Source: Oikopleura dioica (Eukaryota; Animalia; Chordata). Taken from it: DNA of 64,000 nucleotides. Of this stretch, positions 1 through 64,000 are shown in pieces. The notes beneath the pieces were generated by a model. That model saw nothing but the letters and a program-made list of their open reading frames with translations. It was not told the origin of the DNA and made no database searches. Position numbers and translations under genes: made by a program. The DNA lies in the NCBI GenBank assembly GCA_907165135.1, contig OU015567.1, positions 8,618,001 to 8,682,000 of the forward strand, read 5' to 3'. Positions within the stretch are counted from its first letter, which is position 1. Each line of letters starts with the position of its first letter.

Positions 1-951
1 TCTCTATATCTCGGCTGCTCGTAGGAGAGTGCTACTGTTGTGAGAGACGAGAAAAGCTTAAAATTGAAATTAAGTTTTCTCGGCGTTTTCGTACCTTCAT
101 TCTTTTCCCTTTCTCTGCTAGATAATATAAGCCAATATTTGGCTTATCTTAGCAACAATATTATTTTTTCGTTCGAGAGGAAGATCCCTGTGAGAGAAAA
201 TGTCATTGAATATTATTCAACTGGTCATGTTGTTGCGGTTTATTTTTTGCGAAAAAATTCTGAGCGTATCGAACTGATCAGACATAGAAAGTTCATGCAA
301 AATGTAAAACTGGAACCTTCTTTCTTGGCGTTATAGAATTTTCAGAGCAATAAATATTGAGCTTTCTATTTGAAAAACCTTGAGTATTTGGATAACAAGG
401 AACGGGGAAAATGACGATTGATTAATGATGGAACCTATGATAGCTACGTTCAGTTTCCACGTTTGTGTCAACAAAGGCCACCGCAGGATGACAGAGTTTG
501 TGTCAAATGACAGTCCCCACTCTTACAGTCATTTTCAACAAAGAAGTGAGGTGGAACAAAGTTTTTGTCGAGTTTTATTTTGATCGAAAATAATTTTATG
601 CTGTACACTAGCGGCTTTTTCGTGTTTTTCGAGGATTGGTCGTTCTTGTTTTTATTTTGATGTAGTCGTAGAATTGATGGATTAGAAAGAAGAAAACGGA
701 TATTCACAAAAGGAAAACAACAGTTCTAAAATCGAGATTTACGACTGTTTCTCCAGATCTTCTACAGTTTCGTTTCTGAACAAATAATTGGCGTTAGTCT
801 TCCTTGTTTTCAAGAAATTGTTTTTGGCCGTCAGACAAGAATCAGAACAGGAGCTAATCCTCAAGATCTAACGCGAGGTCACTTTTACGAGTGTTTAAAT
901 TTATGCTTAGCTTAGCTCCAGTTTTGAATACGATTTTAATCTGGCTTGGAC

Positions 952-2691
952 TTACTTCATCCTTAGAGTGACTTGGATCTTCGTGAAGATTAGACCAAAC
1001 GATTCGAATAATGGGTCGAGGAATGTTCTGACCATCAGTCCCCAGACTTTCTTCACGAATTCGGCCTAGATATCAATTTACTGAATGCTCGCTACGAGCG
1101 CTAGAATCTTTACCCAAATAACGAAGCCACGGATGAATGGGACGACACACCAAATCGAGCAGAAAGCGAGGAGAGCAAAGTAGAGACCCCACATGATTGA
1201 CATGGGCACGGCCAAAACTGCTGTCAAGATTCTTAAACAAAGTAAGCGTAAAAAGACCTAGAAGAGGGTTACCTGTAAGTCCAGTATTTGACAACAGAGT
1301 AAGATTTGTAAGATGTTCCCCAAATGGTTGCGAAGGAGTGAGCACCGTCAGGCTCGGCGATGACATCGGAAAAGTTGACCTAAACGATTCTTTTGTTCAA
1401 AGAGGCTCATAAATTTGTCGGCCCCTGAAAACTGCCCTGGGAGAGACAATCAAGCTATTTTCGTGAAATCAAAAGAGAAGATGTAAAACATTTTAGGGAC
1501 TTGAACTTTTTCGATAATAGAGAGCGATAAATGCCGAGTACGAGAAAAAATAATGGCTTGGTATGCGGAGCTCATCTGATTTATGGTCCCAATCATTAAC
1601 GATCACTCCTGGCAGAGGATTTAACGATAATGATAGAGACCCCTGCGCAATGATGGTTTTAGCACTTGGCATTTCTGACATAAAATTCTGAGAAAATACC
1701 AGCCAAGGGTCTTCCAAAGCATCTATGTCGGCAACATAGACCCTGGTAGTCTGTTAAAGTTCAGGATTCCGCAAGGTCAAGTTTGTTTACACAATTTAAA
1801 ACGCTTTAGTCAGACTCTTTTGTTACTGTACCTTGATGTCCGGGTGGAGATTGTGCTGATCACGGTTGGCGTATTCGACATCTTTGTAGTATTTTGGTGT
1901 GAAGCTTGGCTAGAATTGAAAATTGAGTCAGGTTCGGGAAGGTTGGTTCTTTCATGGTGAGAGAGAAATCAAAAAAAGCGCATGCTTTTTAAGAGTCAGT
2001 GAAAATTCGTTTCACGAAAAAGTCACTTTCACGAATTAACCCCGTGGCTGACGTTTATGAATGTTGTGTGGCTTGGCGTTAGGGGGTTAAAAACAAAGAT
2101 GGACATTAGTTACAAATTCAGAGGCTGAATCTTAACCAGCAATTGTATGTGTTTGTTTTCCAGGAGGTTAATTCACGGCTTTGATGTGACTTGAATCGGG
2201 CCAAAATTAATGTTTTCGACAACATACAGTAATTATGTTAATTTAGCGTGTGTTTGTTCGAAAGAAGTGTTTCTTTACCTCTGGAAGGGCACCTTTTTTA
2301 AATTTGCATTTTACATCAAGGTTAACCTTGAAAGAAACTCAGTCAGAGAACTGATTCGAGAGAGCGAGATCGATTTTGTTCAAGCGCGATTTTGATTTTT
2401 TGAGTTCTTGAATTTTGAAGCCTAACCCAAACCACACCTAACTAAACCGTGCGGGGGATACGGACGGGTTGAAACTTACCTTTGGCAAAGTGAAGCCCTT
2501 TTTCTCTTTCTTTTTTGGTGCCTCTTCGGACTGGAGAAGAACGTCTCCGGAGGTCTCGGCAACTTCAACTTTCGCCTGAGCTGGGGCGGCTTCGGCGGCT
2601 TTAGTTTGTTCTACAGGTGCTTCCTCAGTAGCAGTGGTGGTTGCAGGGGATCCTGAGCGGGAGTAGTTGTAGTGGCTTCACCTTCCGTCAT
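952..2691 (-). CDS. CAV: Caveolin (paralogue a), 5 exons: 2691-2481, 1909-1832, 1379-1273, 1231-1114, 1065-952
   Basis: Spliced translation ...YKDVEYANRDQHNLHPDIK|VNFSDVIAEPDGAHSFATIWGTSYKSYSVVKYWTYR|ILTAVLAVPMSIMWGLYFALLAFCSIWCVVPFIRGFVIW|AEFVKKVWGLMVRTFLDPLFESFGLIFTKIQVTLRMK* matches the caveolin signature (FEDVIAEP), scaffolding domain, intramembrane hairpin and C-terminus. All introns are GT-AG with consistent phases. Exon 1 (Thr/Ala/Glu-rich) has an apparent 1-bp frameshift near 2645. Confidence 0.93.
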
Positions 2692-4243
2692 TTTTAAGCT
2701 GTTGTTATATTGTTTCTTGTACACTTTTGAGGCGATGAGGTGTCAAAAGGGAAAGTCTAAATTGTTTTCTCTTGAAAAAGAATTAATGGCAAGCTTTACC
2801 TAAAATATTCTCGGGTGGTGAAGGGAGTTATGCCGAACTCAAAGAGTGCTTGGGGTGAGTAGCGCACGAGAGAACCAGAACAAGGGAGAGATCGTCCCGA
2901 GAGCTCCTTACCAGACTTTTCTGAAGCGAGATTAAGCCCAGGTCGACGGGCTCTCGCTGCTCTGGTCAGGTACTTCTGCTTGATCAGGTACGACCACGGC
3001 TCCGGCTTGAAAAGGGGCCCTTTCCAAGTTTTTGTCTGGTAGCTCTTGTGTGTTGGATGTTGGCGATAATCTATTTAGGGACTGAAACAAAAAGGGCTGA
3101 CCAGGTTCATTGGCAGAACGGAAAGAAAAAAAAGGTTTGGGAACGTGTCAACTCTCCCTGGCAGTTTTCCAACAACACGTGGTCAGCGTCAGATTCGGTA
3201 GTACCCACTTATTGAGGAAGAATGTTAAGGTCAAAGGGCATTTCTTCGAATAGTACTCATCCATATGGACCATCCATGAGCGGGCTGTCTCCGGGACATT
3301 GCGGGTTTGCGCATCTCGTTTATGCTTGATTCCAGAAGCCGATTATTTATTGGCAATAAAATAAAATATAATAAAATCAATTTGATTCAGAAAAATAATT
3401 TTTGTTTTAGGAAGCACCTTATCTAACGAAAAGAAAGTTGAGGAATGTACAAAAGTGCGGACATATAAAAGCGTTGGCATTTTTATGAAGTTCATAAAAC
3501 CAAGATCAGATGCGTATTGATTGATTCGCTTGAGCCCTGAGCGCTGAGTCCTTTCAGAAAGTACGGACATCCGCGGCCCGGGTGGAGAGGTTATAAATCT
3601 ATAACGGCACGTCGTAATAATCAAAACTTCAGCGAAATAAATTTATCTCATCTGCGTCTCAATTAAACTCGCAGCAGCTAAATTTTATCACCTGACAATC
3701 ACGTTTTATTCGAATGGATAAAATAGCTCGTTTTCCTTGCTTGGCAAGTTTTACTTTCAGAACTAAGAAATAATCCTGCTTGATTGAAAGTAAGCCCTGG
3801 AAAAAGGTCAGAACTAGGGAGAACGAATAGTTGTCGTTGAATATTGACCTTGTCTTCAGAAACGGACCCCCCAAGCCCATCAAAAAAGAGCAATTAGACC
3901 GTGATAAATCGACAATTCAGAGTTCTTTTTTCCACGCTTAACACTACTCTCCTATTACGGAAATAAGCCTCACAAATGATGACATCAACAAGAACTGACA
4001 CGACTGACGAAAGTAAAGATAATTTCTTTATTTTATTTTTTTTTATTTTTTTCTGGTTTCGAAATATTTTTAAGTTATTTTATGAACAAAAAGAGTAGGT
4101 TTTTTTTCAGACAGAGGAGGTTGACTTTGGTGTTTATAGTTTTAGGAGATGAGGATTTTCGTTGTTGATCTCACTCGTTGTTGTTGTTGTTTTAATTGTG
4201 TTGCGTATGCTGTTTGAAAAGTTACAGTTGTCGTTGTTGTTGT

Positions 4244-5318
4244 TTACACGTCTTCGTAGTTGAGCTTGGCTCCGCCAACGCGTTCCACTCGTTTTTTAAT
4301 GTTGATTGAACTGAAAGCGCGGCCCAAGGACTCGAAGAAGGGATTGAAGACGACTTGCAGGATGATGCCCCAGAATTCAGACATGCAGCCCATCTTGATC
4401 TTGTGCGATCGTTTCAGCGGAGAATACACCCAGACATGAGCACAAGCGACGCAAGCTTTTCAAACGGGTCAAGAATTTGAATTCATCAATAATACGAGCG
4501 ATCATTTGGTACGCTTTGTTCTGATGCCATAAAAATCAGAGAGGATATTTTTTTGACGCTAAACAAGCTCGTTAAACAATGTCAAATTCCAAATTATTGA
4601 AATAAATTTTTCCACTTGACTAACTAATAAAGTTTCCTAATCATAATTAGTCTAGTAAAATTATAAAAAATAGTTGATGAATAATAATTTTTGACCCCTT
4701 GGCGAAAATTAAACCCCAGAAAGCAGCCAGTGGAATTCCAAAGATAAGGGACAGAACTTGGTAGGAGGCATCTTTGAAGAAACTGAAAAGAGATTCAGAT
4801 GAAAAAAGAATTTCTAGCAAGAACAGTTTGATGTGTGGTCTTCTATTGTAAGATTAACTTACACATAGACTTCGTTACTCAAATGCCAGATGTATTTTGA
4901 GGAGTGGTAACCTTCTGGCTCAGCGATAATTTCGTCGAATTTAATCTGAAAATTTTTTTGAAGAAAAAAAATTATCAAAATTTTAGCTGAAATTCTTCAA
5001 GAATGAAAATGAACATACTCTGACATCGTCGTTGAGTTTCTTTGGATCTCGATCTTCAATTGCTTTGAAATCCTGAACCGTCTGATCGAGCCCGGGCGTG
5101 TTGACAGCTTCTTGCGACATGGTTGCTTTTGACTTTCTCTTTCTCCCTTCTCTGGTGGCGATTGAGGAGTATTGCTTTTGTTTTATTACTTTGTTGTTTT
5201 GATAATTCTCGATTTGCGTGCCCGTGGAGAGAAGGGGCTGCTGCTCGTGGGCCTCGACGGTGCTCTGGTCGCTGAACTCTGTCTCGTCACTCCTGAAAGA
5301 GGCCGATAGAGAAGCCAT
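4244..5318 (-). CDS. CAV: Caveolin (paralogue b), exons 5318(or 5120)-5019, 4945-4863, 4782-4703, 4455-4244
   Basis: Spliced translation ...EDRDPKKLNDDVR|IKFDEIIAEPEGYHSSKYIWHLSNEVYV|FFKDASYQVLSLIFGIPLAAFWGLIFA|CVACAHVWVYSPLKRSHKIKMGCMSEFWGIILQVVFNPFFESLGRAFSSINIKKRVERVGGAKLNYEDV* is colinear with vertebrate caveolins (RDPKHLNDDVVK, FEDVIAEP, LFGIP..WG). The start codon is uncertain and intron 3 needs a non-canonical boundary. Confidence 0.92.
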
Positions 5319-7389
5319 CGAACGAGGCCAGAGAGTAGTACCTAACTCAATCTTAGGGTAACCTGACTTTCTTTACTACCACACTCGCGGGCTAACGAGC
5401 TAGGCGACCCTACCTACCTCCAACGACCACGCTGCTCAGCGATCGACGTTTTTTCTGGTTCTAAATTCAATCGCCACTAAATCGATCTGGCGCTGTCTGA
5501 ATTTTTTCGAATCTTTGTCTCTCTGAATTTTTAGAATTTTAGTAAATTTTTATGACACTATAAAAATATTGAAAGAAATATTAAAAGGAGCTGTCTGTAT
5601 TATGATGGGCGAGCGTATACGAAAAAGGATGAAGGTGAAAAGACCAGACGCAAGAGAGCTCAAGAATTCTTATCGCGGCAAATGCAGCCTAGATAACCAT
5701 AAACAGATCGACGACTCTAAGACTTAGAGTCTAAGTACTGAACGTAGTTGGCTTTCTACCAAAAAATATTCAAAAGAATTTGAGCTTTCAACTGATACAA
5801 CTTGACTGTTGCGATAAAACCTAAGGGATTGGATTAAAAAACTTCTAATTAGGAAAGTCTTATATGACTGAACAAAATTCTTGTCAATAAAATGATATAA
5901 ATTATTAACCTAGCGTCGCAAATGTCAGACTTTGTCATTCAGGTTCTCATAGTTTCTTCAAAATGTCAAATAAGAGGTTAGTTATACACACATCTCTCAC
6001 GATAAAATAAAGATCTGAACCAGGGTCCACGATAATCGTCAACTTATAAAGGTCCTTCAGATAGAAACCCTTAACCGGTGTCCTCCATTTCCCCAAGGAA
6101 GGACTGTATGAAGATCTGGTGATACTATACCGTACAGTACCTTTCTGTGGAATTTCGATCTATTCTGTAAGTGCCCAATTGATCATCGTTGGCTAATGAT
6201 CTTGGCCTCGACTTCCGAAAAAGAGCGTCAGAAAAGCCAAATAATTTGGGCCCCATTCCATTCCGCGAATCATGCTCCGTCCCCATGCCAAGAAAAATAA
6301 TAGTACGTCGGAATTAAGAATTAAGAAATGTTCGTCAATCGACGACCACCGTGGGAGTCAATTTTAAAAATATTCAAGAGGTGTCACTTTGAGTTATTAC
6401 AACTGACAGAGTGTCATCACATGAACTTGGCCCCAGAGGAGCATCAGACCCCAGAGAGGCTACACGGTGATGACAGATACAGGAATTTGAGAAGAAAGAA
6501 TCATCAGCAGCCTTCTCAGACGACTTTTTTGCTTCAAGAGACGATCATTTCGGAATTTGGCTTGACGGGTCTCAATTATTTTTAGCGCTGTTTTTATAGC
6601 TTCTGCGATCTCCCTGATAAATTCCAGAGCAGTACTTGTAACCTAAGAAAACCACAATTTATTCCCAATAAAGGCTATCCATCAGCGCTCATAAACACCT
6701 CCTTTCCTTTCTTTTTTCAAAGATAGTTTTTCTAAAACAGGATGGTACTTAAATATCTCCGCGTGTAGTACCAGAATGTCAAAATAATGAGCCCGGAATG
6801 GTTGTGTTTTTTATTGCTGCACAGGTGTTGTTTTCGATTATTCTGATTTGTAGATATTTTATTAGATTTGGCAACTGATTGATGTCATTTGAAGGATGTG
6901 ATCTGATGAACTGGTATTAAAAGCATCAAGAACTCAATTTTGTGAGTTCATTGACGCACTAGTGGTTAGTTCGATAGGCCTTCCTTGATTTCAGTTTTCT
7001 TCAGATTAGGGTCGGACACAAAAAAATTTTTTGAAAGTTGCACAAGGGAAATATACATGAATCGAAAGAGCAGAAGCTGGCGATTCGAATGATACATATC
7101 TCGATGCCGTGAGAGTTGGGAATATTTTTTAAATAATTTTGAAAGTTAAAAAAAAACGTGTTAATTGTACGGGAATTCCACTTTTATCGAATTTGTGTTC
7201 CTTAGTTGAATGACTGTTCCTCGGCCAGAATATGGCCACTCTAGGCCAATTTCGGTCACTTTGTGCCGGAGGACCTCCCGGAGGACCCCTTTGCTGGAAG
7301 AAAATATGCTGGAAGAAGTATTAATTTTAAAAGTTTCCAAAAAACCTAGTCGACACCTAAGCACTTTTCAACTTAAAAAAGCTACGAAA

Positions 7390-8815
7390 TTTTGGAACCA
7401 GCTGGTCATTCTGGCGGTTCGTCGCGGTTCACGCTCTGAATATCACAAAATGTTGAAATATGTAAATCAAAATGCTTCTCTACTCAAAAGGAGTCTTTTA
7501 AAACGGATGTTCGAACCGAACCACTTAGCCTACCGCCCGGTTCACAGCGGTTCAGAGTGGTTCACGCTCTAAGTATCGTCAAAAGGCTGAAAGATGTATA
7601 TCAAAATGCTTCTCTACTCATAAGCAGTCTTTTTAACAAATATTCTAACCAATCCAATAAGTTCAATGACTGATTCGTCGTGGTTCAAAACGGTTCATCT
7701 TCAATTAACGGGGAGCTTCGTTTTTGAATCAAGTCAGAAAAGGGACCAAGCCGACCCAAAGGCAAGTCTCGTTTTTGAATCCAATCAGGGAAGGGGCCAA
7801 GCCGATCCGAAGGACAGGCCAGCTCCGTTTCTTGGATCCAGCATGGGAAGGGGCCAAGCCGGCCAAAAGGGGAGGCCAGCCCCGTTTCTTGAATCAAACC
7901 TGAAAGGACCAAGCCTTGAAGGTGACCTTGGCGCCTTCAACTAGATTCAAGAAACGGGGCAAAGCCAGTTAAGGAAGGGGCCAAGCCAACCCGACGGGGA
8001 GGCCAGTCCCGTTTCTTGAATCCAGTTTGGGAAGGGGTGAAGCCGACCCAAAGGGGAGGTTAGTCACGTTTCTTTAATCAAGTTTGGGAAGGGACCAAGC
8101 CAACCAAAAGGAAAGGCAAGACCCGACGGTCGGCTTGTCCCCTTCCTAAACTGGATTCAAAAAAACGAGGCTGGCCTCCCCTTCGGTTGGGCTTTGCCCC
8201 TTTTATAAACAGGACTCGAAAAAAGGCCTTCCCGTTCATTGAAGATGAATTGTCTTGAACCACGAAGAACCAGTCATTGAACCACGTGAGTTGGTTAAAA
8301 TATTTGTTAAAAAACTCCTTATGAGTAGAGAAGCATTTTGATATACATCTTTCAGCATTTTGTGGATATTAAGAGCGTGAACCACTCTGAACCGCTGTGA
8401 ACCGGGCAATTAGCAAAATGGCTCGGATCGTATATCTGTTTCAAAGACTTCTCTTGAGTAGAGAAGCATTTTGATATCCATTTTTCTACAGTTTGTGAAT
8501 ATTCAGAGCATGAACCGCTTTGAACTCTTAACCGGGCGGTTAGGTAAGTGGTTCTGATCGAATATGTGTTCAAAAGAGCCCTTATGAGTAAAGAGGCATT
8601 TTTGTATAGATATTTAAGTATTTTATGGACATTAACAGCGCGAACCGCTTTTAACCGCTTTGAACCGGTCGGCCAACCGAGTGGTTTGGTTCGAAAATTT
8701 GTTGGAACGACTTGTTATCAAATAATATGCATTTTGATATACATATTGCCGGATGTCGGCCCTTCTAGAGGCTTGAACCGCGACGAACCGTCAGAATGAC
8801 CAGCTGGTTCCAAAA
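7390..8815. mobile_element. Foldback-like non-autonomous element: long inverted arms with internal ~130-bp subrepeats around a satellite core
   Basis: Perfect 24-bp inverted repeat ttttggaaccagctggtcattctg (7390) / cagaatgaccagctggttccaaaa (ending 8815). Arm similarity continues inward to cggttcatcttcaattaacggg (~7691-7712) / cccgttcattgaagatgaattg (~8231). The subunit ggttcacgctct...caaaatgcttctctactca occurs twice in the left arm and about three times inverted in the right arm. No transposase ORF. Confidence 0.75.
7722..8205. repeat. 57-bp GC-rich tandem repeat (~6 direct units plus inverted partial units)
   Basis: Unit such as gaatccaatcagggaaggggccaagccgatccgaaggacaggccagctccgtttctt recurs with 57-nt period. 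Inverted copies lie near 7945-7960 and 8133-8200. The repetitive ORFs 7666-7944 and 7685-7912 are by-products of it. Confidence 0.85.
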
Positions 8816-9583
8816 ATATAGTCTCGATCAATTCAGTGATTCATTAGCTTCAAGAAAAGCTATGGATTGTAATCATAGCACGCCCAGAACAAAAGTTGAA
8901 ATTCTTGAATTATCGTATCTGGTAGTTTCAGTCAACTTTGAGGCGCTAGAAAATCTCAGAGGATCCCCAGATCATAAATTTTTTTCAGTTATGACAAGAT
9001 TAGACACTCAACTATCATAGAGTGTATTTTGAGCGAAATCGATATGTGGGAAAGCTGATAAAAGTCGACTTGACAGACATAAGTGCATTTTTTCTCATCA
9101 AAAATCGACGAAAAAAGGGCGAAGATAAAAAATGATCCGCTCGTTAGTCCAAATATGTAACAGATTATTAAGTGATTAGCAAAATTTGTCAATTTTTGTC
9201 ATGTTTCTATCATCTGTAAAAGAGAAATAGTGCTTTAAGCCTCCTTTTCAAAAATGTGAATTTTTCCATAATGATCTTTGTCGGACTCAAGAAAAAAATT
9301 TTTTTAAGTTCAGATTGAGTTGTTTTAGTAAATTTCATTGCTTGAAATAGTTCTGATGAATCATATCTGGATATCATATCCAATGACAACTACTTATCTC
9401 TTCGAAAAATTAATCGAAATAATTTTTGCCTGAGATACTCACGTTTCAAAATCGAAAGTGAAGCAAAAAAGAGAATGAAAACGGAGACAAGACTGTCGAA
9501 CTGTCAGAGAAAGCAGTAAAAAAGACGAGCTCAGACGAGCTTGAGTCTGTTATATCTTTAGAATTCTACAGAGATAGCTCAAC

Positions 9584-12500
9584 ATGGTTATCGAAGAAGA
9601 AACAGAAGCGCATGCAAATGAGATTGAACAACCCAGAGTAAAGGTGATTAATGCAAGTATGATTTGAAAATATAAAATGTAGTGCATGGATTGCCATTGC
9701 ATTGGCGTTCTCAAGCGAAAGAGTAAAAAAGTTTACTTGTTTCCAGACAAAGTTCTATCTTCAAGGGGCATACACACGCAAAAACGAGACTTGAAGGAAT
9801 GGTAGTTGATTTTTCATAAGCAATGACCATAATGGTACTTATCTAGCAATACATTACTACTCATAATTTATGAGGTTGAACTATCCAGGATAGTCTACGC
9901 TTTTCAAGAAGCCAAAATACGTGGAAAAAATCCATCAGGGAATGAGAATAGCAACGCATGGATTCTCGACGGAGCGTCAGCGGCGAACCTATGTTGTAAC
10001 TGGCTCTCTTTTCTGGGCAACCATTATTCTAATAAGTAAATTTTTTCCATATTTTTTCCGTTCAGGAATTTTTAGCAAACTGGTACTCTCTTCAAATGTC
10101 ACGAGGAGTCACGACTTTTTTGACTTCGACTTGCCATCGAAACTACAAAAAGTGCGTTAGAATCGCGACAATGGACTACTGCGGGCATTTGATGAAGCGA
10201 TGCCATAAAACAGAAGAGTTCATTCTTCCTGAGCCAGTATCTAAAATTGAACATCCCGAAACAGAACTTCTTATCTTCTCCGAAGAAGAAAACGAAGTGA
10301 ATCTCCGACGTTGCCTGAAGAAAAAATTTTACGATCAAGCAATTTGTCGGCATCTCTGTTCGAAAACGCTAGTTTTGGAATCAACAAGGACCAACCCGAT
10401 TTCAAACTGTGAGTCGATTTGTTTTCAATTGACCAAATCTTCTGATTCCGCTGGAGAGGTCTGCCCAACGCAGAAATATTGCTCTGGCGGCTGTCCGTGT
10501 CCTTTTTACAATTGTGAGAAAATGGAGTTCCGCCAGAAAATGGTTCCTGTTTTTGATTTACCAGGGAATACAACAAGCGCCACCATAGCGAGGTCTAATG
10601 GGGACCTGCAATTAATTACCAGTCGCTGGGACGACCGAAAAGATGAAAAGCATAAAATCTTCGAAATTAAACTTTCCCATTATGGTGGTAAGACACAACA
10701 AATTGATATTGATACTGCAAACTCATTTTTACCTTATGAACGTTTTTACAGATAGACCTTGGTAGTACCTGGTAGGTACAGATTCCCATGTTATTTGCAT
10801 GGATTTCGAATTCTAGCTTTTGCAAAAAATCTGATTACTAAAAACGGGAAAGACAACTGGTGCTACTTTTCTCAATGGGGAACATTATTTGGTCGATGCT
10901 ATTGGAAACATGATGAAAATTAAAGAAAGTGGGGAGCCTGCCATTTTCATTCCAAATAGAATAAACATTAACGGAATGTAGGAGCATAAATTGTTAATTT
11001 ATTCTATATTTTAAACTTACAGCGGATTTTTCGTTTTCCACTTTGGCTCATCTATCGGAACCCATCAAATTGAAGTTCGTCGGAAGCATGAAGAAAAAAA
11101 GGTCTTTCCAGTAGTGACCATTTGCAAATGGTTAAAAATTAAAATTTTGATCTTACTGACAAAAGCCTCTTGTCAATAGTTTATTGACAGTGATTTATTC
11201 AATAAGTCTTATCGTTGACTTTTGTAACCATTAAAAGTTCTCCAACCGGAAGATCGGAAAAGTGCTTTTACTACGCCCCAGATTATAATTTGAACCGATT
11301 CGAAGAAGCTCAGGGCTTCATCGCAAGCAACCATTTCAACGCTAAAACATCCTCTATCAGCTTCAAAGGTGTTTTCTATCTAATGAGTGTGAAACTGGGA
11401 GACTATTATGTCAAACTTTCCTCTACCGTTGCTCTCAATAGCATTCGAAAAAGCGAAGAACTAGAGAAAGGATGGAGAAAAAATGAAATTGGGCTGCCTG
11501 CGGAATTAAGAGACTTGGATCCGGTCCATGTTGTCCCATTGAAACGGGTTGATAAAAGTAAAACTTCGAAGGAAATCATGAAATTAAATTTGTACTCAAC
11601 TCAAAAAAAGACAGATTTAGGACGTCTGCTTTTGATTCTTGTCACGAGAAGTGTTACTCTCTCAAATACATTGTATTCAGTATTGTTGGAGGCGGAAGGA
11701 AAGTTTCTGACTCTTGGTAGCGAGTGGATTGGATCCCTTGTTGAATACGAAGATAGATCTAACTGTTACTCCAAATTGTTTTCTTCGTATGACCCCTACT
11801 ACACAGAAGAGTTTGGAATGAATAACGATGAATGCGAATACTTTGGAAACGGAATCGTCAGCGATGACAAGATATTCATTCAAAACTATGTGTTTGATGC
11901 GAAATTTGAAATCGTCTTTGATTTTGGAAAGGGTCAAAAATAATTTCTTGTAGTTCCTTCAGTATTATCAATTTAAACCCAACTGAAAGAACAAATCGAC
12001 GTCGAGTTCATTCAGCAAAGAGCAGACAAGAAAATTCACGTGACCAGCAATCCCTTTTTTGCTTTTCACGACGATGTCTTCCCCGCCTTTGCGAAAAATG
12101 CTGTGTCCCAGCCACAATTTGCTCGCCCAAGCTTTTATCACAAAACAATTATTCCGGATAATTTCTTTTCAGCGCTAGAAGAATTGAAGCATATTTCAAC
12201 TGTTGACTTGAGAGGAGCAGAAACATTTGAGCTCGAAGTAGAATTTCAGCAGCAATTTTTCGAAAGCGAAGTCAAAACTCTTGAGTGGCAGTTTTTTGAT
12301 GGAACAACTCTCCTCAGCTTCGGATGTTATAAAAACAGCTCCCTTTGGATTGATTCTGATTATTTTGACGAACGTTTTCCTTTGCGATTTAATGCCTCTG
12401 AGTTGAGAAAATTTAAATTTTCTTTTCAGTCAAATTTTTCATTTGTCGAAATTTTTGAGGAACAGTTAGAGTTTTATTGATTTGTTTTTGCAAACTCAAT

Positions 12501-14915
12501 TCAAAACTCATAAAGAATGACGAGAGTAATCTTCAAAACGACTCTATAGTTGAAATTAATGGCGTTGAAAATATCAAAAATAAGAAAATCCGCATTTTAA
12601 AGTTTGATCCTGCCACAAGAATCAAAAACTTTATTTATTCTCTCGATCAGTCAACCCAGATTACATCATTACTTGACCTTAAATCTGAGTATATCCAAAA
12701 ATCTGATCAACCCTCTTATGCTTTACGTAATAATGGATACATCAACAAAGTTTTCTTTGCCGCTCCGGTGGACTATACAGATTTATATAGTTATGTATGG
12801 AACTCTATACCCGCGTTAGTTTATGATCAGATTCACGTTTTCGGAGGATATGTTATTGGTTCATCGCAGAGGGTAATTAAAACATTACAAAACGAGATTA
12901 ATCTTTACTTACAGATAGCTCGATTGGACGGGTGTCGATTCACTGAATTACCTGTTCGACTTACTCACCATTATTATAATGCACATGCAGCTTTAACTGT
13001 TGACCGAGGCAGAAAAGGTTAACTTTGTTCTTGTATACTAAACTTCGGTCCCTCTTCCTTGTTTTCAGCTATTTTAGCTATTATTTGTTTCGATTATTAC
13101 GAAAAAAATTGTGAGTTATTCGATGGATCAACGACGAAAACAATTTTTGCAACGAGGAAAACACACATATCTGGAGAATTGGCCTTCTATAATGGTCGCC
13201 CGACTGTAGTTGGGGGAGAAATGGGTTTATATGAACCCTATCCAAAAGGATCAGTTGAGACATTGACTGAAAACGGCTGGATCACATTAAAATCTCATCC
13301 AAGGTAGAGTCTACGTTGTAGCTGGGTATTATTTTGAGATCTGATGTGAATCATGTGCAGTAGAAACTTAAATTTCCGCCGCTTTTTAGGTCCGAAATCA
13401 CACCACAAGCGGCGGAATTTTGTGTTTTTCCAAGGGTCGTCAGATTCAGCGAAATTTTTCTTTGTATATTCGTTAACCCATTTTAACTCTTATTTGACGC
13501 GTTTTTATAGATAAATAGAACAATAAACGAAAATTTTTCGGAGTTAGCGGAAGATTGCGAAGAATTATATCAAAATAACCCCTAAAAAAAACAAGTTAGT
13601 AAAATATCTGATTTTTCTCCTGAAAACTGATGAAATAAATTACGTTGTGAAAAGCAGCGGAATTTTAAGCTCATTTTAGGCTCAAAATATGGCAAATTTT
13701 GGGAAAAAGCGGCGGAATTTTGATGCGGGGAAATTTGAGTTTTCACTGTGGAGGTTTTCGTTGAATATTTTAGATGGATACTTTATTTTTCCGCAGTTGG
13801 TCTCCCTTCAGGGGGCCTTTTGACACTGGGAGGTTTATCTTCTAACACTGAAAATGTGAAAATGGACGAAATCTGGAGATTGATGAACAACAAGTGGTCA
13901 AGAATCGGCTTTCTTTCAAAAGTAATTTAAAACAAACCTATCTTTCTCAATTGATCACCCTCGAAACAAAACAAAAAAATCTCATCGTATATTTCAGGAA
14001 ATTTTGTTTTCAACGGCAATTTTATTTGACAACGCCATATTTTTATTCCCTGGCTGGCATTCCGACTCAGACTCTGGGAGTTTTTTCGTACAAAAAATTG
14101 AATTAGGTCAATGTTTCAAGGTTACTTGAAAATGACTTTTGCGGAGCAAAATTCTAGCCCCTATATTGCTTATGCTCATTCGAAAGAACAACACCTAAGG
14201 ATTTGAATGGTATAATTTTGAGGGTCTGAGTCATCACATATGACGTCATAAAGGCTCCCCCTTGAAAAATGGTCATGAAGCCCTGTATCTCCGAAAATTT
14301 TCAGAATTATATGGAGATTTTGATATCGTTGAAAAGCTCAGCTCAAACTGTGTATGGGCACCCACTGCGCAAGAGAAAATTCCAAGCGAAAAAATATTTT
14401 TTGAGACAAAAAATTTTCACTCAAAATTTTTTTTTCAAATTATTTCTTGCGCACCAGGTGCCCATACACAGTTTCAGCTGCGCTTTCGAATGATGCCCAT
14501 ATATCCATACTTTTTTCGAAAATTTGTGGAGATACAGGGCTTCATGACCTGTCTTTTTCTGATACTTTAGGCGCTAGAATTTGACATTCTTCGTGGCTTG
14601 GACACATAAAAATTGTACCATTCGACTCCTTAGATTCTGCGCTACAAACTAAGCACTAAAAATATTGAGGTCAGGATTTTGCTCCGCAGAAGTCATTTTC
14701 ATCTATCCAAGCTTCTTTATACATTTTCGCAATAACTAAACTAAAGTAATTATTATTATTTCAACTAATTGTTTCTTCTGGAACAAAACCAAGATTACGA
14801 AGAAAATGTTGGTGCCATCCACCTTATTGACGTGAAAGAGTACCATCATTCAGAAATTAACGAGTTCGCTCCTCCGATTATTTTTGAGACCCCTGTTGGT
14901 TACTGTGCTCTATAA
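9584..14915 (+). CDS. Multi-exon type II membrane protein with Cys-rich CPC..GGCPC motif and C-terminal kelch-like beta-propeller (larvacean-expanded family)
   Basis: N-terminal hydrophobic segment (VVTGSLFWATIILI), Cys cluster CPTQKYCSGGCPCPFYNC (ORF 10096-10755), and kelch-type motifs QIHVFGG, IARLDGCRFTELPVRL, ICFD...CELFDG, PTVVGG, LLTLGG. Terminal exon 14794-14915 ends PIIFETPVGYCAL*. Most junctions are GT-AG and in phase; the junction near 12465-12530 is unresolved, so this could be two genes. Confidence 0.65.
13358..13748. mobile_element. Intronic MITE (391 bp) with CAGT-starting terminal inverted repeats
   Basis: Left end cagtagaaacttaaatttccgccgcttttt; the right end reverse-complements to cagtgaaaactcaaatttcc...aaattccgccgcttttt. 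Internal subrepeats aagcggcggaattt. Flanked by tg on both sides. Confidence 0.65.
14127..14701. mobile_element. Intronic MITE with nested inverted repeats
   Basis: Terminal IR tgaaaatgacttttgcggagcaaaat / attttgctccgcagaagtcattttca. Perfect internal 22-bp IR ggtcatgaagccctgtatctcc (14271) / ggagatacagggcttcatgacc (14528-14549), and actgtgtatgggcacc / ggtgcccatacacagt. Confidence 0.8.
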
Positions 14916-15064
14916 AATATAAAAATTATTATATATAGCTTGTTGTTCGTTTTAGCTGTCAGCTCATTCATTCTCATTATAGACATACTTACTAATGCAA
15001 TTATAACAAATTTATGGCAAGATCTTGATTTAAATTATGAGCTGACACAGTAAAAGTGAAAGAA

Positions 15065-16125
15065 TTATGTAGGTCTGAGAACTTTGGAAATTGCAGTTCT
15101 CGATTTTCTCGTCGTTTCTTTGAGGCTGATTGTGATTACGTCGAGGATAAAGAAGACTATCGAAACAATAGTCATGATTGACAAGTAGGCGAACATGAAG
15201 CCCTTCTCGTAGCTTCTTGGAACGGTGAATTTGATGCCATCTCCTTTAGGAACTGGGTAAGTGTCCATGAAGCTCTTTACTTCTTCTGGTGTGGCGGTGC
15301 AATGATACTCATGTGGAGGTCTCATTTTCTTGTGGAAAGGCATTGGTTCGTGGTTGTGCTGATTGTCGAGAATCTTGTAAAGAAGATATAGGAAGACCAT
15401 TTCAATGACGACGGAAACGATGCCCGAGATGATCTTAAAATTACTTTAAGGTTGAAGCGTTTAATTTATGTTGCAAATCAAAAACGACAGATTTTTAATT
15501 GAGCCAGATGAATACTCGTAAAGACCATCTAAGCCTCTTCACTTACGTTGCAAACAATCATTGAGGTTTTGTAAGGAACTGTCTCTGCCCTGTTGTCAAT
15601 TCTGACAACTCTTTCTTTAATCGGTTTCGTATACTTTTCATCTGCCTTTTTCGCCCTCAATTTAGCAGTCAATTGCATCGCGTAGCCATAGTAAAGAAGT
15701 CGCGGAAGCGATATCGCAAGAATCTTAGCCGGAGTTTACTGAATGCTTTTAAATTTAAACGCACCTGCATCGTAAAGAATCGTTGAAAATTAATTGGCTG
15801 AAACTTGTTGAAGCAGAAATTTCTTGCTCCGGTGTATCCACTCGTTGGTGTAGCGAAATTAAGGGCTTCATCGCCAAAAAGCCTAAAAATCATTATTTTA
15901 TGTTAATTTTTAATTGCTAAATCTTTATTTTGGAAGTTTATTTCGACGAAAATGCAAACTTTATTTTGAAAAAGAAGCGATTTTCTTCCATGATTTCATT
16001 ATTACTTACTCTCTTGTCAAACTGATGGGCAATAATCTGGCGATAAAGTTGGTATAGTTCCAAATTTGCCCAAAAACCGAGTTGAATTGGGTCGTTTGCT
16101 CGATTTTCTTTCTCAAATCATTCAT
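15065..16125 (-). CDS. Divergent connexin (gap-junction family), 259 aa, 4 exons: 16125-16010, 15882-15765, 15723-15547, 15433-15065
   Basis: Spliced translation MNDLRKKIEQTTQFNSVFGQIWNYTNFIARLLPISLTRE|LFGDEALNFATPTSGYTGARNFCFNKFQPINFQRFFTMQ|ILAISLPRLLYYGYAMQ...SMIVCN|IISGIVSVVIEMVFLYLLY...EYHCTA...YPVPKGDGIKFTVPRSYEKGFMFAYLSIMTIVSIVFFILDVITI. It aligns with connexin landmarks (GKVW..FIFR, WGDE..F, N.CYD..PIS..RFW.LQ, P.LLY, FE..F, SRPTEK..F). Four TM segments; all introns GT-AG with matching phases; no stops. Confidence 0.88.
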
Positions 16126-16524
16126 GTTTTGACTTTAAATCTCTGTTTCCTGGCTAATCGATCCGTGAATTCACGTAATCGTAATTGTTTGGTCGGCTAC
16201 AATTGAGGACAAAGCCACTTCTTCTCTGTTCTCCAAATACGCGTTCAAAAAATCAGAAATAAAACGGAAAAAGTTAAAGAAAAATGAGCCACGATGGGCG
16301 CGACCTCTAGTTTTTTCAGCTAAATTATTATCAACGAGGACTTCAGCCATGATTTAACGATCGAGCCTGCTAAGACTAGAGATAGTAGCGGATTTATCGA
16401 GGCTTCGGCACTATTATTTTTGTCGCCAAAGTAGGGCCATCAATCCATTCACCTCGAACGCAAATTGACCATGATAAATTGCTTATGTATATTCATTATG
16501 AAAAAGTAGTATAAACAGTGTTGA

Positions 16525-17301
16525 TTAAATCGGATCATCTTTGTATTCGACTCCTTCGAGTTCAAATAGTGCTTCTTTCAGAGGATCCTTGAGCCATTGA
16601 GATGGTTCCATGTCATTTCTAGCGATCATATGCTGCTGGAGAAGAGTAAAATGCTCTGGAGGCAGAACCTTAGGAGCATCTCCCAGATATTTTGGCTGAA
16701 AAATGGTTATTTCAATAGAATTATGGCATCCTCACGGGAATATTTGCATCGTAGTAGTCAAATTGATAGATTTCCCTCAACAACTCCTTGAGATCATCTT
16801 TCCAGCCCGTCGTGTTTCCAAAGAAAATCGCCTCCCGATACATCCCTGGCTTTACGAACCGTTTCGCTGTCGGATCTGTCCAGTCAAAATCGCTCAATCT
16901 AAATTTATGATCGTTTACGAACACATTTACGAAGAGGATGATAAATTTACCGATCATTCAAAGTGTACTTCCAGTAGGGTCTCCGGTCCCATTGGAAGTC
17001 GCCCTTTTTGACTCCATTGTGATACATCGTATAGCAGCATCCAGTTATGACCATAACGGTGTAGCCTTGAGGACATGTTAAAATTTTTGAAACCGGCGAA
17101 ATGCGGAATAATTTACTGATCAGTATAATTTAGATTTTGGCGATCAAGGTCAATACCTGTAATAATGATAATTTCATTGCCATGCTTCAAAGCCTTCTTG
17201 TAATTCTCTAAGTACTGTAGCAGAACATTCCTTGGCCCTTTTGAAAAATACGTTCTTCTGGAATAAATCAGAGTCGGCCGCGCTAGGAAATTTCGCATCA
17301 T
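16525..17301 (-). CDS. Small single-pass protein with a mitochondrial-presequence-like N-terminus (possible respiratory-chain accessory subunit)
   Basis: Four GT-AG-joined exons give MMRNFLARPTLIYSRRTYFSKG...KHGNEIIIITGYTVMVITGCCYTMYHNGVKKGDFQWDRRPYWKYTLNDRLSDFDW...YKDDPI*. The N-terminus is Arg-rich and acid-free, followed by one TM helix. Resemblance to NDUFA4- or NDUFA3-type subunits is weak and unverified. Confidence 0.55.
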
Positions 17302-17395
17302 AAACTTCCTGTTTGTGTAATTTTTAATTGAGAAAGATAATGACGCACTAATTTTTTTCATCTTTTGAAGCATTTATTGGTTACTCAATATATTT

Positions 17396-19300
17396 TTATA
17401 CAGGTAGAGTTTCTTGGTGAAGGTCGATTCTTGATGGCTTGTCGAAAATGTTTAAAACCTTCAAAAATATGTCAATACGTCGACGTCAATGTTGTTTTAC
17501 CTGTATGAGCTCAGAATGCAACTCCTCGAGACGCAAATCTGACTCGGATACAGTCTGAGCCACTTGTGTACTACTGTTTATCGGCTTTCTTTGAAGTGAT
17601 CTCATCGATCGCGTCCTGCCAGGTTTTCGCGGTGCCGTGCCAACTTTTTCGCAATTTCGCGCAGATTCAGACGTCCCGCTGTTGGGTTGAGACTCTGGCT
17701 CGTCTTCCTGGCAAGTACGTGGCATTGGATCTAAAGAAACGATTCAATTTGATAATAAGAATAAAAATTTATCTGAAGCAATATCGGCAATCTTCGACCG
17801 ACAATACTGAAGTCTGTTGGATAGTCTTGAGAAGTTATCTTTTTTGATAGGTTGTCTTCTATGATTTCAGTATTTTGTGTATCAGCTGACTTACGAAGAC
17901 TCTTGGCGATCAAAATCGGCGAGTTTGGCACATCAGAAACGAGCAATTCGTCAGGGATTGAGACCGATTGATTGATGGAGGAATCCACTGACGAGTTGAG
18001 AATCGTCCCCGTCGACGATCGTTTACAAATCTGATCCAAATCGGAAAGCCGGGAGCGCAACTCGGCCAGACGCTTCGCATTCTGGGCCCGGGAAGAGATC
18101 AGACTTTGCGGCACGGATTCACGGGGATTATTTCTGAAATTCGATTAAAGGTCAAATTTAATTTATCCTCCAAAGTCTGGGTAGCGGTTTTTTGGAAGGG
18201 TAATCAGCTAATTAGCACCATAGTGCGCGTGTTTTTTTAAATTTATTGATTGTTGCCGCTGCGATTTTGCAAAAGGTCAAAGAAGGAAACATAAAAAACC
18301 ACGTGACCGTTGCCGGCGGAGAAGATTACCTGTATAAGTCGTGCATTTCCCTGAGCGCTTCACACTCGATTTCAAGCTTTTCAATTTCGTCTAGAATTTC
18401 AGCGCGACACATGTTTTGGGCGGGTATTTCGGCCACGTTCCGCACAATGGGGCTGCCTTTTTTCCTTCGAAATGGGCTAAAAACAGATTATTATTAGAAA
18501 AAAAGGGATTAAAAAGCCGCGTACTCCCAGGGGCGAAAATAGAAAATCGCACACAAAGAGGTGGGTTCTATTTATGCTCGATGGGGATTATTACCTGAGG
18601 CTGAGGCGGGCGAGATTTTCGGTGGATTGAGAAATCCCCTTCGACCGTTTTCTCAAGGTACTGAAGGCGTCTGTAAGAGCGGGTCGACAGCGCTTACGAA
18701 GGCGGGAAAAGGTCTCGCCCATTTTCGAGACTCGGCTGGTTGATTTGGTTGACTCTGATGGACTAAAAGACGATTCATTGCTGGAGAAAATAATCATTTC
18801 TTACCTAAGCGAAAGGGATGACAAACTATGCTCTTTATGAATTCTTGAAGCGAGTTTCTGAAAAGACATTGCGAATTTTTCCAGTATCTCTTCGAAGTTA
18901 ACAATCTGTAACTCGTCCAGGCCCACAAGCTCTATTCGGAAGAGTCTATTCCACCTTGGCTCTTTGTTCAGCGATCAGAAACCATTTTACTCTTTTGTTA
19001 ATTTCACGAGTTGGTAAATAACAATTTTTTTCTATCTGAAATCGTCAAACAATCTCGAATCTCGTAAAACAATCTCAATGAAAAAAAAATGAAGTGAAAA
19101 ATCGGCGAAAAGAAAATTTTACGGGAAAAGCTATTTCCCGACCGGTTCCTTGGACAATATACAAGCCGGGAACAGGCAGCTTCTGTATCGAACAATCACA
19201 CAAGTAAATCTTCTCGTTTCCGAGCGAAATCACATACGCTGCATTACTGTACGGCGTGCTTGCTTCTCCAATATGAATCGACCCTTCGAGCTCGTGAAGA
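17396..19300 (-). CDS. Multi-exon Ser-rich protein with an HR1-like coiled coil; 5' end uncertain
   Basis: In-phase GT-AG exons (~19050-18950, 18853-18801, 18780-18594, 18478-18328, 18135-17790, 17734-17503, ~17446-17396). The segment ILDEIEKLEIECEALREMHDLYRNNP...LAELRSRLSDL resembles the HR1 region of CIP4/TOCA/NOSTRIN proteins (K.KDVY.KNP). Confidence 0.5.
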
Positions 19301-22300
19301 TTTCCTGAAACAACCTCGTATTTTTCTCTGCTTTTTCGGTTTTTTTTTCAAAAATGAGCACTTGGTAGTTGGGTATATTTTTTTTGTCTAGCTATTGATT
19401 AAACCCTCCGCGGCGACAGCGCGATCGGCTTTATAAGAATAATCTCCATTTTAACTGTTCATTAAGAATTTATCAGTAATGAGCAGATTGCCCTTCGTAC
19501 TCATCCTAACACGCCCGGGGCCCCTAAGGGTTACGTTCTATCAGATGCAGTCAGCGCTGGTTCCAAAATTGTCAGTCCCAAAAAGAACCAAACTGGAGGA
19601 TCAAAACATGGTGCCGGTAACGAATTTCGAATTCGACAACTTTGGACCGAAAAACTCGATGTTTTGTCAACATTGTCGATGATGTCAGCGATGTTAACAA
19701 CAGAAATAGATTGTCGAGGATTTTTGAAGAGAATTATTGAAATAAAAGGTTTAAATTTTCAATAAACAAACTGCTAAACCTAATACGAATATAATCTCCA
19801 TTCAAAATTGATCAAGCAATTCAAAAACAAGCATTTTTTAACAAAAGAGCTTTCCACTTTTTTGAAGTACACAAAATCGAGTTGAGTTTGTGTAAAAAAT
19901 AAAGAGTTGTCTTTTGACTCCGGAAGCTTTGAATAGGCCCTCGGCTTCGCCCTAGACCGTAAAAATCGCAGTTGCGTGATGAAATGACGTTGAATCGGAA
20001 AATTGGAGGGGATTGCTGAGGAGGGGATTAATCAATAGCAGCGTGGAAAAATCAGAATTCAAGGGAAACAACACAAATAATAGAGAGGTAGATTGAGTCC
20101 TGACTCGGCTTAGTCAGAGTCTAAAAGATTTAATAAAGATTTAAAAAGCCGCTTTTGAGAGCCTCTTCGCTTCTTTCAGACCCTGACTCAGGTTTTTGTA
20201 GAAAAACTTTTTCTGAAAATATCATTAAATCTTACCTGCAAGATCGACAGAATGCATTTTGCACTCGTCTCGGCTGCAAGAAAACTCGACAAAATCTTCA
20301 TCGTTCAAAAACATCTTCAATTCTTTGATTCTCTTCTTCAGTTCTTCTCAACTTTCTCGTCTGATAATTGTCTCTGCCGCATTCTTCAATTTCACTAATT
20401 GAAACTGAAAGGCACTAAAAAGGGAAAAATATTGAAAATATCGGGAACAGACGTATCGCGGTTTCTTTTTTGGCTTTACGAGGAAAACGCGCTGCGGTAG
20501 TTCGCGGCAACGCGGATGGGGGGTGAGTAGCGCCACCAACTGAATGCGCAGCCAGGCGCAAGATTTTTTTGAAATTTCTGCCTTTTGGGGATGATCTTAT
20601 ATGAAGTTTCATTTTCATCAAGATTTCGAAAATTGGCATTTTGAGAAATCAGTCTTTCAAAATTTCAATTACCGTGGGAATACCTGATAGAGGGGACTTT
20701 TTTGGGAGTTCTATGATTGTCCGAAGCTTTTATCTGTCAATTTCATGAAGAAGACTGTTTCATCAATTTTTAAATTCGACAAGTTTCCTCACTAAATCCC
20801 TCGTGTCCTCTGTGTTATCAAAATACTTTCAAAATCTTGCCCGCAAAATCGCCAACTTCCGCCAAAAAACACTGATTTCTTCTTTCCTTACCCAATATTC
20901 TTGACCGCCTTTCCGTCGTATAATTCCCCTCTGCGGAAGCAAAAATTAAGGTCAAATTTTATGAATGCCGGCGATGTTTGGCAAGCCTAAAAATCGCAGT
21001 CATGGAAAGTCGAAAACGGCGTGGGTATTATTCAGCTTGGCTTATTCAGCCAGGGGAGGATTATAAAGCAAATTGGACACATTTCGTCGATCTCGTCAGA
21101 TTAAACCTGGGCTTGGTTACAGTTACAGTCACTTTCGAAGCACCAGTCAAGCTCAGGTGAAAACTTGAGAGTCCTAATAATTGTTATGCCCGTGAATCAC
21201 TTGAAAAGGCAGCCACCGGGTCCGTTTGTCCTTTGACCCCGTTTCCAGCAAAGAAAAACCGAAGAAGCGAGAGGACGATTCAACTGGCTGAATAAGCACA
21301 CTGATCGGGTGCCAAAAAGCAGTTTGACAAATTTGCTAAATTCGGAGAAGCGGGACGCAAATAAAAATGTCCAATCGCTCATTTTTTTTTCAGCAGCGTG
21401 ATTATATCGTCCTGATCGATTATACCTCCTCAGAATTTTATAAGAGACGACAATTTATTTTTCTCATAGTGACACCCTTATTCTTTCTTTTCAGAAGATT
21501 TGATCAAAAATACTGACTGTTAAACCTGTATTACGTCTTTCAAACTCACCTTGAACTTGTTCTTTCAGCAAATTTCTATGGTAATCTTTGCGAAAAAAGC
21601 TGGACAAAGCTCACATTCAGATTTTTCTCCTTTGAGGATACCAACAAGCAGGATACAATAAAACCGCAAAACTATCGCGTCTCACAAAAAAGACAATTGG
21701 GGTCAACTTGAGGCGACAATTTTTCCGGTCGCATTTTGTTTCAGGGCTTGATTTCAATCTACAGTTACTGTGCTCTTCTGGATATAGAAGTGGCGGTGCT
21801 TCAGAGAAGCTTTATTATTTTACGAATCCAAATTGAATGAAAAGTTTTCCGTCAAGATTATTTGTTCCGAAAGGGCGAGGTCAGCTGCTTCATTTCCCGG
21901 GAAACTTTTATTTTATTGAGTGCCAAATTTGTGCGTTTTTGTTTGAATAAACAGATTGATCAAAAGAGTTGGAACTGAGGATGACTCCAACTGCGCCAAT
22001 TGAATATTTTTCGACTTGTTTTAATTTTTCTTTGTTCTTCTGAATTATTAAGACTTGTTTGAAGTTTTGAAATGTGGAAGCATGGGGCCATCGATTTTTC
22101 ATTAGATCGGGGGTCTTGGATGACAGCTTTTAGCTCGTCTTTTAGCGTAACTTTATCTATTATTTATTTTTGACACATGCTTTAAGACTTTTATTTAAAA
22201 AAAAAGATGTAATCAATTATTTAAGTTTTAAACAAACGAAAAATTAATAGAAAGTATTTTATCTGATTTCTTCTTTTTCAGAGCGGTGGTAGATTTCAAA

Positions 22301-22740
22301 AGATAGTTTATCGATCAATCGTCGAAATTTGAAGCAAGCACCATAAGAGCCGATCGCGGCGGAAAAGACTGTCCTTTTTTGCATCTCCCCTGGGTCAGCT
22401 CTGGTCTCTCTTCAAAACGTATAATTCTTTCGCCTTTTACTAAAGAATTCCGTGGAGAGGGACACTCTTATGAGTATTTGAATTTTTCTGAAGCCTCACA
22501 CGAGGCAGTAAACCTGAACTTTGACCTCGGTCCAAAAAAATCAGCCCTTCCTGAGCCCCCCCCCCTTCAGACCCGTTGACTGTGACCTCAAATTTTGGCT
22601 GGTTACGTTTCAAGTTTAAGGCTCTCCATGTCGTTTCATGCTTTCGTCACATCATTAAAACCAGCAATCGTTAAAAATCTGATCTTAATTACTTAACGGA
22701 GTTGTTTACTTCTCATCCAAAGAGAAAAAAAATTATAAGA

Positions 22741-25700
22741 ATGAGAGCTCTATTTCTTCTTTTTTACTTATCAGAAGCAGTGACCAACCTCAGGGTAAGC
22801 TCAAGAAACAAGTTAACATGGGAAGAAGAAGATCAGTCAGTTGCAACGGGAATTAATCAAAATAACACTTACTATTTGATTATCGTCCAAAGCGGGTCGC
22901 CGGAGCAAGACTTTAAAAAAGCTGTATCGAAAAAGGCTGAGTATAATGTCAAGCCTTTTCAAGAGCCAGAAAAAGGGAGACCCGAAGGGGCAAATCATCT
23001 GACAATAATGCCTCTTTCTCGAGAGAATGGGATGAAGAAAAAAGTGGTCCACATCACGCTTGAGCAAAAGAATTTGCCAAAACTTCAATCTTTCAGGAAA
23101 GATTCTTGAAAAATCTAAAATGGTAAGAGTTGCGGACAAACGTATAAATTTTCAAATCTCAAAAAGCGAAAATAAAGACCTGCTTCCTCCAACAGGTTTA
23201 TACTCGTCAAACATCGATTATTTCCGGTTCACTATCGACTGGCGCCCTTCTTCTAGCGACGAAAGACAATTGTTCTATGTCAGACTATACGAGCTTGGTT
23301 ACAGTATGTCTAATCCAAAAGAAACTTGGATTAGAGATTACATGACTCGATCTCCTTACTTTTCTCCGTTCATGCTGAAGTCAGCGATGTATCACAAAAT
23401 TGAGATCTACACCCTCAAAGACTCAACTCCTTATGGCTACGAACGGTCCGTCTCAGCTGCAATCTTGATGGAAGTCAAGACTTTGGGAGTTGCCCCGCAG
23501 ATCGAGAGCTGTGAGCATTTCTACTGCGACCAGGATGATAGCGAAAGGCAAGGAAGACAGGTTAATGTTGATAGCCAATCATGCAAAGCGCTAAATTCGC
23601 TTTGCTGGAATGATGCCGACGACAACTCCAACGACGGAGAATGCTATACGAAGTTGTCTAACGAAGAGTGTCATCCCAATCCCCTCTGTCGAACCGTGAA
23701 AAAGGATCAAATCAGCTGCCTAAGAGTTAATGGAACTTGTCCCATCTCATGCTGCGAATCTGAAGATCAGATCAATTGCTACAAAGCAAGAAAATGTGAA
23801 GCTCGATATTTACCCGACGGTCGTTACGTCTGTGATACTGAAAGCATCGAATGCAGAGCCATCTGCAATCCCGGATTCATAAACATCGGCAAAGACATAG
23901 TCACGTGCACAGACAACGGTTGGGATGGACGAGGTGAGTGCGTCCGTCCCAGCTGCGGACCTCCCCAGCTTCTTGCTTCCTATCCAGCAACTTTCTCCAG
24001 CTGCACGAATCAAGACTTTGAGGGAAGCCAATGCATGATGGACTGCGATGACATCACTGAAAACGGAAAAGGAGCGCGGCAGTTTCTTCATCCTTGGAAT
24101 AACAAGAAAATTACTTGCAAAAAGGTTGGCGAAAGAGAATATGAGTGGCAAAATGAATATTCAAACAAGGACAAAGTCCATCCAGGTTGCTTGAACTACA
24201 CGTTTTTTCTTCAAACTGAAGGGGTTGGTATTGAAGCTGAAAGTGAAGCATCGACGTATATTTGGGCACACTGGCTGTTGAACATGAATAACATCTTTGT
24301 CTGCGCTGAAGGGGATGAAAACAGCTTCATTTGCGACGTCGGAACTTGTATTGCAAGCAGATTTGTCTGCGATGGCTTCGACAACTGCGGTGATGGTTCT
24401 GACGAGAAAAACTGTGAAATAATATTGAAAGATAAGAGCGGATCAATCACGACTTCCTCTTTCGAGTTCTATGTCGAGCCTAAATTTGTCAACATTAAAG
24501 TCGTACGAGAAGACGGAGTTGATGACAACGCCCAAATTGACAGCGGAGTTGAAGTATTAGACATCGTCGACGGCCGATATAAAAAACTTTATAAAGTCAC
24601 AGGGGCAACAACCAACACTCAGTACCGAGTCACTGCTAGCTGGAACAATTTAGAAAAGAAAGAGCTTCTGGTAACAACTGCTCTCATCAAACCGGTTCAA
24701 GTTAATCATGTCAACAAGGATGAAAATGTAGAGATAGAATGGTCGATGGATGAGTGGAGTGATGATGATGTAGCTAATCTACGTGAATTCATTTATAATG
24801 TGATTGTTTCCGACAGTAGGTCCTTGGTAGAAAGTTCCCGTAAGAGAAGAGAGGATGAAAAAGAACCAAGAAATTGTGTCAACAGCTGTCGGGATGTGAA
24901 CATTGGTCCGAACATCCGCAGTGTCAAATTCACTGTACCACTTGATAAGGAATACAGTTTCAGGGTAACATTAAACAAGGAAATGTGATTCATTCAAAAC
25001 CGTTTTTAGCTGACTGCAGTCTTCAAAAACGGCAAACAGACCGACACCCTCGTTCTCAATGGAGAAACCCGGGAACCAGCGATTAAGAAAATAACTCAAG
25101 TTGGAGGTCGGTCAACGATGGCGAGTTTTGAGGTTGAAGCTGAGATCGGAGCTTCTGTTGAAGGAGTCTTGGGAAAACTTATCTCAAATGAAGACTGGAC
25201 TTTTGAAGTCGAACGAGAAGATGACGCGCCAGAAAATATTATCCAGCTTAAAAACTTGCCTGTCAACGAGGCGGATCAGATAATTCTAGCGCCGAAACTC
25301 AAAACTTTCCACGATCAGACCTTGCGATTGGGTGCTGAAGTGACCCTCGACTTCCGAACACTGCCTCTTCTCAATCCAGAAATTGTCAAACGAACCAATG
25401 ATTCTCTGACTGTATCTTGGACGAAGCATGAACAATTTGTCAAATATGAAGTGTTTATTTCAGGAGTTTTTCCAGATATCGGCCAAAGTCAAGTCCAAGA
25501 AACCGTTTCTTGCATAACAGAATGTCAGAATTCAATTCTCTTTGAGAACCTCAATCGAGAAACTTTTTATAAAATCGAAGTTTTCGGTTATGAAGACGAT
25601 GAAAATTATTTCACTGATGGTGAAACGATTACTGTACCTACAATCGGCACATTTCCAACACTCACAATCTCGCTGACGCGCAAGACGACTACTACAGCCG

Positions 25701-28700
25701 ATTTCTCCCTCTCATTTTCGTTCCCTTGCAAAAACATGCAACTCGTTGAGGAATCAAAAACGCCTGGCGGATACATTCCTCACCCTTCAGTATACTTAGA
25801 GGAGACACGAGCCCTCGGATTAAAAACAAACACGAGCTGTGATTCGGAGTCAATGACTTGTCATGCATCAGGGCTTGTTCCAGAGCTTGAACACACGATA
25901 AGACTTTCGGCAACGTGTGGAGAAGAATCAAACAGAGCTACAGTTCGGTCGACCTTGAAATTTGTTACCAACAAGCTTCCTCCCTTTTTCGACGATCTTC
26001 GCATATCATCAACTGAGATCACTGGCTTTTGGACAGAAGACGACGAAGCTCAAAAATACATCATAGAGATCGAATATCCAAATGAAGATCCGATTAAAAT
26101 TGAAAGAATGAATGACAAAAGTCAAACTTCTTTTAACATCAACAATGATTATAGAAGCGACAATTTCACTCTCAAAATCAAATCATACTATAGCGAAACA
26201 AGCGAAACTGACTACGGAATCATTCCCAATCTACAATTTCAGCCTCCAATCACTGATTTCAAGCCAACATATCTCAACCCAACGATGGTCAACCTTTCCT
26301 ACGATCATCAACAACTGGCCGTTAGAGTTGAAAGTCAGATATCAGAACTTCAAGATGGATTTTCAGGAGAACCAGATATAGAGGGCAAGTACTGGACTTT
26401 GTTTCTAGTTAAAGATGATCCAGCTGAAATAATTGAAGCGAGACTTCGGGTATTCTATGAAGATGCACTGACGAATACTCTTTACAAAAATTCATATGTC
26501 TGCAAAATGACATTTCTTCCTACTGATAAGGAGCCATGCGTAGGACATGAGACAGTTGTGACACGACTTTCTGATTGGAATATATTGACAGTGGAAACTG
26601 CAGTGCGGATTTTTCCGGAAAAAGTAGAAGGACAAGGTGGCTTCGGGTTGATTTCTTGGTCACATGAGCGCAATTATAGCGACACTCTTATTCCTATTTA
26701 CAATATCAGAATCTGCGAAGAAGGTGTGTGCACAAAAGCATTCGAAGAAAATGGAAAATGGGAGGATGCAGGATCGACGACGGAAACATTTTTCAATGCA
26801 ACTGGTGATCCAGAAGGTTGGCCCGCTATTTTCACTGTTCAAGCAATTTATCAAGAAGCTGATCCGTTGATTGAGTCAAATATTTTATTCCCGCTTCAAT
26901 TCGAAAAGGGAGTCGCAATTCCTGATATCGAAATCATAATTGACCATGAAACGATTCGCTCAACCTCGATTTTTGTAAAATGTAAAACGCCATATTTTAA
27001 AGAAAATAAGGATCAGGAAAACGAAAACGTTATACCAGCCAAAACAGTTGTTTTGAAAGCGACGAATGAAGACGATAAGGACTCTCCTCATGAGTGTAAA
27101 GTGAAAAGATCTGATGATCAACAATCGGGTGATTGTACGTTTCGAGGACTCCTGCCTTCTACAACTTACGACTTCAATCTACGAGTGGAATGGGATGAAT
27201 TCGGAGCTTTATCGATCCAGAAACCAGCTACAACAGCTCCTGCCCCACCATACGCAATGGAAGAAATCGCAAAGACATCTTCCATCGAGCTCAAATGGTC
27301 AAATAGATGGAAGAGTAAAGAGATATCCCGTCATCTGAAAGGATATGAAATCAGTGCTATAACCGCTGATGACACAGAAGACAGGGCCGAACGAAAATTT
27401 GGGACAGAAATTGCCGAATGGTTAGACGCTAATTTAACGACGACGGCAAAAATATTGATCTCGAACAGCTCGGAAGCCACTTATCAGAAAGAACTTTTCC
27501 CTCTTACTGGTTATAAGATTACAGTCGTCGCTGACTTGGGTGAACTTGGCAAAACTGACGAGTTGATTATTGAAGGACGAACTGCTCTGCCACCACCTGA
27601 TCTCAAATTTTTCAGCGTTGAATCTTCTTCCGTCACCGTATTTTGGCCTTTTCATGAGGTAGAACCTATTGGATTTGCGAGTACCATGGACAGTGAGGCT
27701 GACAATGACGAAGATAATACAATTAACGGAAATCCGATAAAAAGCAAAAATGACGGCTATTACCTAACTTACGTAAGCGATCTTTTCCCAAAGAAAGACG
27801 TTACCATTAATGTCTCTGTTTGGACTGAAAACAGACTCACAGATAAAGACAGTAACTGGGCAGAGTATCCGTGGAAACGACTTGAATATTCTGATGATGC
27901 GTCTATCTTAACCACCTGTCCTCCTCAGATGAAGATCGAAGTTGGCAATGTTCGAGATATTTCAACAACTCTTGAATGGGAGGATGTTGATGGTGCAGAT
28001 GAATACATCTTAATCTATGAATACAATACTACTGAGGGAACCGGGAAAATCAACAGTCCTTACTTTGCTGGCGGAAACATCGTTCATTTAGACAGCGGAA
28101 TCACCAAGAAAACGATCAGCCCTCTTGTTCCTTTCACAACTTATAATTTCTTAATGAAAGCAAAGTTCGACGCGAAAACTGAGGCAGATATCGATAAATA
28201 TACAGACATGCTTCGGCTTTCAATTCGAACCGCAACTGAAGCTCCTAACATAACCCTCTTCAACGAGACGCTCACTAGCTCTCTGGTGACTTTCAACTGG
28301 CCTAATTGTCATGAACTCAAATGTCCTTCTGAAGCGGGTTGTCCTTCTTGCGCCACAATAGAAAGAAGAAAAAGACGAAAAAGAGACACGCATTTTTTCG
28401 ACTTCAAGTACGATGTTTATCCCATTCAGTGGCAAGTGAAAATAAACGGTTTGAACATCACCGGACATGGAGACAGCTACATTGATGATGATGAAAGTGT
28501 TCAAGAATTAGGTAATGGTACAACCTGCAGAGTATATGATACATCGGGCTATCCAACTCCCCAGTTTGAAAATCTACGTCCCGGCACTACTTACAAAGTA
28601 GAAATCATCGTCGAATTCAATGAATTTGAGGGCAAAAAAACTCTTGTTAGGACGGACGAAAATAGCGAAAACCCGGAAATTATCAAAGAAATCGATGCCA

Positions 28701-30590
28701 AAGTTGAAGTTATCTACGACTTGCAAACACTGGATCCTAATGTCAATGTTTTGCTTTTGATCGACAACACAGATGCAGTTGATGGGCGAAAAGAAATAGA
28801 AGAAGATGTCCTGGCTTCGTTGCCATTAGTACTGAGACAGGAGCAGATTGATTTCGCAGTAGAACAGGCACTGAAAAACAGGTTTGTTTAGAATTTCTAC
28901 TAACATACCCCACCCCCAAGTTTTCGCGCATTCCTCGGTACATTTTCCGTAATTTACTCTTCCTGATTTGTTCAAAACCCCCGAAATTTACGCCGCTTAA
29001 CTTTTCTGCGTGCGCCCAAATTTACTCTCGCGGCGCTGATTGGCTTCGTCGGTTAATTTTCTGTGTGCGCAAAAGTCTTGTTTTGCTCGCTCCGGGCAAA
29101 GAAAGGATGATCTTTTATAAAAAGCCAGATTCCCTTATAGGGCAGCCCTATCTTATGTTATCTTTGATAAAATTATTGTTTATTGTTACAGTGAAGTTTA
29201 TAAATATTTGATAGAACGTTATGCTACCTGCGATAGATGAAAACGACTTCTGCGGAGCAAAATCCTGGCCTCAATATTTTAAGTTAATGGTACGATTTTT
29301 ATGTGTCCAAGCCACGAAAAATTTTCAATTCTAGTGCCTCGAGTTCCTGAATAAGACTGAAATCCCTTGGTTTAATATGGCGCTATGATTGAATAACGCG
29401 CCCGTTAATGAATCATTAGCGTTGACGCCTATTTCAGCGGGTCGCGAGTAAATTTGGGCGCACGCGGAAAAGTTAGGAGAAGAAATTTGGAAACGCGGGG
29501 AAACGCGAGGAAGCGTAAATTTCGGGGGTTTCGGAAAAGTTATGAAACGTAAACTTGGGCGAAATACCACGAATTGCGCGGAAATTTAGGGGGGGGGGGT
29601 ATGTTATGATAAGTTTGTTCTTTCAGTGTTTACTGGAAACGCCAGATGAGCTTCTTACAAGAACTGATGTCTCGACACAAGTATATTGGTGACGATTCTT
29701 CTCGTTTTGCGATGAGTCTTTACGAGGGATATCAAAACTTGGACGAAATTCATACATTTGAGTCTCTTCAAGAAGTAGAATATGTAAAAGAACTGCTTGG
29801 AAATGTTACTTATAACGGCGGAACATTTATGCCCTTTCATGGGCTTTCTTATGCGGTAAGATTACAATCCAAGAAATGCGTCAAAAGAACTATATTTAGG
29901 CGGTCAAAGGCATTTCAACAGGACTTTTGAATTCTACCCAGACTGAAGAAAGACCAAATGTGATAGTAATGACCATTTCGAACACTCTTTATCTTCCAGC
30001 TTCAATCGCAAATGTCATCGAAGAAACCATCATTAAAACCAGCCGTCTTCTCAGATTCTGCTCGGATGCTACGTTGATTCCGGTTGGAGTCCATCCACCT
30101 AAGAGTTCTAGGGGCATTTATGGCGAGAAGTTCGAAGAAATGTTGAGATTGCTTGCCTGCTGGGAAGAGGAAGAACAGAGCATGCTGGAAGATGAAAACT
30201 TCAAGTGCGATGTGAACACTGGATTCTGCACCTATGAAAAAGGCGGTAACGAGGACTACCAGAAAAACAAAATCAATGAAATAAAGGGGAAAGAATGTCC
30301 CAATGTCCACTTCGTCCCACAAGATGGGAACTACATAGAAGTCGTTGACAGGAAATTGGTTTAGAAATTTTAGATAAACAAATTTCACTTAATTTCTAAC
30401 CAATGAAAGCATAAAACAACTTATTGTTGATAAAACTCTTGAAGCTCCTATTGATCCCAATCAACCGAAATACATCATCCCAAGAAAGAATGACGACCGG
30501 CAAAGAACTTGCCTAGCTCTTCTCGCGAAAATGACGGGAAAATCTCTTGAAAGTCGAGCCTTCAAAACATTTCGCGAAGGAGAACTGTAA
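22741..30590 (+). CDS. Large secreted mosaic protein: signal peptide, FN3, Cys-rich region, 2 sushi/CCP, LDLa, multiple FN3, C-terminal vWA
   Basis: Signal peptide MRALFLLFYLSEA; sushi (CNPGF..G...TC...GW); LDLa (FICDVGTCIASRFVCDGFDNCGDGSDEKNC); many FN3 repeats (ORF 25118-28891, e.g. LTVSW, YKIEV, LLPSTTYDFNL, LRPGTTYKVEI); vWA strand VLLLIDNTD continuing in 29627-30356. No TM segment. The junction near 23095 and the frame of the last exon (stop at 30516 or 30590) are unresolved. Confidence 0.8.
28903..29604. mobile_element. Intronic MITE (702 bp) with long imperfect TIRs and TA target-site duplication
   Basis: ta|acataccccacccccaag ... ggggggggggggtatgt|ta. Internal IR pairs cccccgaaatttacgc/gcgtaaatttcggggg and gcgtgcgcccaaatttactc/gagtaaatttgggcgcacgc. 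Removing it leaves a ~43-nt intron (28882-29626), the typical local size. Confidence 0.8.
29238..29340. mobile_element. Fragment of the 14127-14701 MITE family embedded in the 28903-29604 element
   Basis: tgaaaacgacttctgcggagcaaaatcctggcctcaatatttt...atgtgtccaagccacgaa...ttctagtgcct matches the reverse complement of 14570-14701, with an internal deletion. Confidence 0.75.
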
Positions 30591-30788
30591 TTTATTCAAA
30601 ATAAAAACAAACGCTTCTCTTTGTTTTCTCCGTCATTTCTTACGTTTTCTTCATCTTTCTCTTGGGCAACCGCGTAGATTTCTGTCCATTCTCGAACGGT
30701 TAGATCGAATTTTTCACGGTCGTTTAGGAACATCGACACTTTAGTTAAAATTTAATTCAAAGTAATAACTAACCAAATAACCGACTGC

Positions 30789-31690
30789 ATTTTGACTGAG
30801 TAACGTACCAGCTAATCTTTTCGTCCGTATCTTTTACATTCAAAAGGACAAGATTGCCCTACTTTTCAAATCTGTCTAAAACTCCTTGATTGATAAATTA
30901 TCACTTATAATAGGGATAAGCTATTGGCCACGTTATCTTATAAATAAAGATAATTTCCTCTTTATTATTCGCACGTTAAATTCAGTGCGAAAAATAAAGA
31001 TAAGCAATTACGTCCTATTAGCAAAATCCAGAAGGTCCGTAAATTGGCGGTCAATTAAAGAATGTTATTTCTATTCGGAGGTTTTTAATTGCCAACTTGG
31101 TTTCCTTGAAACAAAAACAAGCTTGGTTGACCAACGAATTTCGAAGATGATATTGGATCGGCCCTGTTCATCGTAAACTAAGGGCGCTTTCTGAAAAATG
31201 TTTTCGGAATATTTTTCTATTTTCAAGCTTTTGTGAGACATTCATATTCGCATCGCCACTTACTGTCACTGTTTGTATAAAACTTATATTGACAACTGTC
31301 TATCTAAAGCGTGCGAATATCTATTCTTGCTTGATGATTGAAATTGAGTTACGACGAGCGGGTTCGTCCTTACATGACACATGATGTTGAACGGTTGGGA
31401 ATATCTCTCATGTACAAAGAATTTTAACAAATTGAACATAGGATTTAATCTTTTCTATCGTGTTTTCGTCGATCTTACTTATCTTGCGAAGAGTTTATTT
31501 CTATAATAATGTATTCTTTTACAGAGAGACTCCCTGTCAGAGAGTTCATAAAAAGTAGGTCAGTGCACGACGGGAGCGAGTTTCAGAATTGGAAAACATC
31601 GCACACTTCGTATTTTGACTGAGTAACGTACCAGCTAATCTTTTCGTCCGTGTCTTTTACATTCAAAAGGACAAGATTGACCTATTTGAC
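30789..31690 (+). repeat. Pair of ~75-bp direct repeats (30789-30864 and 31612-31687), 823 bp apart
   Basis: attttgactgagtaacgtaccagctaatcttttcgtccgt(a/g)tcttttacattcaaaaggacaagattg(c/a)ccta is nearly identical at both sites; both copies are followed by ctaaaactcctt. Confidence 0.85.
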
Positions 31691-32682
31691 CTAAAACTCC
31701 TTACTGTTGGTGCCCTAACTAAACTTGGAGTCCTACTGAAAAGACCCATTAATTACTGTCACCAAGCTTACTTGTATAAAAATAAACGTGTAACTATACA
31801 GTAGAGTCTCTACTTACCATGCTTGCAAATAACATCATAATATGCATTTTCGAACCGTGTTCAATAAGACCATGGCAGCACTAGAACGTGAATGAATTTG
31901 CCCTAAATAATTTGCAAATATCTCAGCCAGCAGACTCAGTCGAGAATTATAGACAGCTCAAATATGCGAAAAAATTATCTTGTAATTATTGTCTTTTGAT
32001 TCCACCGCAAGTTCCTTTTTTTCGGAAGCAGTTCATGTCATCGTAAAAGAAACTTTGACTACCTTTATTTTACTCCACGTATTAAGCCAACTTCAAAAGG
32101 AAGGATTTTCCGTTAAAAATAATTACGTGAGGTAAGATAAAAAAATGTTTTGTTTTGACATCCGAGATGATCCGGTGACTGAGCCGTATCAAGACTTGTC
32201 TGAACTGGCTATTTCTGGGTAGATGAATTCTGGGTGGATGTTTCTCATTTTTGGAAGGAAAAAATACGGTGCCGTATAGTCTATACGGTATAGATTACAC
32301 GGTATACAGGGTAGTTAACACGTTCTATCGAAAAATTGGTACGTTTGTCACTTTAGCCGCATTGTTTTCCTTATCAGATCCGTAACTAGCGTTTCAGTGA
32401 ACGTGCGAGCCTTATCACCTTCCGACAATATACTCAAGAGTTCTTCTGAAAAACCTTTCGATAAACAGCAAACTTCGGTCGAGACTGGGCGAGACAGTGA
32501 TTGTCAAAACTTCTCACGGCGCAAACCCGCGGCGCGCATCGCTCTGTAGCGCCGGAACCCTTTTTCGGATTTATGCGAGAACTCTTCGGTACTCTTTTCA
32601 CTTGTAAAAATTGAAACTTGAAACTCGTATGTATAGTTATTAAATCTTCCTTTTTTAATATATAAGGACAAAGAGTATATTT

Positions 32683-35600
32683 ATGAAGAATTGTATATTA
32701 ACGTTTCTCCTCCTTGGAGAGAACGATGCTACTTCTGGAAGAAATCGTAAGTCGAAATGATTTCTTGTCTTTAGGGTTGCTTAGAGATAGGGTTAGTGTT
32801 AGCGTTATTTTAAGAGTCATTGAAAATATTAATTTTTGGTCTGAAATGAGCTCAAAAAATAGAGAAAAAGAGCTCTTTTTGATGGGCTTGAGTCTATTAA
32901 CTCTGAATAGAAAACCTGTAGAAACCTATTTTTCTGATGATACTACAATAAAATATTTCCTCTTCAAGATCAACCTGTTTCTTGTCATTCTACATTGGGA
33001 AAATAACTAACAGTTAGGCCCCTTTCGAAACCACTGGAACTCAAGAATCGAACCAATATATCATATATTATATATGTAATGAACGTGACGAGATTTTTAC
33101 GTTGGCTTTGTTTTCTTAAGCTACGTTTGAGTGTCGTATTTTGCAGCTGCGGTAAATTGAGTCAAGTATTTATTGAATTTCAGGGCATTTGCGGCGAAGT
33201 CGAAATCACCTAAGAGCGTTGCGGAAAGACGAAAAGCGCATCAGCAATTTAGACCCGAGAATAACATCAGGATGCACTTTGACAAGGAGCGACGATGTCG
33301 AGTTGTTGGAGACCTTTCAGTTCGTAGAACCGGAATCGGGGAAGAAGATTTTCTTCGGAACGAATATTGACGTTGAGCGCGGAAATCCACAAGCAGCGAA
33401 AAACACGGTCCCAGGAGCTTTCCCCGATGACGTAATCTGGACGCGTTCGAATGGATACTGCGATAAGGGCGTCTACAAAAGCTGGAACAAATGCAACATC
33501 AACGGAGAATGCTTCGTCGAATGCACCGACGGCCTTTGCCATGAACAGCACAAAAATGACGGCGAAAGAATCAACGTTCCTGGCCAGTGCGACGATTGGT
33601 ACAGAAGATGCGCGACAGAGTGTAAAAATGATCCCAATTGCAAGGCGTTTACGTTTTTGGATACGAACGTCTTGGGCCATCCAGAATACACCTGTCATTT
33701 TATGTCGGAGCTTCTTTGCAAACATAGGTCGGGTTTTTAGAGCGATAATGTTGAAGTCCGCAATAATTTTTGACTGAATTCAAAAAATTTAAGATAAAGA
33801 CTGAAATTAACCTTTGATAAGATAAAAAAATATTATCGCGAAAATTCTTCACAAAATCGGCTTTTTTCGGTTTCAAAGAGTAATTTTTTAGATAGATTGC
33901 TCTTATCCCTTTTAGAATTTTAGAATAGCTGTTTTTATTGTAAGGTGAAAATAAATCCCTTTGTCTAATCGCTAGAATTCTAAGGAAACGTTATAAAACC
34001 CTTTTAAAAGCGAGATGAGCCTGAGTGATCCGCGCTCTAGTTTCCAGGTCAAAGGGGCACACATGGCGGAGCTCTACGCAAAATATGGCTCAGGCAGCTT
34101 TACAGAGCTCGACAATGCTCTGGCTAATGATCCAGAGTTCAAGTTCGGCCACTGGTCCAGCTGGGGCTACCACGAGTGCCGTAATACGCCCGCACCGGCT
34201 TGTGGCGAGGGAGTTCAGCGACGAACGAGAGTTTTAGAAAATAGCGGAAGTGAAGTGGAAAGTCGACCTTGCTCCTTTTCCGACAACGATGGCAACTTAA
34301 TCCCCTGCGAGACGATCTCGGGCCCAGAAGAAGGCGAGCCAGGCCATGGCTGGACAAGCTGGGGTCTTTGGAGTGCCTGTTCAAAAACTTGCGGAAATAG
34401 CGGAACTAGAACACGTTTTCGCGGCTGTGCCGAGTGCCCCAATCCTGATAGCGATGGCCTTTGCTCCGCCGAGAGTTTAGAAAATTACAGAACAAGAGCT
34501 ATTGCTTTTAAAACATCAGAATATGAATTTTGCCCAAATGGGGGAGAGAAAGAAAGCGAAAGCTGTCAGCTGGGCCGTTGTCTTCCTTGGACGCATGGGC
34601 GAAATGGATGGAAACAAAATGGCGTTCCTGAATTTAAAATTAAGCATTTGTGGAATATTGGGAAGACTTCTAACTTCAGTGGAGACGAAACAGATTGGGA
34701 AGGTGGCTGCAGAAATTACGACGAAGCTTACAAAATCCTCAACTTAGATTCTGGCTCTCAAAGTCCTCCCTTTCACAATCAAAAATACACGTTTGCCGAG
34801 TGCATCCGAATTTGCCAATTAGAGGAAAAAGCAAATTGTCTCTCAGTCATGTTCTTTCCATCTAGTTCAAGGTGGGGACAACCTGACATTACAAGATTTT
34901 ATGGAAACGACGGTGACGGTAATGCGCTTGCTGGAAACTGCTACTTGTTCAATAAAAGATGTCACGAAGATGGAGCGCCACGTGATGCTGCGTTCTTGGA
35001 TGATCTCAGGTAAATCAACCGAATGTTATGATTCTAGCGCTAACTATAATCAACCGCCATCAATGGTAGTCTATCATTAACGAATTGTCAAGTTGACCAA
35101 CATTTACAAATCCATACGTCATAAGATATATTATATTTTCATCATTTCAGAGCGCAAAAAGAAGCTGCCGGCGAAGAATTCACTGGCAAAGAAGCCGCAA
35201 AGTCCTGGTACGCTTACAAAGATCTATGCAGCGCGCCGAAATCTTTCCTTCTGAGCCCTTGCAACTGGCTTTCGAACTACTACGCCGCTGAGTGCGATTC
35301 TTCTGGAGATCGTGGTTTTCCAAATACTGATGTTTGTCGATGTCCAATGTCTGGGGATAGATGGTCGAGCGTCCGAGCATGGGGAAATCCTTACGCACCG
35401 CGATGGCAATACGATCCGAGCATCGGCGCGATTCAGCGACGAGATAGAAATCCTGACCTAGGAAACGGCCCTGTATTCTACTCCGTGCAAAAGTACAACA
35501 ACCGAATCTTCAATGGCAAATCACTAGAATTCTACGAAGAACACATGCGAGAAGGAACGATGGCTTGTCACAATCCATGTGACCATAATCGCTGTCAAAG

Positions 35601-38600
35601 TGGCTCCCAATGTCAATTGAACCCCGACGCCGAGTTTGGTTACGACTGCCTCTGCGAATGGCCCTATGCCCCGGATCCTGAGAGATTTGGAGAAGGTAAT
35701 TACCCGCGTCAGAAAACAACTTCAGCACCTTGCAATTTACGTTCATTAGTTTCTCGTTCCAAAAATGAAATTTTTATTATCAAAAATAAATCACGATCGT
35801 AGACGTGTAAACATTTTTTTTTATTTTCCAAAATTGATGTGAACTTTTGTCACAGTACCTGTAATTGACTTCATGGACGCGTTGACTTTTCTTTTTCGCC
35901 GGACCCATATTTTTCTAAAAAAACGCCGTGTGAATTTTTTTAACAAATTTTACCGTATCGAATCCCGAGGAAAAAGGCAACTGCAAGAAGAAAAATAAAA
36001 AGAAGTAAAAAGCGAAGTAAATCACTGATTTGGGTCTCTTTCAGGGACTCAAATAAGGTCTTCTTTTTGCGTTTATTCTCTTCAGATTTTAAATTTTCCT
36101 CATCTTCAGGAGAAATGTTTGCTTCTTTCAAAGTCATTTTCATTCTTTGGATAAGCTTGGCCTCAATAAAAGAGAAATGTGTAATCGATAAATGAGGATA
36201 TATCGATTATTTAACAATTTGTTGGATTTACGATCCGTTAATTAAAACACACGTGGAAAATAAGCCCTTTGAAACCCTTTAAAATATCTAAAATTACGCA
36301 ATAAGTACTGCCTAGAAATTACTGTTCCTTTAACATCACGAGAAGCGTAAAAAGCTTTTTTAGAAAAAATTATCGTTGCTGCTTGTTTTGAAAACCAACA
36401 GGTCGATTAGAAAGCTTAGATTAAATTTTAAGCTTATCAGGTTGAGCGTCGCCTCTAAATACTTAAATTTTATCGTGTATTTTTAGATAAACTTCCACTT
36501 GGACTAGCTGGCTATGGCGATAACAACGGTTGCGTAAGCGTCGATCACAGAAATACAGCACCAGATTATAAGGATAATCTGATTCTCTTCGGTGGTGGAT
36601 GGAACCCACAAACAGTCAGTGGGGAGACCCTTCCGAAACCACACTACCAGTATTATGGGTAAGATTAGTTAAATTTACATTTACATCTTTTCATATTCTA
36701 AATTTGCATTTTTGGGTTCTAAAGAAAAAGTTCAGTCTGAAATCCGAGTCGCCTCACAAATTCAAAGTCTCGTTTGCACCCCAGCGAATCCCAGCTACCG
36801 ATCCAGATGCGCACAAGGCCAAGTTCTACAACTGCATGATGAATATTGATGACAACAAAGTCATGGTTGTCGGCGGTCGCCCTGGGCAGTTCTTTGATAC
36901 TTTTGACGACAAAACGTACGTGTATCAATGGGACGAGGAAGCAGAGGGAATCGAAGAGGGAGGAAAATGGATCGACGTTGATGGAAACAGAATGGACGAT
37001 TCAAAAGAAGCCTGCGAGGGTCTAGCCGGCTGCGTTCGACAAAATGAATGGCCGGACTTGCCTTCAGTTTCAGTTTTGAATTGCCAGGGACAGTGTCGAA
37101 ACGGCGATGCAGGCAGAGGTCCTACTGATCCTCGATGGCTACACTCCTATTGCACCGTCTCCGCCGACTTCTGGAATGGCAACGACTGGGAAGCAAGAAC
37201 TTTTGAACTCTGTCAAAATCGACTGCTTGAGACATCATCTGAAGATGGAATCGCTGTCCGAGGGCTTGAAGGATTCTGGACTTCTGAAGAAAATCCAAAT
37301 TATCACAGCAACTGGGCCGAGTATCGCCGCCTCATTTTACTAACAAAGCCTTTCTACCATCAATCAAATCTGCACAGTCCTGATATCGAGACCGCGCAAA
37401 TGCTCAGCATCATGACCTATCAAGGAGAAGAGATAACAGTCACTCGAGAGCTCCGATGGAAATATCCAATGAACTCGACTCTTTACAATCCCATTCTCGG
37501 TCCCGTAACCTTTCGGGACATTATGGCAATCAACGGTTTACCAGACACTCGTCGGCCAAATTTCCGCGAATCGTTTAAAGACTACCTCGGCCCGGGACAA
37601 CCCGCCTGTGGCGTTATGGGAGACAAAGCGTACGTTGGATCTGGAAAATTTGCGAGACTGATTTCGCTTGAATACAACAATGCAAAGAGCGAAATTTGGC
37701 GCGTTGAAGAAGGATCAGAATTTCCATTCCCATTTAAAAAGAGCGATGGGTCGCAATGCCTCATGAACAATTTATGGGGAACAGACCCAGCTTTTTGGAG
37801 AAAAGATCAACTCCCTAACTTTAGGCAAAACTACGGAACAGTTGTTACTAATCAGGGTCTTTGGATCATTGGAGGATTGATGGCTGCTTCTTCGGATCTT
37901 CCTAATCGAGATTTGAACAAACGATACAACATTGAAGGTTGCACTAAACATGGTCACTTGCGAGACGTTTGGGTTTTCAATCCAAATGGCTGGTCCCGAT
38001 CAGAAATTCTCGGAGAAGCTGCGGGGAAGTACTCTGGCCTCGAAGCTAGCGAAATTCTCCCGCAAAAGATCGGCTATCCTTTCGGCCAAGACATGAAATC
38101 ACGAATATCGACGACCCTTGACCAGGATTTCGAAGAGTTCCATCTTTCTGACACTGCTGGCGGTAATTTCTCCCTGACAACCGACATCGCCATCGAAGAA
38201 GGCTGGCAATGCACAGGAGTCCAAGGGAAATGGTGCAGAAAACCCTACCTGCCGAGAGAAACAAAAGGTGCTGAAGCGTTTGTCATGTGCTTTGAACCCG
38301 GAACTGGCTCTGAAAAATTATCTTACACGAGAAGATACGCTACAAAAACGATACCTCGACGACCAAGAGTTTGTTCGGTTGAAGAAACTAAACACTCGGT
38401 AAGTCATTTTCCCAAGATTCTAAATAACAGGAGAGTTAGGATAATCGATGCATCTGCTACATTATGAACGTCTCTGGTCAATCAGGCCCAAAACAAACTG
38501 AAGGAGGCGCCGGTTTTAGACCAGAAGTAGACTACATCGAGATTCCAAGAGCTGATGGAACTTATGGCTCCGATCATGAGAGGTAATTAAATTTTCCCCG

Positions 38601-39244
38601 CCTTCTAAAAATTCCTCCTAACGAGGCGCACTTGTGATGACATTCTTTTTTAAGTTACGCTGAAGAACTCAAGGAGTATTGCCCAAATGCCGAAGCTTCT
38701 TTTCCAGAAGTCGATGAACCGATTGTTCATGGAAACGAATCTCCAGTAGCCGACTATACCGAATGCACAAATATCTGCGACGTGGAAGGCGCTCCAGATT
38801 GCAATCGAATTTGGAAGAAGAAAAATCTTCGACGAGCGTGGCACGAAGCTGGTAGAATCAAGCACGCAAGAATGGGCTTCCTCGCTGGCCAGATCAAAGG
38901 AGAGATCGTCATCTGGGGTGGCGAGTGCTACGGACCAACGACCCAGCGGCAATGGAATCTTGACGGTTCTCCAAGAGCGACGAGGGTTAATTTTCAGCCG
39001 AGAGCGTGCAAGGCCAACATTCAAAATGGAAAAGTCTTGAACGATGACTACATGGAGGTAGAGAGCAAAACATAGACAAATCATTCAATAAATTAAGGTC
39101 TTCTCGTTCTTACGAATGAACGCAGCTGGTTTCATTTTCGGCGAACGTCGGTACGTAGAACTGGAAGGCTACGTAAATGGACGAGTGAATCATGACGAAT
39201 CTGCTGTTGCCCAATCTTATAATGCCTTCAACAAAGCCTTTTAA
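32683..39244 (+). CDS. Secreted mosaic protein: signal peptide, PAN/apple, 2 TSP1, PAN/apple, EGF, kelch-like propeller
   Basis: Phase-consistent GT-AG exons from MKNCILTFLLLGENDA (32683) to ...YNAFNKAF* (39244). PAN motifs (CATECKNDPNCKAFTF...C; CIRICQLEEKANCLSVMF...C), TSP1 (WSSWG..C...CGEGVQRRTR; WTSWGLWSACSKTCGNSGTRTRFRGC), EGF (CDHNRCQSGSQC...YDCLC), kelch GG motifs (LILFGG, VMVVGG, LWIIGG, IVIWGG). Confidence 0.82.
35871..36161 (-). CDS. Small antisense transmembrane ORF/exon pair nested in intron 35696-36486 of the PAN/TSP1/kelch gene
   Basis: Strong acceptor catttctcttttattgag|GCC at 36161 is in frame with ATG 36143. It encodes a charged stretch followed by the TM segment LLRFLLLFIFLLAVAFFLGI. 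A 39-nt GT-AG intron (35953-35915) leads to EKYGSGEKEKSTRP*. Confidence 0.5.
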
Positions 39245-40249
39245 ATTTTCATCTGCCCAGAAATCGATAATTTATAATTCAAAAGAGGCCTGTAAATATT
39301 AACTGTATAAATGAACTTCACAATATTATATTACTGAATAAAGAAATTCGCGAAGAAATAACGAAACTTTTGTTGATTTAAATCTGGTCTCGCTAGGACA
39401 GCTTTTAAAATAAACTGAAGTTGGAACAACCTAGATTACTTCACGAAATCTTTCCGGTGCAAGATAAGCCCGGGGATTCCAGTTGCCGAAAGTTAACTGC
39501 CTGGGAGATTGAACTCGGATTATTTTTTATGTAAGTTGTCTCATCGCGAACCAGTTGGACACAATTTTTTGGAGAATTGATTTGATTTGAAATAGAAATG
39601 AAATTTCTACTGTTACTGCCCACTTTTTATTTTAGAAGCTCTCCGCGGTCGTCATTATTACGGTTTATAATCTCCATTATCTATATTCCGCCGGTGAATT
39701 TGAAGATTACCTGCTCACTTATCCGCCAATTTTTGGTCACAGGTGCTCGAATTTGACATTTTCTCTGATAAATTTTAGATTTCATTATTTGTGCCACTAT
39801 TTCTATTAGAAACCAATTGATTGCCAAGAATATGCAGGTCATGCAGAATTCTTTCAGTTCATCAAAAATATTAATTATGCTGTTTGGCAGTTTATTTGCT
39901 CAAAATACAATGTACAGTCAGAGTTATCTGATTTTTTTTTTGATAAAATAGAAATAGTAAAGTAGAAAGATTGAATAAGAAAATAGGATTCTGTCAAAAA
40001 TAAATAGGTCCCAGCAAAATTCATTTCTCAAATATTGATTTGATGAAATTTTTTCTTCACTGGATATTTGTACAAAAATAGACGAATTCATACAAAAATA
40101 GGGGATTCGTAGCAAAATAAGGCTCTTTTTGGTCGTTGGGAGAGATTTACAAGAGTAGAAAAATAGAGTTTTCTTTGAAATATTTTTGTTGTTTTTTTTA
40201 TAAAATGATAATTCAGGTAGCTCTCTGTGTATAAAAATAAGGATTTAAA

Positions 40250-43200
40250 TTAGTTTGTGGTGATGCTGTAAGCAGAAGTGGGCGATTCTTGCTCGGACTT
40301 GTACCCGTCTACCATGCGCCGGTACTGTTCAGATTCAAGCATTTGGATTTCGATGGCGTTTTGTTGTTGGGCAACGCGCATTCGGACTGTATCCCATCGA
40401 TCAAGAAGCATTGATGAGATGTTTTTCGCGATGTTTTGCGCTATAAAATTTAGTTTTTCAAAGCAATCTAAGAAAGGGGCCTCCTCTAACAGGGGTTTAA
40501 ATCCTTCGAGTTAGTACAGTAAAACTTACAGTTGAAATCCGGCGCTTTAGCAGCAATCGAGCTTGTTTGATCGTCGCACTTTTCGAGATCTGGGTAGATA
40601 TCATCCAGCCGATTGCTCAACAAGTCCGCTCGTTCCATTTGAGCATCGAGTGTGCCGCCAGATTGGGTCTAGTCACAGTTTTATGACTCTATAAATTACT
40701 GTAAGTCTCACCTGTAGTACTTGTTCGCACTCATCAAGCGCCGTCGCCGAGTTCTGGCATAATCTCTGGAATTCTGGCGCGAAGGTGAGTTGCTCCAGCG
40801 CAGCAGCCAAATCTGTCGATTTCAGGCTTCTGGTGGAGCTGGTAGTCGTCCTGTTTGTAGGAGGACCTTGCGCATGGTGCCCATTAGCGAACTGGGGCGA
40901 GGTTGAAATCGTCGCCGGCGATTTTATACTCGCTGGGGAACGAGATGGCGCCACGCGAGGGGTCCAGCTGCTCTGCGGGCTGTCGTTGTTCGTCCAATAC
41001 TCGGCCGAGGCGCCACCAGTATTGTTGCTCGCTACGACGAGCAAGGGCTCCAATTTGGTCGCTTGAGGAAGTGGAGCATCACCGGTTCCATTTAGCGCAG
41101 GTGCAGATGTTTTTTGAACACTTGAAGTTGCTGGCGAAATGGATTTATTGGAAAACCTCGGCGAGTGCTTCTTCGGCGGGTTCGATACCTCCGAGATTTT
41201 CTGGCTCATCTTAGCCGATTGGACAGCTGCTTTGAGCTGCTTATGTAGCTCTTTGTAATCCTCGAGCTGCTGCGACAAGAGCTTGGACTCGCCAAGATCG
41301 GCAAAGGTAAAACTTCGGAGCTTTTTTCGCAGTCGTTCTACTTCCGAATACGACGCTTCTGGTGAGAGTTTGCTTGAAACTGGTGTTTTGGAGCTGGTTG
41401 TCATGGGACTGGGCGTATCTGAATTTTAAAATATTTTAATCTTCCGGCATCAAGAAAGAATTTTTTAATGAAGCGATTAAATGTCCGAAAATCATCAATC
41501 GAGAAAATAAAAATTCCCTGAAAACCGCAAAGACGAGCAAATATAAAATTCGAAATGGAATTCGGCCTCGGGAGGCATAAAAAAATAACCTCGACAGTAG
41601 ACTATTTGCAAGGTTATTGACTACAAATGAGCACTTAAATATCACGTGAGGGGAAAATTCACGGCGGTATTTGACGAAGGAAATAGGGAGACAAAGGTAG
41701 CCCGGGAGTGGGTGTCAGTCTGTTTGGTAAGGGAACGAATCAATGATGCTAGCTAAGAATGAATTGCTTACCGTTTGGTGGTGTAATTTGAATAACAGGG
41801 GTCGAAACAGTAAGTGGCTTGTTGACCGATCGAACGAGTTTATCCTGCGCTTCACGGATATCGGATCCCCAGCTCTTCGCATTACTCGACAGCTCTCGAA
41901 GCTTATCGGCCCGTGCACGCAGTCGCGAACTTGTGCAATTCGCGCTGTCTGCTGCTAGCGATAACTGCTGCTCCATTGGTCTTCGTTTTTTCGATTCCTC
42001 TGAAAACTCGAGTCAAAAAGCTGTTCTGATAATTTCAAAGCAGTAATGATCAAATGGCAGTGCTGGCATTGCCCGAGGCCTGTGTTTGCTCGGCAGAGAC
42101 AGGCACATAGGGCATAGTGTCTTTTCACGCTCTGTACAAATACAACAGAATCAGAATACAGCCGATTTACAACAATAGTCTTTCTTACGAGACAAGTGGC
42201 CTCTTGGGATTATGATTCGCTAAAGACTTTTGAGTCTTTGAAAAATACTCTTCGTTGATTTCAATTGACATTCGTACCTTTGAGTTGTTTAGAAACGCCA
42301 GAAAGTCGGTCGGCAAGAGCAACAAGCTCAAAATACTTCTGGTCAATAGTTGAAGCGTTCATTTCCGGCTCAGCTTCCCGCTCGATCGAGTTCAATTCCG
42401 ATGTTGCTAAAGTGGCAAGATGGTCGGCTTTGCGCAGCAGGGATTCTACTTCCTCGTCCTTTTCCGCAGCCTAAAAAGAACATCGATATTATGTCAGTAA
42501 ATCTAGGAACTGAGTGCTATCAAGATCTTGAAAGCTCATAAAGCGCATTTTTGCAAATGTTGATTTTCTTTATTGCACTTTTTTCTCACGAATGTAATTC
42601 TCACCTCACAAAATTCAATTCAAACACGAGATTAGAAGTTCCGTTCAAACTTTGAAGGACCAAAAATAAAGCTCTGAGTTGAGCATATTTGCGCAATAAA
42701 TATTGCCAGTCCAATTGAATTGACAAAACCAAAAAATGCTCTTTTGTCAACGGCGGGAGGCACTTATCATTCAGTCAATTACTGTAATTCACCGTAAAAA
42801 AGTGGCTTTCGGAATAGAGTTATCCTATTTGAGCACAAAAGAGGCAGTTTTAATCCCTATTGTGAGATTTTTCTTTGCGGTCAAGTGATTTAAAAGTGTC
42901 CCAAAAAATTTTTTGTACCTTTTCAAGTTGTTTATCTCGAAGATCAGCTAGCTGTTGCACTCGGCTCATCTGCTGACAGGCTGTTTTCAAGACCTCAGGA
43001 AGAACAGAGTCCTAAGAATGAGAATCAAATATGATCTAAGCATTCTGAAAGATACCTCTTTAGTACCAGAAGTAGCCTCCGCTTCGAGTCTCAACAATTC
43101 AAGATGGAGCTCGTCCAGTTTGCTGTGTAGTTTTTCTTGCTTTTTCGTGGCGACCTTGAGATCTGTATCATCGCCGACAGGATCTGATAGCTGTAGCTCT

Positions 43201-46200
43201 GCATCTTGCAAAGCAGTCATCAACGTCACTAGTTTAACACCAGCTTCCTCTCGCTTGGCAACTGTACTGCGCAACTGAGAACAAGCAGATTCGATGTTTT
43301 TCTTGGCAAGAGAGAACTCTCGCTGGAGGGATGAAATCATTGAGCCGAGCTCTTTTGGTGGGGTTTTGTCAGAATAAAGCTTTGCGGCTTCTTTCCCGGC
43401 TGCAAAGACTTCTTTTTCCTTTTGGCAGATTTGACGATGGAGGGATTTTAGTTGGTCAATTTCCAAATGTTCCAAATCAGCTAAAAATGATTCAATTAGT
43501 CTTAAATACTGGAGATTTCTTACATGGATCAGTGATAACCGAGAGGAGGTTTTCATCAAACCAAGATTTTAGCTGGTTCAATTTTTTGAACGCCGCTTCT
43601 TTCAGCTCTGCTGAATCGATTTCATCCTTGACCAGGTCTTCCAAGAGATCCTTCTGATATTGCGCGCGTGAATGTAAACGCTGATGAAGAACTGTGCCCA
43701 CGTGACCGAGGGGAATGCTCATGTGTTCCAGTTGCAAGATTTCGTCGATCGTCTCGTTAGATTTATCCAAGAGCTTCTCGAACTTGTTTTCGGAAGATTT
43801 GAACCCGGAAGATTTTTCTTTATCAAGAGAATTGGCGATTTCGTCGAGCGAGGATTCAATTTTCGCCGCCATTGGCTCAACAATTGACCACCTGCTTGCC
43901 TTAGCTTCCAACTCTGTTCGAATCATCGCGGCGTTAGATTTCGTTTCATCCCAGCGCTCATTGAGAACCTGAAAAGAAATCTTATTGTTGCAAAGTACTA
44001 ATTTTTTACCTCGTATGCAGAAAGAAGCGATTGCTGAGAGCCAAGCGCTGCGGCAACTTGATCGAGTTGCTCCAATCGTTCCTCGCAACACTTGCTCATT
44101 TCATCGGTGTAGCATCTGAACGCTTCAGCAAGATTCGTTGCTTCCGTCGCATTCTGAGAATTGGCGTCTTTGTAGTTGTTACAGAATTGATCCGCCATTT
44201 TGAGCTCCTCGCGAATTTCATTGATGACTTTCTCGCAGCTCTGCCATGCGGCAGCAGCATCGCTGATGTCTGATTTCATTCCAGAAGCTTGGTTCAACAG
44301 TTGATTCGCTTTTTGTCGTATGATAGTGATAGCTTCTTTGACACGGTCTTGGGCGAGATGATTTGTTGATGGAGAGAGGGAGAGACACTGGCTTGCTGCT
44401 TCGAATTCGTTCAATTTATCAATCAGAACTGATTGAACATCTTCCAGTTCTTGATCAGTGAATTTGAGCTCGTCCTGATCTGGCATCACAAAACCATTAC
44501 AGTCAGATTCAATCAGATCTAATCGAGCAGAAGCAGCGCCCAATTGACCGGAAACAGAGTTTAATCTTTCAGCGTAGGTCTGTCTGGCAGACAAAGCTTC
44601 AGACATGAGTTTCTTTTGCGAATCAAAGTCGGATAGCAAGCTTGGTTTAAGAGTTTCCAAGGTTTTTCTGGCATTGTCACGCTCATCGTCTGGAATTCGC
44701 TCATCTTCCTCCACTGCTAGAAGTTTTTCGAGATGATCAAGCCTCGAGACGGTCTCGTCTTCCAGAAGGTTGAGTCTCACGATCATTTTTTGAACTTCAG
44801 AGACCTGCAGTGGGAGACTTTGCGGCGCTGTTATGGCGATTTGAGTCTCTCGGAGCCATTTGAGCTCACTAGAAATAATTGAACTAAAGTCTCTGAGGCC
44901 AGCGAGTTTTGACTGGCACTCGCGAATGATCGCGTTGCACTCAGCCATGTGTCGACCGACTTTGTCGTTGATTTGGCTGATTCTGTTAGGCTCATTGTTT
45001 CCGAGTTTCTGTGCGAGAATCGTGATTTCCTTCAAATCTTGGCGAAGTTTCGCAAGATCTGCGATTGTCACGTGGCAGCAAGCGAGTTTCTTTTCAATTT
45101 CATCTTCTTTTGGCGAAGACATGGAAGAAAAGGCGACTGGGGTGGCAATATCGTCAAGAGTACTAGCGGCTGATTCATATTTACATTCGTACTCTTCTTT
45201 TAGCTTTGCGATTTCTTCCTCCCTGGCGAGGAGTTCACGGGCGATGTGCTCTTGTTGATGGAATTTTGTCAAGAGTTTCAAATGCCTTTCTGCTTGCCAT
45301 GGCTGTCCAGCTTGCTTGAGCGACTCTTTCATCGAACGAAGTTCTTCGATATCAGGCCGGATTTTGTCCAGCAAGTCACTCATCTCCTTCGGCGAGGATT
45401 GTTTAGCGGCTACTTCTGATAAGAACGCTTCGACTTGGGCAGTTGTTCGCTCGTACTCGCGGCGGGAAGTGATGAGTTTCTCAGTCATTTCTGCTTTTTT
45501 CGCGGCGTTGGCTTGTATGCTAAAAATGTGTAATCAAATGCTGGTTTAAAAAAATTTACTTGTCAAGTTTCTGTTTTGACTTTTCAATGCGCTCTTGGAG
45601 AATGTTGATTTCTTGAGGAGGACTTGTGTCTGAGATCTCGTGGGCTTTGGATTTGACTGTTCGAAGAACATTTGCAATTTCAGGGATTTCGCGCTCCAGC
45701 TGATTGTATTGCTATTTTTGGATATTTAGATTACAGAGAAGTTGTTTTTTTATGAGAAGAAAATAGAAGTTCTAAATGAATTCTATTGATGATGACGATT
45801 TCAACGTGAAATGATGGGATTTTTACAAAACATAAGTTTTCACGATGCTAAAAAATACCGGTTGATCTATCCACTGTTCCTTTAGCTGCGTTTCTAGCTC
45901 AGCGATGGTGCCTGCCGACGATTCTGGGGTCAACTGAACTTCTGCTTCTTGAAGCCATCGCTTGACTCTGTTGAAATCGGCGTTGCACAATTCTCGCATC
46001 GCGAGTGCATGTTGCAAGTCCTTGGTGATATTGTCGCACTCGGATCGAAGTTTTTGGTAGCGCTCTTCAAGATCTAACGCAAAGTTTTAGTAAATTATTT
46101 TAAAAGAAAAAATCAATTAGCAAAAGAAAATATATTTGTTAGTGTCCACTCTGCTACAGAACAATATAGAAAAAGCAAACCCAAACATATTTCACCTAAG

Positions 46201-49200
46201 CCACCTAGTGGCGCCCCATCACGTGCAGTTGAAATAATGGTGCGGAATTTAAGAACCCTTCTTAATTTATTCTGACCTTTAACATAAACCGCATCGTCAG
46301 CTGTTTCCTTCACAAGGACCTTAAAATTAATTAAGACTTTGAAACAAGATGTAATTACCTTTAGTGAGCCAACTTTGGCCGTCAACTCTTCTAGTGGTTT
46401 TTGTCGACTAAGGAGCTCTCTGGTAAAGTTCTTGTAGTGGCTGATGAGCTTCGCCATTGAGTCCGGATTGACAGGGAAGAGTTTGAGGCGGAGTTCCATT
46501 CGTTTTTCGGCTTGGTCCATCCAGGAATTCAGCTCGCGGCCTTGGTTGTACCACCGCTCGTGATGTGCTTTGAGTTCCTCGAGCTTTGCGATCCGCTCAT
46601 CTACGGCGCTCATCGCCGAGTCAAGTATTTCTTCTGCTTTAGAATCAGTCGAATCAATCTCTTCCTGCTCAATAGTCGAAAAACCAAGCTTCACTGCTGC
46701 TAATTGAATCTGCCGCAATTGCTGGAATTGTGAGTTGAGTTGAGCAAGCTCCTGCTGCGCTGCACAAGCTTTTTTCAATTGCTCCTCCAATTCAGCGATT
46801 GAAGAGTTTTGCTCGACGGGGATCGTAGTCTCCGCCAATTTCTTCTGCGCTGCTTCGATGAATTGTGCAAGTTTCTTTACAAAATCACACTTTTCATTTA
46901 TCAAATCGCGCAAATGAGCCGAGCGGTTTTCAGAGCGGCTGATGATGTCAACAAGTCGAGATTTTTGATCGTTGACGATTGTTTGCCCATTCTCGTATTG
47001 AGTCGGCTGAAGCAATGATCGAATGCTACCCAAGTCGGTGACGACTTTTGAAATTGGACCGGTAATACTCTTTGCTCGATCGACGAGCTCTTCGAACCTG
47101 GCAAGCCTGGTTTCTGAGTTTTTATCGATCTTCGAGTTTTCAGAAAACTCAGACTGAAGTTGCTCAAGCTCTCGGTTGTAGGCAACTATTTGGACTTGAA
47201 TACCTTTCGCCGCTTCGATCGATTCATGCATCTCATCGAGTTCTTTTTCGGCTCTTTCTTGAAGCACTTCGAGTCGGGCTTTCAGCTGCTCAACTTCCTT
47301 TACTTGATCGAGCTCGTTCAATTTCTCCTTGAAATCCATGCACTCGTGAATGATGATATTGAGGTCTTTAGCCTTTGCTTCCAGAATTGGAACAGCTTCT
47401 TCGAAGGATGATCCGCTATCATGGAGATCAGTGAGCGATTCAAGTTGATTCTCAGCTTTGTGGAGCCAGGCGTCAATGTCTGCGATTGTTTCTTGCTCGT
47501 GGTCCCATTTTTCGATATCTCTCTTGATGGATTGAACTTTTCCAAGTCTCTGTTGATCCACGGCTTTTGCCTCGTTCATGACATTCTTGCCTTCTTGAGA
47601 ATCAGGTTGCTCGTGAGTGAATTCCTCACACCAGCGGATTATTTCCTGCATGTCAAATTTGATGTTCTCAAGCTGATCGAGTTGGCGGGCTGCTTGAGCT
47701 TGATCCTGAGCTTTTGGCATGTTGGAGATTGCGTTTCGTGCTTTCGACAGAGTTTGCATGTAATCCTTGACTTCTGTATTGCGATCTTTCGACTCGACAA
47801 TATCTCGTTGGCATTTAGCCAGAAGTTCCGCGACTTTCTGGTGCATTCCATTTGCTGCATCGACCAGTGGCTGCATTTTTTGATAACGGGAGTCGTCTAA
47901 TTCTGCCGCTCGGGCTGCAGAAACAGATTTTTGGAACGCTTCGACGTCTTGAAGGAGAATGGTCGCTTGAGACTCGCGTTCTAGCGCTGGCTCAGAGCAA
48001 TTGAGTATTTGCTCCTCAAGCTCTCCGATGTGAAAAGATAACTGGAACATTGTTCGCTCCAATTTTTGAATCTCCGCGAGATAGTGATTGACAGCGTCGA
48101 TTCCTTTGGATACATCATCTGCTTGTCGCCTGAGTTCCCTACCAAGCTCTTTGAACTTTCCTTGTTGTTTGTAGAAATGAGGAGCAACTTTGTCTTGAAT
48201 TTCGAGGGGCATTTTCCCAAGACGGAATTCGGCCTCGATGAATTTCTCCTTCTCACGAGCGTGATCTTTGATTTGAGCGCTGAGCTCTGCTTGCTTTTTC
48301 TTCAGCTCGCCGAGTTCTTTGCTCTCACCGATTGGATTTGAGTTCAGTTTCTTGTCCGCTTTTTCGAGGAACTGATCGATGTGTTTCTGAGCATGATCGT
48401 AATCGCACCAGTGAGCTCTTGTTTTTGTCGTTCTTCGCTGAGCAGATTGAAGTTTAGCGTAGAATTCTTGATAGCTGTCGTTGACCGATTTGCCCATTTT
48501 CTTGATGTCGCAAATTGTCGACTCAGAAAGAGGGGAACGGTTTCCTCCAGCGACGACTCGGTCACATTTGTCAACGAGACCGACAATAACGGCCCTTCGA
48601 GTCTCGCACTCGGTTATTAGCTGGTGAAGTGTTTGGAGTACTTCTTCTAAATGATCTCCCGGGTAGGGAATATTTTCGGGTGGAGTGATGGCCTCGATGA
48701 ACGTTTCATTGCTAACTTGAATCCATTGTTCGATATCTTCGATATTCAGTGAGATTTCATGAAGAGCGGATGCGGCGAGTTCGGCAGATTTTAATTTTGA
48801 CTTCGTTTGTCCGAGTAAGTTTTGGAACTTGGTCGATAGATCGTTGATTTCGATGGTGATTGCTAGATCAAGGCGACTTTTGTCCATGAGCTGACTTGCT
48901 GTTTCCGTGATTGCGTCCTTAGTCTCTTTCTTCGCCATAAACTCGTTGACCATCGATTGTAGTTCTGAGACGATGACTGGAGCATTGTTAGATTTGTCTT
49001 CGTTGATGATGATCTTGTTTCGGCTGGAGTCTTTGAGAACATCATTTTGTGATTCAAGCCATTTCAATAAGTCTTGAACACTTTTTCGCAAAAGCTCGAT
49101 TTCAGTCTTCCTCTCATTGAGTTCGCAGATTCCTGATTTCACAGAACTTTTGAGCTGCTGCCACTCATCGATGATTGGATTGTTGTACGCATCCTGACAT

Positions 49201-52200
49201 TCTGTTTCCAAAATGTTGCATTTTGCGTCGCCTTCTGGAATAACTTCGGCTTCAAAAGCAACGAGCCCGGCGAGTGATGTTTCAACATCAACACCATTTG
49301 GTTCCATGAAACCAACAACGATGGGTCGTTGATCTGCAAGCCAATCAGTAAAGTCTCGAAGTGCATGTCTTCTATCTTCAAGCAGTTCAGCTTCGCTCGC
49401 GGAAATTTGAAGCTTTTCGTTCGCTGCAGCAAGAAGAATTCTATACTTTTCCTGGGTTCGCTCTACTTTTTGTGCTGCATTTTCACATGGACCGATTGCC
49501 GCTGTGAGATGTTTTGTCTGTTTATCCAGTTGTTCGATGCAGAAGAAATGGCCATGATGATTGAAATCGTCGACGATTGTTTTCAGTCGATGCATCGTCA
49601 ATGTCGGAGATATGGTGGACTCAGAGTTGTCCGAATCAGAAGTATCACCAACTCTTTCATCAAGATTTTTCGCTGCCTTTGACAACCAACTGTTTGCCGC
49701 GGTAATTGCATCTTCCCAAAGCGACCATTGCTGAAGATTGTAGCTGAGTTTTTCTTCCGAATGACGCAACGAGTTCAAGAATGTCGACCAAACTTCTTTC
49801 AAGCTTTGAGCTTGAAGCTGAACTGCATGTTTTCCGTTTTGAGAAGTTCCCTGAAGCACCATTTCTAATCGGCTCAATGCTACTTGGACCATTCCTTCGC
49901 CTGTTTGTTGTTCGTTGGCGATTCTACGGGAATCCTTCAGTCGCTTTTCGATGCCATTCTTATCAACACCTTCTAGACCAGGATTAAGAGAGTCAATGCA
50001 CTGCTGACGTTCTTTTATCCACTCCTCGGCGCCGGCGATTTCTGTGACGAGAGTCATGTGCTGCTGGAGACGAGTTTGAGCGTCTCTCTTTGCCTGTGAC
50101 GATTGATGACAGAGTGATCTGTATGATGTCTGTAGTTCACCGACTCGAAGGGTTCCTCCTGGATATTGAACTTTGACGGCTTTTCTTTTTAATCGAAGGA
50201 ACTTGTATTGTTCGTCGGTTGTTTCTTCGTCAATAGCTTGAAGAGCAGCAAAATTGGACTTTTTCAAACCGATCGTTGCTTTTAAACCGCTCTCTGCTTT
50301 GAGTCTTGATTCCATTTGACTCAGCCAGTGGAACAGCTCGAAACAAGACTTGTCAAAGTCCTTGAGTCCGTCAATGTAGCCTACTACTGATTGTTTTGCT
50401 TCATCCAACTCGGAAACAAAGTGCTTCCACTTTTCTTTTAGTTGCCGGATTGTTGAGCGATTGAGATTGACCTGTTCGCTGATGAAAATTACTGTTCCTT
50501 TGTCGGCAAGATTATTGAGGTCCTTCAGCTTATCATTTCCTTGCTCTAAGCAGGCGCCGGTTAACTCGTTCAAAGCGATGATGATTTTCTGTGCTCCTTC
50601 CAAATCACCTCTCGGAGTCGACAACTGTTGTAGCTGAGCAGTATGTCGCCGGATAAAACTGTCAAACTGACTTGATTTGAGCTTGAATTGAGAACGAAGA
50701 TCTGTTTCGATCTCATTCCGGATCTTTCCAAGCTCTGTTTTCTTGACTGTAAATTCTGATAGCGTTTTGGTAACGGCTTCAGAAATCTCTGTTGCGTCTT
50801 CATTCGCAAATTTTCTACAGAGAACGTTCAATTGAGTTCTGATTGGATTTTGCTTTGATGAGAGTTTTTTCATTTTATGCTCTGCCTCAACCAGCTCCGG
50901 GATCTTTTCAGTGATATCTTCACTTGTTGGTAGAGAAATTGCATTAAGATCCTCGGAGAACTCCTTCAATTGGAACTCGATCTTTTCTTGCTCCTTTTGG
51001 AAGCCATCTTGGTATTCTTCAAGTTCAGCCAATGCATGACTTATTGATTCAGAAGCTTCATCAATTGAAGCTTCCCATTCTTTCCAAGAAGCTTTTTGCT
51101 GTTTGGTCTCTGTCGCGATAAGATCATACCCAGCTGGAGCAGTGTCATTCTCAAGAGACTCAGCAAGTGTTACAGTCGCTTCAAGCCTCGCCAGTCCATC
51201 AATTTTCGCTTTTTGAAGCTCTTCAATTTTCGCCACTTTCTTTTGAAGATGATAACGATCCTTTTCTCCGACAAGATCAGACCAGCGACTTAGCTCTTCT
51301 TTCGCTGAATTGATCCATTCTTCGAGCTCATCGCCTGCAACGATCCATCGCTCATGCCGGTCGCGGATTTCACTCGCTCTTCGTATTTTCTCATTAAGAT
51401 CAGCGCGGATAACGTTCACTCTATTCGTCAACGGGGCTAATACATTGCTTGCAACTACAGAGGAAGCTGTACTCATGTCCATGTTAACTGGCTCGCCGGG
51501 AAGATCCGATGTAAAATCGTTCGTTTGGTAGCCAGACTCGAGCATGAGCGTTTCAGAGGCTGTTATTTTTGCCTCAACTTCGTTCAGATCATTTTCCAGC
51601 TCAATTAGTCTCTCGACCCGCTGTTTCTTCTCCTTGAAATCGGATGGAACCGGTGGATCTTCTTCGAGAACCGCTTCGATGTCAGCTAGTGTGTTCTCAA
51701 GTTCAACGCAGGATTTTGCTAACTGCGAAAGTTCAGAATTTCGAAGCTCAGATTTTGCACGTAAGTTTTCCAACTTATCGACGAGCTCTTCAAAAGCATG
51801 CTTCATGATTTCCATGTCTTCTTGTTGTTTAGTGCGACCAGTTGGAGACATGAAGTTGCAGAGTCGCTCTGCCCGGCCTAGGGCCTTGTGGATCTTCACT
51901 TCTCCTTCTTGTTTCTCTAGAAGAACGAGATCAACAAGATTTGTGACATTTTGGCACTCGGTAACGCTGGAGACGTTGTCGAGGTCGGCATCAAGGGTGC
52001 TGACTCGGTCGAGGATAGATTTGATCCATTTTCTGAGATTTTCTTTCGAAATGTTGAATTCATTCAGCTGCTCCTCGAAGGAAACGAGATTTCTCAGTTT
52101 ATCATCAACTTTCTTTTCCAAGTTGTTGAAGTCGTTAACGGTTAGTTGGATTCTTTTGCCCGGGACAGTTCCAATGTCGCCATCGGCGATGTCCATCACT

Positions 52201-55200
52201 TGCTGTTGAAGAGTTTTGAAGACATCTTTTTTCGCATCAACTTCGCTCTTCAGATCTTTGAGCGCTTCAATGAACGAATCAACCTCTTTTACATCATCAA
52301 TGTCCTTGTCATGCTCGTCGAGCTTCGTTTTCGTCTTTTCAAGCCACGTCTGTAAGGTAATTCGATTATCCTCGAGAGTTGAGACGTAAATCGAGGCATC
52401 TTTGAGCACACTAACATAGTGTTTAGCTTCCCGAATGATTCCCTTGAAATCTTGCATGTGTTTTTCAGGCTTGCTTGCGTCGAAATCGTTAGATTCAGCC
52501 AGTTCTTTCAGCCATCCTTCAACCTTTTCTTGACTTTCGAGGACCTCTTCTAGTGAGTCAATCTTTGATTGGATCTCATGCGATTCTCCAGCTACATCTT
52601 GAGCTTCGGCAATACTTTCTTGGGCCCGTTTCTTCCAGATGAGGAATTTTTCTTCGTTTTTTGTGAACTCATCGACAAGAGCTTGTTCGAGTTTGTTCAG
52701 AACAGAGAGTGACAGCTTGCAAACAGTCTCATATTTCCGAACAAGCGCAGTTACTGCAGTTGTTGTTTCTTCCAACTTATCAGCGCCATGGAAATTTCGG
52801 CAAAGTGAATTGAGATGATCCTTGGCTTGTTCAACATTGTCGCGTTGTTTGATCAACTCAGAATTGATTTCTTTACATTTCGGGATGTTATCTGCTCGGT
52901 TTGTTTTCTCAATTGTCAGCAGTGTGTTCTCCTTTGCTGATAACCAAGAGTCTAGATCAGCAATGTACGCTTGAAGCTGACCATGTTCGCCTTCGAAAAA
53001 TTCTAGCTTCTTTATTTTCGCGGCAAAGAGTGTCTTTGATCTTTCAAGTCGCTTGGCGATTTCGTCTAAAGAAGTCTTTTGCGAATCGTTTTGAGCACTC
53101 GATCGCAAATGTTCGAGTTGGGCTTCGTGGTCTTCGATTTCCATCGGAAGCTGTTCAAGCCGTTCTGAGAGGGATTTACTTCCATCGAGGTTGTTATTCA
53201 ATTCATGAGCAACTTGACGCGCCCATGCGTCGATGGTATTTTCAAATTCGCTAATGTTTTCGTCGATTTTAGCGGTGTTTTCATACTCTTGAATGAGCTC
53301 TTCGACTTGATCTTGTAAATCCATGTATTGATCTGTCAGTAATTCGATTGAAGACGCGTTAGATTTCGAAGACTCTTCATCAGAAGATTCTCCAGAGCTG
53401 TCTCTCTCGAACTTTGAAGCAACCTCTGCCGGGATACTTTTCAGAACGAGGCTTTGACTCAGCTCCAGGGTTTTGACCTTGATCTGATTTTTCGACTTTT
53501 TGAGCTTGTCAGCGTTTTCTTGTTGCGCTTCGAGATCTTCCCTTGCTTTTCGCAATGAAGAAACGACATTTGACGCGACGTCCTCTTCCTTGATTTCACC
53601 AATTACTTTTTCGACGTTTTTCAGAAGCTGCTTGATCGTAGCGATTTCGTCTTTGTACTCATTTTCAGCAGAATGCAATTCAGTCAAATGCTGCCTGAAA
53701 TCAGAAAACTCCTCTGATGTCGCGTCAATAAGTTTCTGAAGAGCGTCAATCTTGGCATTGACTTCATCAGACAGTTCTTTCCGTTCTTGACAGATCTTTT
53801 CTCCCTTTGCTCGGATCGACTTCATTTCTATTTCGTTGAAGTTTGACAGTTGTTCAACCATATGAGCAAGTTTCCGTGTTTTTGAGTATTGAGTCATTTC
53901 TTTCGCTTTTTCGAGCTCTTCGACCTCATCTTGGAGATCGAGAATTTGCTGCTCGAGTTCTTCAGCTCTTCGTTTGAAGTTATCATAGGCGAGATTTTTG
54001 GATTCCTTTGATGAACTTTGGAGAGAAGCAAATTGCAGAATTTCTTCCACTCTTTCGTCTAATCTTGTGATTAGCTGTCGAGCGAGAATTGTTTGTTCTT
54101 TGAATACAAATTGCAAGTGGCCTTGGTGGGCTTGGTTGTCAAAGTTTATCGCAATTTTGAGCGCATCGACGAGCTCTTCTGTGATGTTTTTGCAGTCTTG
54201 AATCATTTCAGCGTCGAATTCTCCGTTTTCTTTCATGATAGCAGTAAACTTCTCAATCTCGTCCATCAGGGGAGAACAGCGAGCCTGAAGATCTCCAAGC
54301 ATTTCTGCAGCACGCTTTCTTCCCTTGAGAAGAAGACTCACTCGCTCAGATAGTTCTTTGAACTCGACCAGTTTTCCGGAAATGTTTCTAAAGTCCTCAG
54401 TTGGAATAAGTTGATCAATTTTCCGAACGAGAAGAGATACTTCATCAACACTTGCAGCCGCGGAAAGAGTTTGAAGAGTCTCATCCGAGGTCTTTTTCAT
54501 TTCTTCTATGAGTTCGATTTGAATTGTCTTTTGAGATCTTGTTTTAGAATCGATTCTCAGGACTTCATTCATTTTTCGATCCATAGTAATTGCAAACTCT
54601 TCCGTTGCTTTCTTCACCTCCTTGATCTTTTCTACCATATCTTCGAGTACCTGGGGGATTCCGGTGAAAACGACCTCAAGACTTGCAGCTTTGGTTGTCA
54701 TTCGATCAGCTTCGCAATTGCACAGCTTGCAGATTTCATCGACTTGCGATCTCAGCAAATCTGGTGTCTCCTGAATATTCTCGTATTCTGACTGAAGAGA
54801 TTTGATCGCAGATATGTCCGACTGCCACTGAATTGGATTCACAGCAATTTTCTGATCCGCCACATCATAAACAGAGGCTCGATCAATAAATGCTTGTATA
54901 ATTCTAAAGTTTTCGTCGCTTTCCAGCCATATTTTGTGCGCTTTTGTCAGATCGGACTTGAATTGGCTTTGTTTTTCCTTCAGAGTTTGCGCCTTGCTCT
55001 CGAGTTCTTCGATCTCTTCTTGAACTTGAGCAGAGATCTCGTGCGCTTTTACGGTGCTTAGCGTGCCCAAAGAAGAGTCCAACAAAAGCCCGGCGCGTGT
55101 GTTTTCTTCTTTCAATGGGACGATCTCATCTGCCTGGGAAATTTCACTTTCTTCTACGACTCGTAAAATGTCTTCAGCGGCGTTCAAGTTGCCTCTTACT

Positions 55201-58200
55201 GTCGCTAAGTTGTTTCGAATTCGCTGTCCGGCGGAGACGAGTTCTGATCCGAGGCTCAGGAGCGTCTTAGAAGCATCCGAAAGTGTCTCCCATCGAGCGC
55301 GAAGATTAGCCGCCCGGGTTTTGAGCGAACTGCCAGGTTCTGTGTGCGATTCTAACTGAACAATTGAATCGTCGCACTTTCGTAAACGAGGTTCAAAAAG
55401 TGGAAGTTTGGCCTCAAACTCGGTAAGCTGCTGGTACCAAGTTTGAGGTGCTTCTCGAGTTTCTCCATCTGCCTTTGACTGGGCGTCAAGTTGCGCGTAT
55501 TCCTGCTCGTTTTCTTCCAGCTCTCTTGATAGCTCGTGTAAAAGGGATTCAGTTTCGCTCCATTGAGAGCGCAGGTTCCTCAGAGCCTTGATTTTTCGGT
55601 CAAGTTGAGCTTAAATTTAAATTCATAAAATCAAATTATAAATCTTCTTACTGATAGCAGCATCTTGCCGTGATTTTAAGTCGCTCATTTCATCGGCCAA
55701 GTTCTTTTCACCAGATGGCGAGCATGCTTTCTCTAGCTCATTGAAGCATTTCTCCGCCAATGTCTCTCTGAGTTCTTCCGTTTTCACCTGAAAGAGTTCT
55801 TTTGAAAAATAATGGAAATTGAGAGCGGACACAATTTTTATAAAGCAAGGCCCTGCTTTACCTACACTTGAGTTAGCAAAGAGCCTCTGAGCAACTTCAA
55901 CTCAATAGAATCGACAAAGAACGCATAAAATCACTTCAATAAGGAGCTTAACGTACTGTCGCAACATGTTTTTACAAGTTATTTATGCAGAAATTTTCTG
56001 TTAGGGTTACAGTTTAATCTTAAAGTTCAATTTATTATTTTTAATAAGCGTTATTCGTGTCAAATGAGTACTGTATGAGTTCAGCTTAACTCAAATTGAG
56101 CTCACAATTTTACTAACCAGTGATTCCTTGTTGTCTTCGATAACAGAAAGATGCTTCTCTAGGACTTGAAGACTATCATATTTTGATTTTCCTTTCTCAG
56201 CCTCAATTTTGTCCAATCTTCTGTTAATCTCATCAACCAGCTCTTCAAATCCGTTCCACGCTTTTAGATTTTTTTTCAGGAAGTCGCCCCTTTCGCTCAT
56301 TCGGATCTCGAAGTTCTAATTTAAAAATGTTAATTTATTCCAATTTCGGAGAAGTTTGAATTCTGCCGCGTTGCAAAAAGTTAAGATCAAAGACAATAGA
56401 TGAGAAAATTGTTGAAAAAACAATGGCGGAATAATCACTTCTTCCTTTGAACTCTACGTAGAATTAATTTACCTTTATTTTCTCCTTCAAATTGTCGGTA
56501 GAAGGTCCAATAATCATATCGCAAATTTCTGCTGAATCTCCTGCAAGAGGCTTTTCTAGCTCTAGAATTTCAGCAAGGACAGCTGTCTGCTGCTCCTTGT
56601 AATCTTGGCAGAGGCGTTCATGCTGTTCATTTTGCTTTTTGGAATCTCGGACGGAATCGATGAATCTCTTTTGGCCATTTTGATCGAGGGCGAGGTCTTC
56701 TTCCATGATTTCAATTTCTTCTATCGCGGAATTGATTCGCTCCTTCATCTTGTGCGCAGCTCTTGCTTGGGCGAGCCGTTTCTTGAGCTTGTCCATTTTA
56801 GACGATTTGTCGCGAGCTTCAGACGCGAACGCTAGAATTTGCTCTTCTTGCTCTTCGCGGAAGGGTTGAGGGAGTGACTTGCTGATGTTGTCGAGATTTT
56901 TCTTCGCGTCGTTTACGCTTTCCTCGATTTTGTCTTTTTCTTCTTCCCATGTTGCCAGAACTTTTTCTGCTTTGTCCAGATCTTCCACCTTCACAAAATC
57001 AACTGGCTCATCAGATTTTCCCGCGGATGAAAGCAAATTCGAAATGTCATTCATTTCGTTCATGAAAACATCCACCTTCTCCGGCAAACCATCAAGCTCC
57101 TTTGCGAGATCCTTTTCATTATTCGCTAATTGGTCAATTTGCGTTCGTAAATTTTCAACGAGTCGTTGGTTTATCTCGTCCGGTTCAGAGCGAAATTTCT
57201 CGCTGACATTTTCAAGCAGCCGTTTTGCTTCGCGAATCGGATTTGGGGAGCGTTCAAGCTTCTGTTCGCGAGTTTCAATTGCGACCTTAGGGCCGTCTGA
57301 TTTTAGCGTTTCGCGAATGTCGTTTAGAACTGTCTTTGCTTTCTCGATTTCATCTTGCACTCCTTTTACGAGCTTGTTAATCTCGATTCGTTCTGAAATT
57401 GTAAGTAACGCATCAAGAGTTTCTTTCATCAACGGCACTAGTTCGTCGCAGTGTTGTTCATGATCAGCAAGATTGGTCTTTTTCTGGCTGAGATCTTTGG
57501 TTCTTTTGCGATTAAAACGCTGTGGGACAACACGAAATCCGAGTCCGTGGACGTATTGAACTTTTGGATAGTAAATTCCATTCTTTGAAACTTTGTTGCC
57601 CATTTATATAAAATAAATTGGGCGGAATAGTTCTTATCAAATCATTTTCTGTCGCATTTCTCTACTCTCTATTTGCCACAATTTCATATTTTAAAGCTCT
57701 TTGCTCCCGAGTAAATTTGCTTTAAAAACTGATAATAAAGCAGTATTGACAAGCGACCGCAAGCATTTTCTATTCGTTTACACTGGAAAAAGTCAATGAT
57801 TTATTTATTTGCACACCTTACCCCCTTGGATTGTATTTATATTCTGAAATTAATCTCAGCCGTGCCAGATTTTGCTTGAGGTCTTCAAAATCACACTTGA
57901 TCATCGGCGCTTTAGACAGCAACTGCGAAACTGTATCGGCAAGTTCTTCCAGCTCCTCTTTTCCTGGCGCCTCTTCCTGAGTCAGGAACTTTTCAGAATC
58001 GTTAAGAGCATCTTCCGAGTCCTTGATCCACTTTTGAAGATCGTCCCACTTTTTGGAAAGCGATTCGATCCGCGGCCCCCAAGTTGCCGCCTGTCTTCTG
58101 ATGGTTTCGACCGCGCGATTTAGCTGGAGTACACGATTTTCGACATCAGAAGAGTCCATTGATGGCATTTTGACTTCATTGACGGTTGTGACATTGCTCC

Positions 58201-61200
58201 GCATTCGAGAAATATTTGCTTCGACTTCGTTGAGCACTTCCTGTCCGAACTGAGAGGCGTGCAATTCTAGCAGACGGTCGACGTCCTCTAATCCACAGTT
58301 GGGGTCTTCGTATGACTCTAGAACTTCTTCAGCTTCGTCGTGCCAGGATTGGACATCGTTGTAGATTTCTTCCAACGAATTCAGGGGCGTCTGAAGATTA
58401 CTTGTGGATTCCAAAGCTTTGTCGACTGTTTCTCGCACGGAAATGTAACGATCTTTGATTTGCGACATGATCTTCAATTTTTGCTTCGTCAGTTCTTTGC
58501 TTGGGTTACTTCTGCAGACAACTTGAGCAGCCGTTGATGTTTTTCGGTAAAGCTTCTCCATTTCACCCATTTGCTCGTTCTTGACAATTGCCAGTGCTTG
58601 TTCATAATCTGCAATTTCATCGAGTTGAGTGACGATGCTCTGTTGCAAAAGCTCTTCTGTTTCCGACAACCATTTTTGGATCTTTTCGACGTTTTCACGG
58701 AATCTGTCTTCGTTTGCTCTAAGTTCGTTCTTTTTCACAATTTGGCGCATGATTTCCTGAAATATTAGGTATAAAAAATCACAATATCATCTTATAAGTC
58801 GAGTTTAAAAGGTCTTTCCGGTAAAATTGACTGTAAATGTACCTGTAGATCGTTCCAGCGCTGATTCACACCATTCGTCTCTTCCGCGATAATTTCCTCT
58901 TTTTCCTGTTCCACGTGCTCTCGAAGAAACTCGCTGCAGGCATTCAACCCCTTGATGCTCTTTTGCACCTCTTCGATGCCCTCGTGCGTGAAAAATGCAT
59001 TGCGCTGCTCGTCGCCTCCATCGCGCACCTGCTCAGCTTCGTCAAGCCATTTCTATTCACAAAAGCGGTTATAATTATTAAAACTCCAAGGTGGTAAATC
59101 GCATACATACCGTACTACTGTCGAGTAAATCAATATATTTAGTCCAGCGCTCGACGGTGTTTTCTAAAAGCGCTTTCGTTGAGTTCATCTCGACAAGGAT
59201 CATCCGCGCTTGAGCCGTTTTGTCCTCCGTCATTCTTTTAACTAAAAATGCTGTGAAAATATGTTCAGCCTAAACTGGTAAGGCCTTGAAACTGTTTAGT
59301 TACATGCTAAGCAAAAATATTTGCACATTGCGGAAATCTTGTTTTCTCAAGTGTTTCCTTTGACTTACCGTTTTCGCGTTCTTTAGGCGTGATAAGACCA
59401 GTTTTCACGTAACAGTTGGTCTTTTCTTTCAGATTCGCAGAGGCCTGTTCTAGTTTCACTCCAAACTCGCCGAGGTCCATGAGCTGCTGCCAGTCGCGGA
59501 GCTTGTTCTCAACTTCCTCAACAGAACTCATTGGACTTGTCCAGTATTTTAACTGAGCTTGAGCCGCGGCAATGTATCCTAAAAGTCTGTATCTCGCTTC
59601 GGAGTACTCCAACCAAGCAAGGCGATAAACGCTTGTTGACTCAATTTTGTCCAGTCGGCCTTGAATAAAATCGAGTTGTTGCTGATCAAGAGTGCCATTT
59701 CGTCCAGCGGCTTTGACGAGTTCGATCATTTCGCTCATATTTTCGAACGTTTCGTTGTGATCTTTTATTCTGGAGTCGAGCGAGTGGATCGAGCTTTCCG
59801 GATCTTTAGGCTCATTTTCGCTGAATTCTTCGCGGAGCGAATTTTCTGATTCTTCAATTTTCCGCACTCCTTTTTCTGCCTTTTTCAAGAAGTCGCCGAC
59901 TTTTCTCAACTCTTTGGGAAGATGCTTGTCAAATCCGTCTAACCATCTTGATTTAGACTTTTCGAGGTTTTCGAAGCATCCAGCGATGAGTTTAACTTGC
60001 TCAGGGTCGCATTTTGGAGCTATTTTTTGAAAAGAATCTTCTTTCTCGTCAAGATCGCGTTCGAAGTCTTTGTAGTCGTTGAAATCCTTGGGCGTGTATT
60101 TCTTCAACTTGTGTTTTTTCTTCAGCGCTTCTTCGGCCCCAGCTGTCCAGGTCATTAACCGGTCGAGTTCGATTGCAGTATCGGTTAGGTCTTGACTAAC
60201 AGCGCCGCTGCTTCCTAGGCGAGCTTCTGCGACCTTGATGATTTCGGCCACGTACATCATCACTGATTTCTCATCTGGCTTATCCACATCGATGTCTTCC
60301 GCGTCGAGAATTTTTGGAATTCCAAAACGCTCCTCTGCGATTTTGAACGCCGCCTCTAGTCGCTCCTTGTTACTGCCTCGATTTGCCACTGCTGGATCAA
60401 CGGCATCCTCATCAATTGCATGCAAAAGCGAGTGAAAAGCGCGACCGTCGCGGAAACTCGGCCCAAAATCGTTGATTTCAACATCGATCGCGTCTGGCGT
60501 CTTGACCTTTTCGCCCGTCTTCCGGATCCATTTTAACATCGCCTTCCGAGCTTGAAGATTTTTATTAGATATTTACGGTAAAACGACTCTTTTTTTATTG
60601 GATCAAGTCAAGTTCCAGTAGAAACTCGAATTGAATAAATCCGGAAGAAGAAGTTTTATTCATTCACTTCCGCTTGAAGCTGAGATACCTGAATCTGCAC
60701 TTTTCTTCTTGTTTTTCGTCTCGACCTCGATGTCTTCGTATTTCTTGAGTTGCTCGAGAACCTCTTCAATCTGAATAAAGCAATAAGTATCCAAAGGCCC
60801 CTTTTTCTATTGCCGCCTCTTCTCAAACACTACATTTTTCGAATAAAAGCGATTACATCGATTCCTTTTACTTTAGGGGGTAGTCCTAAAGAATCCGGAT
60901 TTTCGGTGGCACTACGCTACCTGGAAATTCAAGACCATTCGCCAAATAAGTCCCAAAACTACTGATGTCTTTCCATCGACGATATCCGAAGGGTTGATTC
61001 CGACCATTTGAACATCTGGACGAGCTTGTTTCAGAGCATCCAAAGCGTTTGAAACAGTGTTGATTTGATGAATTCGATTAGTGCTTCGTTGCCCGGGAAG
61101 TCTTACACGGTTCTTTTTCTTAGATTGAACGAGATCTACAGTCAAATTTCGGGCAACTTTGATGCAGGACTATTTTATGACTGCATTAAGCCGCCGGTGT

Positions 61201-62636
61201 GATAAATCAAATAGGAAAACATATCCTTGGTAACGCGAAATCGTAATTTGACAAATTATGAAAGTTATTCCTTCTCTCGAATTCCGAAATATCCAAACCG
61301 TTCCTGCCACTTTCTGTGTCAATCCTGCAGCCACACAGGATTTCCAGCAACTTGGCCATCTGTTCGGGACCATTTTTGAAATCATCGACGATGTCGTTCA
61401 GTTTAATTGGCGGCTTGCGCTTTGAGAGGTAAAGATTCACCCATTTTGTGTACGTTCTTCTTTGGGTCTCTTCCCATTGTGCTGAAAATAACAGTTTTCA
61501 ATCAAAGCTTCCTTTCAGATCGCAAAGAATCGATTTTATTTTTCCCGTACCCTGAGATCCTCGAGACTTCCCAGAGAATCTCCCGCCAGTAGGGGGCGTC
61601 ATAAAAAGTCGGTCTTGTTCTCTGAGCGCCTTGATTTATTTTCCTTTTAAAAAAATTTAAAAAATCGAAGCAGCAGCACTCATTATGCTTTATTTGCCTG
61701 CTTTTGACTGTTGTGCTGGGCCCACTAGTCCTATCATAGTAAATACGCTTTATTTGCGCAATGCAATTGGATTTGAGACGGGGAGAGATATAAAGCGTTT
61801 CCCGCCACCAGCTGGTCGTAAATAAAAAATATGATAGAGAGAGGAGGGGAGGTAGTATTTGAACGTGAATGAGTGCATTTTTTTTCATGCATTTTCGTGA
61901 AGCATGCTTTGTTTCAATTCAAATTACAGTCAGAAAAATAGAGAACAGGGGCAGTGAAATTTCTTTACATGCGAAGATCACGATGTACGACATTTAAAAG
62001 TACTCGACTTTGAACAATTTACGACGGCTAGTCTTACCCTTGAGCTCTACGATGTAATCTTCTATGTCATTATCCTCTATAAAAAGGACAATTTTATACA
62101 TTTTTTCATTGCAAAAAATGTCGACTGAGCGATGAGTATATAAAAAAGTATATTGGTGGAGATGGCTTTGAGCTTGAAAAAAGGGGGGACTACCTTTTAG
62201 AATTTCGATGCTTCGATTGAAATCGCGCTCGGATTGGAGCGCTAGAAGTGAAGTTCGCCGTCCCCGGGGAGTTGGGCCATTTCTTATGGATAGATGCAAA
62301 ATTCAATTCGAGGGAAAATCAAGGAAGAGAGAATTTTTGATCAATTTTTTTTTCAAGTAAATAAGAGATTGAATTTTACGTTCTCAAATATTTGCGAAAG
62401 TGCTTAAAACCAGAGTCCAATACTAGGGTAGACGGGCTGGTCAGAATCTCAAGATAAAAAATATGTGTAAAAATGACTTTCTCAATTGCTTTTCGACCGT
62501 TGCTCCTTCTGCCTGTCAAAAAATGTACTCTTCCATGATTTCAAAAATTTTTTCAAAGATTTTTTGCTGCATCGTTCCTGTTTTGAGAAGATCTAGGGAC
62601 GGGTCGAGGAGGTCTGAATTCTGCTTCTTTTCCCAT
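40250..62636 (-). CDS. SYNE1: Nesprin-1-like giant protein: tandem calponin-homology actin-binding domain plus a long spectrin-repeat rod; no KASH domain visible
   Basis: CH1 QWEETQRRTYTKWVNLYLSKRKPP..NDIVDDFKNG...RIHQINTVSNAL...INPSDIVDGKTSVVLGLIWRMVLNFQIEE and CH2 KAMLKWIRKT...INDFGPSFRDGRAFHSLLHAI...LEAAFKIAEERFGIPKILDAEDIDVDKPDEKSVMMYVAEI match nesprin-1 specifically (KRKPP, VDKPDEKS). They are followed by thousands of residues of Trp-periodic helical repeats (ORFs 59307-60539, 57818-58750, 56464-57603, 46113-55187, 43998-45488 and others). The last exon ends ...SAYSITTN* at 40250. Exon 1 is tentative. Confidence 0.88.
46200..46212 (-). promoter_or_regulatory. CTCF-like core motif (CCACTAGGTGGC)
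   Basis: 12/12 match to the CCASYAGRKGGC core on the minus strand, inside a nesprin intron. Sequence match only. Confidence 0.35.
61586..61598 (+). promoter_or_regulatory. CTCF-like core motif (CCAGTAGGGGGCG)
   Basis: 13/13 match to CCASYAGRKGGCR, in the 5' intronic region of the nesprin gene. Sequence match only. Confidence 0.35.
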
Positions 62637-63149
62637 CTCTTCGAATCTCTTGTTGTTTTTTATCTCTCTTGAGGTGTGTTTTTTACAGCTGATTTCCGAT
62701 TTCCGACTTTGTCATTTTCCTGTTTTCTTAAGAATTCATTTTCAGAGCATTATAAAAAAATAACGCTTATAAAAGCAAGCTTCTGTTAAACAAAATTCAT
62801 TGTGTTATTCAGCGCGCAGTGGAAGTGAGCAGCTAGTCTCTTCTCTTTTGTCTCTTTTTGGAAAAAATATGGAATGAATTTTTGTCAAAAAAATCACTCT
62901 CACAGCGGCACACAATGGTCCCCCCGGATGGACACTACTATCTGCGCTCCCAAAAAAATCTGCTTCTGAAAGAATTTTTTACCCGCGCTCAGCAAATTCC
63001 AAGACACTCGGATATTTGCACAAAGTAGTCCGTCAGGGGGATAAGCTAGAGATTAAGTAAATAGTAAAAATTATGATAGTGATTGTTGAGACAAGATTGA
63101 GGCAATTTGTGGGGAATTATCGTTCTGAATTGGTACAACGGGTTCTAAG

Positions 63150-63261
63150 GGGTTAGGGTTAGGACAAGGCCTGGTGCAGCACTTGTGGCGCTAGAATTAG
63201 GCGCTTGTTAGGGGTTAAGTTAGGTAAAAGAATGGGTTAGGCCCTAACCGTTAGGGTTAGG
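63150..63261 (+). repeat. Short degenerate TTAGGG-like cluster
   Basis: gggttagggttagg, ttaggggttaagttagg, gggttaggccctaacc and ttagggttagg occur within ~110 bp. Confidence 0.5.
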
Positions 63262-64000
63262 AAAGAATTTGAAAAGGTATTTTTTTTTTATTTTCGGAAG
63301 TTGACCGACATGAAACGTGGTTTCAAAGTTAACTAAACATGAAATCTTAAAATTAAAAAAAATATGTCAAATAATAAAACCGTATTTTTAAAAATTGACT
63401 CTTCCTCAAAATTAAGCCACGATGATAGACAGAATTGATGGTTTTACAGTTGATTTACGACTGTGTTTGAGCGAATGACTTTTTCCTGCTGCGCAAACTG
63501 CGGATTAAAACTTCCAATTCTAACAGATTTTGGTTGTTGAAGTGTATCGATTTCGCGGGTCGTAGAAATCTCAAATATTTTTTCTCCGTAAGTATGTTTG
63601 ACTAATCTCTTGAATGCTCTAAGCGCGGGAGAGAGAAAAAAACGAAGAGAAAATAAGAAGATGAAATTGGTGACTTTGCTGTGCTCAAATAAATGGCTTA
63701 ACTCTCAAAATCGACAAGATTTCGTTGCTCCGACGACGAGGACTAAAACTACTGCTCGCGCAAACATCATTTCGCGAACTTTCTTTACAGACAATTACCC
63801 CAAAAGCCTCTGTTTTTCGAAAACTTGGAGAAATTAGAATACTGCGAGGCATTTAACCACCAAAAAAGATTTAATAAATCATCAATTCCAAGGCGAATTT
63901 TTCGTAAAACATGAAATTACGATCGTTTGATTTTTAGAGCTATCTTAGATAGCCTATCTACAATACCCTTATTCATGAAAAGAATCGAGTTTTGCGTCAA

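Follow-up and report, generated by a model that had tools for sequence, protein, structure and literature searches.

A connexin gene of Oikopleura dioica that retains a single conserved pair of extracellular-loop cysteines

Introduction

Connexins are treated as having a signature of six extracellular-loop cysteines, arranged as C-x6-C-x3-C in the first loop (E1) and as C-x4/5-C-x5-C in the second (E2). Natural departures from this pattern are nevertheless on record. Cx23 (GJE1, the epsilon connexin) has four loop cysteines, the second cysteine of each loop being missing (PMC4729916), and anthozoan connexin-like domains have two cysteines per loop (bioRxiv 10.64898/2026.06.13.731801). As Cx23 with its four cysteines is a known exception, we take the six-cysteine pattern as a signature of the family and not as a criterion of homology. 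Mutagenesis of Cx32, Cx43, Cx37 and Cx46 has led to conflicting views on whether the loop disulfides serve docking only or hemichannel gating as well (PMC4729916, PMC9266770). In surveys of the connexin family, predicted sequences are left out when they do not show the proper cysteine pattern (PMC7914757), so that variants such as the one considered here are filtered out by design.

In the literature searched we found no description of a connexin with one loop pair or of the connexin repertoire of O. dioica, a prior description being possible, and no paper on the extracellular-loop cysteines of Ciona connexins. Mikhaleva et al. (2019, Dev Biol) are said to have treated the O. dioica gap junction genes. 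Here we follow up a first-pass annotation of a stretch of 64,000 nucleotides of O. dioica DNA (hereafter the window), which had pointed to an intact connexin that keeps only one of the three loop disulfide pairs.

Results

The connexin gene lies on the minus strand of the window (16125..15065) and consists of four exons separated by GT-AG introns. Splicing of these exons yielded the uninterrupted reading frame that the first-pass annotation had described, of 780 nt, or 259 codons and a stop, and the product (P0013) is letter-identical to CAG5112100.1 (Oidioi.mRNA.OKI2018_I69.chr2.g6354.t1, O. dioica Okinawa), encoded on chromosome 2 (OU015567.1) of assembly GCA_907165135.1 at approximately 8.63 Mb. 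Because the earlier model equals the public annotation, g6354 is not new as a gene; it is already annotated as a connexin, and it is the reduction of its loop cysteines that appears to be undescribed in the literature searched. Exon 1 (16010..16125, with the ATG at 16125) encodes residues 1-38 and two bases of codon 39, covering the N-terminal helix and TM1, and ends at a phase-2 position shared with the cDNA-supported ortholog from the Bergen lineage; it is followed by intron 1 (15883..16009; 127 nt, GTAAGT..TTTTAG). Exon 2 (15765..15882, residues 39-78) carries loop E1 and the start of TM2, and the splice sites of the 41-nt intron 2 (15724..15764, GTGCGT..GCTAAG) are preserved in a 94%-identical metagenomic contig (L004). 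Exon 3 (15547..15723, residues 79-137) holds TM2 with P85, the cytoplasmic loop and the start of TM3, and is separated by intron 3 (15434..15546; 113 nt, GTAAGT..TTTAAG) from exon 4 (15065..15433, residues 138-259, stop codon TAA at 15065-15067), which encodes TM3, E2, TM4 and a C-terminal tail of about 20 residues, as short as had been claimed.

Upstream of the start codon, on the same strand, lies a 5' UTR block (16126..16250) that is conserved with a Bergen-type cDNA (L003; roughly 80% match by eye). It includes a stretch of about 40 nt with 3 mismatches, while the coding pS between the same lineages is 0.83 and saturated. This suggests that the block may be a constrained regulatory or RNA element.

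The product was recognised as a connexin both by its sequence and by its predicted fold. It matched the Pfam Connexin family (PF00029) over residues 4-160 with 69.4 bits (E 4.9e-19), well above the gathering threshold of 31.3 bits, and its orthologs scored 63.6-68.3 bits; when single exons were searched, exon 2 alone matched Connexin with 18.8 bits, below the threshold. No match to Pfam Innexin (PF00876) or to a Pannexin-like family was found in the protein at E up to 0.1, and a weak, sub-threshold match of TM3 to Baculo_11_kDa was rejected as a hydrophobic-helix artefact. A search against all PDB sequences returned 34 distinct chains, all of them connexins, the best being Cx46 (E 4.8e-13), and a profile of relatives reached E 2e-25 against the PDB, with a weak second HMM stretch over E2-TM4. 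The AlphaFold model (mean pLDDT 71.9, pTM 0.64) consists of an N-terminal helix, TM1, an E1 helix containing C62, TM2, TM3, an E2 hairpin with strands at 179-182 and 204-207, and TM4, which is the four-TM connexin fold with its N-terminal helix, E1 helix and E2 beta-hairpin. In a Foldseek search of the PDB with this model, the best 50 of 85 matches (E <= 0.001) were connexins without exception, with TM values by target of 0.74-0.84, and the model resembles Cx43, Cx46 and Cx26 at a TM of about 0.8. The Bergen ortholog gave the same AlphaFold and Foldseek outcome, and in the ESM Atlas the ortholog falls among connexin clusters, the innexin clusters being only distant look-alikes (score 0.77, TM 0.59). 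The profile search and the protomer model, both of which the first-pass annotation had proposed as checks of its intact connexin, bear it out together with the PDB sequence matches. The end-to-end alignment claimed at the same time stands by sequence for residues 4-160, to which the significance against connexin profiles is limited, E2-TM4 being recognised only through the fold and the weak HMM stretch.

Residues invariant in nine of nine aligned relatives include R30, P33, D43, E44, Q78, P85, E148, R210, E213 and S228. With the canonical vertebrate connexins (Cx26/GJB2, Cx43/GJA1, Cx46/GJA3) the protein shares significant homology over NT-TM1-E1-TM2-TM3, the same four-TM fold, the G-D-E motif at the start of E1, the TM2 proline (P85) and the buried polar residues R30, Q78, E148 and S228, all of which are kept. 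On the basis of the alignments and of the Cx26 structure, we take these four polar residues to correspond to the buried R32/Q80/E147/S199 network of Cx26, whilst P85 is presumably the TM2 proline kink and G-D-E presumably the acidic motif at the extracellular pore mouth. Judged by sequence and modelled structure, the gene is a connexin. It differs from its canonical vertebrate counterparts in having two loop cysteines instead of six, one residue more in E1 (as aligned with Cx46), an 11-residue insert in E2, a very short tail and three introns within the coding region. Orthology to GJE1 was not seen, the best PDB matches being alpha and beta connexins with nothing epsilon-specific about them.

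The only cysteines of the protein are C62, C136 and C182, and of the six-cysteine hallmark of the loops two positions remain. In the HMMER alignment to Cx46, T50 (codon 15849..15851, minus strand, as are all codons given here) falls on C54, the first E1 cysteine, A58 (15825..15827) on C61, the second, and C62 (TGC, 15813..15815) on C65, the third, which is retained. In E2, the profile and Cx46 alignments place V198 (15251..15253; Y-P-V-P on W-P-C-P) at the position of the second cysteine and F206 (15227..15229) at that of the third, whilst the retained C182 (TGC, 15299..15301) is the first E2 cysteine in the alignments to a six-cysteine and a four-cysteine relative (see below) and has a preceding aromatic residue, as in E-Y-x-C. 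These alignments agree with the earlier reading of E1 as T, A and C and with the loss of the second and third cysteines of E2. The loop disulfides of Cx46 are C54-C192, C61-C186 and C65-C181 (PMC9266770), a pairing that runs first to third, second to second and third to first; therefore C62 (E1C3) and C182 (E2C1) are partners, as had been proposed. C136 (15550-15552, in exon 3) is replaced by alanine in the Bergen ortholog, which instead has an extra cysteine in TM3, and C136 and C143 vary among the aligned relatives, unlike C62 and C182, so that only the latter two are invariant in the nine aligned sequences.

The insert occupies residues 183-197 (15254..15298), between the first and second cysteine positions of E2, where there are 15 residues compared to 4 in Cx46 and Cx43; it is partly predicted as a short helix and is the fastest-evolving part of the protein. 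A sequon scan of the window protein found no N-x-S/T in E1 or E2, as the first-pass annotation had stated, the sole sequon being N23-Y-T, at the end of TM1 that faces the cytoplasm. In the Bergen ortholog an N-M-S sequon (residues 168-170) lies within E2; it is missing from the window protein and the other orthologs, and the six-cysteine relative has N-A-T (residues 272-274) in the long insert of its E2. Among these tunicate-type connexins, sites for loop glycosylation are therefore gained and lost.

The Bergen ortholog is CBY20482.1 (P0006), which is 66% identical to the window protein and is encoded on FN653015.1; we regard it as the positional ortholog because it lies in a block that is colinear with the window over about 6.7 kb, with a nucleotide identity of roughly 70%. 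The automatic UniRef label of the Bergen copies reads 'Connexin N-terminal domain-containing protein'. Its three introns, as defined by an intron-less transcript contig, occupy the same codon positions and phases as those of the window gene. Altogether four intron-less transcript contigs were found in RNA data sets, each a member of the orthogroup with the pattern of one cysteine per loop, and one of them ends with AATAAA and a poly(A) stretch. Oligo-dT RNA reads from another O. dioica lineage lie on the exons and the 5' UTR block with 90-95% likeness, mostly as partial matches, and the overhang of such reads encodes L-L-A-I-M-V-P-R-L, the Bergen-type TM2. The question of expression that the first-pass annotation had raised is thus answered by polyadenylated ortholog transcripts and by reads of another lineage; since the reads come from another lineage, expression is shown for the ortholog and not for the window's own allele.

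Apparent read joints at 15408/15653 and 16086/16198 were rejected as introns, being gaps across diverged sequence. Alternative exons that would restore the missing cysteines were also rejected, as the cDNA-supported introns coincide and the intron-less ortholog transcripts carry the same cysteine pattern. One metatranscriptome protein (P0002, L001:743-936) has an odd C-terminus owing to a 2-nt deletion relative to L008; its original frame runs to the normal ...LRPTG end, and we attribute the odd end to an assembly error or a rare allele and not to a separate isoform.

Around the gene, window positions 16004-22103 are colinear with a piece of the Bergen scaffold (L002:4230-10122) at about 70% nucleotide identity, over a region that holds the upstream neighbour gene (407 aa in the Bergen annotation) and intergenic DNA. 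As judged from this alignment, local synteny around the connexin has outlasted the genome scrambling between O. dioica lineages. Two long uninterrupted open reading frames were noted elsewhere in the window, one of 3024 aa on the minus strand (46113-55187) and one of 1257 aa on the plus strand (25118-28891). A scan for bacterial promoters and terminators was set aside as irrelevant for eukaryotic O. dioica DNA.

The nearest relative outside the orthogroup, 38% identical to the window protein, is a connexin of 284 aa (P0003) from a transcript contig of run SRR26381747. It resembles the window protein in its CFN-FQPINF-RFF and IPRS-E motifs and in its long E2 insert, but it keeps four loop cysteines (the second and third of E1, the first and second of E2), only the E1C1/E2C3 pair being lost. 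The same run contains a connexin of 363 aa with six loop cysteines and a very long cytoplasmic loop (P0004); therefore reduced and canonical forms coexist in at least one organism. The four-cysteine set is the state to be expected of an intermediate and, as far as sequence comparison goes, fits a stepwise loss in pairs. The Oikopleura clade resembles Cx23 and the anthozoan domains in being made up of natural connexins with a reduced set of loop cysteines; Cx23 has lost the middle pair only, whereas the Oikopleura clade has lost the middle pair together with E1C1/E2C3 and is left with one pair. A scan of metagenomes turned up a single locus, which is nearly a copy of the Bergen gene, a search of a representative library with exon 4 as the query gave four proteins, and word-indexed searches with the profile of relatives and with P0004 as the query added no further homologs.

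When the window is compared with the Bergen-type sequences, saturation is seen at synonymous sites (pS 0.78-0.85; pN 0.21-0.23), and among the unsaturated pairs of four Bergen-type cDNAs dN/dS was 0.11-0.23. Compared with the metagenomic contig L004, which is 94.45% identical, the window has 18 synonymous and 4 non-synonymous differences in 220 codons, the divergence being 2.5-4% in exons and 6-17% in introns and the 3' flank. The dN/dS comparison, which had been proposed as a check, thus indicates purifying selection among the orthologs, and the open reading frame is preserved in at least five diverged lineages. The earlier claim of selection rather than decay stands on these figures and on the conservation of the cysteine pattern across saturated lineages, and the gene is a functional one. 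The paired loss, from which that claim had been argued, is by itself weak evidence, because two cysteines left over at random, one in each loop, would be partners with a chance of 1 in 3, or of about 1 in 6 when the nested four-cysteine intermediate is taken into account; pairing is only supportive, and the weight of the argument therefore lies on conservation and dN/dS.

Constraint is unevenly spread along the protein. When the window protein is compared with its Bergen ortholog, identity is highest in the transmembrane segments (TM1 0.90, TM2 0.81, TM3 0.77, TM4 0.75), followed by the C-terminal tail (0.71), the cytoplasmic loop (0.68) and E1 (0.61), and is lowest in E2 (0.38). The dN/dS of the unsaturated pairs was 0.00 for TM1, 0.03 for TM2, 0.10 for the cytoplasmic loop, 0.11 for E1 and 0.40 for E2, with 0.48 for residues 183-204. 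E2 is the least constrained structured region, yet its second strand (KFTVPRSYEK) is well conserved and its dN/dS stays below 1. In ordinary connexins the two extracellular loops rank with the best conserved parts, and variation is greatest in the cytoplasmic loop and the tail. Relative to these, the order of constraint read from the present sequences is inverted for E2, with TM1 and TM2 nearly frozen. The polar TM1 (W-N-Y-T-N-F-I-A-R) to which the first-pass annotation had drawn attention is real; mean Kyte-Doolittle values are 0.72 for TM1, 0.65 for TM2, 1.73 for TM3 and 1.49 for TM4, so that of the four only TM2 is less hydrophobic. No other segment of the protein is as strongly conserved as TM1, which fits a pore-lining role and speaks against a non-channel protein. 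AlphaFold places a beta-hairpin in the cytoplasmic loop at residues 115-128 (15574-15615; pLDDT about 70). The better conservation of this loop compared to E2, unusual for a connexin, hints at a conserved cytoplasmic partner or a gating element.

Discussion

The descriptive part of this study, that is the connexin homology and fold, the mapping of the cysteines, the conservation of exactly two of them, the purifying selection and the constraint profile, is in our view very nearly certain. For the function of the protein we propose a series of linked steps. The protomer would still assemble into a pore-forming oligomer, in which one disulfide, C62-C182, would hold the E1 helix and the first strand of E2 together. 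The surface on the distal side of E2, which ordinary connexins use for docking, would no longer be constrained, and docking would be weakened or lost. Because this docking surface would no longer be held, the channel would most likely work for the most part unpaired in the plasma membrane, rather than as a homotypic gap junction of the classical kind. We put forward this non-docking, mainly unpaired channel tentatively, as a reading to which we lend not quite even credence. It has indirect support in E2, which is remodelled by the 11-residue insert and, with an identity of 0.38 and a dN/dS of 0.40, is less constrained than any other structured region. The other option of the first-pass annotation, a non-channel protein, is disfavoured by the constraint on the pore-forming TM1 and TM2, the strongest in the protein (dN/dS 0.00 and 0.03). 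The likeness to pannexins that it had drawn may be kept as a functional analogy, that of a junction-family protein possibly working unpaired. Pannexins are an unrelated family of innexin homologs, to which the window protein has no Pfam match, and they are kept from docking by N-glycans on their loops, whereas the window protein has no loop sequon.

Innexins dock with two cysteines per loop. Experimental work on connexins with altered loops points both ways: Cx43 without extracellular cysteines forms hemichannels and no junctions, which counts for a non-docking channel, and zebrafish Cx23, with four cysteines in its loops, reportedly makes hemichannels and junctions alike, which counts against it (PMC4729916). 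The statement in the first-pass annotation that Cx23 is mainly a hemichannel former thus reflects only part of the literature, and since Cx23 forms junctions and innexins dock, fewer disulfides need not abolish docking. The Oikopleura protein might accordingly still form gap junctions, homotypic or, with other connexins of Oikopleura, heterotypic, through a remodelled interface that needs one loop disulfide, and its fast-evolving docking surface could reflect lineage-specific co-evolution. E2 is indeed not neutral (dN/dS 0.40), the strands of its hairpin are retained in the predicted structure, and electrical synapses and gap-junction-dependent calcium signalling in Oikopleura are described in literature cited in PMC3682859 and PMC8618301. 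We nevertheless consider junction formation unlikely, though well worth keeping in view, given that among the structured regions E2 is the least conserved and bears its 11-residue insert at the hairpin tip. The residues aligned to what we take from the Cx26 structure to be the E1 and E2 docking positions of vertebrate connexins are not conserved, and no connexin is known to form junctions with fewer than two loop disulfides.

The loss of cysteines does not simply give working hemichannels, as single loop-Cys-to-Ala mutants of Cx46 reach the membrane and remain closed, hemichannel activity being absent (PMC9266770). Such mutants, present at the membrane and unopened, would be matched by a non-conducting or modulatory subunit, which might alter the docking or gating of canonical connexin partners or act intracellularly; the identities of the cytoplasmic loop and the tail, unusually high for a connexin, also hint at conserved cytoplasmic partners. 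We regard such a role as improbable, since it is the pore-lining segments TM1 and TM2, along with the G-D-E motif at the entrance of the pore, that are under the strongest constraint, as a conducting pore would predict. A decaying or mis-annotated copy, whether a pseudogene or a gene model missing cysteine-bearing exons, is close to refuted, for although the mapped RNA reads all come from another lineage and the Pfam match ends at residue 160, at least five diverged lineages have an open frame, a dN/dS of 0.11-0.23 and the 18:4 ratio of synonymous to non-synonymous codons against the close relative L004 reject a pseudogene, the intron positions are identical to those of the Bergen ortholog and cDNA-supported there, and intron-less polyadenylated ortholog transcripts encode the same cysteine pattern.

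The one-pair connexin is a natural test of whether a connexin can function, perhaps only as an unpaired channel, with a single loop disulfide. Together with the four-cysteine relative and the six-cysteine connexin it provides a ready series for separating the roles of each disulfide in folding, gating and docking, and the same series of two, four and six cysteines would show whether connexins, like innexins, have yielded a dedicated non-junctional channel. It is conceivable, if on balance doubtful, that larvaceans evolved an obligate unpaired connexin channel by the stepwise loss of whole pairs, from six to four to two loop cysteines. If this is true, no natural connexin before the Oikopleura protein would have been shown to fold and gate with only one loop disulfide, and the history of this protein would be the connexin counterpart of the transition from innexins to pannexins, achieved by dismantling the disulfide-stapled docking scaffold rather than by adding a glycan.
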